Source: Alphaproteobacteria bacterium
Lineage (GTDB): Bacteria > Pseudomonadota > Alphaproteobacteria > CAAHEQ01 > UBA3637
Reading direction: 5' to 3'
DNA length: 64,000 nucleotides
Assembly: GCA_045605805.1 (NCBI GenBank)
Contig: JAZUQR010000026.1
Location: forward strand, 6,101 to 70,100
Positions within the stretch are counted from its first letter, which is position 1. Every line of letters starts with the position of its first letter. Made by a program: the position numbers and the translations under genes. Positions 1 to 64,000 of the stretch are shown here, piece after piece. Under the pieces are notes generated by a model. That model ran no database searches. It saw only the letters and a list, made by a program, of their open reading frames with translations, and was not told the origin of the DNA.

Positions 1-1
1 T

Positions 2-1705
2 GCGGTCACATTGGCCACAGCCGTTTTCTTTTCGTCTATCAATGCTTTAACACTCAGTCCCGCCTTGTGCGCTATTTTTTTGAAAGAAAATAAAACCTCC
101 AATCAAACATGGACAAAAGTCTTTAATCAAGCCTTAGATAAAGGGGAAAACATATACACCAAAAGCGTTGGATATTTGTGCCGGCATATGAAAATATGTC
201 TGATAACAAGTGCCTGTGTTTTGTGCGTTGTAGGATGGTTGTTTATGCGCATTCCTCAAAACTTTATTCCCCAAGAAGATCAAGGGATGATATTGGCCAG
301 TGTTCAATTGCCATCTACTGCCTCAATCAATCAAACGCAAGAATTGCTGTATCAGATGTCTGCCAAAATACGACAAATGAAAGGGATAGAGTCTTTCATC
401 GGCATTTCTGGAAACAGTATGTTATCGGCAAGTGGGGAAAATATCGGTATGGCGGCCATCGTACTGCGCCCTTGGGAGGAACGGGATAAACAAAAATTAT
501 CAATGGACAAAATCTTGAATAACTTGAATAAGCTGTATGCCAAAAACCCTCAGGCACAAATCAATTTTTTTGCTATGCCATCCATCCCAGGGGTCGGCAA
601 CGCAGATGGCTTGACTTTTCAATTAAATGCAGTAGATGAAAAAATCACGCCATCCGAATTGGAAGCAAGTTTGCAAAAGGTGTTGCAGTTTATCAACAAC
701 AGTCCGCTGTTCAGTGTGGGATTTTCGCCTTTTACAGCCAACACCCCACATATTTATCTGGATATTGACAGAACAAAGTTGTCGGCCTATCAAGTGCCGC
801 TTGCTAATTTGTTGCAGGTTTTACAAAATAATCTTGGATCACGATATGTGAATAATTTTGTGCTAGACGGTCAAATCAATAAAGTGATTGTGCAAGCGGA
901 TTTTGATGCGCGTCAAAGTACAGAGCAGGTTGAAAAACTCTATGTGCCAAACACAAATGGGCAATTGATTCAAATCCAAAACTTTATGACAAAAAAAATT
1001 GTGTTTATGCCACAAATTATCTATCGTTTCAATCAATATCTCAGCGCAGGCATCAATGCCCAAACAGCCCCACGAATAAGCACAGGAGAGGGGATATCGG
1101 CCCTTGAAAACTTTAACCTTGACAAACAATTTAATTTGGCGTGGACAGGTCTGACTTTTCAAGAAGTGGAAACATCTGGCTTGGCCTTGATTTTAATCAG
1201 CTTGGCGGTTTTGTTTTCTTATCTGTTTTTGGTGGCCTTGTATGAAAGTTGGTGGATTGCTATGGCTGTTATTTTAACCAATGTCTTTGGCGTTTTGGGG
1301 GCCTTGTTGGGCTTAAAAATATCTGGACTTTCTTTAACAATTTATGCCCAGTTGGGGATTGTCATGTTGATTGGATTGGCAAGTAAGAACGCCATCTTGA
1401 TTGTTCAGTTTATTTTGGATAATCAACACGCAGGGATGGACAGAATCTCGGCCTCGTTAAAAGGTTCAGGCGAAAGATTTCGGGCTGTGGTGATGACCGC
1501 ATTGACCTTCATCTTGGGAACTTTCCCCATGGTTGTGGCCACAGGGGCAGGGGCAGCCAGCCAGCGTTCCATCGGGACAGTCGTATTCTGGGGAATGATT
1601 GTGGCAACCTGTGTGGGTATTGTGTTTGTGCCGGCCTATTTTGTGTTGTTTGATATCATTGCACAACAGTTCAGCAAAAAGAAAAAACAAATCATATCGG
1701 GGATA
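2..1705 (+). CDS. RND (AcrB/HAE1-type) efflux permease, C-terminal ~565 aa; 5' end outside window; no in-frame stop before the downstream OMF gene
   Basis: Multi-TM C-terminal half typical of RND pumps. Reading frame continues into next gene. Confidence 0.75.
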
Positions 1706-3100
1706 ATGTTTCTGATTACAGGAGCAGGGTTGTGTGCTTGTTCTGTGGGGCCGGATTATCAACAACCCACTTTCTTTTCGGACGAACAATTGCAACAGGC
1801 CTTGAACACAGTGCCAAGCAAATCATCGGATAAAATAAATGAAAAATTATTTGACAATACATTAAAAACATTGTGGAAAAAAGCCCAAGAAAATAACCCT
1901 ACATTAAAAAGTGCCTTGTGGCGTTTGCATCAATCTCGGGCCAGTGTGAAAATTGCCAAAGCCGGTTTGTTGCCACAATTAGATGCTGCCGCCCAATATC
2001 AAGCCGTCACAGACAGCAAAAATATGGGGCTGATAATGGAAGACAGTTATTATATGATAGGGTTGGATGCGGCGTGGGAGTTAGATTTGTTCGGAGGCAA
2101 AAGACGCCGCATAGAAGCCGAAAAAGCCAATTTGAAACAAGCCTTATATGCAGTTCAAAATACCTTTTTGTCGTTGAATGCAGAAGTGGCAAGATTATAC
2201 ATTCAAGCCCGTACCACAGATGAATTGTTGCGTCAAACAAAAGAAAATATCCGCTTACAAACTGAAATGACAAAGTTGGTGGCCGATAAAAAAGAAACAG
2301 GGCTGGCAAGCCAATTGTCGTTGGAGCAGGCTCTGTATCTGTTAAAAAATACAACAGCCCAGTTAGCCCAACTAGTTTATCAAAAAGAAGAAGCTGAAAA
2401 TGCCTTATCATTAGTGTTGGGGGAATTGCCGGGCAGTGTAAAAGAATTGTTGGCCCAAGAAAAAGAAACACTTCTCAGTCGTCCCTTTGATTTTGATTTG
2501 AACGAAATCACGGCTGTGTCCGCCTCGGTTTTACGCCACCGTCCAGATGTAAAGTCGGCCGAAGAAGCCCTGATCGCCCAAAATGCCATGATAGGTGTGG
2601 CAGTTTCTCAAATGTTCCCACAAATTAAACTCTCCGCCTTGTTTGGTTTGGAAGCATTGGATTGGAATGATGTTTGGAAAAATAACAGTTTTACAAAAAA
2701 TATCATACCGTCTGTCACCACGCCGATTTTTCATTTTGGGGCGTTAAAAGAAAATGTGAATATCCAAAAAGCCATCAAAGAGGAACGATTGGCTGATTAT
2801 GAACAGGCCTTATTGAATGCTGCCAACGAAGTGAAAAACGCTATCACCGCATTGTTTCAAGAACGCCTGCGTTATCAGGCTTTGCAAGAAACCTTTAATC
2901 ATGCGGATAAAGTGGCTCAATTGATGCAGAATAAATATAAAAATGGATTGATAGAATACACCCAAGTGCTTCAATCAGAACAAAACCGACTTCAAGCGCA
3001 AAGCGAAATGATACAATCAGCCGGCACATTATATGCCAATTTGATTCACTTTTATAAAGCAATCGGAAAAGATTTGAACTTTAAGGAAGGGCAAAACTAA
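1706..3100 (+). CDS. Outer-membrane efflux factor lipoprotein (NodT/OprM family)
   Basis: N-terminal 'LITGAGLCAC' lipoprotein-like signal, two coiled-coil/beta-barrel repeat halves typical of OMF; follows RND gene. Confidence 0.75.
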   Translation: MFLITGAGLCACSVGPDYQQPTFFSDEQLQQALNTVPSKSSDKINEKLFDNTLKTLWKKAQENNPTLKSALWRLHQSRASVKIAKAGLLPQLDAAAQYQAVTDSKNMGLIMEDSYYMIGLDAAWELDLFGGKRRRIEAEKANLKQALYAVQNTFLSLNAEVARLYIQARTTDELLRQTKENIRLQTEMTKLVADKKETGLASQLSLEQALYLLKNTTAQLAQLVYQKEEAENALSLVLGELPGSVKELLAQEKETLLSRPFDFDLNEITAVSASVLRHRPDVKSAEEALIAQNAMIGVAVSQMFPQIKLSALFGLEALDWNDVWKNNSFTKNIIPSVTTPIFHFGALKENVNIQKAIKEERLADYEQALLNAANEVKNAITALFQERLRYQALQETFNHADKVAQLMQNKYKNGLIEYTQVLQSEQNRLQAQSEMIQSAGTLYANLIHFYKAIGKDLNFKEGQN

Positions 3101-3321
3101 TCGGCTTTTTTAACAAATAAATTGCAATGACAATGTCCCATTTCGGCCACTTCCTGTGCATGTTCGGCACAAGGACAAAGTCCCCGAGATTGATCACATG
3201 GGCAATTTCCGTTGCAGGCTGTTAAACAGCGTTTCAAAATCTTGTCCGCAAAAGGCGATAATTCCCACCCCTTCGCTTCGGCATATAAAGCCACAGCATG
3301 CTTAAAATGTTCAATTTCCAT
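3097..3321 (-). CDS. Small Cys-rich protein with CPC...CPC...CHC motifs (ferredoxin-thioredoxin-reductase catalytic-subunit-like)
   Basis: 'NGNCPCDQSRGLCPCAEH...GHCHC' spacing matches FTR catalytic chain motif. Confidence 0.45.
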   Translation of the reverse strand: MEIEHFKHAVALYAEAKGWELSPFADKILKRCLTACNGNCPCDQSRGLCPCAEHAQEVAEMGHCHCNLFVKKAD

Positions 3322-3341
3322 AAATTATTCTCCTTTGTTGA

Positions 3342-3959
3342 TTACATCTGGAAGTATTCTACCATAAGAACCTGAGCCATAGCAAGGATAAAAGCGGAAA
3401 AAATACCGGCAGTCACATCATCCATCATCACGCCCACAGGGTTTTTGCGTCTGTCCCAAAAGGCCACAGCACCCCATTTGAAAATATCAAAAAAGCGGAA
3501 TAAAACAAAGCCGGCAATCAACATCGGCCAATGCATAAAGTCGGAAATAACAATTGAAAAAGTAATCAGTTGTCCCACCACTTCGTCAATAATCACTTCT
3601 GATGGGTCTTTTTCTTTTTTATCGGCCGTATATTGTTGAATAGCTTTGATGCCAACAATAGCCAAAACAAAAGTCAAAATCCACAACATAGTAATACTGT
3701 ATCTGTTTAAGATATAAGCAATCGGTAAGGCTACCAAAGAACCAATTGTCCCAGCACCCTTTGGGAATAAACCGATTTTCCACAAAGTAGCTAATGGTGC
3801 CAAAGAAAAGCCCTTAGGGGCTGTTTGAAGTTGAGGTGTGGCACTCTTGTGGGATACAGAGCCACTTTTCACCCCAGTTGTTGCGGTTGCCTTTGCGGCC
3901 ACAGATTTTTTAGTCATAGGTTGTTTTTTTTGATTTTTTTTCTTTGAAACGGCCATCAT
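3342..3959 (-). CDS. pgpA: Phosphatidylglycerophosphatase A with Lys-rich N-terminal extension
   Basis: PgpA-family membrane core 'FWDRRKNPVGVMMDDVTAG'. Confidence 0.7.
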   Translation of the reverse strand: MMAVSKKKNQKKQPMTKKSVAAKATATTGVKSGSVSHKSATPQLQTAPKGFSLAPLATLWKIGLFPKGAGTIGSLVALPIAYILNRYSITMLWILTFVLAIVGIKAIQQYTADKKEKDPSEVIIDEVVGQLITFSIVISDFMHWPMLIAGFVLFRFFDIFKWGAVAFWDRRKNPVGVMMDDVTAGIFSAFILAMAQVLMVEYFQM

Positions 3960-3969
3960 ATCCTCCTTC

Positions 3970-5202
3970 TTATTGTTCGTCTAAGCTATCTGGTTTATCT
4001 GTATTATGTTCTTCTTCCTCTGCTTCTTCATCTTCATCTTCATCAAATGGAACATCGGGGAAGATAGAAAAATGTTTTTTCAGCAGTTGATGAAAGGTTG
4101 TCACATGCTCACCTTCATCTGCTTGATATTTTACCAAATAAATATGATTTTGCAACAAATAATTCACAACAGAGTCATAATTTTGAATAGACCCACGCAT
4201 CAGCAAAATTGTTGGAATAATAGAGGCATCAGGTTCAAGTTTTTCCAACAAAGCAGCTTGCTTCAAAACGGTGGCACCAATCGTTAAAGTTTCACCAATT
4301 TCATTGCGCCAAACCGAGTTTTCAATCGGGCTTGAAATATCCACCACCCAATTATGAGCTTCGCTTAAAAGTTTGCAAATCACAGCATCATTGTCTGAGG
4401 AATAAACCAAGTCAATAATTTGCCCTTCCAAAGCCACTTTCTTAAACACCGCCATATCCAGTGTGTCATCAATGTGCATCAGGCTTTCAATGTCTTGTGC
4501 TTTTTGTGAGACCGAGCTTGTACCAACAGAGGCTGTGGATACTCCAGCCACAGGACTTGCGGATACAGGCGAAACAGGGGGCAATCCCCCCCCTAAGGCA
4601 GCACCCGCTTGTATTGGGGGAGAGGAGCTGGGGGAAGCAACCGCTGGGTGCATAGGTGAAGTTTGAACACTCATGGGCTTTGGCGGTGTCAAAGTTGTTT
4701 TCGGATGTACACTGGGTACGGCAGGGGCAACAGGAGCTTGCGATGGCGAAGGAACGGTCACAGCTTCAACAGGTTTAGAAACAGAAGGAGATTGAAAAGA
4801 CTCAGAAGTCCCTGATTCAATTGGTCCCTGTTGGGATGGTTGTATCACAGAGTCAACTTGTCCCTGTACAGCCAAAGCCGGTTGCGCAACAGGTTCTGCA
4901 TGGGATTGGGGTGGTACAGCAGTTGCAGGGGTACTTACCCCCTCCATGTGTTTTGTGGTGACTTGTGAAACAACAGGTGTGGCCTGTGTGGGGGAATGGA
5001 AAAAGTGATGGCATAATTTAATCCAATAAAAAAGCCAACAGGCCGATAAAAATCCACCAAAGAAAAAGCCAAGAACATATTTGGATGTCCAGTTAATCTT
5101 CTGTAAAAAGGTTAAACCAAAAGCCGAACTTAAAAAATAGGCAGCAAAAATCTCTATCCCAATCCCTAATGCACCGGCGAAAAGACTAAACTTCCAAGAC
5201 AT
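3970..5202 (-). CDS. Hypothetical membrane protein: N-terminal TM helices, long Pro/Ser/Ala/Val-rich linker, C-terminal globular domain with acidic tail
   Basis: Long ORF. Compositional domain structure visible in translation. Confidence 0.5.
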   Translation of the reverse strand: MSWKFSLFAGALGIGIEIFAAYFLSSAFGLTFLQKINWTSKYVLGFFFGGFLSACWLFYWIKLCHHFFHSPTQATPVVSQVTTKHMEGVSTPATAVPPQSHAEPVAQPALAVQGQVDSVIQPSQQGPIESGTSESFQSPSVSKPVEAVTVPSPSQAPVAPAVPSVHPKTTLTPPKPMSVQTSPMHPAVASPSSSPPIQAGAALGGGLPPVSPVSASPVAGVSTASVGTSSVSQKAQDIESLMHIDDTLDMAVFKKVALEGQIIDLVYSSDNDAVICKLLSEAHNWVVDISSPIENSVWRNEIGETLTIGATVLKQAALLEKLEPDASIIPTILLMRGSIQNYDSVVNYLLQNHIYLVKYQADEGEHVTTFHQLLKKHFSIFPDVPFDEDEDEEAEEEEHNTDKPDSLDEQ

Positions 5203-5232
5203 CCTTTTATCCCCCCTTATTGCTCGGCTGTT

Positions 5233-7596
5233 TTAGCGTTGGCGCCCCTTAAATGTGAGAAGAAGATGCTCGGTCTCTTGCAGCTCAGTCAATTGGTCCT
5301 GAAGCGTTATCGGGCCTCCATTTTTAAGTTGCTCAAACTTCTTAGAAGCTTTTTCAAAACGGTCATTCAATAATTGCTGTTCAGGGATCAGTACACCTTT
5401 TTTAGCAGAATACCATTTGCCATCCTTTTGGGTAAAAGTTCTTATGTTTCCGCTGTTTAGTTGCATTGTAATTGACTTATTCTTAAGATCATAGGAACAA
5501 AACCCTTCACTCTTATTTTCTTTGCTGTCATAGCTAAAAGTAATGGTTTTGCTTTTCAAATCCACCTCAGTAGTAAAGGTTGTCTGCTCCCTCTCTTTCT
5601 GCATTGTGATAAGATTTTCTGCCTCGTTCTCCGTTTCATCGGCAATACCTTTACCGGATTTCCGTTCTGCTCCCAAAAGAGTCAAAGCCTGTAAAGCCTC
5701 GGCCGGCATAATTTTTGTTTCGGACAAAAGCTTAAACATATCTGCATTTTTGGCGTCAGCCAACATATCCGCCAAATAGTCATTCATTTGCTTGCCAAGA
5801 TCAGGATATTGCGCCTGTAAATCCGCCAATTTATCCATCCCTTTGAAATTGGGGTCGTTCCAAATGGCTTCCAATTTTTCGGCAAAATCCCTCATTTCAG
5901 GATGTTGTTTGGAATCTCGGTACAGACTCTTCAAATACATCTGTTGAAATTGCAATATAGCAGCGGCCGAATTCATCAACCCCAATACATGGGCATCTTG
6001 TGGGGCAAGTTGCGCATTGCCCTTCATCAAGGCTTCCAAACTGACACCGGCGTTTAATGCCTGTTGCAGGTCATAACCACCAATCATAATGTTTGCACCG
6101 TTTTGGTTGCCAAAGTTAAGATTGCTGCCAATCACAGGGCCATAGATATTGATAACAGTGCCGTTTCCGCCATTACCGCCATTTCCACCATTTCCACCAT
6201 TACCGCCATTGGGATTATTCTCATCTGATGGGTTATTACCAGCGTTATTATGAAACGGCTCTTTTGAATCCCACTTACCCCATTTATCTTCACTCAAACG
6301 CAGGTTGCGATTTTTAACCCATTCATCAAAGTTTGCCATCATAGTGGCCAGATTTTGCAAAGGCATCAACAAAAGGCCTTCACAAAAAGTAGCACCCATA
6401 TCCAATGGATCTGCCTTGGATAAAACATTCTTTTGATAAGAATCCCAAGTTTTTTCCCAACTTTTGGCAACAACATCGTTCAAGAAAGAATCCAACCCCA
6501 CATAATTGGAAGAAGATTTGGCAGGGGAAGCATTTTTTGTTAAAGCGTTTTTCAACGCATCAGAATGTTCGGGTTTAAGTTTTAAGCCAACAATTGTATC
6601 ACCATCTTTGTCAACAATATTGTCAGCAGTCACACCGCCACCAATGGTACCAACGATGTCTTTGACGATTTTGTCTTTCAAGCTATCAGGGAGGTCTTTC
6701 AAACTAAACTTTGTTTCGCCAGAATCCCAACCTTTATAATTATTTTTGTCTTTGTGTTTGTTGTATAAAGGAACAGCCCCCTCCAACCCCTTTTCCGCCA
6801 AGTCGTTGACAATAGGTTGCAGTTGTGTTTTCAACGCTTTAGGCGCTTCGGCAAGATTGTTGGTTCTTCTTTTAATGGCAGACAGTGCCTCATTCAAAGC
6901 GTCTTTTGCAGTCGTATCGCCATCTTGAAAAGCCTGAATACGGTTTGTATCGGTCAATATCTCCATCATCTTTTTCAGATCAATATCTTTATCGGACGTT
7001 TCAGGAGAATCGGATTCACGGTCATTAGAAGGTTCAGACTCGGCGGCCTCGTTATAAGCGGTTTGTAATTTCTTAAAGGCCTCCGACATCAAGCTCAAAT
7101 CTGTATTGCCTTCGTTTTTATACTCCTCCAAAGTTTTAGTTTCCCCAATACTTTTCATAATATCGTCCCAAACCTTTTGCACTAAAAGTGGGGGCAGATT
7201 GTCTATATTATCAAACCCTTCCAAAAGGTAATAGTCGTCAGGGTCTCCTGGTATTTGTTTAAATTTGCTCAAATCTTTATGTTTTGTGTAATGTTTAAGA
7301 GCCTCAGGAAAACGTTCGCCAAAATCTTGTTCGGCAATTTTATGAATTATTTCTAAGGCCTGATCCTTTTCGTCCGAGGGCTCTGCGTCGTTAACTTTTT
7401 GTGCCAAAAGTTTAATAGCTGTGTTATAAGAAGTTTTTAGAGCATCATCATCAGAGTTTAGTGCATCGACAGAGTTATCTCTAAGATAATCTGTCAAGTC
7501 ATCATCAGAGTTTAGCACATTGTTAAAGTTATCATTAAGATAATCTGTCAATTCTGCAATGCTGTCTTCCTCTAATTTGTTTGGACCAAGAGTCAT
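5233..7596 (-). CDS. Large hypothetical protein (787 aa) with N-terminal 'LTDYL.DN' duplications and a (GGN)n repeat; no signal peptide
   Basis: Long ORF with a strong consensus promoter upstream. Confidence 0.55.
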   Translation of the reverse strand: MTLGPNKLEEDSIAELTDYLNDNFNNVLNSDDDLTDYLRDNSVDALNSDDDALKTSYNTAIKLLAQKVNDAEPSDEKDQALEIIHKIAEQDFGERFPEALKHYTKHKDLSKFKQIPGDPDDYYLLEGFDNIDNLPPLLVQKVWDDIMKSIGETKTLEEYKNEGNTDLSLMSEAFKKLQTAYNEAAESEPSNDRESDSPETSDKDIDLKKMMEILTDTNRIQAFQDGDTTAKDALNEALSAIKRRTNNLAEAPKALKTQLQPIVNDLAEKGLEGAVPLYNKHKDKNNYKGWDSGETKFSLKDLPDSLKDKIVKDIVGTIGGGVTADNIVDKDGDTIVGLKLKPEHSDALKNALTKNASPAKSSSNYVGLDSFLNDVVAKSWEKTWDSYQKNVLSKADPLDMGATFCEGLLLMPLQNLATMMANFDEWVKNRNLRLSEDKWGKWDSKEPFHNNAGNNPSDENNPNGGNGGNGGNGGNGGNGTVINIYGPVIGSNLNFGNQNGANIMIGGYDLQQALNAGVSLEALMKGNAQLAPQDAHVLGLMNSAAAILQFQQMYLKSLYRDSKQHPEMRDFAEKLEAIWNDPNFKGMDKLADLQAQYPDLGKQMNDYLADMLADAKNADMFKLLSETKIMPAEALQALTLLGAERKSGKGIADETENEAENLITMQKEREQTTFTTEVDLKSKTITFSYDSKENKSEGFCSYDLKNKSITMQLNSGNIRTFTQKDGKWYSAKKGVLIPEQQLLNDRFEKASKKFEQLKNGGPITLQDQLTELQETEHLLLTFKGRQR

Positions 7597-7632
7597 AGGT
7601 TTCCTCCTTAAAAACAGTTATTTCTACTAACA

Positions 7633-7670
7633 ATTATACCATGCTTTAAGGTGATGTCAACAAAATAATG
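7633..7670 (-). promoter_or_regulatory. Sigma70-like promoter for the 787-aa gene (TTGACA-16-TATAAT on minus strand)
   Basis: Reverse complement reads ttgacatcaccttaaagcatggtataat ~40 nt upstream of RBS aaggagg. Confidence 0.5.
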
Positions 7671-7690
7671 CATAAAAAAATAAAAAATGT

Positions 7691-7719
7691 TGATTTTTGA
7701 AAAAAAGATTGGTAAGCTG
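7691..7719 (+). promoter_or_regulatory. Putative divergent promoter (TTGATT-17-TAAGCT) for the plus-strand membrane-protein operon
   Basis: -35/-10-like hexamers with 17-nt spacer upstream of RBS aagggggt and ATG at 7748. Confidence 0.35.
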
Positions 7720-7747
7720 AAAAAAAGTTGTAAAACAAGGGGGTTTT

Positions 7748-9553
7748 ATGAAGAAAAAACAATGGATGCTTCTTTGCTTTTTGGGAATCTTATTTTTTGC
7801 AAAAACGGCCTGTGCGGCAATTGTATATAAAGCAACATTGGCTGCCTATAATGCCATAGATAACGGCTGTTGGTTTTGTGGTGTTTTTGGAACCCTGTTT
7901 GATGTTATGAATGATATCACAACCAATATGTGTGAAGATATGCAAGGCACATTTTTGATGTTACTTGGTTTGTTTATGTTGTTTTGGTTGGCGATGCGGG
8001 TGGGTAAAGTCGTGTTGGATATTTCTCCCAATCCAGACACTTCTTTTGTGCCGGATTTGCTCAAACAAATACTGAAAGTCACAGCGGCTTCCTTGTTGAT
8101 TTCTGGATATATTTATGTGTTTCATAATGTCATAGGTCCTGCTTTGGAATTGAGTATTGGTGTTGGGAATCGGATAATGATGATGCAAGACCCTGGAACA
8201 ATTGTTGAGGCCAGTCGGACAAGTGCCCAAGGGACTGTAGCAAGCACAGAAAAGAGTATCTGTCAGGAGTTACATGATGCAATGGAAGAGGCAAAAAGTC
8301 AAAACGACACCGAAGGAGACAAGGCCTTTTCAAAGGTGACCAAAGAGGCCTTCTTGTGCTATATCAGAACGGCCAGTGCCGCTATGATAAACGGCATGGC
8401 GTTGGGCATAACGGCAGCACTGTCGTGGTATGAGATGAATTTTTGGAATAAATTTACTCATTTTGACATAATACTTGTGGGTACAACCCTATATTGGTGT
8501 TTCTTTATGCTCTTTGTTTACTTTCCAGTGCAGTTGTTTGACCCATTATTAAACCTTGTTTTTGTGTCAGCTATGTACCCATTGTGGATGGTTTTGGCTG
8601 TTTTTAATTCGACAAAAGGCTATGCAAATAAAGCCAAAGATCTGTTTTTAAGCGTGTTGGTTCATTTGATTGTTATTTCTATTATAGGGATGTTGGCTAT
8701 TCAAGTAATGGGTTTTGCCTTGGGAACAGCTGCTGAACGTCATCAGATAGAGCAAGCATTGCTAAATGGTGCTTCTGCTGGCACAGTGTTTTCCAATATG
8801 GTAAATCAAAGAATATGGGTCGTGTTGGCTTTGGGAATTATGGCGTTCAACTTGATGAAACAAGCTCCCAAAATTGCCTCTAACTTCCAAGCAGGTGTCA
8901 GTATGGGTGGAAATGACGCCATGGGTCGTATAACAGGCAGTGCTTTGAAGCTAAGCACAAATGCGGCGGCAAGTGGGATATCTGCCGGTGCGCATGCGGT
9001 GCAAGGTGGTGTGTCAAGAATGGCTCAACGAAACGATGGGTTGGGACGAGTGGGGCGCAATCTGCAACGGGCAGGCGATGCAGCAACGGCCGCTGTCTCC
9101 ACAGGCTTAGCTATAAGTACATTCGGTATGCTTGGCACTTCCAGTGCAGCCACCTCTATAAGAAGATTGGCCAAAGGGCGATCACCTTTTTTGGATGGTA
9201 AAGAGATGAAGAATAGTAAAGGTGAGACCTACACATTTAACAGCAAAAAGAATATCATGGGCAAAAAGGATGCCCAGGGGAATGCGTATAAAATTGATAA
9301 TAATACCGGGGTATATGAATCACAGGATAAATACGGTAAAACGCTTGGAAAATATGATTCAAAACATCAAGAGGTCTCTTTGGATGGAAGGAATTATAAA
9401 ATTGTCGGGGGCACAGTGAAGACAATGGATGATAAAGCTGTGGGTAGCAGTATTGCTAACCGTGTGTTGCAATTCCAAAAAGAAGCTGAGGCTAACATAA
9501 ATCATGTGAATAGAGTATACGGTGCGCTGAAAAAAAAGGGAAAAATTAAATGA
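7748..9553 (+). CDS. Polytopic membrane protein with signal peptide and N-terminal CWFC motif (paralog 1 of 3)
   Basis: Signal peptide 'MKKKQWMLLCFLGILFFAKTACA', 'NGCWFCGVFGTLF' motif, many TM helices. Stop overlaps next start. Confidence 0.6.
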   Translation: MKKKQWMLLCFLGILFFAKTACAAIVYKATLAAYNAIDNGCWFCGVFGTLFDVMNDITTNMCEDMQGTFLMLLGLFMLFWLAMRVGKVVLDISPNPDTSFVPDLLKQILKVTAASLLISGYIYVFHNVIGPALELSIGVGNRIMMMQDPGTIVEASRTSAQGTVASTEKSICQELHDAMEEAKSQNDTEGDKAFSKVTKEAFLCYIRTASAAMINGMALGITAALSWYEMNFWNKFTHFDIILVGTTLYWCFFMLFVYFPVQLFDPLLNLVFVSAMYPLWMVLAVFNSTKGYANKAKDLFLSVLVHLIVISIIGMLAIQVMGFALGTAAERHQIEQALLNGASAGTVFSNMVNQRIWVVLALGIMAFNLMKQAPKIASNFQAGVSMGGNDAMGRITGSALKLSTNAAASGISAGAHAVQGGVSRMAQRNDGLGRVGRNLQRAGDAATAAVSTGLAISTFGMLGTSSAATSIRRLAKGRSPFLDGKEMKNSKGETYTFNSKKNIMGKKDAQGNAYKIDNNTGVYESQDKYGKTLGKYDSKHQEVSLDGRNYKIVGGTVKTMDDKAVGSSIANRVLQFQKEAEANINHVNRVYGALKKKGKIK

Positions 9554-10893
9554 AACAAATAACAAAAAACATTTTAACAATTGTTTTTTTGATACTTGTT
9601 TGTGTGGCACTTTCAGCATGTGAAGCACCCAAGTTTGACCCAAACGATGGAAGTGCTACAATTAAAAATTGCTGGACCTGTGCGATTTATGGCTCTGTTT
9701 TTAATTTTATCAATTCAGTTGTGAAGGACTCTGTTTCAACTTCACTGTCTGTTGCTCAATTCTTGTTGGGTGCAGGGTTGTTGTTGTTTTTGCTGAAACA
9801 AGTGGGGTCAATCATGATTTTTGCAAGTGAAGCAGACATGCAAAAAACCATGAAAGAAACGGGTTATACGATTTTGAAAGCCATGATAATCTCATTCATC
9901 ATTTACCGACAAGATTGGTTTATGCAAACAATCAAGGATGTGCTGATTTATCCAATTGGCAGTTTTATAATGATGATGGGCAATGCTGTTTTAGACAGTA
10001 TTCCAGAGAGCAGTTCCTATTTTAGCGGGGTTCAAGGCTTGTCAAAAGACGGTACAAGTTTGATAGAAATAGGGGGAAAATTAGTCCCATTTGATGAAAC
10101 AGCAAGCCTTTTTGGTGATATTGGGATTCAGGTTCAATATATAGTAGCTCGGCTTTTTGCTTCGTTCAAAGGTGGCTTTGATTTGGGAAAACGGATCATT
10201 CAAGAAGGGGATATATATGCTTGGGCAGTTGGCTTGTTCTTTATGTGGGAAGTGGCCGATATAATGTTTATTTTTCCATTTGCTTTTGTGGACGCATTCC
10301 TCATCTTGGTTCTTTATGTGACGCTGTTTCCCATTGCGTTGGCACTGTGGGTGTTTCCACAAACAAAGAAATATTTTTCAAAAGTTTTTCCCGCCCCGTT
10401 TATAAGCCCCTTTTTGGATATATTGTTTGGCATAATTATTGTGACGCTGATGATGAGCATGGCTCAAATCTATGGTGATGTGGGCTTAGGGAATCTGATG
10501 AGTGGAGAAGCACAAGTAAATCGTTCGGATATTGCAGAAGGGGCTGCCAATGGTAAGCCGAATGTAATTATCATGCTTTTGTTAATTATGTGTGTCAAAA
10601 AAATGGCATTGAATATTTCGGATTTCAGTGCTCAATTCGGGGGTGAAGCTGCCCCTGCTGGTCTGTTTGCAACATTAAAGAAAGTACAAGATACAGTGAA
10701 AAAAATCGTGGCCCAAGTTGCCTTGGCATTTGCTACCGGTGGTGGCAGTTTGGCCGCAACTGTGGCAAAAGAAGCCTCTAAAGAAGCAGCAAAACAAGCA
10801 ATGGCCGCCGCCGCTGAATCCATGAGTAAAGCGGCCCCCAAAAAGGAATTGAAAGATGAAGAGGCCGAAAAACCAAAACCGGAGGGCGCATGA
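9550..10893 (+). CDS. Polytopic membrane protein with CWTC motif (paralog 2 of 3)
   Basis: ATGA overlap with upstream gene. 'KNCWTCAIYGSVF' motif. Ala/Lys-rich C-terminal tail. Confidence 0.6.
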   Translation: MKQITKNILTIVFLILVCVALSACEAPKFDPNDGSATIKNCWTCAIYGSVFNFINSVVKDSVSTSLSVAQFLLGAGLLLFLLKQVGSIMIFASEADMQKTMKETGYTILKAMIISFIIYRQDWFMQTIKDVLIYPIGSFIMMMGNAVLDSIPESSSYFSGVQGLSKDGTSLIEIGGKLVPFDETASLFGDIGIQVQYIVARLFASFKGGFDLGKRIIQEGDIYAWAVGLFFMWEVADIMFIFPFAFVDAFLILVLYVTLFPIALALWVFPQTKKYFSKVFPAPFISPFLDILFGIIIVTLMMSMAQIYGDVGLGNLMSGEAQVNRSDIAEGAANGKPNVIIMLLLIMCVKKMALNISDFSAQFGGEAAPAGLFATLKKVQDTVKKIVAQVALAFATGGGSLAATVAKEASKEAAKQAMAAAAESMSKAAPKKELKDEEAEKPKPEGA

Positions 10894-13256
10894 AGAAAAT
10901 AAAATATCTATTGAATCGCCTGTGTTTTGTTGGAGCTGCATTGTTTGGAATATGGGGGTGTTCTTTTCTGCCAACAACATTGTTGTCAGAAATGGGAAAA
11001 GTGTTTTGGGTACTCTCTGGTTTTGTGTTGGCCGTCTTTTGTGTGCTATGCCTAAAACGATATAAGAAAACAGCCATGACGCTTGTGGTGTGTTTTTTAT
11101 GTGGGTCGGCCCAAGCCCAATTTGAAGATAGGTGTGCGGTTGTAATGCAATCTTCGGTGGAAGAGGGAAATTGGTGTCTGTATGAAGGAATGATACAAAA
11201 GTTTGGCAGTCAGACTTGTTCGTTTATGAAGAGTTTTAATCCGACTAAAGTCAGGAAACGCCAAAGAGACAGAGAAGAAATGATGGAGCGGATTGCCAAT
11301 GCCGATGGGATTTTGGATGCCTATAATGCATTAGATGAAGGAAGAAAAAACGCACTGGCCTTAAATTGTCAAAGATTGACCCCAGAAGAAACAGAGTTAC
11401 CTGTTCAAAAAAAAGTCGATAAGTTAAAAAATGCAACGCATCCTGTTTGTTGTGCCGAAAATCTTCAATCATTGTACCAGATATATAACAGCCAATTTTC
11501 CAGCCGAGATATTGAAACTTTGCCAACGATGTTGATGGATGAAAAAAATCAATGCTGGGTGTGTGATGTGGTGTATATTTTAATCAATCTGGCCAATACA
11601 ATGGCATACCGAGCCGCCCCGCAAATGGCCGTTGTGGGTTTGTTCTTTTTGAAGTGGGCCTTTGTGTTTTGGTTGGTGTTAAAAATCGGCATGTTGTTTA
11701 TGAATAGAAACATCAATGGAAAACCATACAGCGGAGGTACTTTTTTCCAAGAATTACTCATCCGCTTGCTGTGTGTAGGCTTGGCAGCCATTGTGATTAC
11801 GGATACAGCCCAAAAAGTAAATGATTCACCAACCAGTGCTGTGACTGATGTTGAAAAAGGAACCATGTTGGATGAAGCATATAGCAAGTTGTTGAATCCG
11901 CCGTTGGAGTTGATTGCCGAAGTTGGTATCAACATTTCCGATAACCTACGCAAGGGCGAAGGCACATTTTTTGGTATGGTTGCAGAAAGGGTTAAACAAT
12001 CACCGAATTACGGTTTTGACTTAAATACAAGTGATTATTGTAAAACCAGTTTTGATATAAAACGTTCCTCTTTGCAACAGAAATTGACAAGTCCAACCAG
12101 CAAAGCAAAAGAGGTGATGGATGGGATCTATACAGGGCGTGTCATAGGCGAAGATTTAACAAAAAAAATGTTATGTTTAACACAACAGGCGTTTCGTGGG
12201 GTGTCACCTCTTGCCACACTGGGATCGTTGTTTTTGACGGATGGCATCAAAAATGGTGAATCGTTGCCACTTGGGATGGGAAGACTGCCAAAGTTAGCCC
12301 AATGTATTTATGGTTTAGTAATGATGCTTTGTTGTTGGTCGCTGGGAATATCTGTGGCCTTCCGATTGATAGATATCACCATACGCCTGTCAATTTTTAT
12401 TTTGTTGGCACCAATTTTAATCGCTTTGGCGGTGTTTCCAATTACCCGTGATAAAGCAAAAGCTGGCGTAAGATTTATGGTAAGTGCAATCATGGGCTTC
12501 ATAGAAATTTCCATAGGTGTCGCCCTTGTCATTCCATTCTTCATGGGTGCCATAGCACGCACTGAGGCACAAAAAGAGGCCTTGCTTGATGCGATGGTGG
12601 CACCGTCCAGTTCCAAATATGTATCCAATTTGTATGATATTTTTTCAAGTGGCGGGTTTATCACATTTGTGTTGGTCAGTTCTATCTGTTGGATGGGTAA
12701 GTTTTTGTTAGATGCCTCACAAAAGTTCTTTAATCATATTTTTGGCACACAAAATGTGGGACAAATGGGTGGTGCCTCAATGGCAGGGGTTGCTGCGGAT
12801 ATGCGTGGTGCAATTGGGGGTGTGGCTGATTGGACAAAAACCGACCGTGCCAAAATGATTGGGGCGGCCGCCAAAAATACCAAAGTAGGACGTGGTATGA
12901 CCAAAATGCAACAGGGGATTAAAAACTCGGCTGCCGGAGCAAAAAGATATGTGCAAGGTAAGGCTTCGCAAGCCTCAAATTATGTAAAGAACAGCAAGGT
13001 TGGTCGAGCCGCTTCGGCCGCAAAAAATGGCGTAAAAAATGTGGGACAAAAGGTGGCCAATTCAAAGGTTGGACAAGCCGCAAAAACCCTTGCCAATTCA
13101 AAGGTTGGACGTTTTGCAAAGGGCACAGGCAAAGTGGCAGGAGGTGTCTTAAAAGGGGTTGGCTCTATGGGTAAAGAAATGTTGCAACGAAGTGGAAAAT
13201 TTGTTAAAGATCAAGCCAAAAAAGGCGTACATGACTTCTTCCATCCCAAAGAATAA
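10890..13256 (+). CDS. Polytopic membrane protein with CWVC motif and C-terminal KNSKVG tandem repeats (paralog 3 of 3)
   Basis: ATGA overlap. 'NQCWVCDVVYIL' motif. Repetitive Lys/Gly-rich C-terminus. Confidence 0.6.
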   Translation: MKKIKYLLNRLCFVGAALFGIWGCSFLPTTLLSEMGKVFWVLSGFVLAVFCVLCLKRYKKTAMTLVVCFLCGSAQAQFEDRCAVVMQSSVEEGNWCLYEGMIQKFGSQTCSFMKSFNPTKVRKRQRDREEMMERIANADGILDAYNALDEGRKNALALNCQRLTPEETELPVQKKVDKLKNATHPVCCAENLQSLYQIYNSQFSSRDIETLPTMLMDEKNQCWVCDVVYILINLANTMAYRAAPQMAVVGLFFLKWAFVFWLVLKIGMLFMNRNINGKPYSGGTFFQELLIRLLCVGLAAIVITDTAQKVNDSPTSAVTDVEKGTMLDEAYSKLLNPPLELIAEVGINISDNLRKGEGTFFGMVAERVKQSPNYGFDLNTSDYCKTSFDIKRSSLQQKLTSPTSKAKEVMDGIYTGRVIGEDLTKKMLCLTQQAFRGVSPLATLGSLFLTDGIKNGESLPLGMGRLPKLAQCIYGLVMMLCCWSLGISVAFRLIDITIRLSIFILLAPILIALAVFPITRDKAKAGVRFMVSAIMGFIEISIGVALVIPFFMGAIARTEAQKEALLDAMVAPSSSKYVSNLYDIFSSGGFITFVLVSSICWMGKFLLDASQKFFNHIFGTQNVGQMGGASMAGVAADMRGAIGGVADWTKTDRAKMIGAAAKNTKVGRGMTKMQQGIKNSAAGAKRYVQGKASQASNYVKNSKVGRAASAAKNGVKNVGQKVANSKVGQAAKTLANSKVGRFAKGTGKVAGGVLKGVGSMGKEMLQRSGKFVKDQAKKGVHDFFHPKE
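12985..13115 (+). repeat. Degenerate ~39-bp tandem coding repeat (KNSKVG peptide repeats)
   Basis: 'gccaattcaaaggttggac' occurs twice 39 bp apart, with further degenerate copies upstream. Confidence 0.5.
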
Positions 13257-13346
13257 GATTTTTGTCTAAAAAAAACATTTTTTTTCATTTTGTCTATTTT
13301 CATATTTGTTTTTTTGGTGTATAGTATCCCAAAAAGGAGAGGAACG

Positions 13347-14333
13347 ATGGAAGAAATTGTGTTTCCCAATCAAATCAGAATGATGCGTCGTGTGTCTGGT
13401 AAATCTATGCAAGATGTGGCCGACTTGTTGAATTTAAGCATTTCTGCGGTCAGCAAAATTGAAAAAGGATACCGCCGCCTAAACGAAGCTCAGCTGAAAC
13501 AGATTGCGGCTTTTGTGGATTGCCCTGTTGGTTCATTGTTTGTGGCCGAAGGATCGGCGCAACCGGAAGTGATTCAAGCATGGAAAGAAGAACAAGGGCG
13601 TCGCCATAAAATGAACGAGGGGGGCGGCTTAAAAACTTTGGGGGCAGGTTTGCGTTATCTGCGTGGCCAAAGAAAAATCACATTGTCTGCGTTGGCCAAA
13701 GGGGCCAATATGACCTTGTCTGTCTATCACCGTATAGAAATGGGTCAACGGGAAGTGGATGAAGCTGCCTTTGAAGCAATTGCTCGTGCTTTGGGGATGA
13801 CAGCCTCAGATTTACAAAAGCGCATCTATGATTTGGATATGTCCGGAGCTTTGGAGGATTTGAAAAATAATGAATCACGCACAGGCATCAATCTGTTCAA
13901 GGGGGGATACAATGATTTGCCGATAAGTCGCTTGATGCTAAGGCGTGCTGAAGATCAAGAAGTGACAGTGCCGATTGAAGCATTTCCGGCGCAGGATGGA
14001 AAAATATATCGGGATAAAACACATTCTGTGGGGGCTGTGGTTTGTCCATCCACTTTGGCGAATGACCCAGGGCTGTATGCCATTCGTTTGGGGTCACGAG
14101 AATCGTTTGCAGGTGTGTTGCCGCCAAGTTCTGTGTTAGTTGTTTCACCAACAATGCCTCTGCGTGATAGTGATTTGGCAATTTTCTTGAAAGAGGAAAA
14201 TGAAATTGAAGTTGTGCGTGTGCATAAAACCGAAGGGCAAGAGGTGCAACTGTTCAGCTTTGCCACCGGACAAACATACACCGAAATAACTATGAAGAAC
14301 TTGCAAAAAGTTGTTTGGATTGCAATGTTGTAA
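13347..14333 (+). CDS. Dual-HTH XRE-family DNA-binding protein with C-terminal ~150-aa domain
   Basis: Two HTH_XRE-like segments ('MQDVADLLNLSISAVSKIEKG', 'LSALAKGANMTLSVYHRIEMG'). RBS aaaggagag before MEEIVF start. Confidence 0.65.
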   Translation: MEEIVFPNQIRMMRRVSGKSMQDVADLLNLSISAVSKIEKGYRRLNEAQLKQIAAFVDCPVGSLFVAEGSAQPEVIQAWKEEQGRRHKMNEGGGLKTLGAGLRYLRGQRKITLSALAKGANMTLSVYHRIEMGQREVDEAAFEAIARALGMTASDLQKRIYDLDMSGALEDLKNNESRTGINLFKGGYNDLPISRLMLRRAEDQEVTVPIEAFPAQDGKIYRDKTHSVGAVVCPSTLANDPGLYAIRLGSRESFAGVLPPSSVLVVSPTMPLRDSDLAIFLKEENEIEVVRVHKTEGQEVQLFSFATGQTYTEITMKNLQKVVWIAML

Positions 14334-14342
14334 AGGGGAAGC

Positions 14343-14927
14343 ATGATTGATAAACAAACAGAAGTCCAAAATCAATTTCATTCTTTTTTGAAACAAAAGA
14401 ACGCTAAAACAAATGTGGCTATGCAAGAAGCCCAAAGGCTTGTCAATTTATATCGTGTGTTGAATGAATTGGGCGGAGATTTTGTGGATACCTATAATAT
14501 AATGCTTCAAAATGCATCCAGTGAAGCCAAATCCTCTTTGAATGCATTAGTGGGCGGGCAGGAAGTGCGTCAGTACCTTGAGTTTTTGATGGAAAAAAAT
14601 CATATCAAGGAAGAACAAGAAGAAGGTACAGCAAAACAAGTGGGATGGTTGCCGTCCCCCGAACAAGAAAGAAATTCACCCCAAAACCAAAACGGATATG
14701 CTGTGTCGCCTGAACAATGGGAACAATTTGTGGCACAGCAAGAACAAAAGTGGGCGCAAATGGTGGCCGATTTGAAAGAAGAACATAAACAAGAATTAAA
14801 TCGTTTGATGAACCAATTTTCTGTGGCCTTGCAAACCAAACAAACGCCGGCACAAGCCTATACGCCTCCGCCACCGGCTGGGCAACAGCTAGAACCATCT
14901 TATTCCGAAATTATTGAAGAAAAATAA
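14343..14927 (+). CDS. Hypothetical Gln/Glu-rich coiled-coil protein
   Basis: ORF in operon context, 9 nt after previous stop. Confidence 0.45.
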   Translation: MIDKQTEVQNQFHSFLKQKNAKTNVAMQEAQRLVNLYRVLNELGGDFVDTYNIMLQNASSEAKSSLNALVGGQEVRQYLEFLMEKNHIKEEQEEGTAKQVGWLPSPEQERNSPQNQNGYAVSPEQWEQFVAQQEQKWAQMVADLKEEHKQELNRLMNQFSVALQTKQTPAQAYTPPPPAGQQLEPSYSEIIEEK

Positions 14928-14936
14928 GGAGACAAA

Positions 14937-16226
14937 ATGAATATAGAACGCATTTCTTCTGCTTTACAAACCTATAACGGGCAAGAAGATTCTATGCACG
15001 CCGTGGTGGATGTCCTTCAAGAAGAATTGGGTGAAAACTGGACAGATGTGGTTTTTGAACAGTTGCAACAATTATCCCCTGCCTTAAAGGATAATTTAAC
15101 CCATGCCTATAATTATTATGCCGCCACAATTGCGTGGAATGAAACGCAAAACTATTTGATGGATGAGACACTTCAAAAAACGCCCGATTTGGAAGAAAGA
15201 TTGCCGATTTTGAAACATTGGCTGGATTTTTTCGGTGCGCCAGGACAAAGTGCTTATCAGGAATTGGAAAATAAGCTGAATGCTTTGCCGACAGGGGATG
15301 AAGGAACGGATGATGAAGAAGTTCAAATGCCAGAAGCAGAGGTAATTCCTGAAGAAGAAATCGCCCTGCAAGAAAGTGGGGAAACGCAAACAGAAGAAGA
15401 AATAAACGAATCCTTTGAAGAAGAGGAAAACGAAGTTGATGAATGGATGAACTCTGATCAACCAACGGGGGATTCGGCTGAATCCGAAGAAGAGTTAGAA
15501 GATGTGGCAGATAAGCAAGAACAAGATGAATCGGAAGCAGACGAAACAGAGGAAGCGGATACGGAAGAAGAAAAGCTAGAAATAGAAGAGACCCCTGCCG
15601 TTTTTGAAATTAAAAAACTGCAAAAACAGTTGAATTTGCTAAACCAAAATCAAGCATGGCTTTCGGCCCGTTGTATCCAACTGAAAGGTATTGAAGTCTA
15701 TGCATATCCCTTCTATGGTTTTATTGTTGACCTGTTGCGTCAAACTTTGAAAAGTATGGAAAAAATTGAAAAAGATGAAGAAATGACTGCTTTGTTGCCG
15801 TCTGTGTTTGAAGGGGGAAAAGAAGCCTTTGACAATAAGAAGCAAGCCATTGAACATGATATTGAATTGGCCGAACAAAACTGTGAATCGGCTACCACCG
15901 CATTGATTTCTGATGAAACAGATATGGACGAGGTAAGGCGGACATTGGGGGCTATTGATACAAGTGATACAGTGGAATATGTTGGGCCTGCTCCTGATGG
16001 TTTTGAGTTATTAGATGATGAAGCCCCGCTGGACGAAAGTGTCATCAAACAGCAATATGAAAAATTGGAAAAGATAAATGCTTTAACAGGACAAACCGAT
16101 CAAAAAGCAAATGAAAATAAAATAATTCAAGAAAACACTTCACAAAATGAAGAAAAAGGTGTACAACAAAGAAAATTATCTTTTTCGTTGAAACGGACAA
16201 AACCAACTGAGGAAGGTAGTAATTAA
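14937..16226 (+). CDS. Hypothetical highly acidic protein (Glu/Asp-rich central region)
   Basis: ORF in operon. Low-complexity acidic stretch. Confidence 0.45.
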   Translation: MNIERISSALQTYNGQEDSMHAVVDVLQEELGENWTDVVFEQLQQLSPALKDNLTHAYNYYAATIAWNETQNYLMDETLQKTPDLEERLPILKHWLDFFGAPGQSAYQELENKLNALPTGDEGTDDEEVQMPEAEVIPEEEIALQESGETQTEEEINESFEEEENEVDEWMNSDQPTGDSAESEEELEDVADKQEQDESEADETEEADTEEEKLEIEETPAVFEIKKLQKQLNLLNQNQAWLSARCIQLKGIEVYAYPFYGFIVDLLRQTLKSMEKIEKDEEMTALLPSVFEGGKEAFDNKKQAIEHDIELAEQNCESATTALISDETDMDEVRRTLGAIDTSDTVEYVGPAPDGFELLDDEAPLDESVIKQQYEKLEKINALTGQTDQKANENKIIQENTSQNEEKGVQQRKLSFSLKRTKPTEEGSN

Positions 16227-16242
16227 ACAAAAGAGGGGACTT

Positions 16243-17388
16243 ATGAAAAAAAAAGGTGTTTGGTTTGGTTTGATAATGGCTTTTATGTGGGCAAGTGCCG
16301 TATTTGCAAATGCAGATATCCAAAAAGTTTCACCTGTGGCACTGGTTGATTTTGAAATGCCGTTTCGGTGTACAACCACACAATCTGATCAAGCCGTGTC
16401 GCAAACAATTGCTTTAACATTGGATGATTTTGCGTTCCAATCGCTTCAAGCAGGGAATGCTTTGCCACGGTTTGCTGTGAACGATTACACATTCAAAGAA
16501 CAACCCTTGGATAAAGTGTTGGCTAAGTTGGTTGAATCGGCAGGCATAAAGGTCATGGCTCCCAAAACAGAAATGATGTTGCTGACAGCAAAAAATGTCA
16601 ATGGCGATTTGGCCTCTGTGGTGCAACAATTGACGGATGCAGGAGAAATGTTTTATAACTATAAAGAGGCTTCCAAAACCTTAACCCTGTTGCGGCGTGC
16701 GGATTTTGCTTTGCAAGTACCAAAAAACAAAGCCATCTTGATGTCTGTTTTAGATGCGTTAAGAGGTCAAGAGATTCAAAATATATCGGTTGATTTTGAA
16801 AAATATAAAATTCGTATGAATGTAAGCCCCGAAGAATTGAAGCAGGCAAAAAAGGTTGTGCGCAAGATTTTAGACGATGCCTATTTGCTGGCCGCAGATA
16901 TAAAAATATATGAGCTTTTTTTGCCCTATGCGATAGAAGGTCAATGGAATACCATAATGCATAAAGCACTGCCAATGATTGCCACAACAAAAAATGCCTT
17001 AACAGGGCGGGCCATGATTTTGAAAAATCATAAAAATTCAGACGATATTGTCCAAATAGTCAAGCAGTTTTATCAAGTTCAGCCTCTGGTCAGCGGACAA
17101 TCTGTTGTGCCAAATGGATGGCAAATGCGGTTTAATATCAATGAATGTACAACAACGCCGTTGCCTTATGACAACATGAGCCTGTTGATGAAAACACGCA
17201 TTCATAACGAAATGGATGAGCGCACCCAAATCACTATCGCTTCTGGAAATGAAGTGTTAACAACCTTTGATATTACCAGCAATTTGAATCAAGAAGTTGT
17301 TTTGTTGGGAATGCGTCAGCCAAATAACAAAGAACTTTTAATTACAGTCAAGTTTAATTTAATACGCTTATCACAGAAAGGAGAATAA
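16243..17388 (+). CDS. Periplasmic protein with STN/secretin-N-like domains but no obvious C-terminal secretin beta-barrel
   Basis: Signal peptide. 'FKEQPLDKVLAKLVESAGIKVMA' resembles secretin/TonB N-terminal (STN) domain. 'ADIKIYELF' and 'EVVLLGMRQPNNKELLITVKFNLI' are secretin-like. Confidence 0.45.
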   Translation: MKKKGVWFGLIMAFMWASAVFANADIQKVSPVALVDFEMPFRCTTTQSDQAVSQTIALTLDDFAFQSLQAGNALPRFAVNDYTFKEQPLDKVLAKLVESAGIKVMAPKTEMMLLTAKNVNGDLASVVQQLTDAGEMFYNYKEASKTLTLLRRADFALQVPKNKAILMSVLDALRGQEIQNISVDFEKYKIRMNVSPEELKQAKKVVRKILDDAYLLAADIKIYELFLPYAIEGQWNTIMHKALPMIATTKNALTGRAMILKNHKNSDDIVQIVKQFYQVQPLVSGQSVVPNGWQMRFNINECTTTPLPYDNMSLLMKTRIHNEMDERTQITIASGNEVLTTFDITSNLNQEVVLLGMRQPNNKELLITVKFNLIRLSQKGE

Positions 17389-17389
17389 A

Positions 17390-17980
17390 ATGACGGATTT
17401 CAAAGCACCGCCACCACCACAAGGATTTGCACCGGAACCACAGGTGCGTCCAGAAGCCATCACACCAACACAGCCCACCCCTGTGGCTCAGGAACAGGTT
17501 CAGCCTGTGGCTGATACTAAAACGAATACAATGTCTTCGCAAGCAGGTTTGTCGTCACAGCAGATTCAAGGTAAAGTGGCCGACCTAAAAAATAAGTATG
17601 ATGCTTTGCCATCTCAGAAAAAAAACATTATTCTTTGCGTGGCAACCTTTGTGTTGGGCATTGTGATGGGCTGTGTGATGTTTGGTGGGGCAGAATCAGT
17701 CACACAAGCCCCAACAGGTCTGCAAGGAGTTATTGGCAATTCCGATATACGACCGGACCAAAAACTGAAAAGATGTGGTCAGTCAGAAGCCTCTTCGGCT
17801 TGCGTATTGTATGTGATGAATTATTATACATACGAAAAATCGGCAGCCGATTTCTTTGAATTGGCAGCTTCCTTAACGGGACGCAGTATAAGTTCAATCA
17901 GAACGGATAATGTACGATACGCTTCTATGAAAATCCCACCGGGGTATTTTGTGCAAATCAAAGTGCCACGCTATCAATAA
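17390..17980 (+). CDS. Hypothetical bitopic membrane protein with Pro-rich N-terminus
   Basis: Start overlaps previous stop (TAAAATG). Single TM 'IILCVATFVLGIVMGCVMFGG'. Confidence 0.5.
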   Translation: MTDFKAPPPPQGFAPEPQVRPEAITPTQPTPVAQEQVQPVADTKTNTMSSQAGLSSQQIQGKVADLKNKYDALPSQKKNIILCVATFVLGIVMGCVMFGGAESVTQAPTGLQGVIGNSDIRPDQKLKRCGQSEASSACVLYVMNYYTYEKSAADFFELAASLTGRSISSIRTDNVRYASMKIPPGYFVQIKVPRYQ

Positions 17981-17983
17981 AAA

Positions 17984-18009
17984 AATCCCCGATGTTAAAG
18001 TCGGGGATT
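17984..18009. terminator. Bidirectional rho-independent terminator between convergent genes
   Basis: Hairpin tccccga-N8-tcgggga flanked by A-run and T-run. Confidence 0.55.
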
Positions 18010-18426
18010 TGTCCATGTGAAACATAAAGCATCAAAACTGCCCCCTTTTTCGTGATAATAATTCGGCCGTACACCGGTTTGAATAAAACCATGCTTTTTG
18101 TATAATTGAATGGCTGGTTCGTTGGTGGCCCGTACTTCCAAAAAAATATGGTGTTTGGATTGGTCAAAGGCCATTTGTTGAAGCTGTTCTAAAAGACGGG
18201 AAGCCACCCCATTGCGGCGTCTGTTAGGATGCACGGCCAAAGTCAAAATCTCTAAATCCAGACCCAAATCGGCACAAAGCACAAAGCCAAACGCATCCCC
18301 AAAGCCAAAAGTGGTGGGTAAATCCAAAATCTTGCGAAAGTTATCCTCACTCCAAGGTTCGTCAAAACATAAAGCATGAAGTTTGGCAAGTGGCTCGGCA
18401 AAAAAAGATTCCTTAAAGTGTGACAT
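17995..18426 (-). CDS. rimI: Ribosomal-protein-alanine N-acetyltransferase (GNAT)
   Basis: GNAT motif 'RRNGVASRLLEQL'. Directly downstream of tsaB as in many bacteria. Confidence 0.65.
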   Translation of the reverse strand: MSHFKESFFAEPLAKLHALCFDEPWSEDNFRKILDLPTTFGFGDAFGFVLCADLGLDLEILTLAVHPNRRRNGVASRLLEQLQQMAFDQSKHHIFLEVRATNEPAIQLYKKHGFIQTGVRPNYYHEKGGSFDALCFTWTNPRL

Positions 18427-19060
18427 CGGCTTCCCGTAAATACAGCGGATGCGGTTCTTGAACTAAATCTGAATGCCATAAAGCAATATGGGCCACATTC
18501 AAAGCCAATGGAGCAACAGGCGATATCACCTCACAGCCAATTTCGTCGGCAAGTAAGGTGGCCCCACTACCCACAGCTGTAAACGGTAAAGATGATTTCA
18601 AAGCCAGCTCATCCAACAAAGCCGGTTCGTTCAAAGGAACACAAAAAGCATCAAAATCTTGAACAAAATAATCGGCCCGCTTGCTGTCTAACACAACCTT
18701 TACCGGTTGATGAAGGCCATAAGCGGTGGCCAAAAAATTATTCACACCATAAACAGGAATGTTAAGAGCCAAAGCTAAGCCTCGTGCAGTGGCAAGACCA
18801 ATGCGTACCCCCGTAAAAGAACCAGGACCCACGGCAACCGCAAGACAAGTCAAATCTTTTGAAGTGCAACCATATTCGTCAAACAAGTTTTGAATCAAGC
18901 CCATCAGGCATTCCCCTTGTCCACGGGAAAGAGTGGAGACCAAACTTGCTAAGCGCCCCTCGCTGTCCAATAAAGCAACAGAGGTGCAATCAGAAGTCGT
19001 ATCAATGGCTAAGCATAAAGTTTTTTTTGTCATAACCAAATTATACGCTGAATCCCCCAA
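18413..19060 (-). CDS. tsaB: tRNA threonylcarbamoyladenosine biosynthesis protein TsaB
   Basis: 'LAIDTTSDCTSVALL' ASKHA-fold N-terminus typical of TsaB/YeaZ. Confidence 0.8.
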   Translation of the reverse strand: MGDSAYNLVMTKKTLCLAIDTTSDCTSVALLDSEGRLASLVSTLSRGQGECLMGLIQNLFDEYGCTSKDLTCLAVAVGPGSFTGVRIGLATARGLALALNIPVYGVNNFLATAYGLHQPVKVVLDSKRADYFVQDFDAFCVPLNEPALLDELALKSSLPFTAVGSGATLLADEIGCEVISPVAPLALNVAHIALWHSDLVQEPHPLYLREADVTL

Positions 19061-19130
19061 AAAATCAAGCCAGAAAACACCTCACTTGATAAGAAAATAC
19101 GATTTTTTTGTGAAAAGATGAAAAAAAATG

Positions 19131-19159
19131 TTGCACTTTGTTTTTTTTTGTGCTAGTAT
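19131..19159 (+). promoter_or_regulatory. Promoter for tRNA-Thr (TTGCAC-17-TAGTAT)
   Basis: Hexamers with 17-nt spacer; -10 ends 9 nt before tRNA 5' end. Confidence 0.5.
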
Positions 19160-19168
19160 ATCTTCGTT

Positions 19169-19244
19169 GCCGATTTAGCTCAGCTGGTAGAGCAACTGAT
19201 TTGTAATCAGTAGGTCGTTAGTTCGAATCTGACAATCGGCACCA
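19169..19244 (+). tRNA. tRNA-Thr (anticodon UGU), CCA-encoded
   Basis: Cloverleaf folded by hand: acceptor GCCGATT/AATCGGC, anticodon loop TTTGTAA, T-loop TTCGAAT, 3' ACCA. Confidence 0.9.
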
Positions 19245-19347
19245 TCTTTTTTATAAGAATTGGGTCGTTTCTTTTGAAACGGCTTTTTTTGTTGCTTTTT
19301 GTGTTTTTTTCGGCTATCATAAAATGAATGATTTTAAGGAGTAAAAG

Positions 19348-20646
19348 ATGACAACGCAATTGATTAAACCCGCCTCAATCACAGGTTTTCCGGAATATCT
19401 GCCGGAAGAACGCATTTTAGAACAAAAAATGTTGGATGAAATCCGCAAGGTTTTTGAAAGCCATGGTTTCTGCTCTATTGAAACCCCAGTGGTGGAAAAG
19501 TTGGAAGTTTTGTTGTCCAAAAGTGCCGATACCAACAAAGAAATGTATGTGTTGGGTCGTTTGCAAGCCGAAGAAAAAGAAGAAGCCAAAATGGGTTTGC
19601 GCTATGATTTAACTGTTCCCTTTGCCCGCTATGTTGCCCAACACGAAAATGATTTGGTGTTTCCCTTCAAACGCTATCAAATTCAACCCTGTTGGCGTGG
19701 AGAAAGGCCAAAGTTGGGGCGCTATCGTCAATTCACACAATGTGATGTGGATGTGGTGGCTCGTGAAAAATTGGCCCTTGAATATGATGCCTTGATGCCG
19801 GCCATCGTGTGTGAGGCATGGCAAAAAATTGGCTTTGAAAATATCATCCTTCAAATTTCAAACCGTAAGATTTTGGCGGGTTTTGCCACAGGTTTGGGCA
19901 TTGAAAAGGTGGGCGAAACATTGCGTGTGCTGGATAAATTGAAAAAAATTGGTTCAGATGCGGTGCGTGAAATGTTGGGCGAACTGAATTTGTCTAACGA
20001 ACAAATTGAAGCCTGTTTGAAAATTGCCGAAATCAAAACAAATGATTTGTCCTTTGCTGATAAGGTGCGTGCCTTGGGCGTTGCCAACGAAACATTGGAA
20101 TTGGGCTTGAATGAATTGACACAATGCGTTGAATTATACAGTAAAATGTGTTCTGTGCCATATTGTGTGGATATGTCGCTTGTGCGTGGGTTTGATTATT
20201 ACACCGGCACAACTTATGAAGTTCAGCTGGTTGGCACCGATTTTGCTGATTCTATTGGCGGTGGCGGACGGTATGATAATCTGGCCTCTACAATGACCAA
20301 AAGTCGCTTGCCAGGGGTTGGCATTTCCATGGGGATTTCTCGGGCCTTGGGCGTTGCCTTAAAATTGGGTTTGATGCAAACAGGGGCTAAATCTCCCACC
20401 CAAGTGTTGGTTGTCAATGTGGAAAGCCAAGACAAAACAAAAATGTTGGCTGTGGCTGAAAAGTTGCGAGCCAGAGGCATTCAAACAGAGGTTTATTTGG
20501 AAGGTGGAAAATTGGCAAAACAATTAAAATATGCCAATGATAAAAAAATCCCTTATGTTTGGTTTGATATTGATAACGCTGTAAAAAATATGGAAACAGG
20601 GAATCAGGAAATCGGCAATCCGGACGAATGGCTGCCAACAAAATAA
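19348..20646 (+). CDS. hisS: Histidine--tRNA ligase
   Basis: Class II motif 2 'RYDLTVPFARY' and HisRS architecture, 432 aa. Confidence 0.8.
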   Translation: MTTQLIKPASITGFPEYLPEERILEQKMLDEIRKVFESHGFCSIETPVVEKLEVLLSKSADTNKEMYVLGRLQAEEKEEAKMGLRYDLTVPFARYVAQHENDLVFPFKRYQIQPCWRGERPKLGRYRQFTQCDVDVVAREKLALEYDALMPAIVCEAWQKIGFENIILQISNRKILAGFATGLGIEKVGETLRVLDKLKKIGSDAVREMLGELNLSNEQIEACLKIAEIKTNDLSFADKVRALGVANETLELGLNELTQCVELYSKMCSVPYCVDMSLVRGFDYYTGTTYEVQLVGTDFADSIGGGGRYDNLASTMTKSRLPGVGISMGISRALGVALKLGLMQTGAKSPTQVLVVNVESQDKTKMLAVAEKLRARGIQTEVYLEGGKLAKQLKYANDKKIPYVWFDIDNAVKNMETGNQEIGNPDEWLPTK

Positions 20647-20659
20647 AAAAGGAGATAAA

Positions 20660-21196
20660 ATGAAAAACATAATACTTGCACTGGTGTCATTATTTGCTTC
20701 TGTTAAAACATTTGCAAATCCGGCATGTACAACATTGTGTCCTTTAATTGTGGGGGCATCTTTAACAATTGCCCAAAAAATGGGAGTAAAAGATGAAGTG
20801 GTGGGCGTGCTGTCTGGTGCTTTGTTGGCCATCGTGGGCTATTGGATGATTCGTTTTTGTGAAAAAAGAAATTGGAACTTTCCGGCCAGAAACATTGTTT
20901 TAATGGCGGTATCCATTGCCTCCATCGGTTTTGTTTATGGGGGAACACTTACCTATAACCCCAGATTGCATTGGCATTTATTGTATATTGATTCCTTCTT
21001 GTTGGCGGCCTTATGTGGTGCTGCGGCTCATATTATTGGGGTCAATTTATATGGCTGGATGAAAGAAAAAAATGGGGGGCATGCGCATTTCCCATTTGAA
21101 AAAGTGGTTGTCCCTGTTCTTTTAGACGCACTTGTCTGTTGGATTTTTTGGCAAACAAACTTGTGCGAATGTCACGAAGTTATTATCTTAAAATAA
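20660..21196 (+). CDS. Hypothetical membrane protein with signal peptide
   Basis: RBS aaggag. Hydrophobic helices. Confidence 0.45.
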   Translation: MKNIILALVSLFASVKTFANPACTTLCPLIVGASLTIAQKMGVKDEVVGVLSGALLAIVGYWMIRFCEKRNWNFPARNIVLMAVSIASIGFVYGGTLTYNPRLHWHLLYIDSFLLAALCGAAAHIIGVNLYGWMKEKNGGHAHFPFEKVVVPVLLDALVCWIFWQTNLCECHEVIILK

Positions 21197-21220
21197 AATC
21201 AAAATAAACAAGGGGGAAAA

Positions 21221-22180
21221 ATGGGAACAACAATAGATTTTTGCTATTTGTTGAATAAAAAAGGATATGCCAAAGCAATCAGTAAAAACAAAATCCAACA
21301 AAGGAAAGCGCCTATATGGGTGCATATTGATTATCAAAAAAAACAAAATCAAAAATGGTTGTCCGAACAAAATCTTTCGCCATCTGTGTTGGAAAATCTG
21401 TTGGATGCAGATACGACACCCCGGTATTTTAAGGATGAAAAAGGAGTGTTGGCAGTGATGCGTGGCATCAATGCAAAAACTGAGTCAGAAGACGATATGA
21501 TAGCCGTTCATATATGGATGAGCAAAAACCTTTTGATGACTTTGTCGCACAGAGAATGTCCGAGTATACAGCAGGTGGTGGATAGATTCATCACAGGCTC
21601 TGGGCCGACTTCCATTCAAGAATGTTTTGTGGCATTGGCCCGCCAAATGAATAGCCAAATTGAAAAAACTTTGGTTGAAATACATGAAGAAGGAGATAGT
21701 TTGGAAGATGCCGTTATCTCAGAAACAACCTTCAAACAAGATTCTATTTTGCGCCACCGTTTAAGTCGTCTGCGCCATAAAATTGTTGGCTTGCGTCGCT
21801 ATTTAATACCCCAGCGTGAGATGATGAATAAATTGGTTCAAGACAGTGTTTTTGAAGAACAAAATAAACTGAATATGCAAGAAATTGCCCGAGATTTGAC
21901 AACTGTTGTATCCGAATTAGATTATGCAAAAGATCGCTCTTCTGTTATTCAAGAGGAATTAGATGCACAAACAAATATAGATATCAGCCGAACCATGTAT
22001 CTGATGAGTTTGATTATGGTAATTTTTACCCCGCTCAGCTTTTTAACCGGCTTGCTGGGGGCAAATGTCAAAGGCATTCCCTTTGGCGAACACGAAAACG
22101 GATTTTTAATTTTAAGTGTGGTTCTTGTGCTGTTTGCATGTGTTCAAGTGGCAATTATCAAAAAAGCAAAATGGTTCTAA
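21221..22180 (+). CDS. CorA/ZntB-family divalent cation transporter
   Basis: Soluble N-domain plus two C-terminal TM helices with 'LLGANVKG' GxN-type motif. Confidence 0.7.
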   Translation: MGTTIDFCYLLNKKGYAKAISKNKIQQRKAPIWVHIDYQKKQNQKWLSEQNLSPSVLENLLDADTTPRYFKDEKGVLAVMRGINAKTESEDDMIAVHIWMSKNLLMTLSHRECPSIQQVVDRFITGSGPTSIQECFVALARQMNSQIEKTLVEIHEEGDSLEDAVISETTFKQDSILRHRLSRLRHKIVGLRRYLIPQREMMNKLVQDSVFEEQNKLNMQEIARDLTTVVSELDYAKDRSSVIQEELDAQTNIDISRTMYLMSLIMVIFTPLSFLTGLLGANVKGIPFGEHENGFLILSVVLVLFACVQVAIIKKAKWF

Positions 22181-22183
22181 ACC

Positions 22184-22834
22184 TTACCAATTTTGACAAA
22201 GAGCAGTGGTTTTTTGATAGGATTCCTTTGTGTCAATAGCAGCATTTTTCTTTGCCATGGTATTGTTGATGTGTTGAATAACAGGTTGTAAATTATCAAG
22301 GACAGTCTGTGTCATTTTATTAGTAGCCGATTTAATGTCATTCTTATTATGTACAACCCTTGGTCGTAAAGAGGCAAGAGTTTTGGATAAAACCTTTTCA
22401 ACATCTGGCTTAAAGAAAGTCAATGCATGTTGCGACACAGATACATGATAATCTTCATGTTCTTTAATCACTTTGTATTCACAACTGTTGGCGGGATATT
22501 TTTTATCTATATAAACGGTTAAATTGGGATAGGATAAAGTCACTTCAACATCTTTTAATGAAACACAAAATTGTCCGGCATATTGTTCAATCTGTGGGGT
22601 AATAAGTGTGTTGAGGTCAAATTCTGCCACCGTAAGCCCTAAAGTGTGGGGCGAATAAGGTACCTTTGCTTTCCTAAGAAAATCCTTACGGGAATACGAT
22701 GTAATATATTTTGGGTTGCCTGTTTTTATTTTAACCAGCACTCGGGTACTCATTTGTGTACAAAAAGGCATTGCATTTTGGGCCAAAACAGGCGATACTA
22801 TAAATAAAGATAAAAATAAAAATAATTTTTTCAT
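22184..22834 (-). CDS. Secreted HExxH-motif protein (DUF922-like predicted metallopeptidase)
   Basis: Signal peptide 'MKKLFLFLSLFIVSPVLA'. 'KEHEDYHVSV' HExxH. Confidence 0.45.
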   Translation of the reverse strand: MKKLFLFLSLFIVSPVLAQNAMPFCTQMSTRVLVKIKTGNPKYITSYSRKDFLRKAKVPYSPHTLGLTVAEFDLNTLITPQIEQYAGQFCVSLKDVEVTLSYPNLTVYIDKKYPANSCEYKVIKEHEDYHVSVSQHALTFFKPDVEKVLSKTLASLRPRVVHNKNDIKSATNKMTQTVLDNLQPVIQHINNTMAKKNAAIDTKESYQKTTALCQNW

Positions 22835-22863
22835 AAAAACACTATATCATAGGAAAAAATAAA

Positions 22864-23658
22864 ATGCAAAAAATAATTTCATGGAATGTAGCCTCGGTTC
22901 GGGCAAGAATGCCTGCCTTAGAAAAATTGTTAAAACAAGAACAACCAGATATCGTTTTATTGCAGGAAATAAAGGCCGAACAAGATACTTTCCCTTTTTT
23001 GGAACTGCAAGGGTTGGGCTATCATTGTGCAATAAGCGGACAAAAATCTTATAACGGAGTAGCCATTTTATCCAAAGAGCCATTGACTGCGGTTCAAACA
23101 GCCCTGCCGGATTTCCAAGATACAGAACAACCACAAGCCCGCTTTGTGCAAGCAACATTGTCCTCAGGACAAAAGGTTATTTCTGTCTATGTGCCAAATG
23201 GCAATCCCCCCGAAAAAGACCCAGAAAATAAGGAAAAATTGGCGTATAAATTAAAGTGGATGGCTGCGCTAAATAAGTATGTAAATCAGCTGTTGTTAAG
23301 CGGAGAAAAAATCATTTTGGGCGGTGATTTCAATGTGATTGAAAAAGATACAGATGTGTATAATCCACAGGCGTATCGGACAAACGCTTTGATGGTAGAC
23401 AGTGTTCGGGAAAAATATGCCGAATTAAATGCGTTGCCGCTTATAAATGCAATCCGTTTGATGAATCCAGAACCCCATACCTATTCGTTTTGGGATTTTC
23501 AAATGCGGGCGTGGCCACTCAATCGGGGAATGTTGTTGGATGCGTTGTTTGTGAACAGCTCTATGAAACAGCAAGTATCCAGTGCCGGCATCTTGAAACA
23601 AGTGCGAGGATGGGAAAAAACATCGGATCATGCCCCCGTTTTTTTAATTTTGGATTAA
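22864..23658 (+). CDS. xthA: Exodeoxyribonuclease III
   Basis: 'MQKIISWNVASVRAR...DIVLLQEIK' EEP-family N-terminus. C-terminal 'SDHAPV'. Confidence 0.85.
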   Translation: MQKIISWNVASVRARMPALEKLLKQEQPDIVLLQEIKAEQDTFPFLELQGLGYHCAISGQKSYNGVAILSKEPLTAVQTALPDFQDTEQPQARFVQATLSSGQKVISVYVPNGNPPEKDPENKEKLAYKLKWMAALNKYVNQLLLSGEKIILGGDFNVIEKDTDVYNPQAYRTNALMVDSVREKYAELNALPLINAIRLMNPEPHTYSFWDFQMRAWPLNRGMLLDALFVNSSMKQQVSSAGILKQVRGWEKTSDHAPVFLILD

Positions 23659-23921
23659 AAATTGGGTAAGGGTAAATCTTCTTTGGAAACGCCCTCCACT
23701 TGAACCACTTTAAGGCGATTCGTTTGTCCTAATACAATGGAAAAAGCCCGTTTGGGTAAATGTAAGGAATCTGATAAAAATGCAATCAGAGCTTCGTTCG
23801 CCTTGCCATCCACAGCCGGAGCTTGAAGGGCAATTTTATAATGTGTGCCATTCCATATACCTGCCCAACCGGAACGCTTGGCATTAGGTAAAACACGAAT
23901 CTGTAAGCGACAATCAACCAT
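23655..23921 (-). CDS. DUF167 (YggU-like) protein
   Basis: 'LQIRVLPNAKRSGWAG...DGKANEALIAFLS' matches YggU family. Confidence 0.7.
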   Translation of the reverse strand: MVDCRLQIRVLPNAKRSGWAGIWNGTHYKIALQAPAVDGKANEALIAFLSDSLHLPKRAFSIVLGQTNRLKVVQVEGVSKEDLPLPNF

Positions 23922-24492
23922 GCGTCAGTTTAATTTTTTCGGTTTTGTTGTTCAAAGAGGGCAGGCAGGCGTGTTCCTTCATTTTTTGCAATTCATCTTG
24001 TAAAGCCAAAATCTCTTGATGCAAAGCCTGCAATTGGGGTTGTAAAGAAGTCACCACAGCAATTGCCGTATCAAAGGTTTCTGTTTTGCTGCGATACAGG
24101 CGAAAAGTGCGAATAACAGCATAAAGTACGGCAATAATAGCCACCAGATTTAAGCCAAATACACACAAACTTTGTAAAATATCACTGGTCATTTCCAATG
24201 TGTTCAACTTGGCCGAAACAGAAAACTTTGAAACCAAAGCGGTGATATATTGAAACACCGCCGAAGGATTGGTCAAAGACGAATTATTTTTCATTACTTC
24301 GGCAAACTTGTCCAAAGAAACAAGTTGGTCTTGCAGCTGATCAACGGAAAAGTGTTTGCGAATAAGAGTTGGAAGAATGCTTTTGCCATACAAATAAGCA
24401 ATAGCAACGGGCAATAACCAAACCAGTTGCCACGAAAAACACACAATCAAACGACAAACGGGGCGGACAATGGTCAAAAAAAGTTTTTTCAT
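23914..24492 (-). CDS. Hypothetical membrane protein
   Basis: ORF with TM helices. Start taken at MKKLFLTIV. Confidence 0.4.
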   Translation of the reverse strand: MKKLFLTIVRPVCRLIVCFSWQLVWLLPVAIAYLYGKSILPTLIRKHFSVDQLQDQLVSLDKFAEVMKNNSSLTNPSAVFQYITALVSKFSVSAKLNTLEMTSDILQSLCVFGLNLVAIIAVLYAVIRTFRLYRSKTETFDTAIAVVTSLQPQLQALHQEILALQDELQKMKEHACLPSLNNKTEKIKLTHG

Positions 24493-24505
24493 AACGCAAT
24501 CCTTC

Positions 24506-26458
24506 TTAAAAGAAACTGTATGGATCAATGTCAATGCGCACATCAACAGACGGATGTATTTTAACCTGTTTTAACCATTTTTGCAACAGATTTTGAATTT
24601 TAATTTGTTTATCGGCTTTAATCAAAATGCGATAGCGGTGTTTGTCCCGCAATTTTGCAATGGGAGCAACCACCGGCCCCAACACATCTAATCCTTCCAT
24701 AAAAGGTGCTTTTTGTGTAATCGTTTTGGCGGTTTGATATGTTTTTGCATTGTCCTTACCACTGATAATCAAACCCACCAATTTGCCATAGGGTGGCATT
24801 TTCAACAACTGTCTGGATATCATTTCTTCTTGTAAAAAAGTGTTGCGGTTGTTTTCCTGTAAAGCCTTCAAAATAAGGTTGTCAGGGGAATAAGTTTGTA
24901 AAAGAGCTAGGCCTTGTTTGGCTTCACGACCAGCCCGTCCCATCACTTGGTTCAGTAATTGGAAGGTACGTTCACCGGCCCTTAAATCGCCACCCGATAA
25001 ACTCATATCGGCATCCACAACCCCCACCAAAGTCAGGTTGGGAAAGTGATGTCCTTTGGCCAACATCTGTGTCCCAATTAAAATATCAATCATACCATTG
25101 TGGATTTTTTCCAACAAAGCCTCAAACTCGTTCAAAGAAGATAAAGTATCCGAAGTAATTTGGGCTATCCGAGCGTTGGGAAACAGGGTCAAAACTTCTT
25201 CGGCCAACCTTTCCACACCAGGGCCACACGCCACAAGTGTATCCTTTTCATGACAGCAAGGACATTCCGATGGTGTTTTTTTTGAATAGCCACAGTGATG
25301 ACATTGAACAAGGCCGGCTTTTCTGTGTTCAGTCAGCCACGCACTGCAATGCGGACATTGAAGTCTGGCCCCGCACGCCCGACACAACACAAGGGGCGCA
25401 TAGCCACGCCTGTTGATAAATAATAACGATTGCTCGCCCAAAGCCATCTTTTCGGCCAAAGCCTCTTGCAAGCGTTTGGAAATAAACTTCACAGGGCCTT
25501 TTTCCTTGTGGCGCATATCAACCAAATCAATTTGTGGTAAGCTGGCACCCGCAAAGCGTTCCGGTAAATGAATGTGCTTATAACGCCCATCAACAGCATT
25601 GCAATAAGTCTCCAAACTGGGGGTCGCACTGGCCAATATCACAGGACAGGGCGTTTGACTTGCCCGAACAATCGCCATATCTCGGGCATTATATAACACA
25701 CCATCTTCTTGTTTGAACGAGGCATCATGTTCTTCGTCCACAACAATCAAGCCTAAATCCTTAAACGGCAGGAATAAAGCCGATCTTGCCCCCACAACAA
25801 CCTGAGCCGTTCCTGCACGCACAGCCTCCCAAGTATCACGCCTTGTTTTTGGGGTAATGGATGAATGCCATAAAGCAGGTTGAACACCAAAGCGTTTTTC
25901 AAAACGATTCAACCATGCTGTCGTTAAAATAATTTCGGGTAAAAGAACCAAAACCTGCTTGCCTTGTTCAAAGGCTTGTGACAGAGCTTCAAAATACACT
26001 TCTGTTTTACCGGAGCCGGTCACACCATCCAGCAAAGCCACTTGAAATCCTTTCAATGAGAGCAGTTGCCGTATGGCTTTTTCTTGTGCCAGAGAAAAAG
26101 AAAGAGTTGAAAATTGTGGGTTGGGCGGTAAAAAAACAGTGGGCTTTTTGCTTGTTTTTTCAATTTCGGGATGTAATGCCATCTTCAAAACAGCCCCCGC
26201 CACACTCATGGTATAACCGGCCACCCAATTGATAAATTGAATGGTTTTAGGCGGTAAAGGTGGCAAAGGTAAAACCTCCAAAATCGGTTTTAATTTGTCC
26301 TGTGGAAAGTCTAAATCAGGCTTTTTGTCCCACACAATGCCCATCAACTTTTTTTTGCCCAAAGTCGCCCGCACAAAAGTGCCAACAGGCAAATCACAAT
26401 CATGCCTGTATTCATAACACCCCAAAGCCACAGGGAACAAAACCGAAAGTCGTTGCAT
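24506..26458 (-). CDS. priA: Primosomal protein N' (replication restart helicase PriA)
   Basis: Walker A 'GVTGSGKTEVY', 'DEEHD', Cys4 zinc-binding region 'CRACGARLQCPHCSAW'. Confidence 0.85.
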   Translation of the reverse strand: MQRLSVLFPVALGCYEYRHDCDLPVGTFVRATLGKKKLMGIVWDKKPDLDFPQDKLKPILEVLPLPPLPPKTIQFINWVAGYTMSVAGAVLKMALHPEIEKTSKKPTVFLPPNPQFSTLSFSLAQEKAIRQLLSLKGFQVALLDGVTGSGKTEVYFEALSQAFEQGKQVLVLLPEIILTTAWLNRFEKRFGVQPALWHSSITPKTRRDTWEAVRAGTAQVVVGARSALFLPFKDLGLIVVDEEHDASFKQEDGVLYNARDMAIVRASQTPCPVILASATPSLETYCNAVDGRYKHIHLPERFAGASLPQIDLVDMRHKEKGPVKFISKRLQEALAEKMALGEQSLLFINRRGYAPLVLCRACGARLQCPHCSAWLTEHRKAGLVQCHHCGYSKKTPSECPCCHEKDTLVACGPGVERLAEEVLTLFPNARIAQITSDTLSSLNEFEALLEKIHNGMIDILIGTQMLAKGHHFPNLTLVGVVDADMSLSGGDLRAGERTFQLLNQVMGRAGREAKQGLALLQTYSPDNLILKALQENNRNTFLQEEMISRQLLKMPPYGKLVGLIISGKDNAKTYQTAKTITQKAPFMEGLDVLGPVVAPIAKLRDKHRYRILIKADKQIKIQNLLQKWLKQVKIHPSVDVRIDIDPYSFF

Positions 26459-26502
26459 TTTGTTTTATTTTCCTTTACGATATAATAATAAGGATACACA
26501 AA

Positions 26503-27462
26503 ATGACACAAGAATTCAAGTCTTTCTCAATAACCACAGATAAAAAGTTGCAAGCCAAAATCAATGATTGGCAAAAATACCTGTTGTCCGAAAGGCGCTT
26601 GTCCGAAGCAACAGGAAGTTCATATTTGTTTGATTTGAAAAAGTTTTTTTCTTTTTTGTATGAACATTTTTCCCAACAAATTACCCTAAAAGAGTTGCAA
26701 GAATTAACGCTGGTTGATTTTCGCTCATTTTTGGTGTGGCGATCGGCACAAAAAATATCCCGCACCAGCATGGCCCGAGGCGTGTCCTCGCTTAAAAACT
26801 TTTTTCGTTTTTTGATGCAAGAAGGCAGTGTCCAAAATAAAGAAATTATGGCCTTAAAGTCGGCCAAAGTGCCACACAGTTTGCCCCATCCGCTTTCGGC
26901 AGAAAAGGCAAAGCAATTTTTGGCATTGGCCAAAGAAATGGCCAACGAACCATGGGAAGGCTATCGTGACAAAGCCCTTTATACTTTGTTGTATGGGGCA
27001 GGTTTAAGAATTGCCGAAGCCCTGTCCTTGAATGTAAAAGATGTCACCCAGAATACAGATGCTTTAAGAATTATCGGTAAAGGAAAAAAAGAAAGGCTTG
27101 TCCCCTTGTTGCCCCCAGTGTTGCATGAATTAAAAATCTATTTGAATCATCATCCGCACCCTATGCCAAATGAACCGTTGTTTGTGGGAACAAGGGGCGA
27201 CAGAATCAACCCTGGTGTTGTGCAACGCAATGTGCGTAAAATAAGGCATGCAATGGGATTGCCAAGCACCGTTACACCGCATGCTTTTCGTCACAGTTTT
27301 GCCACGCATCTTTTGCAAGGGGGGGGTGATTTAAGAAGTGTTCAGGAATTGTTGGGGCACAGCTCACTGTCGGCTACCCAACGCTATACCGAAATCACAA
27401 CAGAACACCTTGAAAAAGTTTATGCCAAAGCGCATCCCCGAGCCAATATCAAAGAAGATTAG
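26503..27462 (+). CDS. Tyrosine site-specific recombinase XerC/XerD family
   Basis: 'LRIIGKGKKERLVPL', 'HAFRHSFATHLL', 'LGHSSLSATQRYT' catalytic motifs. Start at MTQEFK with upstream AT-rich region. Confidence 0.8.
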   Translation: MTQEFKSFSITTDKKLQAKINDWQKYLLSERRLSEATGSSYLFDLKKFFSFLYEHFSQQITLKELQELTLVDFRSFLVWRSAQKISRTSMARGVSSLKNFFRFLMQEGSVQNKEIMALKSAKVPHSLPHPLSAEKAKQFLALAKEMANEPWEGYRDKALYTLLYGAGLRIAEALSLNVKDVTQNTDALRIIGKGKKERLVPLLPPVLHELKIYLNHHPHPMPNEPLFVGTRGDRINPGVVQRNVRKIRHAMGLPSTVTPHAFRHSFATHLLQGGGDLRSVQELLGHSSLSATQRYTEITTEHLEKVYAKAHPRANIKED

Positions 27463-27800
27463 TCTAAATAAAACTCTTTTTCCGTTGCTTCCACAGGACA
27501 TCTGTTGCCACGAAATTGCCAATCAATCACAATGCCTTCGTCTGTATAAACAACAAAATCGCAATAATAAACATAATTGTTCACACCCTTGCGTAAAAAA
27601 CTTTGCTGTTCATAATGATATTCACGAATACCCCAATTATCCACAAATTGTTTGGTTGGCACACCAAAATTGTCATACAAAGACGCCACCGTTTGCCCAT
27701 GATAAATCGTTGCTCGTTCAACATCAATGGGAAGGGATTCGCTGACACGACAGGCAGATAATAAAGCCAACAAAGAAAAAATAAATGTCTTCCTTATCAT
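27459..27800 (-). CDS. Small lipoprotein-like hypothetical protein
   Basis: 'MIRKTFIFSLLALLSAC' lipobox. Shorter start preferred over the 271-aa ORF call. Confidence 0.4.
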   Translation of the reverse strand: MIRKTFIFSLLALLSACRVSESLPIDVERATIYHGQTVASLYDNFGVPTKQFVDNWGIREYHYEQQSFLRKGVNNYVYYCDFVVYTDEGIVIDWQFRGNRCPVEATEKEFYLD

Positions 27801-27888
27801 AAAGATATTGTAAGTATTTTTTTTGCCTTGTTCAAGAGTTTTTTTGTTTTTGCTTGAAAAAAATGAAAAATCAAGTATAATAACGGCC

Positions 27889-28920
27889 ATGAAAACACAA
27901 GTTTTTGATTTTGATTTGCCCCAAGAATTGATTGCCAATAAGCCATGCGAACCACGGGACGCAGCCAGATTGTTGCATATTGAGCAGGATAAATTGACAG
28001 ATGGCACAATGGCCAATTTGGTGGATTGGTTAAAGCCAACGGATGTATTGGTGTTTAATGATACCAAAGTCATTCCTGCCCGTTTATATGGAATGCGTGG
28101 CTCAGCGCAAATAGAAATGACGCTTTTCAAGCAAATAGACTTATCAACATGGGAAACACTGGTGAAAAATGCCCGTCGTCTGCGTGTGGGGGATGTTATC
28201 CGCTTTTCCGATGCGTTTGAAGCAACAGTGATACAAAAAACAGAAAAAGGCTCGGTCCTTGTTTGCTTTAACAAAAGGGGTGTGGATTTGTTTGCCGAAT
28301 TGCATAAAGTTGGGACAATGCCCTTGCCACCCTATATCAAACGCTTGCGGGGCGGTTTAGATTCGGACAAGGCCGACTATCAAACAATGTATGCGTGTCA
28401 TGAAGGGGCGGTGGCAGCCCCAACGGCAGGCCTTCATTTTACCCAGCGGTTATTTGACGCCTTGGAACAAAAAGGCATTCAAAAAGAGTTTGTCACCCTT
28501 CATGTGGGGGGAGGCACTTTTTTACCGGTAAAGGTGGAAGATACAGACCATCACCAAATGCATGCGGAATATGGTATTATCACACAAGAGGTGGCCGAAA
28601 GATTGAATGAAGCACATGCGCATGGCGCAAGAATCATTCCTGTTGGTACAACTTCATTGCGCTTGTTGGAATCGGCTGCCGATGAAAACGGAATGATTCA
28701 TCCATTTGCCCAAGAAACATCTATTTTTATCACCCCAGGCTATCGTTTTAAGGCCATAGATGCACTGTTCACCAACTTTCATACACCCAAATCAACACTG
28801 TTTATGTTGGTCAGTGCGCTGGCAGGGTTGGACACAATGCAAAACGCATATAAACACGCCATAGAAGAAAGATATCGTTTTTTCTCCTATGGCGATGCGT
28901 GTTTAATTGAAAAACAATAA
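27889..28920 (+). CDS. queA: S-adenosylmethionine:tRNA ribosyltransferase-isomerase
   Basis: 'FDFDLPQELIANKPCEPRDAARLL' QueA N-terminus, ~343 aa. Confidence 0.85.
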   Translation: MKTQVFDFDLPQELIANKPCEPRDAARLLHIEQDKLTDGTMANLVDWLKPTDVLVFNDTKVIPARLYGMRGSAQIEMTLFKQIDLSTWETLVKNARRLRVGDVIRFSDAFEATVIQKTEKGSVLVCFNKRGVDLFAELHKVGTMPLPPYIKRLRGGLDSDKADYQTMYACHEGAVAAPTAGLHFTQRLFDALEQKGIQKEFVTLHVGGGTFLPVKVEDTDHHQMHAEYGIITQEVAERLNEAHAHGARIIPVGTTSLRLLESAADENGMIHPFAQETSIFITPGYRFKAIDALFTNFHTPKSTLFMLVSALAGLDTMQNAYKHAIEERYRFFSYGDACLIEKQ

Positions 28921-28921
28921 A

Positions 28922-29614
28922 TTATTTTTGCAATTTTGACAAAATGACAACATTGGTTGCAATTAAAAGCATCACAGTAAACCATGGGTTAAGCATTACA
29001 TTTGCTGTGAAGATTGAAACAAAATACAGCGCAACCAAAGGAATGACAAAGGTCAATGAGGTCACACGCCATGCCTTGTGATTGCCCAAGTCCAACGCAA
29101 GCAGTTTGGCAAACAACATGGTGAACAACAGCGTAATAAAATAAAACGCAACGGCAAAAACAACCCAAAGGATAAGGGTAATAGCAAAAACACCCCATAA
29201 ACCATAGCGGATGGCTTGACGAATTGTATCAGGTGAAACAATCATGTCCTCAGTTAAAGGTGTTTTGTCTAAACGAGTGCCATTTTCGGAAACCATAAAC
29301 AAAGCATTTTTGGTAAGATACAGCCCATTTGGAATGCCAGCCGGCAATGTTTCCACACTGGAATCAATAACAAACGGTACTTGTGGGGCAATCATCGTAG
29401 CAAAACGAATGTTTGGTTCTTGAATAGCCCCATCTTTAATGGAAAAAGTTGGCACTGAATCAATCAATTTTGTAATGGCAGCAGAATGAAAAAATTGATT
29501 CCCCATTTGGCGGGTAACAGTGGCAACCAAAAGCCCAGAAACAAAAATTAAAATAAAAATAAAAAGAAAACCACGGTTTTTGGCGTTTTGCAAATAATTG
29601 ACAAGTTTGTTCAT
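28922..29614 (-). CDS. Hypothetical membrane protein (DUF1189-like)
   Basis: N-terminal TM, periplasmic domain, C-terminal TM bundle. Confidence 0.45.
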   Translation of the reverse strand: MNKLVNYLQNAKNRGFLFIFILIFVSGLLVATVTRQMGNQFFHSAAITKLIDSVPTFSIKDGAIQEPNIRFATMIAPQVPFVIDSSVETLPAGIPNGLYLTKNALFMVSENGTRLDKTPLTEDMIVSPDTIRQAIRYGLWGVFAITLILWVVFAVAFYFITLLFTMLFAKLLALDLGNHKAWRVTSLTFVIPLVALYFVSIFTANVMLNPWFTVMLLIATNVVILSKLQK

Positions 29615-29748
29615 ATAAAACCTCCTGAAAAAAATATGTATACATCATTATAAGCAAAAAAAGAGGATATAAGTCAAGAGATTTTGTAAAAAAAAATTGT
29701 ATGCTTCATTTTTTAATGATAAAATAGTTTATATCAAAGGAGTCAAAC

Positions 29749-30153
29749 ATGGATAAAAAACGGATAACTGTCACCGCTGGAATCATTGAATATGAAAACA
29801 AGATTTTAATTGCCGAACGACGCAAAGATAAATCTTTGGGTGGTTTGTGGGAGTTTCCTGGTGGTAAAATTGAACAGGGCGAAACTTGCCCCGAAACGCT
29901 GAAACGGGAAATTAAAGAAGAGTTTGATATTGAAATTGAAGTGGGTGAGTATGTGATGGAACACATCTTTGAATATCCCACCTTCTTCTTGAAAATGTAT
30001 GTTTATAAAGCCACATGGAACGGCCAAGGCACAATTCGGATTTGTGACCACGAACAATATCGCTTTGTCACATTGGATGAAATGGCCAATTTTGAATTTG
30101 CCGGTGCTGATGTGCCAGTCATTGAGTTTTTGAAAAACAATCAAAAATCTTGA
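29749..30153 (+). CDS. Nudix hydrolase, MutT-like (8-oxo-dGTP diphosphatase type)
   Basis: Nudix box 'GGKIEQGETCPETLKREIKEEFDI'. Confidence 0.75.
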   Translation: MDKKRITVTAGIIEYENKILIAERRKDKSLGGLWEFPGGKIEQGETCPETLKREIKEEFDIEIEVGEYVMEHIFEYPTFFLKMYVYKATWNGQGTIRICDHEQYRFVTLDEMANFEFAGADVPVIEFLKNNQKS

Positions 30154-30169
30154 ACAAAAAAAGGGGGGA

Positions 30170-31112
30170 TTGATGAGATTAGGATTATTCAAATTGCGCA
30201 ACCGCTTCATTAAAGCCTATGATGAAGGGTGGTTGCCCCCATGCGATGGACATGAAATACATTATTATCAGGTGGGTAATCCATCAGGTGAAGTGGTCAT
30301 TCATTTTCATGGTGGGCCAGGGGGTAGTGCAAAGCCAAGCAGAGCCAGCACCTATAATTTGAAAAAACAAAGAATTATTATGTTTGACCAACGAGCCTGT
30401 GGCCAATCAAGATATCAAGAGGCGTTTTATAAAAACACCCCACAGGATACAGTCAAAGACTGCCAATCGTCTGTTAAAGGCTTTGAAGATAAAGGGGAAA
30501 GTGGTGTCGGCCGGTGCGTCTTTTGGGGCAACATTGGCGGTGTTGTTTGCCCAAACATATCCCCAAAAAATCAAGCGGTTATGTGTGAATAGTGTCTTTT
30601 TGGGCCGACAAAAGGATGTGGAAAATATGACGCCTGTGTCAGATTTATTCTATCCGGATGCGGTGGCACAAGTGAAAAAACAAGTAAAAGGAAAAAACTT
30701 AAATAAAAGCTATGCCCAATTGGTTTTTAGTAAAAAGCAATCAGATAATGAAAAAGCATTGCGTTATTTTGCTCACTTGGAACGCATGGCAGGCGGTGGA
30801 GCATTAAAGGTTGATTTTCCAAAAACATCCTTTACGGAAAAAGATGTTCATCGCTTTCGGGTTTATATGCATTATGTCAAGAATAATATGTTCTTAAAGC
30901 CCAATCAATTGATAAAAGAGGCCACAAAAATAAAACATATTCCGGCTGAGATTTTTCAAAATCGCCTGGATTTTTGCTGTCCGCCCTATCAAGCATGGGA
31001 ATTACATCAAGCATTGCCAAAATCAAAATTGACCCTTGTGGCTGATAAAGGACATGGAAGCACTTTAATGGGGTATCTGATGTATCTGGGTAATAAAGCA
31101 AGAAAGTATTAA
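30170..31112 (+). pseudogene. Proline iminopeptidase-type alpha/beta hydrolase, disrupted by +1 frameshift near 30450
   Basis: N-terminal 'HFHGGPGGS...IIMFDQRACGQS' in one frame, continuation 'ANRLLKALKIKGKVVSAGASFGATLAVLFAQTYP' in another. Junction consistent with a single extra T in 'gactgcc'. Confidence 0.55.
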
Positions 31113-31183
31113 GGTTATTTCTCTGTGCGATTTGCTTGACTTTTTCCCATAAAAAGAATATCCTTGTGCAAAACGAGGGAAAA

Positions 31184-32569
31184 ATGAAAGATATCAATCA
31201 CAATCTGTTTGAAAAAGCGGGGGTTCAAAAGGCCTTTTGGACTTTGGTTTTGCCAACGATTATAAGCCAATTGATTGGTGTTGTGTATAATATGACCGAT
31301 TCTTTTTGGATTGGGCAAATGAATATACCGGCCCAAATTGCTGCCGCCACAATATGCGTGCCAACCTTTTTGTTTATATTGGGTATAGCCAACTTGTTCG
31401 GCATAGGTGGGGCCAGTCTGATTGCCCGCTGTTTGGGTAAAAAAGAATTGAATAAAGCCAAATCGGCCTGTGCGTTCAGCCTTTGGTCTGCCATTGGCAT
31501 CGCTGTGTTTTATGGCATTACTTTCGCTTTTTTTGAACAGCCAATTCTGTTTGCCATTGGGGCAACACCGGAGACATATATTTATTGCCAGCAATATGTT
31601 TTGTGGACGGTGATTATTGGTTCCATACCAGCCACATTAAGCACCGTTTTTGCCCATCTTGTGCGCTCGGAAGGATATGCCAAACAAGCCAGTATAGGGA
31701 TGATTTTTGGGCTTATTTTGAACATTATTTTGGATCCGATTTTCATCTTCTTCTTAAAAATGGAAATAACAGGGGCAGCCTTGGCCACTTTCTTGTCAAT
31801 GTCTGCCGGATGTGGGTATTTTTTGTGGTTTATGTCCCATTTGCCCAAAGCAAGTGTTTTAACAATATCTCCACGCTATTATCGGGCAGGGGATAAAATA
31901 GCATCCGAAGTGTTGTTGGTGGGGTTTCCCAGTGCATTGATGAGTTGGATGGCAATGCTGTCCGGAGTTGTGTTAAATGTTTTAACGGCCAGTTATTCCA
32001 CCGTTGTGGTGGCTGGCATGGGCATCGCTAAACGCTTGGATATGGTCATTTTTGCCATTTCTAATGGAATAGGGCAAGGTGTTTTGCCATTGATTTCCTA
32101 TAATTATGCCGCCAAAAACTATGCACGCATGAAAGCGGCCATTAAAATAACATTGCTTTACAGTGTGTGCTTTGCTTTTTTAATTACGGGCTATTTGTTT
32201 TTCGGGGCCCATTGGACAACACAATTGTTTATTGAAGATGCCGAAACGGTGGCGTACGGCAAACAGTTTTTGCAAATCATTTGTTTAACTTGTCCGTGTG
32301 TCGCCATTACATTGGTGATGATGACAATCTTCCAAGCCGTTGGTAAAAAAGCACAACCCACCCTGTTGTCGCTGGTGCGCAAAGGGGGGTTGGATATCCC
32401 ATTGATGTACGGCCTGAATGCGGTGATGGGTGTGACAGGTATTGCATGGGCTATTCCTGTGGAAGATGTGTTGGCTATGTTGATTGCGATCGGCTTGTTT
32501 ATTCCATTTTGGCACTCTATTCAAAAAGAAGAATGTCTTGAAACAAAAAAAGAACAACAGAAAGGATAA
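31184..32569 (+). CDS. MATE-family multidrug efflux transporter
   Basis: 12-TM MATE architecture. Start at MKDINHN after RBS gaggga. Confidence 0.75.
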   Translation: MKDINHNLFEKAGVQKAFWTLVLPTIISQLIGVVYNMTDSFWIGQMNIPAQIAAATICVPTFLFILGIANLFGIGGASLIARCLGKKELNKAKSACAFSLWSAIGIAVFYGITFAFFEQPILFAIGATPETYIYCQQYVLWTVIIGSIPATLSTVFAHLVRSEGYAKQASIGMIFGLILNIILDPIFIFFLKMEITGAALATFLSMSAGCGYFLWFMSHLPKASVLTISPRYYRAGDKIASEVLLVGFPSALMSWMAMLSGVVLNVLTASYSTVVVAGMGIAKRLDMVIFAISNGIGQGVLPLISYNYAAKNYARMKAAIKITLLYSVCFAFLITGYLFFGAHWTTQLFIEDAETVAYGKQFLQIICLTCPCVAITLVMMTIFQAVGKKAQPTLLSLVRKGGLDIPLMYGLNAVMGVTGIAWAIPVEDVLAMLIAIGLFIPFWHSIQKEECLETKKEQQKG

Positions 32570-32571
32570 CA

Positions 32572-33315
32572 ATGAATACAAAAGCCCAACAGCTAAGCCA
32601 AGAAATAGAAGTACGTTATTCGGATATGGATTTGGATAAGAACTTGAAAATGACTTCTGTTTTAAGTTTTTTTCAAGATATTGCAACCGCAAGTGCCGAA
32701 AAACTTGGTTTTGGTCATAGCTATACCTTTCCCAAAAAGATGATGTGGGTCCTGTTGAAATATCGCATAGAAATCAAAGAGTACCCAACCGAACGGGCAA
32801 AGTTGACTCTGATAACCGAACCAAGAGGATGTAATAAGTTTTTTGCTTTTCGTAATTTTCAATTATTTGAACAGAATCGCTTGATTGCGCAAGCCTCGTC
32901 AACTTGGGCGTTGGTCAATTTTGAAACAATGGAGATTATAGGTGTGGAAAACGCCTGTGCCGAAGTGCCAACAATGCAAAAGTTTGTGCCAAACGAAACA
33001 GATTTGAAATATGATAAAATCCCCCCTTTAACACAAACAGATTATGAAGAAACATTTACCGTACGCTATGCCGATTTGGATATCAACCATCACGCCAATA
33101 ATACCCGCTATATTGAATGGGCGTTGGAACCGCTGCCATATGAATATAAAAGACAACATAAATTAAAAAATGTGGATATCGTTTATAAAAAAGAAATTAA
33201 ATATGGGGAAAAATTGGTGTCCAAAGTTCAAATGGTGGATGAAAAAACTACAGTGCATGTGGTGCAAAATGCCGAAAATGGCCAAGATTTGTGCTATCTG
33301 AAATGCGAATGGTAA
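32572..33315 (+). CDS. Acyl-ACP thioesterase (FatA/B-like hotdog pair)
   Basis: ~247 aa with two hotdog halves. 'YSDMDLDKNLKMTS' and 'RYADLDINHHANN' halves. Confidence 0.7.
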   Translation: MNTKAQQLSQEIEVRYSDMDLDKNLKMTSVLSFFQDIATASAEKLGFGHSYTFPKKMMWVLLKYRIEIKEYPTERAKLTLITEPRGCNKFFAFRNFQLFEQNRLIAQASSTWALVNFETMEIIGVENACAEVPTMQKFVPNETDLKYDKIPPLTQTDYEETFTVRYADLDINHHANNTRYIEWALEPLPYEYKRQHKLKNVDIVYKKEIKYGEKLVSKVQMVDEKTTVHVVQNAENGQDLCYLKCEW

Positions 33316-33398
33316 AAGTGTGACATCAAGGAAAAGGTAAAAATAGGAAAATAATCCTTTGCTTTTTCTTCAAAATGTGCTATACTTCGTTTCGGTTA

Positions 33399-33570
33399 GG
33401 GTGACCAGTCAGATTTCAAAAGTGACCAGCCCCCGATTTTTGAAAATAGTATAAGTATTTGATATTACTGTATTTTTATGCGGCCAGTGACGAGACCGAT
33501 TTTTTCTGTTTCGCTAAAAAAATGGCGCGGCTTGTGTCCCCGAATATGAATTATCACCAGGAAGGATCCG
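33399..33570. repeat. Conserved ~170-bp non-coding element, copy A (GTGACCAG iterons plus conserved core 'ttcgcta.aaa.atggcgcggcttg.gtccccg.atatgaa...ccaggaagga')
   Basis: Aligns at ~75% identity with 51152-51318, same orientation. Confidence 0.6.
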
Positions 33571-33633
33571 GTGGCATATTTCCCCCCTAAAAAGGATTGG
33601 CTCTCTATACCCAAACGGCAGTTATGGCCATGT

Positions 33634-33966
33634 TCATATCTGTTGGATTTCAATCCCCAGCACGCCATATTTTTGTTGAGAATCAGGTGTATAAAATTCT
33701 TGTAAAACCGTAATCAATTCTTCTTTGGATGTAAAACCTGCCTGTTCCGGTGTGATAATTTGGCATAGTTTATCAAAACTTTCGGCCCTGTGCAGGTTTA
33801 TGACCCGAGCAACAAAGGAATCATTTGTATCAGATAAATTAGAAAACACAATCTTATCCCCTATTTTTATTTGTTGCCTTTTTTCGTCAAACAACCTAAG
33901 CTCAACAACTTTTTTACCTGATTTTAACAGATTGTAATACTTTGTTTGGACTTTCATATGATGCAT
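33634..33966 (-). CDS. ASCH-domain protein (YqfB-like)
   Basis: 'LKSGKKVVELRL...IKIGDKIVF' and C-terminal 'YGVLGIEIQ' parallel E. coli YqfB architecture. Confidence 0.55.
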   Translation of the reverse strand: MHHMKVQTKYYNLLKSGKKVVELRLFDEKRQQIKIGDKIVFSNLSDTNDSFVARVINLHRAESFDKLCQIITPEQAGFTSKEELITVLQEFYTPDSQQKYGVLGIEIQQI

Positions 33967-34038
33967 AATTTTTCTCCTTGAAAAGACTTATATTTTAAGA
34001 TATACTATAAAAAACAGTATGCATTAAAGGATACAAAT

Positions 34039-34563
34039 ATGCAAATAAAAACTTTTCATTCTTTTCACAAAGAGCATAAAAAGTTATACGAAGATATTTT
34101 AAGTTTAACTTATTCTGTCAATGATACTTACCCACAATATTCAACTTGGTTTAAAGAAAAGTTTTTACCAGACCTTAAAAATAAAAAAAGGATGTATATC
34201 GTTGCACAGGATGAAAGCGGAAAATTAGTTGGTTGTGTTTTGATTAAAAACACCGAAGAAGAAAAGAAAATTTGTACATTATTGGTTCATCCGGATTATC
34301 GCAAACAAGGTGTTGGTGAAAAACTGATGGAACAAACTTTATCAGAATTAGGTGAGCACCCTTTGATAACCGTTTCTGATAGAAATATAGCACAACTAAC
34401 TCCTCTTTTAAGAAAAAAAGGTTTTCATTTATCGGCAGTTAAAAAAGGGGCTTATCGTCCAGAAGACACAGAGTATTATTTTAACGATAAAAAAGCAGAT
34501 GCTATAAAAAACGGTCTTATTCCCGTTTTAATCAAAAGAATGAATAAATTACGTCAAAAATAA
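34039..34563 (+). CDS. GNAT-family N-acetyltransferase
   Basis: Motif A 'LLVHPDYRKQGVGEKLMEQ'. Confidence 0.7.
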   Translation: MQIKTFHSFHKEHKKLYEDILSLTYSVNDTYPQYSTWFKEKFLPDLKNKKRMYIVAQDESGKLVGCVLIKNTEEEKKICTLLVHPDYRKQGVGEKLMEQTLSELGEHPLITVSDRNIAQLTPLLRKKGFHLSAVKKGAYRPEDTEYYFNDKKADAIKNGLIPVLIKRMNKLRQK

Positions 34564-34591
34564 ATATTTTTCATCGCCTCATTTCAGGCAC

Positions 34592-34633
34592 GAAAAAAGC
34601 CCGTTTCAAACGGGCTGAATCTTAAATTGGTGG
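34592..34633. repeat. 42-bp direct repeat identical to 53901-53942 (tRNA-Ala 3' end plus terminator hairpin); putative att site, left island boundary
   Basis: Exact 42/42 match. Sequences diverge immediately outside. Confidence 0.7.
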
Positions 34634-34813
34634 TGTTACTTGATTTTTGAACGAAAAGGATGCATTTGTCCTTTGCTTTTGGGGCATTTTGCAAATGACT
34701 TGTATGCAAAAATAGTGTTGCTTATCGTCAAAAATGCACCTTTTCAAAATATAAGTTGATAAATCTGTAAATAAGAGCATGTATGGTGATCTCCTCAATT
34801 GAAAGGAGAATAC

Positions 34814-34909
34814 ATGGAAAAACAACTTAAACTCTTGGCTCAAATCATCCTGCCAACGCTCTTAACCGTATTGAAAGATAATAAAAAAAATAAAAAACAC
34901 CGATCTTAA
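34814..34909 (+). CDS. Possible 31-aa hydrophobic/Lys-tailed small peptide
   Basis: Strong RBS gaaaggagaatacATG. 'MEKQLKLLAQIILPTLLTVLKDNKKNKKHRS'. Confidence 0.2.
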   Translation: MEKQLKLLAQIILPTLLTVLKDNKKNKKHRS

Positions 34910-34926
34910 GCCAAAAAAGGATACCT

Positions 34927-35397
34927 CTACTTTTCGGTTTTTTTATAGAGAATAAAGTGAGGTAATTTATCCATATCTATATAATTAAACATTTTATAAT
35001 TAGCTCGTCTGGCTTCAGGAGATAAGGTGTACTTTCTTAAATGATCCTTAGGGACGAAAGGATAGAACCAAATCTCATGATGTGAAACACCTTTTTCTTT
35101 CCATTTAAAATTGAGAATTAACAACGGAGGTAAAATCCCAGCTTTCAAAACTTTTTCCATAATGTCCCAACCGGCTCCACGAACAACGGATGAAGGTTTA
35201 TGGTTAGCACTTTTAATTTGGGCGCGAAAATTACAGCCAGTACATTGAATATCACACAGCGGATAATTGTTTGGTAAAAGCATTAACTTTTTACCGCCAT
35301 TAGGACAACAGACCAAATCTACAACTTCTTGTTCCCCAAGCTTTCCATTTTCCTGGTTAATTGACATTTCTACCTCCATATCTGTTGTTATATACAT
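34927..35397 (-). CDS. Hypothetical protein with Cys-cluster (CC-x11-C-x3-C-x2-C, zinc-ribbon-like)
   Basis: ORF with 'CCPNGGKKLMLLPNNYPLCDIQCTGC'. Confidence 0.4.
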   Translation of the reverse strand: MYITTDMEVEMSINQENGKLGEQEVVDLVCCPNGGKKLMLLPNNYPLCDIQCTGCNFRAQIKSANHKPSSVVRGAGWDIMEKVLKAGILPPLLILNFKWKEKGVSHHEIWFYPFVPKDHLRKYTLSPEARRANYKMFNYIDMDKLPHFILYKKTEK

Positions 35398-35508
35398 AAT
35401 AACAGCTGAAAGTTTTAGAATTTACAATATTATTCAAAAATTTTTCTATTTCACTGGACTTCTTCGTTTTTCCAAGCATTCATTGTAATGTAACGAAAGG
35501 AGTTTATT

Positions 35509-35763
35509 ATGAATACAGTTAAAGTTTATTTGGTGCGAAAACCTTTGGATTTTGAAGAAGTAAAAAACTTATGCAAAAAGTATGCGCATAAGGCCGAAGA
35601 GATCTTAATTGAAGAAACTGTCAACCTACCACCAACTTGGTATGAGGAGTTTTGCCAACGCCCATTGGATAACTACATTTTCTTATCCGGTAAAGGCGGT
35701 TATGATGATTTAGGCCACCGCAAAGTAGTTGCTATAAAATGCCTAGGCAAGCCAACGCTCTAG
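35509..35763 (+). CDS. Small protein family A (paralog of 50738-51046); ends at an in-frame TAG
   Basis: RBS aaaggag. 'YIFLSGKGGY' shared with paralog. Confidence 0.55.
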   Translation: MNTVKVYLVRKPLDFEEVKNLCKKYAHKAEEILIEETVNLPPTWYEEFCQRPLDNYIFLSGKGGYDDLGHRKVVAIKCLGKPTL

Positions 35764-35809
35764 GTTGATCCTTCCGGCTCAAGCTATTGCCGATATATGG
35801 GAGTAGAAA

Positions 35810-36046
35810 ATGAAAAATTATAATGACATTCCTCCAAATTACAAAATCAGCATGCCGATGGTTTATAACCACGCAATTAGAGTACTTGATAGGCTGGATA
35901 GACGACTGAGCAGACTTAACACCCCAGCGCTACCGATTAAATACAAATACGAAATCAATCGTCTAGAACATAAACTGGAACAAATGGTCGCTAAATACAA
36001 AGCCATTGAAAAGGAGTTGGAATATGTCCGAACCAAAATATCCTGA
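35810..36046 (+). CDS. Hypothetical small coiled-coil protein
   Basis: RBS gggagtag. Absent from the paralogous cassette. Confidence 0.3.
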   Translation: MKNYNDIPPNYKISMPMVYNHAIRVLDRLDRRLSRLNTPALPIKYKYEINRLEHKLEQMVAKYKAIEKELEYVRTKIS

Positions 36047-36227
36047 GATAACTGTGCACCTGGCAGGTGAAAATGGGAATGCTTTTTATATTTTAGGCAA
36101 ATGTCGTTCGGCGATGAGGCGTGCTAACATCTCCAAAGAAGAACAAGATGAATTTTACCGCCAAGCCACCGCCAGCGACTATAATCACTTATTCATCACC
36201 TGTATGGAATGGTTTAATGTAGAATAG
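36024..36227 (+). CDS. Small protein family B (paralog of 50530-50727)
   Basis: RBS aaggag. 'KYPEITVHLAGENGNAFYILG' conserved with paralog 'KYPDIIVQLTGKDGNAFNILG'. Confidence 0.55.
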   Translation: MSEPKYPEITVHLAGENGNAFYILGKCRSAMRRANISKEEQDEFYRQATASDYNHLFITCMEWFNVE

Positions 36228-36292
36228 GTCTATTTTTCTTGATTTTTTATGAATTAAAGGATATGCTGATTAAAAATCAGGAGGAAATAGCT

Positions 36293-37216
36293 ATGCAACC
36301 CAAATTTTTACATTCTTTTGTGACGCGTTCTCATAAAGGCGTTTATGGCATTATTCGGAAAAATAATCAGATTTTACTCATCCGTAAAGCACGTGGTCCC
36401 TATACAGGGCTTTATGATTTGCCCGGTGGAAGTCCGGAAGCTGATGAAACACCTGAACAAACAGTGGCTCGTGAAATCAAAGAAGAAACAAATTGTGATT
36501 TAATTTCTTGCACCAACCAACGTGAAAAAACAATTTTCTTTTCCAAATTTACCAAAGAAAGTGGAGAAGAAGGCTGTATGCAACACACGGGGATTTTGTT
36601 TGATGTTAAGGTGGCGGGTGAACCCACAACCCAAGGGGATGGATTAGATTCCAATGGAGCTGTTTGGGTAGATATCAATACTTTATCCAGTCAAAATGCA
36701 ACACCTTTTGTTTTAATGGGCTGTGGTAAGGAAGTTATCAATTTAGCCAATGAAGAGGATTACCCTGTGGATGTCGCTGTGCGTGGGGAACCTATCCCCG
36801 AAGGAAGGTGTCCCATGATTGCAGGTCTCTTTTTGTTCAACTCTAAAGGCAATATTATTTTGCAGAAAGTGGCTTTATCAAAGAAAACAGATCCGGGGAA
36901 ATGGAGTTATTCTGCTGCTGGGCATGTGGATGCTGGTGAAACTTATGAACAGGCTGCCTTACGTGAATTAAGCGAAGAAATGGGAATTAAGGCCTCCGGC
37001 ATAACCTTTGTTGGAAAAGGCCATATATTAAAGAACGGCAATCCTCGTGCTTTTCATCATGTATTCAAGGTGATTTCTGATGATAAGATTACTTTTGAAC
37101 CGACCGAGGTAGCCGAAGTTAAAGAATGGACTATTCCGGAATTAAAAGAGCAAATAGGGACTCACCCCGAACAATTCAAAGATATTTTTGCCCAAATTTT
37201 TATGGAGGTCTTTTAA
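36293..37216 (+). CDS. Tandem (double) Nudix hydrolase
   Basis: Two Nudix boxes: 'GGSPEADETPEQTVAREIKEETNCD' and 'GHVDAGETYEQAALRELSEEMGI'. Confidence 0.75.
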   Translation: MQPKFLHSFVTRSHKGVYGIIRKNNQILLIRKARGPYTGLYDLPGGSPEADETPEQTVAREIKEETNCDLISCTNQREKTIFFSKFTKESGEEGCMQHTGILFDVKVAGEPTTQGDGLDSNGAVWVDINTLSSQNATPFVLMGCGKEVINLANEEDYPVDVAVRGEPIPEGRCPMIAGLFLFNSKGNIILQKVALSKKTDPGKWSYSAAGHVDAGETYEQAALRELSEEMGIKASGITFVGKGHILKNGNPRAFHHVFKVISDDKITFEPTEVAEVKEWTIPELKEQIGTHPEQFKDIFAQIFMEVF

Positions 37217-37229
37217 TCAAGGAGGAAAC

Positions 37230-37664
37230 ATGTCAGGACCAGAAAGATTTAAAGTACCCGTTGGGATTTTTATAATGCTACGTCAAGACGATAAAGTTTT
37301 GTTGCAGCTGAGGCAAAATTGCTCGTTCAGTGGATATTGGGGATTCGTTGGTGGCCATTTGGATGGAAATGAACAGATCATCTCTGCCGCTATTCGTGAA
37401 GCAAAAGAGGAAGTCGGGGTGGATATTTTACCGGACGATTTGACCTTAAAGACCATTTGCCACAGTAATAAAGGCGAAGAGTACCTGCAATTTTATTTTG
37501 AATGTCGCAAGTGGTTAGGTGAAATTGAAAATAAGGAGCCCCACAAATGCGAACGCTTGGAATGGCATGAATGGAATAAGCTCCCTGAGCATACTTGTCC
37601 CTATTTGAAGGAAGCAGTAAGCAAAATCAATTCAGGAATTTCTTTTTACGAGGATACTTTTTAA
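37230..37664 (+). CDS. Nudix hydrolase
   Basis: 'GGHLDGNEQIISAAIREAKEEVGVD'. RBS aaggagg. Confidence 0.75.
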   Translation: MSGPERFKVPVGIFIMLRQDDKVLLQLRQNCSFSGYWGFVGGHLDGNEQIISAAIREAKEEVGVDILPDDLTLKTICHSNKGEEYLQFYFECRKWLGEIENKEPHKCERLEWHEWNKLPEHTCPYLKEAVSKINSGISFYEDTF

Positions 37665-38254
37665 TGCTGAATAAACTTATTTACTTAACGACAAATCCTC
37701 ATAAAGTTCAAGAAGCCAATGAATTTCTTATTAAGAAATATGGGTTTAATTTGGAAATCATGAAACCTTCTTTTGAAGTGCTGGAGATTCAAGCAAAAAC
37801 TTGTGGCGAGGTTGCGAAATTTAGCGCTAAGTATGGGGCTGAAAAACTGGGAGTTCCGGTTTTGAAATCCGATTCAGGACTTTATATCGAAGCATTGGGC
37901 GGTTTGCCAGGACCTTATAATGCCTATTTTGACAAGCAAATAGGAACAGAAAAGTTTTTGGATATGATGAAAGATATCCCAAATAGGCATGCTAAATTGG
38001 AACATTGTTTTGCTTATTGTGAGCCAGGACAAGAACCCATCTTGTTTACAGGGGGAAGTACGGGGCGTATTTCTTATGAAGCCAAAGGAGAGAAAGGGCG
38101 TTGGCATGACAAGTTTTATATCCCTGATGGGGAAGAAAAAACACTCAGCGAATTACGCGCCATCAACCATGAATATGAGGCACAATTTTGGGGACATGCC
38201 TTGGATGACTTTGCAAAATGGTACAAAGAAAAATTAGAAAAGGATAAAATTTAG
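37664..38254 (+). CDS. Ham1/Maf-superfamily non-canonical purine NTP pyrophosphatase (ITPase-like)
   Basis: 'LTTNPHKVQEAN' and 'SDSGLYIEALGGLPGPYNAYF' motifs. TAATG overlap with upstream gene. Confidence 0.7.
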   Translation: MLNKLIYLTTNPHKVQEANEFLIKKYGFNLEIMKPSFEVLEIQAKTCGEVAKFSAKYGAEKLGVPVLKSDSGLYIEALGGLPGPYNAYFDKQIGTEKFLDMMKDIPNRHAKLEHCFAYCEPGQEPILFTGGSTGRISYEAKGEKGRWHDKFYIPDGEEKTLSELRAINHEYEAQFWGHALDDFAKWYKEKLEKDKI

Positions 38255-38268
38255 TGAAAGGATAACAA

Positions 38269-38850
38269 ATGCAATTACCAGAACAAATTGAATCAGAACG
38301 GATTATTTTAAAGCACCCTATGAAACCGACCTTTAAATTGGCTGAGGAGCTTTACGCGATTGTGGATAAATCCAGAAATACTTTAAGCGAATGGCTCCCT
38401 TGGGTGGATAAAACGAACTCTGTAGAGGATGAATTTACTGGATATCTGGTGAGTCTGAATCAAAAACATTGGGATGAAGGAAATGGTTTCGGTTATCTTA
38501 TTTATCAAAAGGAAACAAATCAGATTTTAGGCGTTGTGGATTTATGCCATGTTGAGGAAAAACATCAATCCGCCGAAATCGGGTATTGGCTCTCTGATGA
38601 CGCAACAGGTCATGGGTATATGCAAGAGGCTGTGCGTGCGTTGGAAAGCGAGGCCTTTCAAAATGGACTTAACCGGATTATCATCAGAAATGATACTTTG
38701 AATATACGCTCTGCCCATGTGGCTGAACGCTGTGGTTATATTTTGGAAGGTGTCATGCGTCAAGATTGTTGGGATGATTATCATCAGCATTTACGTAATA
38801 CCAATATCTGGAGCAAACTCAAATCCGAATGGGAGAAAGAACAAAAATGA
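38269..38850 (+). CDS. GNAT acetyltransferase (RimJ/RimL-like)
   Basis: 'IGYWLSDDATGHGYMQEAVRAL' motif. Confidence 0.7.
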   Translation: MQLPEQIESERIILKHPMKPTFKLAEELYAIVDKSRNTLSEWLPWVDKTNSVEDEFTGYLVSLNQKHWDEGNGFGYLIYQKETNQILGVVDLCHVEEKHQSAEIGYWLSDDATGHGYMQEAVRALESEAFQNGLNRIIIRNDTLNIRSAHVAERCGYILEGVMRQDCWDDYHQHLRNTNIWSKLKSEWEKEQK

Positions 38851-40058
38851 TTTCACTCAAATCAGCCCCTAGATGGTTATCTATTGCTTATGCCTTAACA
38901 TCGGCATTGTTTTGCCTGCCGACATTAATGCTTTTTTATGGGTTTAAAGGTGTTGGTATGGGGGATTTTTTCTTGATTCAAGGGATATCAAATCTCACTG
39001 TATTTTTTATGGAAGTTCCAACCGGCTATATCGGTGATTTGTTTTCCAGAAAACACACTTTAATTATCGGGGTATTGTTTTGGATCTTGGGGCATGTTAT
39101 TTGGATTTTGGGTTCAGGATTTTTCATTATTTTACTGGGGGAATTGTTATTTGCATTAGCGATTGCTTTCATTTCCGGCACGGCGGAAGCATATTTATAC
39201 GATTTATTGAAAAAACGACATAAAGAAAGTTTATTCCATAAAAAATATGCTAAAATGAAAATGTTGGATGGAATTGCTTTGATGGTGGCTACGCTGACCG
39301 GTGCTTTTATCTATCAATTTTTGGGGCCAACCATTCCGTTATACTTAACAATTTTCTGTTTAATGTTAAGTGTTGTTATTTTATGGCAATTACCGGATGT
39401 TCCCGAATCCAGACGTATTGTTGACAAAGATAAAAGCAAATGGCAGGATATTTTGGATATTTCCAAATATGCCGTTAAACATCCTGAAATAAAATGGCTG
39501 ATGCTTTTACCGGCGGTGTATGGGACATTAACGCTTATTTTGATGTGGGGATTACAATCCGTTATGGTATTTCATCAATTACCTGTATTTGTTTTCAGTT
39601 TGATTTTAGGGATAAACGCATTGATGAGAACTTTTTGGTCGGGCGTTTCCGGTCGGATATTGGAAAAAATAAACCTTTCCGGAACCATAAAATTGCAAAG
39701 TTTAATTATTATCATTGCCTCTTTGGGGGCATGTATATCGGCCTATGTTCCGTTATGGGGTGTTTATATATGTTTGGGCTTGATGATTATCGGATCAGCC
39801 TCCAGTTCTTTATCCAGTATCACAACATCTGTTTTGGTCAATCATAGGATTCAATCCAATGAACGGGCGACAATTTTATCGGTTAAATCAATGCTGGCAA
39901 AGGCTTTTCATGGGGTGGGACTTATCTGCTTGAAACCCTTGTTTGACGGAATAGGTGTCGGACCAACTTTTATGGTATCTGCCCTGCTTTTAATCCCTAT
40001 TCTGATTTGTGCAAGACACCTGTATAAGATGAAGTTAAGGATAATGAAAGGGGACTGA
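38847..40058 (+). CDS. MFS transporter
   Basis: 12 TM helices. ATGA overlap with upstream stop. Confidence 0.7.
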   Translation: MISLKSAPRWLSIAYALTSALFCLPTLMLFYGFKGVGMGDFFLIQGISNLTVFFMEVPTGYIGDLFSRKHTLIIGVLFWILGHVIWILGSGFFIILLGELLFALAIAFISGTAEAYLYDLLKKRHKESLFHKKYAKMKMLDGIALMVATLTGAFIYQFLGPTIPLYLTIFCLMLSVVILWQLPDVPESRRIVDKDKSKWQDILDISKYAVKHPEIKWLMLLPAVYGTLTLILMWGLQSVMVFHQLPVFVFSLILGINALMRTFWSGVSGRILEKINLSGTIKLQSLIIIIASLGACISAYVPLWGVYICLGLMIIGSASSSLSSITTSVLVNHRIQSNERATILSVKSMLAKAFHGVGLICLKPLFDGIGVGPTFMVSALLLIPILICARHLYKMKLRIMKGD

Positions 40059-40059
40059 T

Positions 40060-40953
40060 ATGCTGATACTGAACATCAATGGGCCAATGAATTCTGGGAA
40101 ATCTACGGTTTCTAAGATTTTGGTGAATATGCTCCCTAACGCCACTTTTATTGAAGTGGATGAATTAATGAGTGATGAGGAACAAGAAAAACTGGGGCTA
40201 TCCCTGCAACAAGGGTGGCGGGAACGTCATAAACGATTAAATCAGAAATTAAGGGCTCTTAAAAAATCGCATGAGTATGAAACTGTGATTTTTGCTTATC
40301 CGATTGCTGACAATACTTATCAGGATTGGAAAATGCTGGAGGATAACCACACAAAGTTTTTGAACATTACCCTTGCGCCCAGTTTGGAAGAATGTTTGAA
40401 AAATCGTGGCACACGAGAACTCACCGATTGGGAAAGAAATCGCATTCGTGAAATGTATGAAGAGGGATATCAAAACCGCCCATACGCCGACTTTATCATC
40501 AATAATGACCATCAAACACCCAAAGAAACTGCTGAGATTATTAAAGGATTTATTGAACATGCTCTCTCCCCAAAACAACAATGGTTACATTTGGTGGAAA
40601 AACGTTGGCCCGCCCTTTTGAACGGAGAAAAAACTTCCACTTTCCGTTTCAATGAAGGTTTCATCCATAAGGGCTTCTTGGTTTATAAAGACTGCCCAAA
40701 CGAACAGTTGGCCGAGGTTGTTTATGTGACACATGTGTATTATGTGCCTTTGCGCCAAGCCAATGAAATAGACGGATATGATGAGCATACACCGGATATG
40801 GAAACAGCCTTAAAACAAATGCGTGTTCATTATCCAGATATTACTTTGGATACGCCCATTTTATTTGCTCAGCACTTAGGAGTTCCTGAAACCAAACAGA
40901 AATATCCAGAAGAAGTTAAAGAAATATTGGAGAAAATGAATGTCAAAAACTAA
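40060..40953 (+). CDS. P-loop small-molecule kinase (CPT/zeta/uridine-kinase-like) fused to a C-terminal ASCH-like domain
   Basis: Walker A 'INGPMNSGKSTV'. C-terminal 'LLNGEKTSTFRFNEGFIHKG' ASCH-like. Confidence 0.5.
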   Translation: MLILNINGPMNSGKSTVSKILVNMLPNATFIEVDELMSDEEQEKLGLSLQQGWRERHKRLNQKLRALKKSHEYETVIFAYPIADNTYQDWKMLEDNHTKFLNITLAPSLEECLKNRGTRELTDWERNRIREMYEEGYQNRPYADFIINNDHQTPKETAEIIKGFIEHALSPKQQWLHLVEKRWPALLNGEKTSTFRFNEGFIHKGFLVYKDCPNEQLAEVVYVTHVYYVPLRQANEIDGYDEHTPDMETALKQMRVHYPDITLDTPILFAQHLGVPETKQKYPEEVKEILEKMNVKN

Positions 40954-41347
40954 ATTATCAGTATGTGGTGTCATTGTACATCAGAGCAAATTTCTAATAG
41001 TCAAACGTTCTGAAACAGATGACTTTTTGCCAAATTGTTGGGAATTCCCTGGTGGTGGTGTAGAAGATGGTGAAACAATATCCGAAGCCTTGAAACGAGA
41101 AATAAAAGAAGAAATAGGTTGGGATATATCAAATGAATATCCAAAACTCATCGGTATTTCTGAAGAGTTTATGAATGAAGAAAAAACAGAAAGATATTTA
41201 CAATTAAATTATAAGATTGTTATGGACACAGAACCCAACATGACACTCAGTTCCGAACATGTCGCTTTTGATTGGGCGGACACGACCGATTCCAGATTGG
41301 ACGATTTTCTAAAAGAGATTATTAGGCAACTGAATACAACAATCTAA
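40940..41347 (+). CDS. Nudix hydrolase
   Basis: 'GGGVEDGETISEALKREIKEEIGWD'. Confidence 0.7.
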   Translation: MSKTKLSVCGVIVHQSKFLIVKRSETDDFLPNCWEFPGGGVEDGETISEALKREIKEEIGWDISNEYPKLIGISEEFMNEEKTERYLQLNYKIVMDTEPNMTLSSEHVAFDWADTTDSRLDDFLKEIIRQLNTTI

Positions 41348-41729
41348 ACTCTTCGCATTCTAACATTGTGTCAGGGGTAATGTCTTTCCAATATGCCTTG
41401 TGAATTTTGCGCCAAGTAGCAAGGGTTTTATCTCCTTCGCCTTCTTTACGAGCAAAATCGGCATCTACATTATTAAAAGGAACAACAGAGACTTTGGTAT
41501 CCTCAATAATTGCTTGAGCATTACCAGTAGAATCTAGGATAATACTGATATCTCCTGCTTGATTGGTATTGCCACCTCGATAAATGCAACTAGTGGCCGT
41601 TTTCTCGCCACTTATGACCAATTGCAACAACTCATCTGGTTTGTCGCCAAAAGTAAAGATGTCATAAGATTTGCCTTTATATGATGGGAACTTTTCAACA
41701 AACTCTTTCCATAATTGTTCGGGAGTCAT
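41322..41729 (-). CDS. ASCH-domain protein
   Basis: 'FTFGDKPDELLQLVISGEKTATS' canonical ASCH N-terminal motif. Confidence 0.65.
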   Translation of the reverse strand: MTPEQLWKEFVEKFPSYKGKSYDIFTFGDKPDELLQLVISGEKTATSCIYRGGNTNQAGDISIILDSTGNAQAIIEDTKVSVVPFNNVDADFARKEGEGDKTLATWRKIHKAYWKDITPDTMLECEEFRLLYSVA

Positions 41730-41983
41730 TTGTTTCGCGCTCCTTTTACCCCAAAGACAGCTTTGAAGTTATACCTGTTCTTGTGAATAAGTTCAACCCC
41801 ATGGGCTTTGGATATAACCAGAACATATTTGCCTATCCACAGACGAAAGTAATAACTTTTAATGGCTAATTTAATATTTTCTTTTGTGCGATATTCAGTA
41901 CCATCAGCCCGCTCCACTTCAACACTTCGGCCGAAGCCAAAGCGATTGTTATCCAAATCAAATCCGTATTCAATGTAAATCAT
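41726..41983 (-). CDS. Hypothetical small protein in RM operon
   Basis: ATGA-coupled to downstream ASCH gene and overlaps upstream phosphatase gene. Confidence 0.4.
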   Translation of the reverse strand: MIYIEYGFDLDNNRFGFGRSVEVERADGTEYRTKENIKLAIKSYYFRLWIGKYVLVISKAHGVELIHKNRYNFKAVFGVKGARNK

Positions 41984-42440
41984 TTTTCTCCAAATAATCT
42001 AAAAACGCTTGGCAACCTTCATAAATATCCCAATAGGTTTCATCAAAGTTGCCAGTGTACCAAGGGTCTTTAACTGGTCGAGGATTTTGGGTGAAGTCCA
42101 ACAGACGATGCACTTTATGGTCTTTATCCTCGCCAACGATATCCAAAATATCCCGCACATTGTTATCGTCCATCGCCAAAATATAGTCAAATTTATCATA
42201 GTCGGACTTGCGAATTTGACGCGAGTAGTGTTGGGTGAAAGGGACTTTCATCTGCCGAAGCATATCCGCCGCTCGGTAATCCAGCGCCTCATGCACCATT
42301 TCGTTATACCCCTCTGTCGCGGCAGAGACAATTTCAAACTTGTCCGCTACACCTTTCTCAGCGACCATTTGCTTCATCACAAATTCCGCCATTGGCGACC
42401 GACAAATATTTCCAAGACATACGAATAGAACTTTAATCAT
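41970..42440 (-). CDS. Low-molecular-weight protein-tyrosine phosphatase / ArsC-like
   Basis: 'VLFVCLGNICRSPMAE' CX5R P-loop and 'DPWY' motif. TAATG overlap with hsdR stop. Confidence 0.8.
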   Translation of the reverse strand: MIKVLFVCLGNICRSPMAEFVMKQMVAEKGVADKFEIVSAATEGYNEMVHEALDYRAADMLRQMKVPFTQHYSRQIRKSDYDKFDYILAMDDNNVRDILDIVGEDKDHKVHRLLDFTQNPRPVKDPWYTGNFDETYWDIYEGCQAFLDYLEKNDLH

Positions 42441-45400
42441 TAAGCAACCCTCACATTGTCTGTCCAAAGTTCACATTGAGTCATAACCGTTTCAACGGCA
42501 TCCTCTACACCTTCTGGGGGATACTTATGCTTTTTCAATAACTTTTTAATAAGCATACGCATCTTTGCACGAGCATTCTCACGCCTTTGCCAGTCAATTG
42601 TTTTATTTTTACGCAGTGTTTCTGTTAGTTCTTTTGTAATGGCAACTAATTCGTCATTTTCATAAAAATCCTTAACTGCTTGAGGCTTTGTTAATGCATC
42701 ATAAAAGGCAACTTCTTCTGGTGTTAATCCTAAATCTGCCCCTTCCTTTTGGGCCTCCGAAATTTGTTTTGCCAGGCTGAGTAACTCTTCTATTACCTGC
42801 TCGTTGGTAAGCATACCATTTAGGTAGCGGTTCATAATTGCCTGAATTATTTCACTAAACTTTTCAGAACGCACAACGTTTGTTTTACGGTAAATAGAAA
42901 TTTGTTCTGCAATTAATTTTTTCAAAAGTTCAAGGGCTAAATTCTTTTGTTTCATTTTTGAAATTTCTTCCAAAAACTTCGGATCAAACAAAGAAAATTC
43001 TTTCTTTACATCAGAAAATAAATTAATAACGCCATCGCTTTTTATACTTTGTTTCAGCAACTCATTAATACGTTCATTCATTTCCTTCAAAGAAATCTTT
43101 TTGCCTTCTCCTGCATTAGTTAAGCGTAAGGTCAAAACACGAACGGCTTCCATAAAAGCGGCTTCTATGCGTTTTTCTTCCTTAACAATAGAAGAACACA
43201 AAGATAAGGATTGATGTAGCATCAAGGCATGCTTCAGGAATTGTTCTTTTTTCTTATCTGTTCCAATAATAAAGTTTACTGCCCCACTAATAAGCTCAGC
43301 ACGCTTTAAATTACTACCCGTCATAAATTGTTGATAATCAAATCCATGCAATAAATCACGACAAACACTTAATTTTTCTTCAAATTCTTTAAGTGCTGTT
43401 TCAGCGATATTCATATTTCCATAGTTCTTTTTATCACGAACTGTGTAATCGTTCATCGCTTGTTTCAGCGCATTTGCAATTCCGACATAATCTACAACAA
43501 GTCCACCTTCTTTATCCTCAAATACACGATTAACGCGAGCTATTGCCTGCATTAAATTATGTCCCATCATTGGTTTATAAACATACATCGTTGCCAAAGA
43601 AGGTACATCAAATCCGGTCAACCACATATCCACCACAATGGCAATTTTTAGAGGATCTTTGTTATCCTTAAATTTACGGGCCAACGCTTCTTTATGAGAT
43701 TTATTTCCAATGATTTGACGCCAATCTTCTGGGTCATCATTACTAGAAGTCATCACAACCCCCACTTTTTCTTTCCAATTGGGACGTAATTTTAAGATTT
43801 CTTCATAAATTTTCAAAGCAATAGGACGTGAATAAGCAACAATCATCGCCTTTCCAGTAAGCAAGTTTTCCCGATAATTTTCATAGTGGTCTATAATATC
43901 GTTTACCAAGGAATGAATAGTGTTATCATTCCCCAGAATTGCTTCCATTTGCCCAAGTTTCTTTTTACTTGCTTCAATGACTTCAGGATCTGCATTTTGG
44001 GCCATTAAATCATATTCATCATCAATTTTCTTGAGTGTTTCTTTATCCAGATTCAACTTAACCACTCGACTTTCATAGTAAACGGGGCGAGTTGCTCCAT
44101 CTTCCACAGCCTGTGTCATATCATAGATATCAATATAATTTCCAAACACTTCTTGCGTATTTCTGTCTTTTTTGGAAATAGGTGTCCCCGTAAACCCGAT
44201 AAATGTTGCATTTGGAAGACTATTGCGGATAACACGAGCAGTCCCTGTTTTAATTTTCCCGTCTTTGGTTATTTTTTCCGCCAAACCATATTGCCCCCGA
44301 TGAGCTTCATCTGCCATCACAATAATATTCCGGCGAGTGGACAATGGCTCTTCGGATTCTTCAAACTTCTGCATCGTTGTAAAGAAAATCCCATTGGCCT
44401 TGATACCATTTAATAACTTTTTCAAATGTTCCCGACTAGTTGCTTGAACGGGTTCTTGTCTTAAAAAGTCTTTACATTTGGCAAATTGTCCATAGAGTTG
44501 ATCGTCCAAATCATTGCGGTCTGTTAGTACCACAATTGTCGGACTGTTTAAAGCACTTTGTAGCAGGTGGGCATAAAACACCATAGATAAAGATTTACCA
44601 GAACCTTGTGTATGCCAAAACACACCACCTTTACCATCTGTTTCTGTTGCTTTTTGAGTTGAAGTAATGGCTTTTTTCACCGCGAAGTATTGGTGATATC
44701 CGGCCAAGATCTTTTTGCTTCCTTTATTTTCATTGGAAAAGCAAATAAAGTTCTTCAAAATATCCAAGAGTCTCTCTTTTGGAAAGATGCCTTTAAAAAA
44801 AGTATCAAACTGTGCGTGTTGGGTATTTTCATATTTTCCATCCACAGTTTTCCATTCCATAAAGCGTGTTTCATCAGAAGTAATCGTTCCCGCCTTGGAT
44901 GTCAATAAATCGCTTGTGACGCAAATAGCGTTATAGATAAACATAGAGGGGATTTCATGTTTATAGTTTTGGATTTGGCGATATGCCTCGGAGGCATCTG
45001 TTTCTTCACGGGAAGGAGATTTCAACTCCATCAAAACCAAAGGCAATCCGTTCACAAATAACAAAATATCCGGACGTTTTTCGCTGTTTTCAATAAAGGT
45101 CCATTGGTTAGCTACAATAAAAGAGTTTTTATCAGGTCTATTATAATCAATCAAATAAACAATGGTATCTTTGGGTTCTCCCTTTTCTGTATAGCGAACC
45201 GTAATACCACTTTGCAAATACTCCATAAACACAGCATTCTTTTGTGTTAGTTCTGCGTTCTCAAAGTTCTTTAATTTTGTTAAGGCCTCTTTAATCGCCA
45301 CTTCGGGAAGTTTAGGATTCAAGCGGCACAAAGCATCAATCAACTCATCTTCGTATAAGGGAGAATGAAAATCCCGACTTTCTAAATCAGGCCCATAGAC

Positions 45401-45487
45401 ATACCGATACCCCATCCCCTCAAACAACTCTATTACAGAGTTTTCATAAGCTTCTTCATTTACAGGATTGATAAAAGTATCGGTCAT
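42440..45487 (-). CDS. hsdR: Type I restriction enzyme R subunit
   Basis: 'TQGSGKSLSM' motif I, 'MADEAHRGQ' DEAH box, 1015 aa, HsdR N-terminal nuclease region. Confidence 0.9.
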   Translation of the reverse strand: MTDTFINPVNEEAYENSVIELFEGMGYRYVYGPDLESRDFHSPLYEDELIDALCRLNPKLPEVAIKEALTKLKNFENAELTQKNAVFMEYLQSGITVRYTEKGEPKDTIVYLIDYNRPDKNSFIVANQWTFIENSEKRPDILLFVNGLPLVLMELKSPSREETDASEAYRQIQNYKHEIPSMFIYNAICVTSDLLTSKAGTITSDETRFMEWKTVDGKYENTQHAQFDTFFKGIFPKERLLDILKNFICFSNENKGSKKILAGYHQYFAVKKAITSTQKATETDGKGGVFWHTQGSGKSLSMVFYAHLLQSALNSPTIVVLTDRNDLDDQLYGQFAKCKDFLRQEPVQATSREHLKKLLNGIKANGIFFTTMQKFEESEEPLSTRRNIIVMADEAHRGQYGLAEKITKDGKIKTGTARVIRNSLPNATFIGFTGTPISKKDRNTQEVFGNYIDIYDMTQAVEDGATRPVYYESRVVKLNLDKETLKKIDDEYDLMAQNADPEVIEASKKKLGQMEAILGNDNTIHSLVNDIIDHYENYRENLLTGKAMIVAYSRPIALKIYEEILKLRPNWKEKVGVVMTSSNDDPEDWRQIIGNKSHKEALARKFKDNKDPLKIAIVVDMWLTGFDVPSLATMYVYKPMMGHNLMQAIARVNRVFEDKEGGLVVDYVGIANALKQAMNDYTVRDKKNYGNMNIAETALKEFEEKLSVCRDLLHGFDYQQFMTGSNLKRAELISGAVNFIIGTDKKKEQFLKHALMLHQSLSLCSSIVKEEKRIEAAFMEAVRVLTLRLTNAGEGKKISLKEMNERINELLKQSIKSDGVINLFSDVKKEFSLFDPKFLEEISKMKQKNLALELLKKLIAEQISIYRKTNVVRSEKFSEIIQAIMNRYLNGMLTNEQVIEELLSLAKQISEAQKEGADLGLTPEEVAFYDALTKPQAVKDFYENDELVAITKELTETLRKNKTIDWQRRENARAKMRMLIKKLLKKHKYPPEGVEDAVETVMTQCELWTDNVRVA

Positions 45488-46338
45488 TTTTTCTCCTTTA
45501 ATCCTTTAAGAAATTCAGCCATTTTGTTTTTCCGTTCTTTATTATCTTTAGCCAAAACGCAGAATAAAAGCAATTGATAAATTTCATCATACCACTTTTC
45601 TAATTCTTCATTGGTCAGATTTGTTACTAGATTATTTTTCTTTTTACCTGCCTTGTTATTATGACGAATATCTAAATTATTAAGCATATTCTTTGCAGTT
45701 TTGAAATAATCAGTGAATCCGTCAATAGGATTATCTAAAATAGGTTCATATTCCTGAGCAATTCGACGTAAAATATCTTTTTTTTCTGCTAATTGTCCCT
45801 TTAATGATGCATGATGGTATTTTAAAATTGCCATTGCTGTATCTGTAGAGGAAATTTCTGCTACAGCTGTTGCAGCAGGATTTTTAGGAATTAAAATAAC
45901 TTTTTCTTCTTCAGTAAATATCTTCTTTTCATGGTGAATATGTTCTAAAAGCAAATCTATATTACTCAAAAGCATAGGATATTCATTATAATACTGAAAA
46001 TTAATATTTTGACGACCAACTCCTCGCTTCTGTATCAATAAATTTATAAGATTAAGATAATACTCTAAAATTGTTACCATTTCATCAGTGGTATCCACAT
46101 GTTCTGAAATGAATATTTTGTGTCTCATTTCATCACAGTTTAAGCAACTTCCTCTTTGCTTCCAATTTACAAAAGCATAACTATCTACCATTTGTTCAAT
46201 AGTTCCCTGTGTTTGTTGAAAATTTAAAGGATTTGTATACACCAACATTGCGGTATTAAATAATTTAACAATTTTTCGAAATTCTTTTTGAAAATCATAC
46301 TTGCTTGCTAAAATTTCAAAGATATTTTTACGAGTCAT
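45484..46338 (-). CDS. Uncharacterised protein embedded between hsdS and hsdR (284 aa)
   Basis: ATGA overlaps on both sides. No motif I can assign. Confidence 0.55.
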   Translation of the reverse strand: MTRKNIFEILASKYDFQKEFRKIVKLFNTAMLVYTNPLNFQQTQGTIEQMVDSYAFVNWKQRGSCLNCDEMRHKIFISEHVDTTDEMVTILEYYLNLINLLIQKRGVGRQNINFQYYNEYPMLLSNIDLLLEHIHHEKKIFTEEEKVILIPKNPAATAVAEISSTDTAMAILKYHHASLKGQLAEKKDILRRIAQEYEPILDNPIDGFTDYFKTAKNMLNNLDIRHNNKAGKKKNNLVTNLTNEELEKWYDEIYQLLLFCVLAKDNKERKNKMAEFLKGLKEKK

Positions 46339-46808
46339 GGGGCATCCTTTTTATTTTCCAGTGGCTTATTAAAACAATCGATATTCTTTTTTAGTTCTAC
46401 TGTTAAATCGTTGGTTACAGCATATATTTTATAATCTTTTATATTGGCAATATCTTTATTAGTATTATCATCTATTTTGGGAATAAAAACAGTATTATAG
46501 GGAGATATCACAAGGGGACTCCCTAACGCGGTCCAAAAACCACTTTGCGTATTATTATCTTCTACATATATACGGTAAATAACTTCCGTTTTATTTTTAT
46601 GATTAACAATGCAAAAGTTTGTTATATTTGCCTTTTGAGTCTTGTGATCATACATTGCTGTCGGCAAAACAATAGATAAATCGTGCCCCGTTCTTTCTTG
46701 TTTATCATCTTTTGCTATCTTTGCCATGGTCTTGGTAAGGAAAAATATGGCAATTGTCAAAATTAACATTGATGTTGATAAAACTATGTTCCAATCTATA
46801 TAAACCAT
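46335..46808 (-). CDS. Uncharacterised membrane-anchored protein embedded in RM operon (~157 aa)
   Basis: N-terminal TM 'VLSTSMLILTIAIFFL'. ATG at 46808 preferred over TTG at 46814. Confidence 0.5.
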   Translation of the reverse strand: MVYIDWNIVLSTSMLILTIAIFFLTKTMAKIAKDDKQERTGHDLSIVLPTAMYDHKTQKANITNFCIVNHKNKTEVIYRIYVEDNNTQSGFWTALGSPLVISPYNTVFIPKIDDNTNKDIANIKDYKIYAVTNDLTVELKKNIDCFNKPLENKKDAP

Positions 46809-46810
46809 AT

Positions 46811-48022
46811 TCAAACCTCCACATTATCGACATTGATTTTGCCGGACATGAGTTTGGGTAATAAAGTGTCTCGAAGTGCAGACAACTGGATATTTTCTCT
46901 TTGGTTTGCTTTAATTTGTGCAAACATTGGAGAAATCACAGAATGGAAATCTTTCAATTCAGATTCTTCTGGCATAACAAAAGGCATTGATTTAATAATT
47001 TTTGAATTAACGGCAGTTGCAATGGATGACGTGCTCCCCATTGTTTGAAAATTAAAGTTTTTCAAATAATAATACAAATATTCGTTTATTTCTTTTTTAT
47101 CTGTTCCAAAATGAGCAATGGCTTCGTTTGTTGCCATTTCTCCATCTGTAATTGCAATTCTTCCAACAGTCAGTTTAAAGCTCAATAGAACAGTATTATC
47201 TGGTACAATTTTAACATTAAATTTGGAAATTGACTCTGGAACTAAATATTCAGAACTATCAGAAATATACAGCCCACAATTTCCCATATCGGATATAGAT
47301 ATCCATTTAATATCATTAGTGTTTTTTGAAAACCATTCAGGCTCTTTTCGGGGAGGAGTTTTCCCGATTGTAATATTAAAAAATTCTTCAGCTTTTATCG
47401 TTTTTCTGTTTGGATTTATTTTATCTATGAACCAAGATTTAAAGAGGGCTTGGGCTTGGAGTTCGAGGTTTTGATTGATTTTGTTGTTCAGCTCTATCTT
47501 ATCATCCAGAGCCCCCAACACCCCCGCAATCTTCCTCTGCACCTCCACTGGCGGTATATTTACAGGGATGGAATACAAATGTCCAACCTTTATGCTAGGT
47601 TGTACAGAACTTATATTCAATGCTTGTATATAACTTTGTATATTGGGTTGAGATAAACAATAATACATGAATGTAGAGTCAATGTCCTCTTTATACTGCA
47701 TGGCAATGATGTTTTGCGCTATACACCCCTTATCTTGCGGCATTAAAGCAACTTTTCCAATGTTTCCAACAGTTGTTATTAAAACATCTTTTGGGTTGGG
47801 ATGTCCACTTCGAAACCAATTCTGATACGTTTCAATATTAACAAATTTTGATGCAGAAGCCAAATCTGGGTATCTATCTCCAGCTTTTAATAAGTTGCTT
47901 TCAAGTAGAGGAATGATACCTTCCGTATCCAAGGGTGCATTCTTTCCCCGGTTATCAATTGTATTTTTAACCAAATCCCCTAATTTAATCTCTCGCCAAC
48001 CTGACATTATATTATTTGCCAT
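46811..48022 (-). CDS. hsdS: Type I restriction-modification specificity subunit
   Basis: Two target-recognition-domain halves with conserved central/C-terminal helices. Start MANNIMSGW with RBS aggga. Confidence 0.8.
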   Translation of the reverse strand: MANNIMSGWREIKLGDLVKNTIDNRGKNAPLDTEGIIPLLESNLLKAGDRYPDLASASKFVNIETYQNWFRSGHPNPKDVLITTVGNIGKVALMPQDKGCIAQNIIAMQYKEDIDSTFMYYCLSQPNIQSYIQALNISSVQPSIKVGHLYSIPVNIPPVEVQRKIAGVLGALDDKIELNNKINQNLELQAQALFKSWFIDKINPNRKTIKAEEFFNITIGKTPPRKEPEWFSKNTNDIKWISISDMGNCGLYISDSSEYLVPESISKFNVKIVPDNTVLLSFKLTVGRIAITDGEMATNEAIAHFGTDKKEINEYLYYYLKNFNFQTMGSTSSIATAVNSKIIKSMPFVMPEESELKDFHSVISPMFAQIKANQRENIQLSALRDTLLPKLMSGKINVDNVEV

Positions 48023-48032
48023 CAAATATTCC

Positions 48033-48917
48033 CTATTTTTTAATAAGTTCATATAGCAAAGGAAAGTTACTTTTTTGGTAAGAATCCAAGTATTGGCTTG
48101 GAATGTCCTTTAATGTTTCATTATTAAATTCATAGATATCAACAATTTCCCTTGAAACAATTTTTTCTTCACCATTTTTCTGTAATTTATTATATCTTAC
48201 CAAGGCTAAAATAGTATCATTTTGATTGCTACGACGCAATGGATGCTTTCCTAATAAAAACTCCTCTCTAAACTTCTGGTCTTTTATTGATGCAATTAAT
48301 GTTGTATTATTTTCTAAATCTTTAAAATTCCAATTTCCCTCTGTTTCCGTATTAATTGGTTTGTATATAACTAGTTTCTGGATTTTATATACGGGATCTA
48401 AATTTCTTATGATATCCCCTTCCACATATTTGAGAAAATCTTTTCTTTTAATTGGAAAGGTATGTTCATTAGAAAAACCAACCCCATTAATATGGTTATT
48501 TAGCCAACACCTTTTATAAAAGTTTGATTTTGCATTAAGTGCAGCATCCAAATTTATCGATGCAGGAATTTCGATATGTTCTTGCAACATGAAGCCAGAA
48601 AACATTTCAGAAATATATTGTCCGGCGTTTTCCCCCAATTCATTTAGGCTCTTCCCTGTTAATCCTTTAATAAAACCAGGCACAAATTCATTAAACAAAA
48701 ATGATCCCAAAAACAAACAAATTGTAAATTTTCCTTTAAAAGAACCTTCTTCTGTTGCATTTAAATATATTTGATAATCCGTGTCCTTAAAACAGGTTTT
48801 TGTAATATTTTTATATATCAATTCAATTTGCTGTGATAAAAAAATAAAATCAGATAATTCCAACGCATGTGTTGGGGTATCTAAATGTAATATAAATTCA
48901 CTCTTTTGTTCAGTCAT
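48033..48917 (-). CDS. Uncharacterised protein embedded between hsdM and hsdS (294 aa)
   Basis: ATGA overlap with hsdM stop. No recognisable motif. Confidence 0.55.
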   Translation of the reverse strand: MTEQKSEFILHLDTPTHALELSDFIFLSQQIELIYKNITKTCFKDTDYQIYLNATEEGSFKGKFTICLFLGSFLFNEFVPGFIKGLTGKSLNELGENAGQYISEMFSGFMLQEHIEIPASINLDAALNAKSNFYKRCWLNNHINGVGFSNEHTFPIKRKDFLKYVEGDIIRNLDPVYKIQKLVIYKPINTETEGNWNFKDLENNTTLIASIKDQKFREEFLLGKHPLRRSNQNDTILALVRYNKLQKNGEEKIVSREIVDIYEFNNETLKDIPSQYLDSYQKSNFPLLYELIKK

Positions 48918-50425
48918 TCAACCTCCCATCCAATTTGTTTCAATTTTGTTTTGATTTCTTCTTGAAGTGTAGAGGATTGTTTGAACATCTCGGAAAGTTC
49001 AGCCGTCAAACGTTTCATTTTGTCTTCAAACGGTTCGCCATCATCGGCTTGTTCCTCTATCCCCACATAACGACCTGGCGTCAAGATGTAATCTTGCTTG
49101 GCAATATCCTCAGTTGTTGCAACAGCACAGAAACCTTTCACATTTTCCAATGTGCCATTTTGGAATGCGGTAAATGTATCGGCCAATTTCTTGATGTCTT
49201 TATCTGTGAAGTCACGGTGTTTTCTGTCCACCATATATCCCATCTTGCGTGCATCAATGAAAACTGTGCGGCCTTTTTGTTGCTTATTCTTGGTAATAAA
49301 CCACAATGTGACCGGAATTGTGACGCTATAGAACAATTGTGTTGGCAGAGCAATAATACCTTCCACTAAGTCAGCCTCAATAATCCGCCGGCGAATATCG
49401 CCTTCACCACTATTGGTAGAGGAAAGGGCTCCGTTCGCCAAGACTAAACCGATTTTACCCCCTGGTGCCAAATGATGTATCATATGCTGAATCCACGCAT
49501 AGTTAGCATTACCTGCCGGAGGTGTTCCAAATTCCCATCGAGGATCGTCTTTTAATTTGTCTTGTCCCCAGTTGGATAGGTTAAATGGAGGATTCGCCAT
49601 AATGAAGTCAAACTTTTCGTGTTGGTGCAGGTCGTTAAAGAATGTATCGGCCTGATACGGTCCCAAATTGGCATCTATCCCACGAATAGCCATATTCATT
49701 TTTGCCATTTTCCAAGTATCTGCGTTGGATTCTTGACCATATACAGAGATTCTGTCACGATTGCCACTGTGGGCTTGCAAGAACTTAACCGATTGCACAA
49801 ACATGCCACCCGAACCACAGCATGGGTCATAAACGCGGCAGTTGTCAAAGGGTTTCAAAACTTCTACAATTGTGCGGACAATGCTGGATGGAGTGTAAAA
49901 TTCACCGCCTTTTGTTCCTTCATACGCGGCAAACTGAGCAATGCAGTATTCATAAGTTCTGCCCAACAGGTCTTTGTCCTTATCCGTTTCGGACATATCT
50001 ATGTTGTTTGTAAACAAATCCACAACATTGCCCAAAACTCGTTTATCCAAATCTTGGTTAGCATAGTTCTTTGGAAGAACGTTTTTCAGGGATTTATTTT
50101 CAGCCTCAATAGCACGCATGGCTTCATCAATCACCATACCGATTTCGGGAGTATGGGCGGCTTCGGCTATTTTGCTCCAACGAGCTGCCTCAGGAACATA
50201 GAAAATGCCTTCCATTATATAAGCATCTTTATCGTTTTCAAAACCATCCCCTTCTGCGACCAATTGGTTATAACGCTTTTCAAATGCAAAAGAAATGTAG
50301 CGCAGGAAAATTAAACCCACAATGACTTTGCGGTAATCCGCCGCAGGAATATGTCCCCACAGTTCGCATGCGGCTTCCCAGATTTGCTTTTCAAAACCTA
50401 TATTTGCGTTGTTTTTCCCTGCCAT
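48914..50425 (-). CDS. hsdM: Type I restriction-modification N6-adenine DNA methyltransferase
   Basis: 'FIMANPPFNLSNW' motif IV, 'VYDPCCGSGGM' motif I, HsdM N-terminal domain. RBS aaagaggt. Confidence 0.9.
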   Translation of the reverse strand: MAGKNNANIGFEKQIWEAACELWGHIPAADYRKVIVGLIFLRYISFAFEKRYNQLVAEGDGFENDKDAYIMEGIFYVPEAARWSKIAEAAHTPEIGMVIDEAMRAIEAENKSLKNVLPKNYANQDLDKRVLGNVVDLFTNNIDMSETDKDKDLLGRTYEYCIAQFAAYEGTKGGEFYTPSSIVRTIVEVLKPFDNCRVYDPCCGSGGMFVQSVKFLQAHSGNRDRISVYGQESNADTWKMAKMNMAIRGIDANLGPYQADTFFNDLHQHEKFDFIMANPPFNLSNWGQDKLKDDPRWEFGTPPAGNANYAWIQHMIHHLAPGGKIGLVLANGALSSTNSGEGDIRRRIIEADLVEGIIALPTQLFYSVTIPVTLWFITKNKQQKGRTVFIDARKMGYMVDRKHRDFTDKDIKKLADTFTAFQNGTLENVKGFCAVATTEDIAKQDYILTPGRYVGIEEQADDGEPFEDKMKRLTAELSEMFKQSSTLQEEIKTKLKQIGWEVE

Positions 50426-50529
50426 TTTGGACCTCTTTTCGTTTAGAATCATAATATCGTAAATTCTAGCCGATTTTTTCTGAAAAGGCAATCAGAAATA
50501 TAAGGTCTGTTGTATTTAATTATGGTGCT

Positions 50530-50727
50530 TTACTCTACCTCAAACCATTTCATGCAGGTGGCAAGCAAGTGGTCGTAATTGCCGGAGGTGGCTTCTGCCT
50601 GAAAGGCATCTTGTTCTTTTTGATTCAAACCGGCTTGACGCATGGCTCTTAAACAGATACCTAGGATATTAAAGGCATTCCCGTCTTTACCGGTCAACTG
50701 GACAATAATATCAGGATATTTTGGCAT
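50530..50727 (-). CDS. Small protein family B' (paralog of 36024-36227)
   Basis: RBS aaggag. Conserved 'DHLLATCMKWFEVE' versus 'NHLFITCMEWFNVE'. Confidence 0.55.
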   Translation of the reverse strand: MPKYPDIIVQLTGKDGNAFNILGICLRAMRQAGLNQKEQDAFQAEATSGNYDHLLATCMKWFEVE

Positions 50728-50737
50728 GACGATCTCC

Positions 50738-51046
50738 TTATTTAACCTCAAGCCCCAAGTAGCGGCAGTAGCTTGATCCTGACGGGTCGGCGTAAAGTGT
50801 CGGCTGACCGTCACATTCCAGGGCGATAACCTGACGTTGGTTGTCGTCGTTATATCCGCCTTTGCCGGATAAAAAGATGTAGTTATCCAGAGGGCGTTGG
50901 CAGACAGCCTGATACCAAGCAGGCGATAAATGAACTGTTTCGGCTATCACCACTTCTTTGGCTTGGTGTGCATATTTTTGGGTTAAATCCCGAACTTCGG
51001 AAATATCGGAGGGCTTGCGGACCATGTAAGTTTTAACTGTTTTCAT
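50738..51046 (-). CDS. Small protein family A' (paralog of 35509-35763)
   Basis: RBS aaaggag. 'VCQRPLDNYIFLSGKGGYND'. Confidence 0.55.
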   Translation of the reverse strand: MKTVKTYMVRKPSDISEVRDLTQKYAHQAKEVVIAETVHLSPAWYQAVCQRPLDNYIFLSGKGGYNDDNQRQVIALECDGQPTLYADPSGSSYCRYLGLEVK

Positions 51047-51151
51047 GATAATCTCCTTTCGCATCACAATGAACGCTCTTTTTCGAAGAATTATCCAGTT
51101 ATTTCTGTACTAAATCGCAAGAAATATGCATTATTTTGAGGGGGTGACCAG

Positions 51152-51318
51152 CCAGAAGTGACCAGTGACCAGCCAGGAAAAATTGGGTCCCCTTATAACC
51201 CTTGTGTTTATTGGGGTTTGAGATATACCCGACCAGCCAGAATTTTTCGGTTTCGCTAGAAATATGGCGCGGCTTGCGTCCCCGCATATGAAATCTCGCC
51301 AGGAAGGACCTCTGGCCA
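51152..51318. repeat. Conserved ~170-bp non-coding element, copy B (three GTGACCAG iterons plus conserved core)
   Basis: Aligns with 33399-33570. Lies in the 5' leader of the RM operon and 3' of the nitroreductase gene. Confidence 0.6.
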
Positions 51319-51363
51319 GATACCTGATCACCCGAGTGGCTAGTAATCCAAGCAACCAAGAAA

Positions 51364-51879
51364 TTATAAAAATTGAACGGTATCGGACAAGGGCTTCTTG
51401 TTCGTATGCGTTGGCGCTGGTGCCGCCGAGGCTGTCGGATAACCGAACATCATGAGCAAAACGGGCACTTCGTTTTCGGGTAAATCAAAAGCCTTGCGCG
51501 TTTCATCCGGGTTAAACATATTCACCCAAGTGGAATGAACGCCCAAGTCTGCGGCCTGCAACATCATGTGTGTTGCCACAATGGATGCATCCTCAACGCC
51601 CGAAGTAATAGTCTCATCAGTTGGGTTGTGCCATTCTTGATTTTTATCATAGCAAATAATCATGGCAAGCGGGGCATTATAATGGCAGGGTGTCACAGCC
51701 CGCAACTTTTCCATGGCCGCCGGTGATTGAACAACATAAACCTTTTGCGGTTGGTTGTTTTTGGCGGTAGGGGCCACCCGTCCGGCTTGTAAAATCTTTT
51801 GGATTTTTTCATCTTCAACCGGTTTGTTGTCATAGCTTCTTTGCGTATAACGCACTGTACTCAGTTCTTCAAATGTCAT
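51364..51879 (-). CDS. Nitroreductase-family protein
   Basis: 'RRSYDNKPV...AGRVAPTAKNNQP' NfsB-like N-terminus, 171 aa. Confidence 0.7.
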   Translation of the reverse strand: MTFEELSTVRYTQRSYDNKPVEDEKIQKILQAGRVAPTAKNNQPQKVYVVQSPAAMEKLRAVTPCHYNAPLAMIICYDKNQEWHNPTDETITSGVEDASIVATHMMLQAADLGVHSTWVNMFNPDETRKAFDLPENEVPVLLMMFGYPTASAAPAPTHTNKKPLSDTVQFL

Positions 51880-51958
51880 TGTTTATCCTTTCTGTTTGTG
51901 ATTATTATATAGCACTGTTTTTTCAAAAAAAGAAAGTAAATTAGTAAGCTCAAAACTT

Positions 51959-52723
51959 TTAGCCTTCTTCATTGGTTTTGGCATATTCTTCCCCGTACAT
52001 TTCCCATTGGTCAACCGAACGCTTCCAATCTTTAATTGGGTTGCCATACTTATCACGCCACTTTTGGCGGGAATAATAAGCGTGGAATTGGTAAGGGTTG
52101 ATTCTATGATAGTTCATTGTTTGACAATACTCTTCCACTTGTTCTATGGACGGGCTGTTATCACTTGATCCCAACAGTTGTCCGATTGGAACCGGACCTT
52201 TAGAAATTGAGCCTTGCCTTGGCACACTCCAATTCATTGCCAAGCCTGAGGGAGTTTCTTTTTCATTATATACATTCTGGGCATTCTTTCCTTTCTTATT
52301 TATAGCCGCAGGTAGTTCGCCGGTCGTCCGCAGGTAGTTCGCGCCTGAGTCGCATTGGGACAATTCATCACCGCCTAACACATTGAAATCATTATATTTT
52401 AACATCTTTATAAGTAGTCCGTTTGCTAAGCGTTTTGTATCAACTTCCCCGGTTTTTTTGAGTTTTGCTATAACCCGCTTGATTTATTGCGGGGATTTTT
52501 TTAAGGCCTCTGAAATCACTGCATAACTGGTCAGCAATTCGCCTTTATGGATAACATATTCATAAAGTTCTTTATCTTGGAAATTTGCGCGCAGTAAGAG
52601 ATAAAGATATACTTGGCACACATTCTCATCCGGAAGCCAGCGCCAGTTTAAATAACGTCTGTCTAATTTGACAAAGCCAAGAGGAAAATGCGGATCATCC
52701 GTTTTTTGTTTGTTTTGAGACAT
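51959..52723 (-). pseudogene. Phage/ICE-type replisome-organiser (DnaD-like) gene split by frameshift in an A7 run (~52486)
   Basis: N-fragment 'FVKLDRRYLNWRWLPDENVCQVYLYLLLRAN', C-fragment '...KYGNPIKDWKRSVDQWEMY'. The alternative frame joins them. Confidence 0.5.
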
Positions 52724-52740
52724 CAGGTGTGTCCTTTCTA

Positions 52741-53714
52741 ATGAGAGGGAAAATGGTTAATCTTTGACGGGTGGAAAACCGAACAGTTTTCTTTGTTCGG
52801 GCCAACTGGCCGGGATAGAGGCCCTCAATAATTCTCGGGCGGTCATAGTTTTGGGTTGAGCTCCCCGTAAAATGGCATCAATAATATCCGGTGCCAAAAA
52901 GGTAAGCCGAATTTGCGCCCCGATATAGGCCGGATCCTGATGATATACTTCGGCCAGTTCATGCAGGTTTAAGTTCTTGGCTTCCTAGGTTTCACGATAA
53001 GTAAAACCGTTGGCCAAAATCTTAATGAGATAGCGGTCTTCTTTCTTGGATGGCTTTTCACCTGAGGTCAAATACAGCATATCCGACACCGTTTCGGGCA
53101 AATGAATCTCTTTGCTCCCACGATGTGTAATCAGGTTAAAGGGAACCGTTGATTCCATCAGTTCCGGTTTTAATTCATTGGGTTTCAAACTGGCTTTCAG
53201 GCGTTTGTCCATCAGGTGAAGGGCCAAAGGTTTCCAGACCACAATAATTTTATCGGCAAAAATCGTTACCCCGTGAACCAGCAGGCTGACTATTTTTTCC
53301 TTTTGCGTGCCGGTCAGTTGTTGAAAGACAGAGTCAGTTTCACGCATGGCATAAAAGACTTCGCTTTCTTTTAAGTCCGGTTGCACTTGGCAGGCTTCCT
53401 GAGCCAGCGCCTGTAAAACATACGGGGATTTAATCAGTGGATTGAGCAAGTCCATCACCAAATTATCCAACAAGTGCATGGGGATGGCATTCAGCCGACA
53501 TGAATGAGGTCCGTATTTTTTGTGTATTTGATTTGAATAGGTTTTGGGCGGATTCAAATGTTTCTTTATCAATAATCGCTTGATGTTGGCCCGGGAAAGA
53601 AGTCCCTTTATGCGTAATCTCACCGATATAAACACGATTATTAAGCATACTCCTTAAAAAGGTCCAGCCGGGAACTTTTCCCCGAAAAGTGCAATTTTCC
53701 CGTAAAAGGCGCAA
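52741..53714 (-). pseudogene. Large serine recombinase remnant (internal TAG, frameshift, catalytic N-domain missing)
   Basis: 'NNRVYIGEITHKGTSFPGQHQAIIDKETFESAQ' recombinase-domain motif. C-terminal 'LAPDIIDAILRGAQPKTMTARELL' after in-frame TAG. Confidence 0.55.
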
Positions 53715-53900
53715 AGTTATCGCTTTTTATGGATTACCTAGCAAAGAAAGTTTTGGTTGGTTCATCTGCTTAAATAGCACTTTTGCTTTCTTTTCCCAAA
53801 AAACACAGATGAATTGTGGTAAATGGGCATTTTCACATTGAGCCTAAAATGCATCACAAGAGCTTTTGTAACGGGCTTATCATTCCCCTGTTTCAAATAT

Positions 53901-53942
53901 GAAAAAAGCCCGTTTCAAACGGGCTGAATCTTAAATTGGTGG
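53901..53942. repeat. 42-bp direct repeat copy 2 (tRNA-Ala last 6 nt plus downstream terminator); right island boundary
   Basis: Identical to 34592-34633. Hairpin agcccgttt/aaacgggct followed by T-run on minus strand acts as tRNA-Ala terminator. Confidence 0.7.
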
Positions 53943-54012
53943 AGATAAGGGGAATCGAACCCCTGACCTACGCATTGCGAACGCGTCGCTCTACCAACTG
54001 AGCTATATCCCC
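53937..54012 (-). tRNA. tRNA-Ala (anticodon CGC) with G3:U70 identity pair, CCA-encoded
   Basis: Reverse complement folds into cloverleaf: acceptor GGGGATA/TATCTCC, anticodon loop TTCGCAA, T-loop TTCGATT. Confidence 0.9.
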
Positions 54013-54059
54013 AAGCGAATGCAAGCATTATAGCATTTTCAAAATCCGCTGTCAAGCGT

Positions 54060-55034
54060 TTATTTCACGGGAACCCAAACCGTGTCGGCAAGTTTGTCGG
54101 CATCAGCAATGAGCATAATCAAACGATCAACCCCCAAAGCATTGCCACTGGCTTCGGGCATGCCCAATTCTAAGGCAGACAAAAAGTCTTCATCCATCGG
54201 ATCTTCCCATCCGTACAGGCGTTTGCGTTCGGCATAATTGGCCACAAAACGTTCTCGTTGTTCAACAGGATCAGTCAGTTCAGAAAAAGCGTTGCACAGT
54301 TCGACACCGCACACATAAGCCTCAAACCGTTCACACACTTTGGGATTGTCTGGCTTTTTGCGTGCCAAAGCCCCAAGCTGGGTGGGATATTCGCATAACA
54401 GAGTGGGGCGTTCGTCCCCCAAATGATCTTCCACTTTATTCAACATAATCCGAAAAAACACATCTTCCCATGTGTCATTTTCACCACAAAAAATGCCTTG
54501 TGCTTCGGCCTCTTTTTTCAAATCATCAGCCCATAAATTGACATTGGCATAACGCTGAAAAGCCTCCTCAACGGTTAAAACTTCCCATTCTAAAAAGGGA
54601 TTGGCACTGCGCCCATTATGCTTTAATTCTGTCACCCCGCAGGCAGTACAGCACGCCCGCACCAACGAAATGGTGTCGGCCATCATGGCATGATAATCGG
54701 TGTCGGTGCGATACCATTCCAACATCAAAAACTCGGGGGCGTGCGTGTCGGAAACAGGCTCGTCACGATAGGCGTGACATAAAGTATAAATAGCCTTTTC
54801 ACCAGCGACTAACAATTTTTTCATGGCCAGTTCGGGGCTTGTGTGCAGATACATATCGCCTGTTTGAAAACATTTCAAGTGTACCTCATCACTTGGGGCA
54901 GGTTGCAGGGCAGGGACATCTACTTCATTTAATCCCACCGAATCAAAGTGTGCACGAATTGTTTTAATCACTTGTCGGCGTATGTTCCGATAAGTTGTGT
55001 TTTTTAAGTATAAATCAGGTTTCCACCATTTCAT
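54060..55034 (-). CDS. epmA: Elongation factor P--(R)-beta-lysine ligase (truncated LysRS paralog)
   Basis: Class II aaRS catalytic core ('EFLMLEWY', 'GNALGVDRLIML') without anticodon-binding domain. Divergent from efp. Confidence 0.8.
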   Translation of the reverse strand: MKWWKPDLYLKNTTYRNIRRQVIKTIRAHFDSVGLNEVDVPALQPAPSDEVHLKCFQTGDMYLHTSPELAMKKLLVAGEKAIYTLCHAYRDEPVSDTHAPEFLMLEWYRTDTDYHAMMADTISLVRACCTACGVTELKHNGRSANPFLEWEVLTVEEAFQRYANVNLWADDLKKEAEAQGIFCGENDTWEDVFFRIMLNKVEDHLGDERPTLLCEYPTQLGALARKKPDNPKVCERFEAYVCGVELCNAFSELTDPVEQRERFVANYAERKRLYGWEDPMDEDFLSALELGMPEASGNALGVDRLIMLIADADKLADTVWVPVK

Positions 55035-55101
55035 CTTGACTTTCCTTTCTGATTTTAGTATACTACATTTATTCAATTTTTTCAAGGAAAGGATTTAAAA
55101 T

Positions 55102-55668
55102 ATGAAACAACAAGCAAACCAAATGCGCCCAGGGTGGGTCATTGACTTTAATGGCAAACAATATCTGGTCACAAAAATCAATATCATCACACCGGGAAAA
55201 GGCGGTGCTTTTATCCAAGTTGAAATGCGTGATGTGAAAACCGGTTTGAAAACCGAACAGCGTTGGCGCACAGCGGATACTGTTGAAAAATTGATGAGTG
55301 AAGAGTTTGATTGCACATATCTGTATCGTGAGGGCGATAATTTGTGTTTTATGAATGCTGAAAACTATGAACAATTTGAAATTCCTGCCGAAATGTTGGG
55401 TGAAAAAGCCTTGTTCTTGCAAGATAATATGGCTGTCACAGTGAACTTTATTGAAGGCAAACCTGTGTCTGTGAATTTGCCAATGCATGTGACATTGACA
55501 ATTGTTGAAACAGAACCCTGTATCAAAGGGGCAACGGTGACAACCTCTTTCAAATCGGCTGTGTTGGAAAACGGTATTCGGACAACAGTGCCACCCTTTA
55601 TTGCACAAGGTGAAAGAATTGTGGTGTCCACAGAAGATAATTCTTATGTAGAACGGGCCAAAAACTAG
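55102..55668 (+). CDS. efp: Elongation factor P
   Basis: 188 aa with 'PGKGGAF' loop containing the modified Lys, three OB/KOW-like domains. Confidence 0.9.
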   Translation: MKQQANQMRPGWVIDFNGKQYLVTKINIITPGKGGAFIQVEMRDVKTGLKTEQRWRTADTVEKLMSEEFDCTYLYREGDNLCFMNAENYEQFEIPAEMLGEKALFLQDNMAVTVNFIEGKPVSVNLPMHVTLTIVETEPCIKGATVTTSFKSAVLENGIRTTVPPFIAQGERIVVSTEDNSYVERAKN

Positions 55669-56270
55669 GCTTTGCCGGCCTCGCTGATAAGCAGGTTCGC
55701 ATCAATTCCCAAAGTGGCAAGGGCTTCTTGCCACTTTTTGTTATCGGGAGTGTGAAAAATTAAATCCAAATGAAGCGGGGCTAAAATCCACATATTACCC
55801 ATCAATTCTTCCTCCAATTGGCCTCGTTCCCAAACAGACTTGCCCACAAACACGATAAAGTCTTTTGGGCCGGTCCCCTCTGAAATGTCATCTAAAACCT
55901 GTTGTGTTTCGGTCAATAATAAATGATGGCACAGGTCTTGCGAATCCAAAGCATGATAATCATCCGTATGTAAAACAGCACCATGTCCCAAATCAACAGG
56001 GCCACCCTGATAAATGTGAAAATCATCCCCCAAATAAGCAATATCCCTGTTCTTAAACACTTCTTTTGGCGTTAAATGCGTTAAAGGGTGATTCAAAACA
56101 AAACCTGTGGCGCCATCTTGTTCGGTGTGTTTTGTGATTAAAATAACGGATTTGTTAAAAAACTGTCCTGCCTCGTTTTGGGCAGAAATAATCAATTGAC
56201 CTTGTAAAGATTGAAAAGGGGGGAGAGTCCTAACCATTTCCTTCGTCTTCAAAGTTTTCCATAATATCAT
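55665..56270 (-). CDS. YqgE/AlgH-family protein (UPF0301)
   Basis: 'GATGFVLNHPL' core motif. Confidence 0.65.
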   Translation of the reverse strand: MILWKTLKTKEMVRTLPPFQSLQGQLIISAQNEAGQFFNKSVILITKHTEQDGATGFVLNHPLTHLTPKEVFKNRDIAYLGDDFHIYQGGPVDLGHGAVLHTDDYHALDSQDLCHHLLLTETQQVLDDISEGTGPKDFIVFVGKSVWERGQLEEELMGNMWILAPLHLDLIFHTPDNKKWQEALATLGIDANLLISEAGKA

Positions 56271-56583
56271 TCAAGTCTGGATCATTTGGATTCAAATCGC
56301 CATCTTCTTCCAAAATATCCAATTCTTGTGGTTCATCATCTTCATCTGTCAATTGTAAGGAAGTCATATTCAATAAGGCTTCATCATTCAAATCTTCGTC
56401 ATCCAGTTTTGGGGCAGCTTTTCTTGCCATCTTAGCCAAATGTTTTGCCCGAGCCTGTTCATATGTTTCCAAAGTATATTCAACGCCACATTTTGGGCAA
56501 ACAAACTCAGGTTTACCCATATCATAGAAAAAAGCCCCACATTTATGACATTGTCTTTTTAATCCCCACTTTGATTTATCCAT
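56230..56583 (-). CDS. Zinc-ribbon protein (FYDxxGK-type, TIGR02300-like) with acidic C-terminus
   Basis: 'CHKCGAFFYDMGK...VCPKCG'. RBS aaggag. Confidence 0.5.
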   Translation of the reverse strand: MDKSKWGLKRQCHKCGAFFYDMGKPEFVCPKCGVEYTLETYEQARAKHLAKMARKAAPKLDDEDLNDEALLNMTSLQLTDEDDEPQELDILEEDGDLNPNDPDLNDIMENFEDEGNG

Positions 56584-56728
56584 ATTCTTCTCCTTTTTTT
56601 CTAAGTGTTTTTCAGACTGTTTTATTGATTTTTTCAAGATTGTCAAGAAAAAAATGTATAAAAGCACTTGTATTGTTAAAAATTATCAGATATCATTGCT
56701 TCCAGCAGAAAAAATACAGGAGATTCTT

Positions 56729-57736
56729 ATGAAAGAAAAAGGAACAATTTATGTTGTCATGCCGGCCTATAATGTGGAACGCTTTTTGGCCACTGCGTTT
56801 GATTCCTTGCTGGCTCAAACATATACAGATTGGGTTTGTTTGTGTATGAATGATGGGTCAAGTGATAAAACATACGAAGTGATGCAAAAATATGCCGCCC
56901 TTGACACAAGAATCAAGATTTACTCGCAAGAAAATCAAGGGCTCACAAAAACAATGAATACATTGCTCAATATGGTAAAAGGGCCATATTTATCTTTTTT
57001 GGATGCAGATGATGCATATCACCCCCAAATGCTGGAAGTGCTGATGAATACGATGGTTTGGGCAAATGCGGATGTTGTTGAATGTGGCGTACGGCGTTTC
57101 GTGGATACAGTTCCCGGCGAATTTTTACAACCGATAGAATCCAGTCAAAATGAAATACAGGTATTGGAAAATATGAATATCTTTTTGACGCATAAAACAT
57201 CGGTTGGAGCATGGATTCCAAAATGGAATAAATTATATGACTTTGATAAAGTAAAAACCATCAGGTTTAGTGAGCAATTATGCCATGAAGACGATTACTT
57301 CTATAATTCATTGGTGCATACGGTTATCAAGAAAAAAGTGCTTGTTCCATATCCGTTTTATTTTTACAGACATAACAGTTCCAGCCTGTGCGGGAATGTC
57401 AATTGGAAACGCTATCAAACTTCCGGTATCAACAGAATCAAATTGAGTTATGATTATTTTATTGCGGGCGGTAAATGTGGTGAAATATATCAAAAGGCCT
57501 TTTTGAATGATTTGTCACAAGATGCGTACAGAATGATTGTCAGAAAGCCCATCAAATGCGAAAAGAACAAAGACACAAGACGACAAATCTATAACAATGC
57601 CAAGACCGCTATGCAAGACTATCTCTCACACGGAATTGTGCAAACACAGTTTCTTAAACCGATGGCTCGTTTTCATATATGGTTGCTGGTTCATAATTGG
57701 TATTATTTAACACTTTTAATGGCTAAATTGAGTTAA
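56729..57736 (+). CDS. Family-2 glycosyltransferase
   Basis: 'IYVVMPAYNVERFL...SFLDADD' GT-A fold motifs. Confidence 0.7.
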   Translation: MKEKGTIYVVMPAYNVERFLATAFDSLLAQTYTDWVCLCMNDGSSDKTYEVMQKYAALDTRIKIYSQENQGLTKTMNTLLNMVKGPYLSFLDADDAYHPQMLEVLMNTMVWANADVVECGVRRFVDTVPGEFLQPIESSQNEIQVLENMNIFLTHKTSVGAWIPKWNKLYDFDKVKTIRFSEQLCHEDDYFYNSLVHTVIKKKVLVPYPFYFYRHNSSSLCGNVNWKRYQTSGINRIKLSYDYFIAGGKCGEIYQKAFLNDLSQDAYRMIVRKPIKCEKNKDTRRQIYNNAKTAMQDYLSHGIVQTQFLKPMARFHIWLLVHNWYYLTLLMAKLS

Positions 57737-58128
57737 CGGCTCAACCATTGTTGTAAAATCACCCGAGCGCTTTCGGCATCCAACACCGCCTTGCGTTTGT
57801 CGGGTCGCATAAAAAGAGCCTCTTTCAAAAACGATTCGGCCCGCAAGGAAGTTTTGGTTTCATCTTGCCAATAAATCGGCAAATGATATTTTTCTTCCAA
57901 TCGGTTGGCAAATAAACGAGCGTTTCGGGCAGTTTCCCCTTCCGTTCCATCAGGTTGTAAGGGCAGTCCAATCACAAAAGCCATCACGCCTTTTGCCGGT
58001 ACAATATCGTCCAGCTCGGTGATTTTGTGGATAATTTTGAAAGCCTTTGCAATGCGTTCCTTTTCGCCCGCCAAAGCCAATCCAATGCGTTTTGCACCAT
58101 AGTCAATGCCTAAAAAATTTTTTTCCAT
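57733..58128 (-). CDS. ruvX: Holliday-junction-resolvase-like YqgF/RuvX
   Basis: 'LGIDYGAKRIGLALA' RNase H-like N-terminus, 'VIGLPL'. Confidence 0.8.
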   Translation of the reverse strand: MEKNFLGIDYGAKRIGLALAGEKERIAKAFKIIHKITELDDIVPAKGVMAFVIGLPLQPDGTEGETARNARLFANRLEEKYHLPIYWQDETKTSLRAESFLKEALFMRPDKRKAVLDAESARVILQQWLSR

Positions 58129-58196
58129 AAAAAGTCCTTGCACTCTTGAACGAATTTCGGTAAAATCTTGATAAAATAAATTGTACCAATGAAGGA

Positions 58197-58652
58197 GTGG
58201 AAATGCAAGAAAAAAAGATATTGATTGCCTCGGACCACGGTGGCTTTACCTTAAAACAATCTCTGAAAAGCTATTTATTGGAAAAAGGATATGAAGTTTT
58301 GGATTGTGGCACGCATTCTGCCGATTCGGTCAATTATCCGGATTATGCGGCTGCTTTGGCAAAAGGCATGAAAGAAGGTAAAGCCAATAAGGGAATCTTG
58401 ATTTGTACCTCTGGCATTGGGATGAGTATTGCCGCCAACCGCTATCCGTTCATTCGGGCAGCATTGGTTGCTAATCGGGAGCTGGCTGAACTTGCCCGCT
58501 TGCATAACGATGCCAATGTGTTAGTATTCGGGGCCAAGTTTATCTCTGAGGAAGTGGCCAAAGAATGTGTGGATGTATTTTTAACAACAGAGTTTTCCGG
58601 TGGACGTCACTGTTGCCGAGTGGAAGCTCTTGAAAGGATGACAAATGAATAA
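58197..58652 (+). CDS. rpiB: Ribose-5-phosphate isomerase B
   Basis: '[13 protein letters not shown]...[16 protein letters not shown]' RpiB/LacAB motifs. Confidence 0.8.
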
Positions 58653-59913
58653 TTTTTTTGATGCCTCATTAAAACAATCAGACAGCGCTGTGGCTGATAT
58701 TCTTCAAAAAGAATTGGCACGCCAGCAAGACCATATTGAATTGATTGCGTCTGAAAATATCGTCTCTCGTGCCGTTATTGAAACGATGGGTTCTGTCTTA
58801 ACAAACAAATATGCCGAAGGCTATCCCGCCAAAAGATATTATCATGGCTGTGAATGTGTGGATGAAGCCGAAGTGTTGGCGCAAGAACGGTTGAAAAAGA
58901 TATTTAATGCCGCCTTTGCGAATGTCCAACCACACTCTGGCTCACAGGCAAATGCCGCTGTGTATATGGCTTTATTGCAACCTCAGGATACACTGATGGG
59001 ACTCAGTCTGGATGCGGGCGGTCACCTCACGCATGGGGCAAGCGTGTCATCATCTGGCAAATACTATCATGCGGTGCAATATGGGGTCAATGAAAACGGT
59101 TTAATTGATTATGATGCGGTGGAAGCGTTGGCAAAAGAACATCGCCCAAAATTGATTGTGACAGGCGGTTCGGCCTATCCTCGGTTGATTGATTTTAAGC
59201 GTTTTCGTGAAATTGCCGATTCTGTGGGGGCTTATCTGATGGTGGATATGGCGCACTTTGCTGGCTTGGTGGCTGGTAAGCAAATCCCAAATCCGTTGGA
59301 CTATGCTGATGTGGTGACTTCTACAACACATAAAACATTACGGGGTCCTCGTGGCGGTGTGATTTTAACCAACAAAGAAGAATTGTATAAAAAATTGAAC
59401 TCGGCCATCTTCCCCGGCTTGCAAGGTGGCCCTTTGATGCATGTGATTGCCGCCAAAGCGGTGGCCTTTGGGGAAGCCTTAAAACCCGAATTTGAAGCCT
59501 ATGCGAAACAGGTGATTCAAAACGCAAAAGTGATGGAAAAAGTATTCACGCAACGGAACATTGATATGGTTTCGGGGGGAACGGATACACATTTGTTGTT
59601 GATTGATTTAAGAAATCGTTCTTTGAAGGGGAACGAAGTGTGTGACGCATTGGCTTCGGCCCATATTATCTGTAATAAAAATGCCGTGCCGAATGATCCG
59701 CAAAAACCAAGTGTGACTTCTGGCTTGCGAGTGGGAACACCGGCTGGCACAACACGAGGCTTTGGGGAACAAGAGTTTGCCCAAATTGCCAATTGGATTG
59801 CTGATATTGTGGATGCTGTACCAACGGATAAATTACCTTCTGTGATTGAGGAGGTGAAAGCCAAAGTGTCTCATCTGTGTCAATCTTTCCCGATTTATGA
59901 AAGGGGTTTTTAA
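58645..59913 (+). CDS. glyA: Serine hydroxymethyltransferase
   Basis: '[10 protein letters not shown]', PLP-Lys region '[15 protein letters not shown]'. Confidence 0.9.
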
Positions 59914-60380
59914 TGCGTTGTCCGTTTTGCGGTTATGCCGATACACAGGTGAAAGATTCCAGACCCAGTGACGATGGTACAAGCATTCGCAGAAGACGAG
60001 GCTGTCCCAAATGTCATGCCCGCTTTTCAACGGTGGAACATGTCCAACTGCGTGACTTGACGGTGGTAAAAAAAGATGGAACAAAAGTGCCGTTTGATCG
60101 GGATAAATTGGAATACTCACTGGCTTTGGCCACACGCAAACGCAACATTGAACAAAGCAAAGTGTCGGTGCTTGTCAATCAAATTGTGCGTCGGTTGGAA
60201 GAACTGGGTGAAACGGAAATCCATTCCAACGAAATTGGCTCATTTGTGATGGAAGCACTATTAAAACTTGACAAAGTTGCATATATACGCTATGCTTCTG
60301 TATATAAAAACTTCACTTCCACGGAAGACTTTGAAGATTTTGTGGCACATTTAACAGAAAAGAAAGACAATGGAAAATAG
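59913..60380 (+). CDS. nrdR: Transcriptional repressor NrdR
   Basis: '[17 protein letters not shown]' zinc ribbon plus ATP-cone. Confidence 0.85.
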   Translation: MRCPFCGYADTQVKDSRPSDDGTSIRRRRGCPKCHARFSTVEHVQLRDLTVVKKDGTKVPFDRDKLEYSLALATRKRNIEQSKVSVLVNQIVRRLEELGETEIHSNEIGSFVMEALLKLDKVAYIRYASVYKNFTSTEDFEDFVAHLTEKKDNGK

Positions 60381-60840
60381 AACATTAAAATACACAAATG
60401 CCCGTTTAATGGCGGTTCAAGCCGTCTATGCCCAAGCACAATCCAATGAAGATTGGAATAAACTGATAAGCCGTTTTTTGTTGGAAGAAGTGGGTGGAAC
60501 GGTGATTGAAGGAAAAGGAAAAGAACAAAAATATATTGATTTGGAACCGGCCGATAAAGAATTGTTTGCATCACTGGTTCAATATGTGCGGGATAACCAA
60601 GAAAATCTGGCCGAAACGGTAAAAGCCTCGCTGTCCGAACACTTGAAAAAGGCCGAATTGGATGCAGTTTTGACAGCTTTGTTAAAAGTCGGTGTGGCCG
60701 AATTTTTTGTCAATCCAAACTTGGATGCCCCGATTATCATCAACGAATATGTGGATTTGGCTCGTTCTTTTTATGAGGGGGCAGAAGTTAAAATCACAAA
60801 TGCTGTGATGGATAAAGTGGCAAAGGTTTTGCGCACATAG
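60370..60840 (+). CDS. nusB: Transcription antitermination factor NusB
   Basis: 'ARLMAVQAVYAQAQS' NusB N-terminal helix, ~156 aa. Confidence 0.65.
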   Translation: MENRTLKYTNARLMAVQAVYAQAQSNEDWNKLISRFLLEEVGGTVIEGKGKEQKYIDLEPADKELFASLVQYVRDNQENLAETVKASLSEHLKKAELDAVLTALLKVGVAEFFVNPNLDAPIIINEYVDLARSFYEGAEVKITNAVMDKVAKVLRT

Positions 60841-60888
60841 CAAACATTATTGCGTGACAAAGCACAAAAAGTGTGCTAAAATAAAAAT

Positions 60889-62004
60889 ATGTTAAAATAT
60901 AAAGTTTTGAAAAAAGAAGGCAAAGCTCGTCGTGGCGTTCTGGAAACGGCCCATGGTGTGGTGAATACACCGGCCTTTATGCCTGTTGGTACAGTGGGTA
61001 CGGTGAAAGCGATGACACCCGAAGCAGTGGCCGATACGGGTGCGGAAATCCTTTTGGGAAATACCTATCACCTGATGTTGCGCCCAACGGCCGAAAGGGT
61101 AGCCTCTTTCGGTGGATTGCATAAGTTTATGAATTGGCCAAAGCCGATTTTAACCGACAGTGGTGGTTTTCAAGTAATGAGTCTGTCTGGTTTAAGAAAA
61201 ATTACCGAAGAGGGGGTCACTTTCCAATCACACCTGTCCGGAGAAAAGATTTTTTTATCACCTGAACGATCAATGGAAATCCAATATCTGTTAGATTCCA
61301 ATATCACAATGGCGTTTGATGAGTGTATTAAATATCCTTCGCCTCGCAAAGATGTGGAGGAATCTATGCGTCGTTCTATGCGTTGGGCAAAACGATCAAA
61401 AAAAGCATTTAAGGACCGAGAAGGCTATGGTCTGTTTGGTATTGTGCAAGGTGGAATGTTTGAAGATTTGCGTCAAGAATCTATCCGAGCCCTCACCGAA
61501 ATCGGATTTGATGGGTACGCTATTGGCGGTTTGGCGGTGGGCGAAGGTCAAGAAACAATGTTTGAAGTTTTGGACTATACAGCTTGTGCCTTGCCTGAAG
61601 AAAAACCACGTTATCTGATGGGCGTTGGCCGACCAAGCGATATTGTGGGGGCGGTGGCCCGTGGGGTGGATATGTTTGATTGTGTGATGCCGTCCCGTTC
61701 TGGCAGAACAGGCCAAGCCTTTACAAGCCATGGTGTGTTGAATATGCGCAATGCGTGCCATACAGACAGTCACAGCCCATTGGATGCACAATGCGCCTGT
61801 CCGGCTTGTCAAAATTATACCCGAGGCTATATCCATCACCTGTTTATGGCGGGCGAGATTTTGGGGCCTATGCTGTTGACCCAACATAACATCACCTTCT
61901 ATGAAACACTGATGCAGCAAATTCGCCAAGCGATTGAAGAAAATCGTTTTGATGCCTTTTATCAATCTTTTTTGGAAAGATATAAGGATGAAAGAAAGTT
62001 TTAA
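60889..62004 (+). CDS. tgt: Queuine tRNA-ribosyltransferase
   Basis: '[10 protein letters not shown]', 'LTDSGGFQ', zinc site '[16 protein letters not shown]'. Confidence 0.9.
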
Positions 62005-62500
62005 GACAGAACCCCGATCCCGCCAATATGAAGGACTTGCTCCTTTAACAAAAGATGCAAACACTTTGACAAAAAACATCTTTGGCGACAGGGGTTTCGT
62101 CGGGGTGGATCTTATCACGAATTGGGCAGAAATTGTGGGCAAAGATTTGGCACAAGGCGTTCTGCCGGTGCGTTTAACCTTCCCACAAAATCAACGCAGT
62201 AATGGTGTGCTTCATGTGCGCACAGCAGGTGGGGCTTTTGCCTTGTTGTTTGAACACCAAAAAACACGGGTTATAGAACGAGTCAATACCTATTTTGGTT
62301 ATCCAGCCATAGCCCAAATTCGCCTTGTTCAAGGGGCGGTCAAATTGCCCAAACCCGAACCACACGAAGTAGAATGGCCTTTGGAAGACGAGGAAGTGCA
62401 AGCCTTGCTGAAAAAAGTGGATGCCATTGAAGATAATGATTTGCGTTCCCGTGTTTTTGAATTGGGTGTGGCTATGATTCAAAAAAGGAAGAAAGCATGA
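61988..62500 (+). CDS. DUF721-family protein (DciA-like)
   Basis: '[20 protein letters not shown]...[16 protein letters not shown]' DUF721 pattern. Start uncertain (61934 or 61988). Confidence 0.5.
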
Positions 62501-63396
62501 AAAAACTTTTGGTGTTGGTACTGATTTTTATGGGTGGATATTGGGCCTATAAAGCATCAGAGCAACATACAAAAAGATGTTTGTTTGTGCGGGATGGTCA
62601 ATGTTTTCAATGTCACCAACAAGAAACAGTTCCTGTGGCTTACAAAGAAAATTGCACACTGTGTCCTAACCGAAGGGCAGTGTATATTCAAGAAGGTTTA
62701 ATGCCCGCATGGCAGTGCGCTGTAAAAGAGAAAGTCGCCGAAACAGCACAGGTTGAAAGAAGTAAAGCAAACTGTCCCTTTAACGCTCCGTTAAAGGATT
62801 GGTTGGGTAATTGTTTTTCTTGTGAAGCGGAAAATCCTGTGCGAGTAGGCGGAAAAAAATCCAAAGAGGTATGTGATAAAAAACGCTATCATTTGCCTGA
62901 TGGCGTGGCCGAAAAATCATTAAAATGCCCTCCGATAGAACAAATAACCGATCCGGAACTCTGTTGGCAGTGCGGGGGTTCTTTGAACCAAAAAGGCTGT
63001 GCGTCCAAAGGAAAAAATCGTTTTTGTGAAACAAATGAAATGTGTCAAGCAAATGAATGGTGCTATCCGTTCAAAATGCCAACCAAAAACAAAAAAGGGG
63101 TGTGTGTAAGGCAAACAGAAGAAGATTGGATTTTCACCCAAACAGATGGGTATGATTTAGCATCTGTCACTGAGTTTTGTTCTCGTCAAGGAATGCGTTT
63201 GCCCATCTTGGAAGAAATAGAGCAGGCCAAACAAAAACTTTTGGCGCAAGCCCCAAAAACAGATGTGTGGATTTTCTTTAATCCAAACGGTGTTGTGTGG
63301 TTAAAATCGTTGGAGGACGAGTTTATTTTCACCCGAGAAGGTGAATCCGAAAAATTGGGAGGTCATCAATTTTATGGTTTGTGCCATAAAAATTGA
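62497..63396 (+). CDS. Secreted Cys-rich hypothetical protein
   Basis: Signal peptide plus >20 Cys. ATGA overlap with upstream gene. Confidence 0.4.
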   Translation: MKKLLVLVLIFMGGYWAYKASEQHTKRCLFVRDGQCFQCHQQETVPVAYKENCTLCPNRRAVYIQEGLMPAWQCAVKEKVAETAQVERSKANCPFNAPLKDWLGNCFSCEAENPVRVGGKKSKEVCDKKRYHLPDGVAEKSLKCPPIEQITDPELCWQCGGSLNQKGCASKGKNRFCETNEMCQANEWCYPFKMPTKNKKGVCVRQTEEDWIFTQTDGYDLASVTEFCSRQGMRLPILEEIEQAKQKLLAQAPKTDVWIFFNPNGVVWLKSLEDEFIFTREGESEKLGGHQFYGLCHKN

Positions 63397-64000
63397 AGTT
63401 TGCAAGCCACCTCATCCACCGAAATATCTTCAATTTTTTCACCCACTAAATTGGTAATATGTGATCCTTTTTGAGCCGAACACGCAGTGATTTTGGCAAA
63501 CAAAGTAATGGCAGGAACGCCCGATAATTCGGCCATATGCTGGGGGCCGGTATCATTTCCAACCAGCGCCAAAGCGCCCTCGGCAATTTGTGGAATATCC
63601 AAAAGGGCAGACTTGTTGCAAAAGTTCACAGCCAACGGATTGTCGGCACAAATAGCTTCAATTTCTTTTTTTTCATCATTAGTCCCCAGCACAACAATCG
63701 GAATGTGATGAGATGCCAAAATCTTGCCCAATGTCTGATAAGATTCGGCCGGCCATCTTTTGTATGGATGGGCTGGTGAACACCCTGGCACAAATAAAAC
63801 ATAGCGTTGCGGGAGTTGTTTTAACACATCCGGATTCGCTTTGCAAAAAGAAAGCGATGGTTTGTTGCCCGAAAAAGGAATATCAAACGCAACACTTTTG
63901 CCCCACATAAAAGGCAATTTTTGGTTTGTTTGTTTCACACAAAGTGACTTTGCTTTGGGTTCTGCCCAACAAAAAGGCTTGCGTGAAAGAAGGCGCCCCA
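63372..64000 (-). CDS. ADP-heptose:LPS heptosyltransferase (GT9) C-terminal part; N-terminus beyond window
   Basis: 'LVGNDTGPQHMAELSGVPAITLF' GT9 motif. Confidence 0.7.
   Translation of the reverse strand, partial: GRLLSRKPFCWAEPKAKSLCVKQTNQKLPFMWGKSVAFDIPFSGNKPSLSFCKANPDVLKQLPQRYVLFVPGCSPAHPYKRWPAESYQTLGKILASHHIPIVVLGTNDEKKEIEAICADNPLAVNFCNKSALLDIPQIAEGALALVGNDTGPQHMAELSGVPAITLFAKITACSAQKGSHITNLVGEKIEDISVDEVACKLQFLWHKP

What the first reader, a model, noticed from the sequence alone, without database searches (positions are those of the whole stretch)
5233..17980. Divergently promoted locus with three tandem CWxC membrane-protein paralogs, a secretin-N-like protein and effector-like proteins
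A consensus promoter (TTGACA-16-TATAAT) drives a 787-aa protein with GGN repeats and no signal peptide, followed by a 410-aa membrane protein with a PSA-rich linker. Divergently, eight genes are packed with ATGA overlaps: three large paralogous polytopic membrane proteins (601, 447 and 788 aa) that each carry a C-W-x-C motif just after the signal or anchor region, then a dual-HTH XRE protein, two acidic or coiled-coil proteins, a periplasmic protein with STN/secretin-N-like domains but no beta-barrel, and a bitopic membrane protein. Tandem arrays of large multi-TM paralogs with variable C-terminal extensions are reminiscent of VirB6/TrbL-like arrays in intracellular bacteria. I cannot confirm that homology from sequence alone. 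The locus may be a secretion- or envelope-associated system that I cannot place in any known family.
Basis: partly seen in the sequence, partly recalled or inferred. Interest (0 to 1): 0.7.

Follow-up and report, generated by a model that had tools for sequence, protein, structure and literature searches.

The report
VirB6 array with a mini-secretin
This conserved chromosomal operon of uncultured gut Alphaproteobacteria combines three type IV secretion VirB6-like membrane proteins with a shrunken secretin homologue, a pairing not described for any secretion system, which suggests an unrecognised variant of the type IV secretion machine.

Summary

- **VirB6/TrbL paralogues.** The three large membrane proteins belong to this family. 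The 788-aa protein passes the Pfam TrbL cut-off. The 601-aa protein gives a weak hit. A model of the 447-aa protein matches only TrwI/VirB6 of plasmid R388.
- **Mini-secretin.** The 381-aa "secretin-N-like" protein is a full but shortened secretin homologue. A profile-profile comparison with bona fide secretins gives 99.9% probability. Its secretin domain lacks about 90 residues.
- **Conservation.** The same order of these ten genes, between pgpA and rimI-tsaB, occurs in related Alphaproteobacteria MAGs from human, goat and rumen samples.
- **Core module.** A smaller module persists down to 26% identity. It comprises the XRE regulator, the 194-like and 429-like proteins, the mini-secretin and the 196-like protein. 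It usually lies next to a VirB6-like array.
- **T4SS link.** In five distant loci the module sits beside a giant VirB10/TrbI-like gene and a VirB11-like ATPase gene.
- **What is missing.** No locus protein has a Walker A motif, and the 64-kb window holds no VirB10 or VirB11 homologue (its ORFs also gave no VirB4 or VirD4 Pfam hit).

I read the locus as the structural core of a divergent, scattered type IV secretion-related machine that has a secretin-type outer component. Physical assembly into one machine is inferred, not shown. Verdict: new variant of a known kind; interest 0.72.

The parts
3970..5202 (-). 410-aa membrane protein: 2 N-terminal TM segments, a P/S/A-rich linker, a conserved C-terminal domain and an acidic tail. 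Second gene of the divergent unit; belonging to the system is uncertain.
   Evidence: ORF and translation; TM prediction. 34-38% identical orthologues sit at the same position in L001, L003 and L004. A C-domain homologue occurs elsewhere in L025. No Pfam or NCBIfam hit.
5233..7596 (-). 787-aa acidic soluble protein with a GGN repeat. It diverges fast and is a candidate cargo or accessory protein (speculative).
   Evidence: Only about 190 residues align, at 29-32% identity, with the proteins at the same position in L001 and L003. L004 is detected only by phmmer, E 9e-8. No family hit.
7633..7660 (-). Consensus sigma-70 promoter TTGACA-16-TG-TATAAT for the 787/410 unit.
   Evidence: 12/12 match. 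The -35 element is conserved in relatives.
7688..7718 (+). Candidate promoter of the VirB6-like operon (TTGATT-17-TAAGCT).
   Evidence: This block is conserved in L001, L003 and L004. Function is inferred.
7748..9553 (+). VirB6/TrbL-like paralogue A (601 aa): signal peptide, CWFC at residue 41, about 5 hydrophobic helices, and a basic G/A/K-rich tail.
   Evidence: Pfam TrbL 17.6 bits, below the cut-off. Paralogous to the 788- and 447-aa proteins. TM prediction and motif.
9550..10893 (+). VirB6/TrbL-like paralogue B (447 aa): lipobox LSAC, CWTC at residue 41, about 6 hydrophobic helices. This is the minimal core form.
   Evidence: The AF2 model (pLDDT 56) has TrwI/VirB6 chains of R388 as its 7 best PDB matches (E 2.5e-4 to 1.7e-2, target-normalised TM 0.47-0.59). 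The next hit has E 0.4. Motif and TM prediction.
10890..13256 (+). VirB6/TrbL-like paralogue C (788 aa): N-terminal 2 TM segments plus a Cys-rich periplasmic extension, CWVC at residue 222, a TrbL core, and a basic K/G/A repeat tail.
   Evidence: Pfam TrbL 31.0 bits against a cut-off of 25.9, residues 457-568. Only 6 homologues in 5.8 billion clusters. Invariant cysteines.
13259..13325 (+). Promoter/operator of the XRE gene: direct repeat TTTTTGTCTA (13259, 13287) and TTTTCA-17-(TG)TATAGT.
   Evidence: The DNA is nearly invariant across L001-L004 although the flanking proteins have diverged. Promoter scan.
13347..14333 (+). XRE-family regulator (328 aa) with two HTH_3 domains and a C-terminal domain of about 140 aa with unknown fold. 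It is the most conserved protein of the locus.
   Evidence: Pfam HTH_3 E 9e-19, two stretches. 80-82% identical in L001-L004, against 55-71% for RimI and TsaB. Present in every related module.
14343..14927 (+). 194-aa acidic cytoplasmic protein. A conserved N-terminal helical domain of about 90 aa is followed by a variable acidic tail.
   Evidence: In distant loci the same N-domain heads acidic proteins of 270-670 aa. The 490-850-aa proteins at this position in other loci share the motif by eye only. No family or PDB hit.
14937..16226 (+). 429-aa very acidic protein (pI 4.05): N-domain, acidic linker, and a conserved C-domain (about residues 220-425).
   Evidence: 57-62% identical in L001-L004. 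The C-domain exists alone as a protein of 171-196 aa in distant loci. No Pfam or PDB hit.
16243..17388 (+). Mini-secretin (381 aa): signal peptide, N0 and N1/N3-type domains, and a shortened secretin domain (about residues 215-381). Invariant Cys43 and Cys302.
17390..17980 (+). 196-aa bitopic inner-membrane protein: P/Q-rich cytoplasmic N-terminus, TM segment 80-98, and a periplasmic domain of about 90 aa with an invariant RCG...C pair. Always encoded directly after the mini-secretin.
   Evidence: No Pfam or PDB hit. Not TcpQ-like.
17983..18010 (.). Hairpin with T-runs between the convergent 196-aa gene and rimI. Probably a bidirectional terminator that ends the operon.
   Evidence: 10-bp stem, 5 G-C pairs, followed by a T-run.

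Best explanation
The plus-strand operon (7748-17980) encodes the conserved structural core of a very divergent type IV secretion-related envelope machine.

- **Inner part.** The three VirB6/TrbL paralogues would form the inner-membrane and periplasmic platform or stalk. This is by analogy with the TrwI/VirB6 pentamer of R388, possibly as distinct or mixed pentamers.
- **CWxC motif.** It sits at the periplasmic start of the first long helix. It is a lineage-specific addition, likely a disulfide or metal site.
- **Outer part.** The 381-aa protein is a miniaturised secretin. It would oligomerise into a periplasmic or outer-membrane ring.
- **Link between membranes.** The 196-aa bitopic protein, always encoded next to the mini-secretin, would tie that ring to the inner membrane, as GspC or PilP do for N0 domains.
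- **Cytoplasmic proteins.** The two acidic proteins (194 and 429 aa) are cytoplasmic accessory subunits of unknown role.
- **Regulator.** The dual-HTH XRE protein, with its own ultra-conserved promoter/operator, controls the set.
- **Energy source.** The energising ATPases and VirB10 are not in this locus. They are presumably encoded elsewhere in the genome, as in the scattered rvh system of Rickettsiales.
- **Divergent unit.** The 787/410 unit may encode cargo or accessory proteins.

Shown here: the homologies, the conserved synteny, and the adjacency to VirB10 and VirB11 in other lineages. Inferred: that these proteins assemble into one machine, their stoichiometry, their localisation, and the substrate.
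For: **VirB6 identity**
- Pfam TrbL scores 31.0 bits on the 788-aa protein, above the 25.9 cut-off.
- TrbL hits also occur in array members of distant loci: L020, 29.2 bits, and L024, 20 bits.
- The three proteins share one architecture and invariant C-W-x-C, D and P positions.
- The model of the 447-aa protein matches only TrwI/VirB6.

**Secretin identity**
- An exhaustive profile search reaches true PF00263 secretins.
- hhalign gives 99% over the N-terminal half and 99.9% over the full length. The C-terminus alone gives 97.2%.

**One functional unit**
- The same gene order occurs in 4 genome or ENA loci at 31-41% VirB6 identity and in L039-L041.
- The module XRE, 194, 429C, mini-secretin, 196 is kept down to 26% identity.
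- In 18 of the 21 longer related loci (over 8 kb) with mapped hits, some of them duplicates of one organism, a VirB6-like array lies within the held flanks, even where the order is rearranged.

**T4SS link**
- A VirB10/TrbI-like gene (PF03743, E 1e-34; PDB ComB10 E 1.7e-18) and a VirB11-like ATPase gene (best PDB hit Brucella VirB11) lie directly beside the module.
- This adjacency is seen in L019 and L024 upstream, and in L021, L031 and L038 downstream on the other strand.

**Selection**
- The XRE protein is 80-82% identical and the 429-aa protein 57-62% identical, at or above RimI and TsaB.
Against: - No ATPase is present. No locus protein has a Walker A motif.
- No VirB10 or VirB11 homologue lies in the 64-kb window by tblastn, and Pfam scans of the window's larger ORFs gave no VirB4 or VirD4 hit.
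- VirB4, the one universal T4SS ATPase, was not seen in any fetched locus.
- VirB2, VirB3, VirB5, VirB8 and VirB9 were not identified anywhere.
- The rest of this genome could not be searched.
- The mini-secretin fails the Pfam Secretin model. It lacks about 90 residues of the secretin domain, so it may not form an outer-membrane pore.
- The VirB6 fold match rests on a low-confidence model (pLDDT 56).
- In L012/L017 and L019 no VirB6-like gene lies within 10 kb of the module.
- A type IVb pilin lies next to the module in L019. This leaves a pilus-type origin open.
Confidence: 0.55

Rival explanations
1. The locus is a self-contained envelope structure that has become uncoupled from type IV secretion. 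The VirB6-derived membrane proteins and a gate-less secretin ring would form a passive conduit, an envelope tether or an adhesion apparatus that needs no dedicated ATPase.
For: No ATPase or Walker A motif in the locus. No T4SS core gene in 64 kb. In most related loci only the module and the VirB6-likes are linked, with housekeeping genes on both sides. The secretin domain lacks about 90 residues.
Against: VirB6 proteins are known only as T4SS parts (review PMC12857230). VirB10 and VirB11 genes adjoin the module in two different arrangements in five loci. Scattered T4SS genes have a precedent in Rickettsia (PMC2653234).
Confidence: 0.2
2. The module is basically a type IV pilus or type II secretion derivative centred on the secretin. 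The VirB6-likes would replace the PilC/GspF platform, and the pilins and ATPase would be encoded elsewhere.
For: The closest secretin relatives by fold and profile are pilus-type secretins: BfpB, PilQ, and MshL/PilN-like. A PilS/bundlin-type prepilin gene follows the module in L019. The neighbouring ATPase belongs to the T2SSE superfamily.
Against: That ATPase is 322 aa. Its best and only full-length match is VirB11, not PilB or BfpD. It sits next to a TrbI/VirB10 gene. No PilC/GspF, prepilin peptidase or pilin gene occurs in the window or in the other loci. The pilin adjacency is seen in one locus only.
Confidence: 0.12
3. The locus is a decaying remnant of an integrated conjugative element or filamentous prophage (pIV-like secretin plus XRE repressor) and has no present function.
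Against: All ORFs are intact. The locus occupies the same chromosomal site between pgpA and rimI-tsaB across lineages with only 31-55% protein identity. The regulator and the 429-aa protein are as conserved as housekeeping proteins. No integrase, relaxase, Zot-like ATPase or coat genes are present. GC content equals that of the surroundings. No plasmid matches.
Confidence: 0.03

Closest known systems
Rickettsiales vir homologue (rvh) T4SS with proliferated VirB6 genes (Gillespie et al. 2009, PMC2653234)
   Same: Both have several large 'extended' VirB6/TrbL paralogues, alike only in the TrbL core and with divergent flanking extensions. Rickettsia has five, of 674-1154 aa. Both are chromosomal and vertically inherited in Alphaproteobacteria. 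In rvh the T4SS genes are scattered in several 'islets'. The VirB10 of the distant relatives found here is closest to ComB10, and the paper notes ComB-like affinities for rvh.
   Different: The array here is not seen next to virB3-virB4. Instead it is co-operonic with an XRE regulator, two acidic proteins, a secretin homologue and a bitopic protein, none of which I know to be rvh components. The CWxC motif is, from memory of A. tumefaciens VirB6 and RP4 TrbL, not a general VirB6 feature; this was not tested. The hosts appear to be gut-lumen MAGs, not known intracellular bacteria.
TrwI/VirB6 of plasmid R388 (stalk complex; PDB 7o3v, 8rt9, 8rtd)
   Same: It is the only significant structural match of the 447-aa paralogue. 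The Pfam TrbL core is shared. According to the review PMC12857230, VirB6 forms a central pentamer that serves as platform for VirB5 and VirB2.
   Different: There are three paralogues instead of one. They carry signal peptide or lipoprotein N-termini, CWxC, long basic G/A/K-rich tails and (in the 788-aa protein) a Cys-rich N-domain. No VirB5 or VirB2 partner was identified. Sequence identity is about 15%.
Secretins of type IVb pili and type II secretion (BfpB, TcpC/PilN/MshL-like, GspD, PilQ), Pfam PF00263
   Same: The homology is full length: N0 plus N1/N3 domains, the 'IxIYEV...W' entry into the secretin domain, and the terminal 'ELxIxxxPxxIR' strand. A signal peptide is present. The best fold hits are secretins.
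   Different: The protein has 381 aa against 450-700. Three segments of about 25 residues in the secretin domain are missing. There is no Pfam hit. It has no S-domain or pilotin, and no GspE/F, PilB/C or pilin genes nearby. Instead it is co-operonic with VirB6-like genes.
DotD of the Legionella Dot/Icm type IVB system (Nakano et al. 2010, PMC2951367)
   Different: DotD is a small lipoprotein with the N0-like domain only. The protein here keeps N0, N1/N3 and a reduced secretin domain, and is detectably homologous to secretins by sequence profile.

Membership tests
TrbL/VirB6 (Pfam PF04610) | Score above the Pfam gathering threshold | tested here: met
   The 788-aa protein scores 31.0 bits against 25.9. 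The 601-aa protein scores only 17.6 bits and the 447-aa protein has no hit, so those two are assigned through paralogy and fold.
TrbL/VirB6 (Pfam PF04610) | Polytopic protein with 5 or more hydrophobic helices | tested here: met
   5 to 8 hydrophobic segments by Kyte-Doolittle scan. All-helical model.
TrbL/VirB6 (Pfam PF04610) | VirB6 fold as in TrwI of R388 | tested here: met
   The top 7 PDB hits of the 447-aa model are TrwI chains, E 2.5e-4 to 1.7e-2, probability 1.00, target-normalised TM 0.47-0.59. The next hit has E 0.4. Caveat: model pLDDT is 56.
TrbL/VirB6 (Pfam PF04610) | Encoded with other T4SS core genes (VirB4 and others) | tested here: not met
   None in the 64-kb window. VirB10 and VirB11 are adjacent only in the distant loci L019, L021, L024, L031 and L038. 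VirB4 was not seen anywhere.
Secretin (Pfam PF00263) | Match to the Pfam Secretin, Secretin_N or STN models | tested here: not met
   No such hit in any of 20 family members, even at E up to 10.
Secretin (Pfam PF00263) | Profile-level homology to bona fide secretins over the N-domains and the secretin domain | tested here: met
   hhalign 99%, E 2.7e-18, over residues 32-236. 99.9%, E 5.6e-34, over 370 columns. C-terminal residues 215-381 alone give 97.2%, E 4.3e-11. The targets were verified as PF00263 proteins.
Secretin (Pfam PF00263) | Complete secretin domain (about 170-250 residues including the gate region) able to form the double-walled outer-membrane barrel | tested here: not met
   About 90 residues are missing, in three blocks of about 25 plus smaller gaps, relative to the aligned secretins. 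Multimerisation and membrane insertion cannot be tested here.
Secretin (Pfam PF00263) | Partnered with a GspE/PilB-type ATPase, a GspF/PilC platform and (pseudo)pilins | tested here: not met
   None in the window. One pilin gene lies next to the module, in L019 only.
Complete type IV secretion system | VirB4-family ATPase present in the genome | not testable with these tools
   Only 64 kb of the genome is available, and the collection scans are capped. VirB4 is absent from the window and from all fetched flanks.
Integrative conjugative element or plasmid T4SS | Relaxase, coupling protein, integrase; mobile context | tested here: not met
   None in the window. The chromosomal site between pgpA and rimI-tsaB is fixed in several lineages. 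tblastn of the 381- and 447-aa proteins against 72,556 plasmids found no match.
XRE/Cro-C1 HTH regulators (PF01381) | HTH_3 domain above threshold | tested here: met
   Two HTH_3 stretches, 67.7 bits against a cut-off of 23.

The most novel reading that the evidence does not exclude
A clade of uncultured gut and rumen Alphaproteobacteria builds a hybrid secretion machine. Its inner part would be type IV: a VirB6 paralogue stalk with VirB10 and VirB11. Its outer conduit would be a miniaturised, probably gate-less secretin anchored by a new bitopic partner. This would be the first T4SS that uses a secretin-family outer-membrane component. It would also have new cytoplasmic subunits (the 194 and 429 families) and a dedicated dual-HTH regulator.
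Probability: 0.35. Interest if true: 0.85.

Novelty: new variant of a known kind. Interest (0 to 1): 0.72.

Why it matters
Secretins are regarded as the outer-membrane channels of type II and type III secretion, type IV pili and filamentous phage. T4SSs use VirB7, VirB9 and VirB10 instead. A 2025 nomenclature review of T4SS diversity does not mention secretins at all.

A conserved operon that joins VirB6 paralogues to a secretin homologue, and that is linked to VirB10 and VirB11 in sister lineages, would blur that division.

- It would give a natural example of a minimal secretin.
- It would give an accessible model for why some Alphaproteobacteria, such as Rickettsiales, multiply VirB6.
- The carriers are common in gut samples: one related mini-secretin sequence was seen on 558 contigs. 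The system may therefore matter for how these uncultured gut bacteria interact with hosts or neighbours.
- Four of its protein families (194, 429, 196, and the regulator's C-domain) have no known relatives.

Tried and rejected
- **Exact look-up.** Looking up the 788-aa protein or its 100% identical cluster representative found no contig on record.
- **PDB sequence searches.** Profile searches against PDB sequences with the 381, 788, 196 and 429 families gave nothing significant.
- **Pfam and NCBIfam.** They gave no credible hit for the 787, 410, 194, 429, 381 or 196 aa proteins. Weak hits such as PC4, CesT and SecD-TM1 were dismissed as chance.
- **VirB6-like core profile.** A profile of the VirB6-like core (A3) pulled in only same-clade proteins, so the link to TrbL rests on Pfam and fold.
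- **TcpQ hypothesis.** The idea that the 196-aa periplasmic domain is TcpQ-like, prompted by a secretin-TcpQ fusion among the hits, was tested and rejected (hhalign probability 0.1%).
- **First metagenome scan.** The narrower alignment A6 worked.
- **Prepilin motif scan.** It found nothing in the window or the loci. The L019 pilin has an atypical G/RSMIE site.
- **Extra components.** ORFs downstream of the module in L028 and L037 were checked: ABC transporters, transketolase, GGDEF and unknowns, with no T4SS genes.
- **Plasmid searches.** No match.
- **Literature searches.** Searches on RF32, gut Alphaproteobacteria with T4SS, and secretin with VirB6 found no description of this system.
- **Taxonomy.** I did not establish it beyond 'Alphaproteobacteria bacterium' in the MAG titles.

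Full report
**1. Observation**

On the minus strand a 12/12 consensus promoter (TTGACA-16-TG-TATAAT, 7660-7633) precedes two genes. The first encodes a 787-aa acidic protein with a GGN run. The second encodes a 410-aa protein with two TM segments and a P/S/A-rich linker.

On the plus strand eight genes run from 7748 to 17980.
- The first three genes are joined by ATGA overlaps.
- The remaining junctions have gaps of 1-16 nt.
- The exception is a 90-nt gap before the XRE gene. That gap holds its own promoter and a direct repeat.
- This DNA is almost invariant in relatives, so the regulator most likely starts at ATG 13347.
- A hairpin with T-runs at 17983-18010 closes the operon.

The surroundings are ordinary chromosome: pgpA, rimI, tsaB, tRNA-Thr, hisS, corA, priA, queA and others. 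GC content is the same as in the locus.

**2. The three membrane proteins are VirB6/TrbL paralogues**

- Pfam TrbL/VirB6 scores 31.0 bits on the 788-aa protein, above the cut-off of 25.9. It scores 17.6 bits on the 601-aa protein.
- The three proteins are weakly but significantly similar to each other.
- Together with their orthologues they share one architecture:
  - a signal peptide or lipobox, or, in the 788-aa protein, a 220-residue extension with two TM segments and six invariant cysteines;
  - an invariant C-W-x-C;
  - a long hydrophobic helix;
  - a variable periplasmic insert;
  - three or four TM segments with invariant D and P;
  - a low-complexity tail, basic and G/A/K-rich in the 601- and 788-aa proteins.
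- The 447-aa member has no Pfam hit. I modelled it with an alignment of all paralogues. The model is weak (pLDDT 56).
- Even so, its seven best PDB matches are all TrwI/VirB6 chains of the R388 T4SS (E 2.5e-4 to 1.7e-2, target-normalised TM 0.47-0.59). The next hit has E 0.4.
- C[WF]xC followed by a hydrophobic helix recurs in at least one array member in several more distant loci, though not in all of them.

**3. The 381-aa protein is a miniaturised secretin**

- It has no Pfam hit.
- Its AlphaFold model (pLDDT 75.5) is matched best by secretins: BfpB E 1.4e-9, PilQ, GspD and InvG.
- An exhaustive profile search of 1.84 billion representatives found 104 proteins.
  - About 45 are full-length family members of 380-510 aa.
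  - In the weak tail are longer proteins. Eight of these are genuine PF00263 secretins of generic MshL/PilN/GspD type.
- hhalign of the close family against these secretins gives 99% probability over residues 32-236. The alignment ends at the characteristic 'IxIYEV...W' entry into the secretin domain.
- With a more diverse profile the alignment becomes full length (99.9%, E 5.6e-34).
- The C-terminal 167 residues alone align with the whole secretin domain (97.2%, E 4.3e-11). This includes the terminal 'ELxIxxxPxxIR' strand.
- Three blocks of about 25 residues are deleted.

A reduced secretin domain is retained. Whether it can still form a pore is unknown.

**4. The locus is a conserved unit**

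Only six homologues of the 788-aa protein exist among 5.8 billion clusters. Each one that could be traced lies in the same arrangement: pgpA, the 410-like and 787-like genes, then divergently three VirB6-likes, XRE, 194, 429, 381 and 196, followed by rimI-tsaB (L001-L004, L039-L041). The titles of the genome records say 'Alphaproteobacteria bacterium' MAGs. One title names goat abomasum. A human-gut source for another, and for several metagenome loci, is inferred from the record names.

Conservation within the locus is uneven.

| Protein | Identity to relatives |
|---|---|
| XRE regulator | 80-82% |
| 429 aa | 57-62% |
| 381 aa | 49-53% |
| 194 aa | 44-55% |
| 196 aa | 45-54% |
| VirB6-likes | 31-41% |
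| 410 aa | 34-38% |
| 787 aa | only a 190-residue patch aligns |
| RimI (for comparison) | 55-71% |
| TsaB (for comparison) | 55-61% |

A metagenome scan with the mini-secretin family returned 34 more loci from gut and rumen samples. Mapping them with phmmer and an HMM gave these results.
- The block XRE, 194-like, 429-C-domain, mini-secretin, 196-like persists down to 26% identity.
- In 18 of the 21 longer loci (over 8 kb) with mapped hits, some of them duplicates of one organism, it lies beside an array of two to four VirB6-like genes. Some of these reach 1360 aa, and one is fused to a peptidase M23 domain.
- This holds even where the regulator is inverted and the array has moved to the other side (L020, L024).

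**5. Link to type IV secretion**

- In L019 and L024 the genes directly upstream of the module are a beta-flower repeat protein, a giant TrbI/VirB10-like protein and a 322-aa ATPase.
  - The VirB10-like protein has 1827 or 1519 aa (PF03743 E about 1e-34). Its C-terminus is closest to ComB10 (E 1.7e-18), then TraF, CagY and TrwE.
  - The best PDB match of the ATPase, and its only match spanning most of the protein, is Brucella VirB11.
- The same three genes lie downstream on the opposite strand in L021, L031 and L038. The linkage has therefore survived rearrangement.
- L019 also has a PilS/bundlin-type prepilin gene right after the module.
- In the present window there is no homologue of VirB10, VirB11 or that pilin.
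- No locus protein has a Walker A motif.
- Every other larger window ORF that I scanned with Pfam and that gave a hit is housekeeping or belongs to a type I R-M island.

**6. Interpretation**

I think the operon encodes the structural core of a divergent T4SS-related machine.
- VirB6 paralogues would form the inner platform or stalk. In R388, VirB6 forms a central pentamer that carries VirB5 and recruits pilin (review PMC12857230).
- A secretin-derived ring would sit on the outer side.
- The invariably adjacent 196-aa bitopic protein would be its inner-membrane link.
- The 194 and 429 families would be two new acidic cytoplasmic subunits.
- A dedicated regulator, probably autoregulated, would control the set.
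- The ATPases and VirB10 would be encoded elsewhere. Rickettsia offers a precedent: its T4SS is split into five islets and has five extended VirB6 paralogues (PMC2653234).

The homologies and the gene linkage are shown. The assembly, the localisation, the role of CWxC and the substrate are inferred. The 787/410 unit is linked only in the nearer relatives. I treat 'effector' as a guess.

**7. Rivals**

1. A stand-alone structure without an ATPase, uncoupled from secretion. This fits the lack of T4SS genes in the window. It does not explain the recurrent VirB10/VirB11 adjacency.
2. A pilus or T2SS-type system built round the secretin. This fits the nearest secretin relatives and the one pilin gene. 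The ATPase and its neighbour are VirB11-like and VirB10-like, and no PilC/GspF occurs.
3. A dead mobile-element remnant. This is contradicted by intact genes, a fixed chromosomal site across deep divergence, strong conservation and the absence of plasmid matches.

**8. Novelty**

**9. Main limits**

- The rest of the genome could not be searched.
- VirB4 was never seen.
- The VirB6 model is of low confidence.
- Four protein families remain without any known relative.

Noticed in passing
window 11-3100 (+): A single 1029-aa ORF, cut by the window start, joins the C-terminal half of an AcrB-type RND transporter (PF00873, residues 2-548) to an OEP/TolC-like outer-membrane factor (PF02321, from residue 618). 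It is either an unusual pump-channel fusion or a sequencing frameshift.
   Followed up: no
window 42440-50491 (-): A type I restriction-modification system: hsdR 42440-45487, hsdS 46811-48052, hsdM 48914-50491. It is interleaved with three ORFs that have no Pfam hit (45484-46338, 46335-46814, 48033-48917). GC content falls to 33-37% here, so this looks like an acquired defence island.
   Followed up: no
window 13259-13330: The non-coding DNA upstream of the XRE gene is almost identical in relatives whose housekeeping proteins are only 55-70% identical. It holds the direct repeat TTTTTGTCTA (13259, 13287) and a TTTTCA-17-TG-TATAGT promoter. It is probably an autoregulatory operator. It also explains why the TTG-extended ORF seemed conserved.
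   Followed up: partly
L019 686-6169; L024 1503-6062; L021/L031/L038 about 13400-17980 (-): Giant VirB10/TrbI-like proteins (1519-1827 aa) whose N-terminal two thirds consist of beta-flower repeats (PF21785, PF21784). A separate beta-flower protein precedes them. The expansion recalls CagY of Helicobacter.
   Followed up: partly
L024 17573-20554 (+): A 993-aa VirB6-like protein carries a peptidase M23 domain (residues 455-562) ahead of its TrbL core. This would be a fusion of a cell-wall hydrolase to VirB6.
   Followed up: no
L019 11840-12406 (+): A PilS/bundlin-type (type IVb) prepilin with an atypical G/RSMIEM cleavage site lies directly after the 196-like gene. It is seen in this one locus only.
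   Followed up: partly
L028 7563-9248; L029 4757-6223: The 194-family proteins of these loci end in tandem 'WEYVDE(D/N)GNP(V/I)(D/N)P(S/D/R)E' repeats. In all distant loci the family combines a conserved 90-residue head with long, very acidic, variable tails.
   Followed up: no
L021 9839-11086 (protein P0152): This relative of the mini-secretin was recorded on 558 contigs. Another member of its cluster lies on a 1.89-Mb contig. The carrier organisms therefore appear common in sequenced gut samples and to have small genomes.
   Followed up: no

Follow-up and report, generated by a model that had tools for sequence, protein, structure and literature searches.

A repeated non-coding element in islands of gut Alphaproteobacteria as a probable lambda-type DNA-packaging site

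A non-coding sequence of about 170 bp stands twice in a 64,000-nt stretch of an alphaproteobacterial contig, the whole of which we refer to as the window, and its conservation beside two different genes raises the question of what reads it. The first-pass annotation had described related regions at 33399-33570 and 51152-51318, in the same orientation and about 75% identical, and this relationship holds: the two copies, A and B (limits in Table 1), share one orientation and are 69-75% identical over the whole element, rising to 85% over a 78-nt core at 33489-33566 in copy A and 51231-51308 in copy B. The limits of copy B shift, with its true start at 51144, at a first GTGACCAG that had been missed, instead of 51152, and its end at about 51310. 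The two or three direct repeats described earlier at one end of the element are real; besides the overlooked first iteron of copy B, there are also iterons proximal to the core. Copy A has two clean iterons and a degenerate proximal pair, and copy B has three distal iterons and one proximal (CGACCAGCC). We counted GTGACCAG six times in the window against 0.75 expected, five of the six lying inside the two copies, and a 29-nt core pattern for which no match was expected occurs only in copies A and B. A search of the window with a core profile likewise returned these two copies only, at the E values listed in Table 1.

Both copies lie just 3' of a minus-strand gene, as had been noticed: an ASCH gene (33634-33966) for copy A and a nitroreductase gene (51364-51879) for copy B. 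The further idea that copy B is the direct leader of the restriction-modification (R-M) operon does not survive, since two small genes, of 109 aa (50738-51067) and 94 aa (50530-50814), intervene before hsdM. Open reading frames that overlap the element had been taken as spurious, and we agree, because every difference between copies A and B is non-synonymous in the frames that we compared by eye, which rejects a coding reading.

The element proved to be conserved non-coding DNA with further copies, about 64 more of which we found in contigs of gut and rumen Alphaproteobacteria. The search for additional copies, which had been proposed along with the first description, recovered 24 true genome loci with the core in an exact scan of one genome per species, nearly all in metagenome-assembled genomes of uncultured gut or rumen Alphaproteobacteria, and a scan of metagenomes added 41 loci. 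The edges of the element are sharp, and both flanks differ between loci. Within it, GACCA[GC] precedes the core by 40-49 nt (the -40 bin) in 64 of 66 copies, and the distal sites, two to four in number, cluster at -100 to -140 in every copy, so that the repeats keep constant distances from the core (about -40, and -100 to -140) on its TerS/ParB side. The copies fall into types that differ in repeats and spacer and have in common the core ...CTAG...GGCGCGGCTTGCGNCCCCGCATAYGA...GGAAGGACCC: copy A belongs to type A and copy B to type B, GTGACCAC replaces GTGACCAG in type C, and types D and E account for the remainder. Short forms in two loci (L073 and L086) are deletions between repeats, four loci (L004, L008, L014, and L021) have tandem dual cos-like sites, and in some loci a GACCAG-type copy is followed directly by a GACCAC-type copy. 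An integration host factor (IHF) consensus, WATCAANNNNTTR, lies between the proximal and distal repeats in 23 of 31 copies of types A, C, and D, copy A included, compared with 0.4% of shuffled spacers; the same scan of spacers found it in none of the B, E, and F copies, copy B included. The flanks of the GC-rich block in the core are partly two-fold symmetric (TATGCG...CGCGCCATA), and the only freely variable core positions are three nucleotides at the center of the overhang predicted below, although core variation is under-sampled because the search patterns required the GGCGCGG form and fixed much of the core.

Seen against these relatives, copy B is near the consensus, being 94-97% identical to the B-type copies of other genomes. 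Copy A reaches 85-89% identity to A-type copies that are intact; its mismatches lie in the proximal iterons and in the core, where two positions depart from the A-type consensus. Because the changes fall in the proximal repeats and the core, copy A is probably a decayed and now defunct remnant.

Being conserved, non-coding, and placed 3' of a minus-strand gene at both sites, the element could be a structured RNA, either a small RNA or a 3'-UTR element belonging to that gene, as was first suggested, and a GGCG/CGCC helix in it does tolerate C-to-T changes. We consider this very unlikely, however, as Rfam yields no match for the element at the gathering threshold, nor any meaningful one at E<=10, and the consensus fold of 24 diverse cores is weak, at -8.07 kcal/mol with a covariation term of -0.37 and two compensated pairs, in a set where the patterns fixed much of the core. 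Three scans of the element detected no conserved promoter or terminator, the upstream gene varies between loci, and direct repeats at fixed spacing suit binding of protein to DNA better than an RNA fold.

The surroundings of the copies identify them as parts of genomic islands. On the right side of the element, in window orientation, we always found minus-strand genes, encoding in order a phage-type replication protein, a large serine recombinase, DUF2924, and often HTH_17, sometimes with an accessory gene before the replication protein, such as the nitroreductase gene beside copy B. The replication protein is either lambda-O/DnaD-like (PHROG 2514, 186, 345) or a DUF6291 organizer with DUF6362. 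A tRNA-Ala or tRNA-Met adjoins the recombinase-side block in related islands, so that the serine recombinase and DUF2924 next to the tRNA give the islands their own integrase and att site. The left side carries cargo that varies and often includes a type I R-M system, and the cargo in the window comprises R-M, NUDIX, Ham1, MFS, and phosphatase genes. A repeat of the tRNA-Ala 3' end and terminator (53877-53947 and 34568-34638) brackets a 19.3-kb island in the window (~34640-53937) that contains copy B. The recombinase and replication genes of this island are fragmented, and copy B may therefore be no longer in use; the replication initiator fragments are 95-100% identical to an intact 254-aa protein of another locus (L010). 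Copy A, with its ASCH gene and a GNAT gene, lies just past the distal repeat D2a, and one other locus (L018) has a matching arrangement of element, ASCH, and GNAT.

With a serine recombinase always nearby, both flanks variable between loci, and tandem copies, hybrid copies, and deletions between iterons among the matches, the element might be a recombination site (att or res) for that recombinase or a hotspot of module exchange, and a recombination site was among the roles first put forward. The island junctions instead lie at tRNA-Ala or tRNA-Met, marked in the window by the tRNA 3'-end repeat and away from the element, and because of these junction repeats we rejected an att site. Furthermore, the element is internal in islands and phages alike, the same element accompanies recombinases only 44% identical, and the rearrangements fit ordinary homologous recombination between repeats, leaving a role in site-specific recombination exceedingly improbable. 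An origin of transfer was also considered as a candidate, and no relaxase or mobilization gene was seen.

The adjacent Rep gene made an iteron-type replication origin our first working idea, in which the neighboring initiator (lambda-O/DnaD-like or DUF6291) would bind the GTGACCAG iterons and melt an AT-rich spacer, like SaPI origins 3' of rep. Most islands do have the element immediately 3' of their replication gene, the two sets of iterons flank a partly AT-rich spacer, and the neighboring proteins match replication initiators of the PHROG and DUF6291 families named above. We nevertheless dropped this idea because near-identical elements stand beside Rep proteins of very different sequence: B-type elements that are 98% identical adjoin initiators only 29% identical, and identical GACCAG iterons occur alongside unrelated initiator families. 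Together with the divergence of the recombinases, this suggests that whatever reads the element is not encoded beside it. An origin would also leave the conservation of the core in every type unexplained, and it sits poorly with the phage copies described next, in which the replication module and the element stand apart, with 1-2 kb of other genes between them, and with the alignment of the GC-rich core to physical genome ends. We regard an origin as quite unlikely.

A different partner is suggested by the type D islands, in which a gene for a small terminase (phrog_57, E=1e-22) begins some 25 nt beyond the distal iteron and another, for a sigma-like HTH protein (phrog_1740), stops roughly 30 nt short of the core. 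The small terminase (TerS) of these islands is 74-76% identical to that of one phage contig (L125) and 70-77% identical across phage contigs, and its relatives in IMG/VR contigs span 62-77%. We found TerS without the large terminase (TerL) in 14 loci, and neither TerL nor portal in 559 kb of island DNA, which comprised the fetched flanks only; the two copies in the window belong to types without terS. The IMG/VR contigs with TerS relatives also encode a GpA-family TerL (E=4e-98 and 2e-85) and a lambda-family portal (E=3e-112). Fetching the phage loci again with 10-kb flanks, and with the phage TerS as query, revealed the whole element once per contig in 22 of them. It has a constant orientation there, 2.7-5.4 kb upstream of TerS, GpA TerL, and the lambda-family portal, and directly upstream of a ParB-nuclease/methylase gene.

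These phage copies are a more diverged version of the island element and belong to the same types as the island copies. With a core of GCCGCGGCTTG..., they differ from the island core at one to three positions, and they were found via TerS homology and then by profile search. The exact core pattern, in its GGCGCGG form, had no match in 2.9 million IMG/VR contigs, all of the scan matches being islands, which hints that this variant of the cosN flank is island-specific. A pattern of paired iterons gave 46 loci in IMG/VR, about the chance estimate for 16 specified bases, and the core profile gave nothing significant there. Iterons of the GACCAC form belong to a group of phages with a TerS 62% identical to that of the query phage, and GACCAG iterons to groups at 65-100%; the iteron variant thus appears to follow the TerS clade and not the adjacent replication protein, though this link could reflect shared ancestry only. 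Phages and islands also share a left arm, consisting of DUF2924, serine recombinase, the sigma-like gene, DUF6291/DUF6362, the cos-like element, and the genes for the 109-aa and phrog_1933 proteins.

As the element heads the ParB...TerS-TerL gene block in phages, it might be a control region, with a phage activator or sigma-like protein driving a late ParB-TerS-TerL operon and the islands retaining it to turn on their own genes upon helper infection. The position of the phrog_1740 gene in type D islands is consistent with this, as are its homologue in phages, located a few kilobases upstream past the replication module, and the 109-aa gene that lies downstream on the same strand in B-type islands. 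Three scans found no conserved sigma-70-type promoter in the element, however, genes past the iterons converge on it in many islands, and its best-conserved block is the GC-rich core, which aligns with a genome terminus. The GTGACCAG repeats do behave as protein-recognition repeats; the operator role suggested earlier is unsupported. We judge late-operon control unlikely, although it could coexist with cos function.

Genome ends have been mapped in relatives of these phages: the RcC-cluster phages of Rhodobacter capsulatus have defined virion ends with 11-base 5' overhangs (PMC8601537). The TerL of a gut phage is 47% identical to that of RcOceanus, and the TerS of a type D island is 34% identical to that of RcC-cluster phages. 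The RcDormio record ends in ...CTACGCTATGCG / ...GGTTCTTCCGGACCCCTACGCTATGCG, and the RcDormio and RcKemmy records start with GGGGGCGGAAGCGCG...CTAGCG...TTTTTTTT (also GGGGGCGGAAGCGCGTTAAGTCCCTAGCGTGACACGTTTTTTTTGGGTTTCCAC...), followed by three GTTTCCAC and then a ParB-like gene; the RcOceanus record contains the joined end sequence. On its minus strand, the present element has its blocks in the RcC order, namely GGGTCCTTCC, about 12 nt, TATGCGGGGNNNCAAGCCGCG, CTAGCG, a run of A or T, the repeats, and the ParB gene. The upstream block is near-invariant among island and phage copies and aligns with GGTTCTTCC at the right end of the RcC phage genome, and the core of copy B aligns with ...TATGCG/GGGGGCGGAAG/CGCG..., the sequence at which the RcKemmy and RcDormio genomes physically end. 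When both strands of the 37.6-kb RcOceanus genome were searched with a profile of island and phage copies, the top match, a modest one at E=0.03 over profile positions 5-78, fell at 37420-37492, exactly across the junction. A profile of island copies only gave nothing at E<=1 against the Rhodobacter phage ends. Pairwise alignment to the Rhodobacter cos had a z of about 4.5 for phage copies, and of about 1.7 for copy B and -0.8 for copy A, neither of which is significant alone. None of the fetched contigs ends at the predicted nick, and the apparent coincidence of the element with physical virion ends is read from homology to the Rhodobacter phages.

The likeness to the RcC cos region extends to gene order (HTH gene, non-coding region, ParB-like gene, TerS, TerL) and to the colinear blocks GGTyCTTCC, TATGCGGGG..AAGC.GCG, CTAGCG, T-run, and direct repeats, with the experimentally defined end falling inside the GC-rich block. 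The RcC repeats differ, however, in being GTTTCCAC, three times in one cluster, whereas the present element has GTGACCAG in two clusters. The RcC phages also have GC-rich genomes with low overall nucleotide similarity to the sequences here, as the E value of the profile match reflects, and they are complete phages as opposed to islands.

We conclude that the repeated element of about 170 bp is most probably a cohesive-end (cos) DNA-packaging site of the lambda type. Its upstream block, GGGTCCTTCC, would be in the cosQ position, a role suggested by position only. A GpA-family large terminase would make nicks 11 nt apart in the GC-rich cosN core (...TATGCG/GGGACGCAAGC/CGCGCC...), placing the predicted cohesive end inside GCG/GGGNNNCAAGC/CGC. 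The cosB part would consist of one proximal and two or three distal CTGGTCAC repeats, which are putative binding sites for a Nu1-like small terminase. The spacer between the repeats probably bends, and in types A, C, and D, where it has the consensus, IHF may bind it; a stretch of 26 nt in the spacer of copy B has the opposite orientation to its counterpart in the spacer of one phage (L147). Packaging would proceed from cosN through cosB, and the order of cosQ-like block, cosN, and cosB on the minus strand of copy B therefore predicts packaging toward lower window coordinates. Copy B would be the cos of the 19.3-kb tRNA-Ala island, and copy A, judging by its place, would be the decayed cos left by an older island that had integrated in tandem. 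Cleavage, binding of TerS, dependence on a helper, and current activity are all features that we infer from these comparisons.

Table 1. Annotated parts of the two copies and of the surrounding island remnants, in window coordinates
Feature	Position	Strand	Remarks
Copy B, complete cos-like element	51144..51310	-	Order cosQ-like, cosN, cosB on minus strand; profile E=5.6e-25
Copy B, cosQ-like block GGAAGGACC (minus strand GGTCCTTCC)	51302..51310	-	About 20 nt upstream of predicted nick
Copy B, putative cosN core ATGGCGCGGCTTGCGTCCCCGCATATGAA	51264..51292	-	Predicted 11-nt cohesive end at ~51272-51283
Copy B, proximal iteron CGACCAGCCAGAA	51230..51242	-	In position of lambda R3
Copy B, spacer between proximal and distal iterons	51173..51229	.	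Type-specific; without IHF consensus
Copy B, distal iterons, 3 x GTGACCAG at 51144, 51158, and 51165	51144..51172	-	In position of lambda R2/R1
Copy A, A-type cos-like element, probably decayed	33401..33569	-	Profile E=1.3e-20
Copy A, putative cosN core ATGGCGCGGCTTGTGTCCCCGAATATGAA	33522..33550	-	Predicted cohesive-end region at ~33530-33541
Copy A, degenerate proximal iterons (GGCCAG, GTGACGAG)	33480..33499	-	GTGACCAGTGACCAGCCGGA in intact A-type copies
Copy A, IHF-consensus site, TATCAAATACTTA on minus strand	33452..33464	-	Between proximal and distal iterons
Copy A, distal iterons, 2 x GTGACCAG at 33401 and 33422	33401..33429	-	
Replication initiator fragments (148 aa and 79 aa), phage-type, lambda-O/DnaD-like	51959..52723	-	PHROG 2514, 186, 345
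Large serine recombinase fragments	52757..53714	-	Intact homologue has Resolvase, Recombinase, and Zn_ribbon_recom domains
tRNA-Ala (53937-54012) and downstream repeat D2b	53877..54012	-	tRNA-proximal junction of island B
Repeat D2a, displaced tRNA-Ala 3' end and terminator	34568..34638	-	Boundary of island B with the older remnant that holds copy A

If the element is a cos site, the islands that carry it resemble phage satellites of the cos type, or else deletion derivatives that have persisted as a lineage for a long time, and would depend on related lambda-like phages for terminase and capsids. They have their own replication module, and it is the lack of any TerL or portal in the island DNA searched that gives them the appearance of satellites. 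Their left arm is the one also present in lambda-like temperate phages from gut Alphaproteobacteria, with cargo such as type I R-M systems in place of the head and tail genes, and the terminase of a helper phage would package them in the fashion of cos-type satellites. We propose tentatively, and with somewhat less than even confidence, that the islands represent a lineage of cos-type satellites, hitherto undescribed, from uncultured Alphaproteobacteria of gut and rumen, derived from the left arm of serine-recombinase lambda-like phages by replacement of head and tail genes with defense cargo. They could alternatively be repeatedly decayed prophages instead of a satellite lineage. That satellites copy the cos of their helper is an already known mechanism, and we know of no satellites described so far in these uncultured gut Alphaproteobacteria.

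Under the satellite reading, the cos module would set the range of helpers, the GACCAG and GACCAC types matching distinct TerS clades, and tandem cos sites of different type could give access to two helper lineages. A bolder corollary for the window is that its two direct-orientation cos sites, 17.7 kb apart, could permit packaging from cos to cos without excision, even with a dead recombinase. An anonymous repeat would in this way become a packaging signal with predicted nick positions, accompanied by a map of two tandem tRNA-Ala island remnants, and it points to a family of phage-mobilizable islands with R-M and other cargo in uncultured gut Alphaproteobacteria. The cosB variants form a natural series matched to TerS clades that may be usable for studying terminase specificity, and, as a marker easily read from sequence, the element may help to locate such islands in metagenomes together with the phages that probably act as their helpers.

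The element would work like lambda cos, judging by its layout, and appears to match the cos of the RcC Rhodobacter phages in sequence and synteny. It has in common with lambda the order of a conserved block, a GC-rich nick region with partial two-fold symmetry, a proximal repeat, a bendable spacer, distal repeats, and then terminase genes. A GpA-family terminase and a lambda-family portal are also present here, with a gpW-like gene in the Rhodobacter relatives, and the start codon of terS in type D islands lies beside the repeats, an abutment like that of Nu1. In sequence, however, no resemblance to lambda cos can be detected; an overhang of 11 nt is predicted, whereas that of lambda is 12 nt; and the repeats here are direct repeats of 8-12 nt. 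In phages, 2.7-5.4 kb with ParB/methylase and small genes lies between the element and terS, which in lambda are adjacent, and types B, E, and F differ from lambda cos in lacking the IHF consensus.

Among satellites, those of the cos type, which include SaPIbov5 and P4, are a close parallel. The Escherichia coli phage-inducible chromosomal island (PICI) EcCICFT073 carries a cos of the helper type, and both it and SaPIbov4 have two cos sites per element (PMC6092414), to which the tandem dual cos-like sites of four loci here correspond. Like EcCICFT073, the present islands are integrated, have no morphogenesis genes, and combine an integrase and a replication module with a putative helper-type cos and defense cargo. 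They differ in having a large serine recombinase with DUF2924 in place of a tyrosine integrase, lambda-O/DnaD-like or DUF6291 replication in place of pri-rep, and uncultured gut Alphaproteobacteria as hosts. No regulator of the AlpA or Stl type was recognized in them, the HTH_17 protein having no AlpA assignment. EcCICFT073 has a cosB different from that of the phage, whereas cosB here matches the phage type. Gram-negative PICIs have been defined by a tyrosine integrase, an AlpA-type regulator, and pri-rep with an adjacent origin (PMC6092414). The islands depart from this definition in integrase and replication gene, and because they have a serine recombinase and other replication modules they should not be filed as PICIs, though they resemble cos-type PICIs in how they would work. 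SatelliteFinder uses criteria for PICIs that match this definition. The type D islands, finally, keep terS without terL beside the packaging site, in the manner of SaPI-type satellites with a TerS of their own, but the SaPI TerS redirects headful (pac) packaging, whereas the system here would be of the cos type.

The 71-nt repeat that brackets the 19.3-kb island is present in two copies that are 83% identical, each containing the final bases of tRNA-Ala and a terminator hairpin. The pair has the appearance of junctions left where two related islands inserted one after the other at tRNA-Ala. Both the replication initiator and the large serine recombinase of the island are broken into pieces that share 95-100% identity with intact homologues found elsewhere, so this island is in decay, while its putative cos site, copy B, remains close to consensus. 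Close to both ends of the island, a small gene pair (109-aa-family and phrog_1933-family) is present twice in inverted orientation; in related phages, this pair sits between cos and the small terminase gene, TerS. The window also contains a 54-nt tandem duplication (83% identity) that appears to have no relation to the cos element.

Positions of features in the window, and of the HNH gene relative to the element's core
Feature	Position	Strand
54-nt tandem duplication	7445-7552	
~65-nt non-coding module	33570-33633	
71-nt repeat, first copy	34568-34638	
Small gene pair, first occurrence	35509-36227	plus
Small gene pair, second occurrence	50530-51067	minus
26-nt stretch of B-type spacer	51198-51223	
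Replication initiator, fragments	51959-52723	minus
Large serine recombinase, fragments	52757-53714	minus
71-nt repeat, second copy	53877-53947	
tRNA-Ala	53937-54012	minus
HNH endonuclease gene (five further loci)	~125 nt from core	plus

A core of the GGCGCGG form is carried by 64 island copies and by 0 of 2.9 million IMG/VR viral contigs; in phage copies the core is GCCGCGG or another variant. GGCGCGG may be an island-specific form, but the patterns used in the searches favoured it.

Rearranged forms of the element were also detected. In seven loci (L004, L008, L014, L021, L078, L084, and L096), a copy with GACCAG-type repeats is directly followed by one with GACCAC-type repeats, and such tandem cos sites with different repeat types could allow the use of two helper lineages. 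Short forms in L073 and L086, where one or two repeats are joined straight to the core, look like deletions by recombination between distal and proximal repeats. Additionally, the B-type spacer shares 26 nt (AACCCTTGTGTTTATTGGGGTTTGAG) with the spacer of phage contig L147 as an exact reverse complement; this inter-repeat segment has undergone inversion.

On its cosQ side, the element adjoins a conserved non-coding module of ~65 nt (GTTGGCACCTTTACCCCCTAAAAAGGACTGGCC...CAGTTATGGTCATGTT) in many loci, including the window and L005, L007, L013, L017, L019, L024, L025, L074, L079, L091, and L103. An HNH endonuclease gene (236 aa) lies directly beside this same side in L002, L003, L006, L011, and L100, an arrangement that resembles the HNH-cos association of other cos phages.

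Follow-up and report, generated by a model that had tools for sequence, protein, structure and literature searches.

The window analysed here (the whole stretch of 64,000 nucleotides) derives from the genome of an uncultured gut alphaproteobacterium. Between 33.6 and 41.7 kb, Pfam detects three ASCH domains, two GNAT acetyltransferases, five Nudix domains, an ITPase and an MFS pump. An earlier note, made from the letters alone, had recognized the three ASCH domains and two GNATs, and Pfam agrees with every one of these domain calls; the Nudix enzymes it mentioned nearby are present as well, but it had undercounted them (five domains, in addition to the ITPase). The Nudix set comprises a tandem protein (36239-37216), the single genes 37188-37664 and 40940-41347, and a further Pfam-detected gene upstream of the cluster (29749-30153), and the REx2EE core is intact in all five domains. 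This region is best explained, tentatively, as an accessory gene cluster that is typical of one clade of uncultured gut Alphaproteobacteria.

Gene Organization of the Cluster

The genes are organized in three units: a divergent ASCH1/GNAT1 pair, a plus-strand operon, and a convergent string encoding a low-molecular-weight phosphotyrosine-phosphatase-fold protein (LMW-PTP), a DUF3977 protein and ASCH3. The operon consists of 10 tightly packed genes with gaps of -70 to +46 bp, and most overlaps vanish once the genes are taken to begin at their probable true starts. At its head lie three small genes (35509..36227; ORF calls of 84, 78 and 73 aa) without any Pfam match, the third of which matches phrog_1933 (E 3e-22); they precede Nudix genes in three related loci as well. 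They are followed by the tandem-Nudix protein (36239..37216; Pfam NUDIX, 124 bits over two stretches; Nudix box GHVDAGETYEQAALRELSEEMG), which probably starts at ATG 36293 behind a ribosome-binding site, by a single-domain Nudix hydrolase (37188..37664; E 1e-17, Nudix box intact; probable start ATG 37230) and by a Ham1/RdgB-type non-canonical purine NTP pyrophosphatase, the ITPase (37595..38254; Pfam Ham1p_like, E 2e-30; probable start ATG 37664). The latter matches the NCBIfam XTP/dITP diphosphatase model with E 6e-43, under the family cut-off. The operon tail encodes GNAT2, an MFS transporter (38829..40058; Pfam MFS_1, E 5e-20), the kinase::ASCH fusion and a last single-domain Nudix hydrolase (40940..41347; E 9e-17, Nudix box intact). 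On the minus strand, the genes for the LMW-PTP-fold protein (41970-42467; Pfam LMWPc) and the DUF3977 protein (41726-41983; Pfam DUF3977) are co-directional with ASCH3 and lie upstream of it.

A type I restriction-modification (R-M) system and a DpnI-like nuclease adjoin the cluster, and 17.7 kb including both the cluster and the R-M system is bracketed by a 78-nt direct repeat. The segments at 34-36 kb and 44-50 kb are GC-poor, and an inverted pair paralogous to the small genes at the operon head is found at 50530-51067. Marks of mobile elements lie near the cluster and the kinase loci, with a resolvase or integrase adjoining the cluster in relatives.

ASCH Domains and Their Partners

Judged by their sequences, the three ASCH copies belong to three different subfamilies. 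ASCH1 (33634..33966, minus strand) is a standalone protein of 110 aa of the GKER type (Pfam ASCH, 40.4 bits, cut-off 21.2; pI 7.8). The earlier note had called this copy YqfB-like, an assignment that does not hold: its octapeptide, GKKVVELR, carries Glu in place of the Thr of YqfB, and among solved structures it is closest to PH0355 and PF0455 (best PDB matches 2z0t, E 1e-13, and 1s04). G17, K19, E22 and R24 are retained by orthologues down to 51% identity. GNAT1 (34039..34563, plus strand; 174 aa; Pfam Acetyltransf_7/10/1, E ~1e-11), with weak PDB similarity to RimI and NAA10 only, is transcribed divergently from it. The 72-bp spacer between both genes (33967..34038) is presumably a shared promoter region and contains a promoter-like site on the plus strand (33978-34006). 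The divergent arrangement is found in four related loci with a spacer of 64-72 bp and with different flanking genes in each, while the ASCH1 orthologues share 92, 61, 54 and 51% identity. The GNAT1 orthologues (96, 41, 39 and 34% identity) are always divergent to an ASCH1 orthologue. GNAT1 is the conserved partner of ASCH1.

The YqfB-like copy is instead ASCH-k, the domain fused to the kinase (residues 169-297; 40564..40953, plus strand; Pfam ASCH match in residues 185-261 of the protein encoded at 40060-40953, 28.0 bits; pI 5.9). Its octapeptide, GEKTSTFR, carries the Lys, Thr and Arg that ASCH-k orthologues conserve and for which each Ala mutant of YqfB is inactive (PMC6972931). A Tyr-Pro that is likewise conserved lines up with Tyr89-Pro90 of YqfB, and E242 stands opposite Glu74 at a position that varies (E/A/D) among orthologues; pairwise, no sequence similarity between ASCH-k and YqfB is detectable. 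The preceding P-loop small-molecule kinase domain (residues 1-168; 40060..40563, plus strand; SKI, 25.4 bits) has the Walker A motif GPMNSGKS, and D34, R116 and R119 are conserved family-wide. Foldseek matches it with shikimate and gluconate kinase, RapZ, TmrD and NMP kinases, and the family profile matches NRK1, BH3686 and TmrD, as well as, weakly, the NCBIfam model of Gar/GrdA. Weak similarity to nucleotide kinases is seen with a PHROG thymidylate kinase (5e-8), the PADLOC pVip-kinase domain and, again, NRK1. Among the nearest named relatives of the family are antibiotic-resistance-type proteins (Gar/GrdA, TmrD) as well as nucleoside kinases. The kinase-ASCH fusion itself is found in about 31 species.

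ASCH3 (41322..41729, minus strand; Pfam ASCH, 76.8 bits; pI 4.8) is of the DUF984/EF3133 type, with PDB matches to 1t62 (E 2e-16) and 3s9x. Its octapeptide, GEKTATSC, is without the terminal Arg and is accompanied by an EGEGD motif; G41, K43, T46, E96, G97, E98, W106 and H110 are invariant in the family. The string LMW-PTP-DUF3977-ASCH3 recurs, convergent with kinase::ASCH, in three related loci, in one of which ASCH3 directly adjoins kinase::ASCH. In another locus it adjoins a GNAT, an LbH acetyltransferase and P-loop kinases, and a GNAT-ASCH3-LbH operon occurs among relatives. Streptococcal homologues reach 45% identity; there, the ASCH3-type genes sit within a miscellany of small genes.

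GNAT2 (38269..38850, plus strand; Pfam Acetyltransf_3, 79.5 bits) is of the RimL/MccE type. In the PDB it is closest to the MccE acetyltransferase (3r95, E 1.8e-14), with YdaF and RimL next. MccE acetylates aminoacyl-nucleotide antibiotics. In three related loci GNAT2 lies directly upstream of kinase::ASCH, and in two others a GNAT of this type is fused to Nudix.

Linkage in Related Genomes

Linkage statistics were calculated for those 78 of 80 related loci in which ORF calling recovered the kinase. GNATs account for 18% of the ORFs directly beside the kinase compared to 0.4% of those more than six genes away, and Nudix proteins for 12% compared to 0.9%, which corresponds to a 13- to 45-fold enrichment; ASCH1- or ASCH3-type genes were not found beyond six genes from the kinase in these loci. 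The same families are also joined covalently. Pfam confirms Nudix::ASCH1-type, GNAT::Nudix, S51::ASCH3-type, HAD::ASCH-k-type, ASCH-k-type::GNAT, kinase::GNAT and Nudix::kinase proteins in relatives, and at least seven distinct fusion architectures are built from the ASCH, GNAT, kinase and Nudix families in different lineages. Related islands also contain an LbH acetyltransferase, and an MFS gene adjoins the kinase in eight related loci.

The grouping exceeds chance. The pairings seen in the cluster recur in related genomes, both as neighbors and as fusions. Together with the conserved divergent pair and the enrichment near the kinase, they support the suggestion of the earlier note that ASCH, GNAT, kinase and Nudix proteins are linked by a functional theme. 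The gene content around the kinase is nonetheless very variable, even between genomes at 80-90% identity, and mobile-element marks are nearby, so the fusions could in part stem from genes simply lying side by side in compact genomes.

Functional Interpretation

Because ASCH domains are fused to the kinase, to Nudix and to HAD proteins, nucleoside or nucleotide substrates are suggested. In our preferred, still tentative reading (probability about 0.4), the enzymes of the cluster serve to process or detoxify nucleosides and nucleotides that are N-acylated or abnormal in some other way. As small amidohydrolases, the ASCH domains would strip cytosine-type bases of an N-acyl group, as in N4-acyl-cytidine-like compounds, and the fused kinase may phosphorylate the nucleoside, either substrate or product, which would make kinase::ASCH a two-step salvage enzyme, deacylase and kinase in one. 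Aberrant (d)NTPs would be hydrolyzed by the Nudix proteins and the ITPase, the GNATs (GNAT2 being of RimL/MccE type) may N-acetylate amino groups of nucleotide-like compounds, and the MFS pump could export the products. The combined outcome would be the salvage or detoxification of modified or toxic nucleosides met by a gut bacterium. Acetyltransferase and deacylase acting on one substrate is a mechanistic paradox that counts against this explanation.

The more specific proposal of ac4C/YqfB chemistry stands in part. In vitro, 19 of 19 ASCH proteins tested, of both GKTR and GKER types, are reported to be ac4C deacetylases (preprint 10.64898/2026.02.27.708502). Compared to the catalytic residues of YqfB, ASCH-k keeps Lys, Thr and Arg; ASCH1 replaces Thr by Glu but falls within the GKER type whose tested members were ac4C-active, whereas the missing terminal Arg of ASCH3 speaks against it. 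As a substrate of the cluster, ac4C is plausible but not established.

It is possible, if doubtful, that the enzymes have unrelated substrates and have gathered in a permissive, horizontally exchanged hot spot, with fusions as by-products of tight packing. The differing kinase neighbors at 80-90% identity, the adjacent resolvase or integrase in relatives, the low-GC segments, the 78-nt repeat, gene overlaps of up to tens of bases and the mixed surroundings of the streptococcal genes fit this idea. Yet the ASCH1/GNAT1 arrangement and its spacer are kept in four unrelated contexts although identity has dropped to 51% (ASCH) and 34% (GNAT), the fusions reuse four domain families instead of arbitrary neighbors, and the enrichment declines steeply with distance from the kinase.

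Antibiotic or xenobiotic resistance is unlikely. Here, a Gar/TmrB-like P-loop phosphotransferase, the GNATs and MFS efflux would inactivate and export a drug (an aminoglycoside, a nucleoside antibiotic or a microcin-C-like aminoacyl-nucleotide) and the ASCH domain would cleave its amide bond, e.g., in an N4-acyl-cytosine antibiotic. TmrD (2vli) is among the best PDB matches of the kinase family and 17 of its 36 members weakly match the Gar/GrdA gentamicin-resistance model, yet the best match (E 8e-13), like all others, is far below the cut-off. Kinase-GNAT adjacency and fusion recall known bifunctional modifying enzymes, and the MccE likeness of GNAT2, the MFS gene beside the kinase and the LbH acetyltransferase point the same way. 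However, none of the ten proteins of the stretch scanned against NCBIfam matched a resistance equivalog, the abundance of Nudix proteins and the ITPase are atypical for resistance cassettes, and the ASCH fusions to Nudix and HAD rather suggest ordinary nucleotide chemistry.

Action on RNA is less probable still. The cluster would then serve to modify or repair RNA: its ASCH proteins would be tRNA ac4C erasers or RNA-binding modules, its kinase would be a polynucleotide 5'-kinase, and its Nudix enzymes would target the 5' ends of RNA. Diverse ASCH proteins do remove tRNA ac4C (preprint 10.64898/2026.02.27.708502), association with RNA is classic for the ASCH/PUA superfamily (PMC7641849), the charge of ASCH1 is near neutral, and weak AAA_33, Nudt16-like and RppH-type similarities were found. 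In that preprint, however, YqfB-type amidohydrolases showed no nucleic-acid binding and tRNA-binding ASCH proteins mostly had a pI near or above 9, while ASCH-k and ASCH3 share the acidic character of YqfB (pI 4.7), and the kinase has the fold of small-molecule kinases and not specifically that of the PNK family.

We give hardly any credence to the defense or counter-defense role that the earlier note had considered, be it an ASCH domain that senses a modified nucleotide and triggers a nucleotide-depleting Nudix/kinase, by analogy with PUA-Cal-HAD, or a GNAT-ASCH-AAA_17 base-acetylation or toxin-antitoxin system tied to the adjacent type I R-M: beyond the neighboring R-M system and DpnI-like nuclease and the precedent of (PIN)-GNAT-EVE operons, which nearly always contain ASCH, often with an AAA_17 P-loop protein, near type I R-M (PMC7641849), and of a defense system in which a PUA-clan domain senses m6-dAMP (preprint 10.64898/2026.01.15.699771), PADLOC matches no system in the cluster but only generic Nudix (candidate PDC-S07) and kinase domains, tblastn detects no phage homologues, the scanned proteins contain no Pfam EVE or PIN domain, R-M is missing from many of the contexts in which the ASCH1/GNAT1 pair and the kinase are found, catalytic-type residues are conserved, and an ITPase with MutT-like Nudix proteins is a classic housekeeping sanitizer set.

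Comparison With Known Systems

The closest known counterpart of ASCH-k is E. coli YqfB, an N4-acetylcytidine amidohydrolase (PDB 9KYF/1TE7). ASCH-k differs by its fusion to a P-loop kinase, by extra C-terminal helices and by having no assignable counterpart of Glu74/His70, and neither ASCH1 nor ASCH3 belongs to the YqfB type. The full length of ASCH1 can be aligned with archaeal PH0355 (2Z0T; PF0455, 1S04), and the protein bears the G-K-E-R octapeptide of amidohydrolases such as TthASCH. Unlike the archaeal proteins, ASCH1 is bacterial; it is also firmly tied to a divergently transcribed GNAT, and its counterparts in relatives are fused to Nudix. ASCH3 shares the GxKTAT and EGEGD motifs with the EF3133/DUF984 group (COG4405-like; 1T62, 3S9X), which also has no terminal octapeptide Arg and was explicitly excluded from the 2026 activity survey.

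GNAT2 resembles the C-terminal domain of MccE and RimL, but scores below every NCBIfam equivalog cut-off, and the cluster is without microcin genes. The kinase domain shares its fold, Walker A, conserved Asp and lid arginines with Gar/GrdA, TmrB/TmrD and shikimate, gluconate and nicotinamide-riboside kinases; it belongs to none of these families, and the ASCH fusion is unique to it.

As a whole, the cluster recalls the (PIN)-GNAT-EVE operons (Iyer et al., 2013; Bell et al., 2020, PMC7641849), in which a GNAT recurrently accompanies ASCH and a small P-loop NTPase, frequently near type I R-M; this trio is likewise present in the window, adjacent to R-M. EVE and PIN domains are missing from the scanned proteins, as is an HTH-ASCH fusion; instead, ASCH is fused to a kinase or Nudix, the cluster is rich in Nudix and contains an ITPase, and the association of GNAT, ASCH and P-loop protein persists away from R-M systems.

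Gene Organization of the Cluster

The ASCH and GNAT genes lie in chromosomal DNA (~40% GC) of an uncultured gut alphaproteobacterium, with upstream housekeeping neighbours (PriA, a tyrosine recombinase and QueA) and a type I restriction-modification (R-M) operon downstream. The domains named in the earlier note are confirmed by Pfam. Three ASCH domains (PF04266; 40.4, 28.0 and 76.8 bits against a cut-off of 21.2) are found in ASCH1 (33634-33966, minus strand), in a kinase-ASCH fusion (40060-40953, plus strand) and in ASCH3 (41322-41729, minus strand). In the 297-aa fusion protein, the N-terminal half is a P-loop kinase and residues 185-261 form the ASCH domain, referred to here as ASCH-k. GNAT1 (34039-34563, plus strand) and GNAT2 (38269-38850, plus strand) are both single-domain acetyltransferases. 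Nucleotide enzymes are more numerous than the earlier note had counted: Pfam identifies a tandem-Nudix protein (36239-37216), two single Nudix genes (37188-37664 and 40940-41347) and a Ham1/ITPase (37595-38254), all on the plus strand together with an MFS transporter (38829-40058), as well as a further MutT-like Nudix (29749-30153).

These genes are laid out in three units. In the first, ASCH1 and GNAT1 are divergent, with a 72-bp spacer between them. The second comprises ten co-directional plus-strand genes in the order three small genes, tandem Nudix, Nudix, ITPase, GNAT2, MFS transporter, kinase-ASCH fusion and Nudix, with intergenic gaps of -70 to +46 bp; translation from the ATGs 36293, 37230 and 37664, each of which has a ribosome-binding site, would remove most overlaps. 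The third is a minus-strand string of LMW-PTP, DUF3977 and ASCH3, convergent with the second unit and continuous with the type I R-M genes.

Homologues of the kinase-ASCH fusion come almost only from assemblies named 'MAG: Alphaproteobacteria bacterium' from human and animal gut, with Candidatus Enterousia, Candidatus Scatocola and Proteobacteria bacterium CAG:495 among the sources. An exact-sequence look-up of the fusion protein itself matched no record.

Relationship of the ASCH Domains to YqfB

ASCH proteins occur throughout life, human TRIP4 and EOLA1 among them. To our knowledge, firm ASCH biochemistry is limited to the hydrolysis of N4-acetylcytidine (ac4C) by E. coli YqfB, the deletion of which has no clear phenotype. 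Alanine substitution of Lys21, Thr24 or Arg26 inactivates YqfB, mutation of the acid Glu74 slows it 100- to 1000-fold, and His70 and the substrate-contacting Tyr89 contribute as well (PMC6972931). The three ASCH domains of the window belong to three different subfamilies, and the PUA-like beta-barrel fold of the ASCH superfamily is present.

Among them, only ASCH-k combines the Lys, Thr and Arg without which YqfB is inactive. Its octapeptide GEKTSTFR agrees with the ASCH pattern GxKxx[E/T/S]xR and is of the Thr or 'GKTR' type, as in YqfB, and K191, T194 and R196 are invariant. Pairwise BLAST between YqfB and ASCH-k detected nothing and a phmmer search of the PDB with the ASCH-k domain alone gave no match. 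With a profile of 16 diverse family members, YqfB (9kyf, 1te7) becomes the top PDB sequence, aligned end-to-end with an E-value of only 0.027, and hhalign gives an E-value of 3.5e-4 with a probability of 37%. In these alignments the octapeptides are in register and the invariant Tyr258-Pro259 falls on Tyr89-Pro90 of YqfB. Glu74 of YqfB aligns with E242, which is E, A or D among orthologues and is flanked by the invariant D241 and H243; another acidic position (about E248) is kept in the wider family. YqfB is a small single-domain monomer of ~103 aa, whereas ASCH-k makes up the C-terminal half of the 297-aa fusion protein; elsewhere, relatives of 120-135 aa occur as standalone proteins.

The label 'YqfB-like' had been given in the earlier note to the gene at 33634-33966, which is the wrong copy. 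ASCH1 aligns over its full length with the archaeal proteins PH0355 and PF0455 (E 1e-13 and 2e-11), and pairwise BLAST with YqfB yields just a weak 38-residue match around the octapeptide. This octapeptide, GKKVVELR, also fits the ASCH pattern and is of the Glu or 'GKER' type, with Glu at the position of the YqfB Thr. ASCH3 belongs to the EF3133/DUF984 group (1t62, E 2e-16), in which Gly, Lys and Thr are invariant, an EGEGD motif is present and the terminal Arg is missing; its octapeptide GEKTATSC keeps G, K and T and has no terminal Arg. Pairwise BLAST of YqfB with ASCH3 gave no useful match. The correspondence with Lys21, Thr24 and Arg26 of YqfB holds for ASCH-k but not for the other two copies.

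In a 2026 preprint from the laboratory that characterized YqfB, all 19 assayed ASCH proteins of the GKTR and GKER types strip ac4C from tRNA in vitro, and most also cleave free ac4C; the survey did not include the bacterial group whose terminal position is substituted (10.64898/2026.02.27.708502). Since every assayed GKTR and GKER protein was active, amidohydrolase chemistry is a reasonable inference for ASCH-k and ASCH1, which we regard from their motifs as putative amidohydrolases, and it is not extended to ASCH3.

The Kinase, Nudix and GNAT2 Enzymes

The kinase half of the fusion carries the Walker A motif GPMNSGKS, and Asp34 and the lid arginines R116 and R119 are conserved among 36 family members. 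The full-length model, which is confident (pLDDT 93.8, pTM 0.91), suggests from its pTM that the kinase and ASCH domains would be packed against each other. In Foldseek its top 50 matches are all kinases, with a probability of 1.0 to shikimate and gluconate kinases; ASCH-k was therefore modelled separately. Fold similarity does not discriminate between shikimate/gluconate kinases, RapZ, the tunicamycin-resistance protein TmrD and NMP, dephospho-CoA and APS kinases. The family profile matches nicotinamide riboside kinase, BH3686 and TmrD, while individual members match weakly a Gar/GrdA gentamicin-resistance model (17/36) or shikimate kinase (13/36). PHROGs assigns the kinase to thymidylate kinase and PADLOC to the kinase part of viperin-kinase fusions (pVip-kinase, E 3e-5). 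It is a P-loop kinase of the NMP/shikimate-kinase fold, the sequence of which does not reveal the substrate class.

All Nudix domains of the window keep the REx2EE catalytic core (Pfam, 62-124 bits). The Nudix box is canonical in three of them; those of Nudix0 and of the tandem protein's domain 1 depart from it only in a replaced final Gly, as judged partly by eye. The closest solved relative of GNAT2 is the acetyltransferase MccE, followed by RimL; MccE detoxifies microcin C.

Linkage in Related Genomes

Conservation of the association was followed in 80 loci around kinase homologues, one per species, with neighbour counts taken from the 78 loci in which ORF calling found the kinase; L-numbers denote these and other fetched loci of related genomes and P-numbers related proteins. 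The intact fusion is present in ~31 species, and the kinase is standalone in more distant relatives. Only a few close relatives (L006, L007, L009, L014) retain the exact operon, and elsewhere the neighbours vary widely. Individual neighbours vary, but the kinds of neighbour do not. GNAT genes account for 18% of the ORFs directly beside the kinase versus 0.4% more than six genes away, and Nudix genes for 12% versus 0.9%; Ham1, MFS and LMW-PTP genes also cluster around it. Further recurrent neighbours are an LbH acetyltransferase, proteins of the CYTH and YpsA-SLOG types and two additional kinds of P-loop kinase. Among the kinase neighbours given no label by our family profiles, a 156-aa AAA_33 kinase is the commonest (22 loci).

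The same domains are also fused in relatives, as confirmed by Pfam. ASCH domains are joined to Nudix (ASCH1-type, 260 aa; L043, L053, L058, L060), HAD (ASCH-k-type, P0262), GNAT (ASCH-k-type, P0278) and S51 peptidase (ASCH3-type, L060) domains. Further combinations are GNAT(Acetyltransf_3)-Nudix (L046, L078), kinase-GNAT (L065, L069, L071, P0243, P0372), Nudix-kinase (P0357) and kinase-kinase (P0118). The kinase family is also found fused to inorganic pyrophosphatase (PF00719) or to a second AAA_33/zeta-toxin-like kinase (L097 5650-6516, minus strand; P0037, P0106, P0107, P0118).

The cleanest single result concerns ASCH1 and GNAT1, which travel together as a module. Orthologues of ASCH1 with 92, 61, 54 and 51% identity are each paired with an orthologous GNAT (96, 41, 34 and 39%), and all four pairs are divergent and 64-72 bp apart, in wholly different surroundings (EF-Tu; APH/S41; def-fmt-LigT; AAA_28/AstE). 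For ASCH3, an 82%-identical homologue again lies in a string of LMW-PTP, DUF3977 and ASCH3 convergent with a kinase-ASCH fusion. A 69%-identical homologue belongs to an operon in the order GNAT, ASCH3 and LbH acetyltransferase, and the genes on its flanks encode a thymidylate-kinase-like protein, an S51 peptidase and a pyrophosphatase-kinase fusion. A 45%-identical streptococcal homologue has several GNAT genes around it and glmU-Nudix-pfs downstream. In the Streptococcus anginosus group and relatives (L082-L086), a 41-43%-identical DUF984-type ASCH gene has a conserved place upstream of glmU-Nudix-MacP-pfs, and in L083-L086 it is preceded by three GNAT genes, suggesting that the ASCH-GNAT-Nudix company extends beyond the alphaproteobacterial clade. 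The co-occurrence of ASCH, GNAT and Nudix genes is thus conserved in neighbour enrichment, in fusions and in the ASCH1/GNAT1 pair. Our literature search found no report of an ASCH-GNAT-Nudix-kinase association in these bacteria, and no description of the kinase-ASCH fusion, the Nudix-ASCH fusion or the ASCH1/GNAT1 pair.

Flanking Repeats and Possible Remnants

A 78-nt direct repeat with 85% identity (33489-33566 and 51231-51308) brackets 17.7 kb in which both the type I R-M operon and the complete ASCH/GNAT/Nudix/kinase cluster lie. The window contains the 21-nt core of this repeat just twice, with no occurrence expected by chance, and each copy has a second shared block with GTGACCAG motifs ~90 nt upstream. 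The repeats may mark the boundaries of an island or may serve as a regulatory or RNA element. Rfam detects nothing in the repeat-bearing intergenic region, and its only matches across the window are two tRNAs. None of the 102 fetched loci contains the core; a single viral-contig match covers only the core and was judged to be due to chance.

A pair of small genes (84 aa and 73 aa, the latter matching phrog_1933; 35509-36227, plus strand) has an inverted paralogous copy (50530-51067, minus strand) with 71-75% DNA identity. The two copies stand at the heads of the two convergent strings, one before the plus-strand Nudix operon and the other before the minus-strand string that runs from hsdM through hsdR to LMW-PTP, DUF3977 and ASCH3. 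The type I R-M operon (42440-50491, minus strand; hsdR 42440-45487, hsdS 46811-48052, hsdM 48914-50491) is interrupted by three genes with no confident Pfam domain (45484-46338, 46335-46814 and 48033-48917). A 156-aa DpnI-family protein (Dam-replacing; 34927-35397, minus strand) is encoded where the GC content of the region is lowest (0.34). It aligns only to the N-terminal part of its models (17-152 of 183 in Pfam, 23-151 of 256 in PADLOC), hence is much shorter than the full families, and may represent a methyl-directed nuclease that is split or survives as a remnant.

Further out, the overlapping ORFs 30170-30592 and 30384-31112 (plus strand), in different frames, look like a frameshifted alpha/beta-hydrolase (proline-iminopeptidase-like) pseudogene, with intact homologues near the kinase in L002 and L013. 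Two overlapping ORFs (52985-53714, minus strand), by eye resembling a broken large serine recombinase, adjoin a tRNA-Ala (53937-54012, minus strand), which suggests the remnant of an integrated element. In related genomes, serine recombinase (resolvase) and integrase genes flank the kinase-ASCH/ASCH3 module (L011 13453-14052, minus strand; L100 1489-2082, plus strand, and 7517-8405, minus strand), consistent with a mobile cluster or a recombination hot spot.

Discussion

Domain identity and linkage are firm here, and everything beyond them is inference. The earlier note had read the ASCH and GNAT genes as a modified-cytidine theme, possibly serving defence. As a theme on modified nucleosides or nucleotides, the ASCH-GNAT-kinase-Nudix linkage is well supported by the comparative data; since ASCH-k has the Lys, Thr and Arg needed by YqfB and the co-occurrence is conserved, the grounds for rejection named in the earlier note do not overturn it.

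We propose, with a probability of about 40%, that the cluster salvages or detoxifies modified nucleosides or nucleotides. The ASCH domains would free a cytosine-type base of its N-acyl group, phosphorylation of the nucleoside would fall to the fused kinase, and the Nudix enzymes and ITPase would hydrolyse aberrant (d)NTPs, while the GNATs would acetylate amino groups on nucleotide-like compounds and the MFS transporter would export the products. The partnership of an acetyltransferase with a deacylase is left unexplained by this proposal, and ac4C itself is unlikely to be the specific substrate. A bolder version, which we consider doubtful, unites ASCH, GNAT, P-loop kinase and Nudix/HAD enzymes in one unrecognised network whose substrates would be N-acylated nucleosides or nucleotides of one class, with the fusion as a bifunctional deacylase-kinase. 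Such a network might reversibly N-acetylate a nucleotide metabolite, GNAT1 being the writer and ASCH1 the eraser, or might inactivate N4-acyl-cytosine or aminoacyl-nucleotide antibiotics. If true, it would be the first physiological pathway context for ASCH proteins.

That the genes are functionally unconnected and merely collected in a 'junk drawer' island is somewhat improbable: the variable gene content and the marks of mobile elements agree with it, yet the conserved ASCH1/GNAT1 pair, the fusions and the steep distance-dependent enrichment do not. An antibiotic or xenobiotic resistance cassette made up of kinase, GNAT and MFS transporter, which overlaps with the detoxification side of our main proposal, seems unlikely as a separate explanation; the matches to TmrD, Gar/GrdA and MccE are those that bear on it. 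Erasure of ac4C from RNA, or RNA repair, is very unlikely; the tRNA activity of ASCH proteins in vitro is among the points for it. According to the 2026 preprint, YqfB-type amidohydrolases showed no binding to nucleic acids, and most ASCH proteins that bind tRNA have a pI near 9 or higher (10.64898/2026.02.27.708502). ASCH-k (5.9), ASCH3 (4.8) and YqfB (4.7) are all acidic. The ASCH1/GNAT1 pair and the kinase-ASCH and Nudix-ASCH fusions suggest that the ASCH substrates in these bacteria are free nucleosides or nucleotides, not RNA. Phage defence or counter-defence is set aside as highly improbable, since tblastn of ASCH1 and of the kinase-ASCH fusion matched none of 50,697 phage genomes, PADLOC 2.0 recognized no described defence system in the cluster beyond generic matches (Nudix to the candidate PDC-S07, the kinase to pVip-kinase, the DpnI-like protein to mREase_II), and Pfam found no EVE or PIN domain in the proteins scanned in or beside it.

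The ASCH/GNAT pair, the kinase-ASCH fusion and the Nudix-ASCH fusions name partner enzymes and could thereby make the cellular role of ASCH proteins testable. N4-acyl-fluorocytidine prodrugs are described in PMC10688628 as already activated by YqfB-type enzymes. If the enzymes of the cluster handle modified or drug-like nucleosides, they would be relevant to the gut microbial metabolism of nucleoside analogues.

Comparison With Known Systems

A related arrangement has been described for the predicted (PIN)-GNAT-EVE systems, in which GNAT and ASCH are combined with a small P-loop protein of the AAA_17 type and type I R-M genes are frequently close by (PMC7641849). The triad of GNAT, ASCH and small P-loop NTPase and the R-M neighbourhood are shared by our cluster, and the triad recurs in its relatives. 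Unlike those systems, the cluster has none of the EVE and PIN domains that define them and is tied instead to Nudix, ITPase, HAD and kinase fusions. In a defence system, a PUA-clan domain senses the free nucleotide m6-dAMP (10.64898/2026.01.15.699771), which is a precedent for small-nucleotide ligands in this fold.
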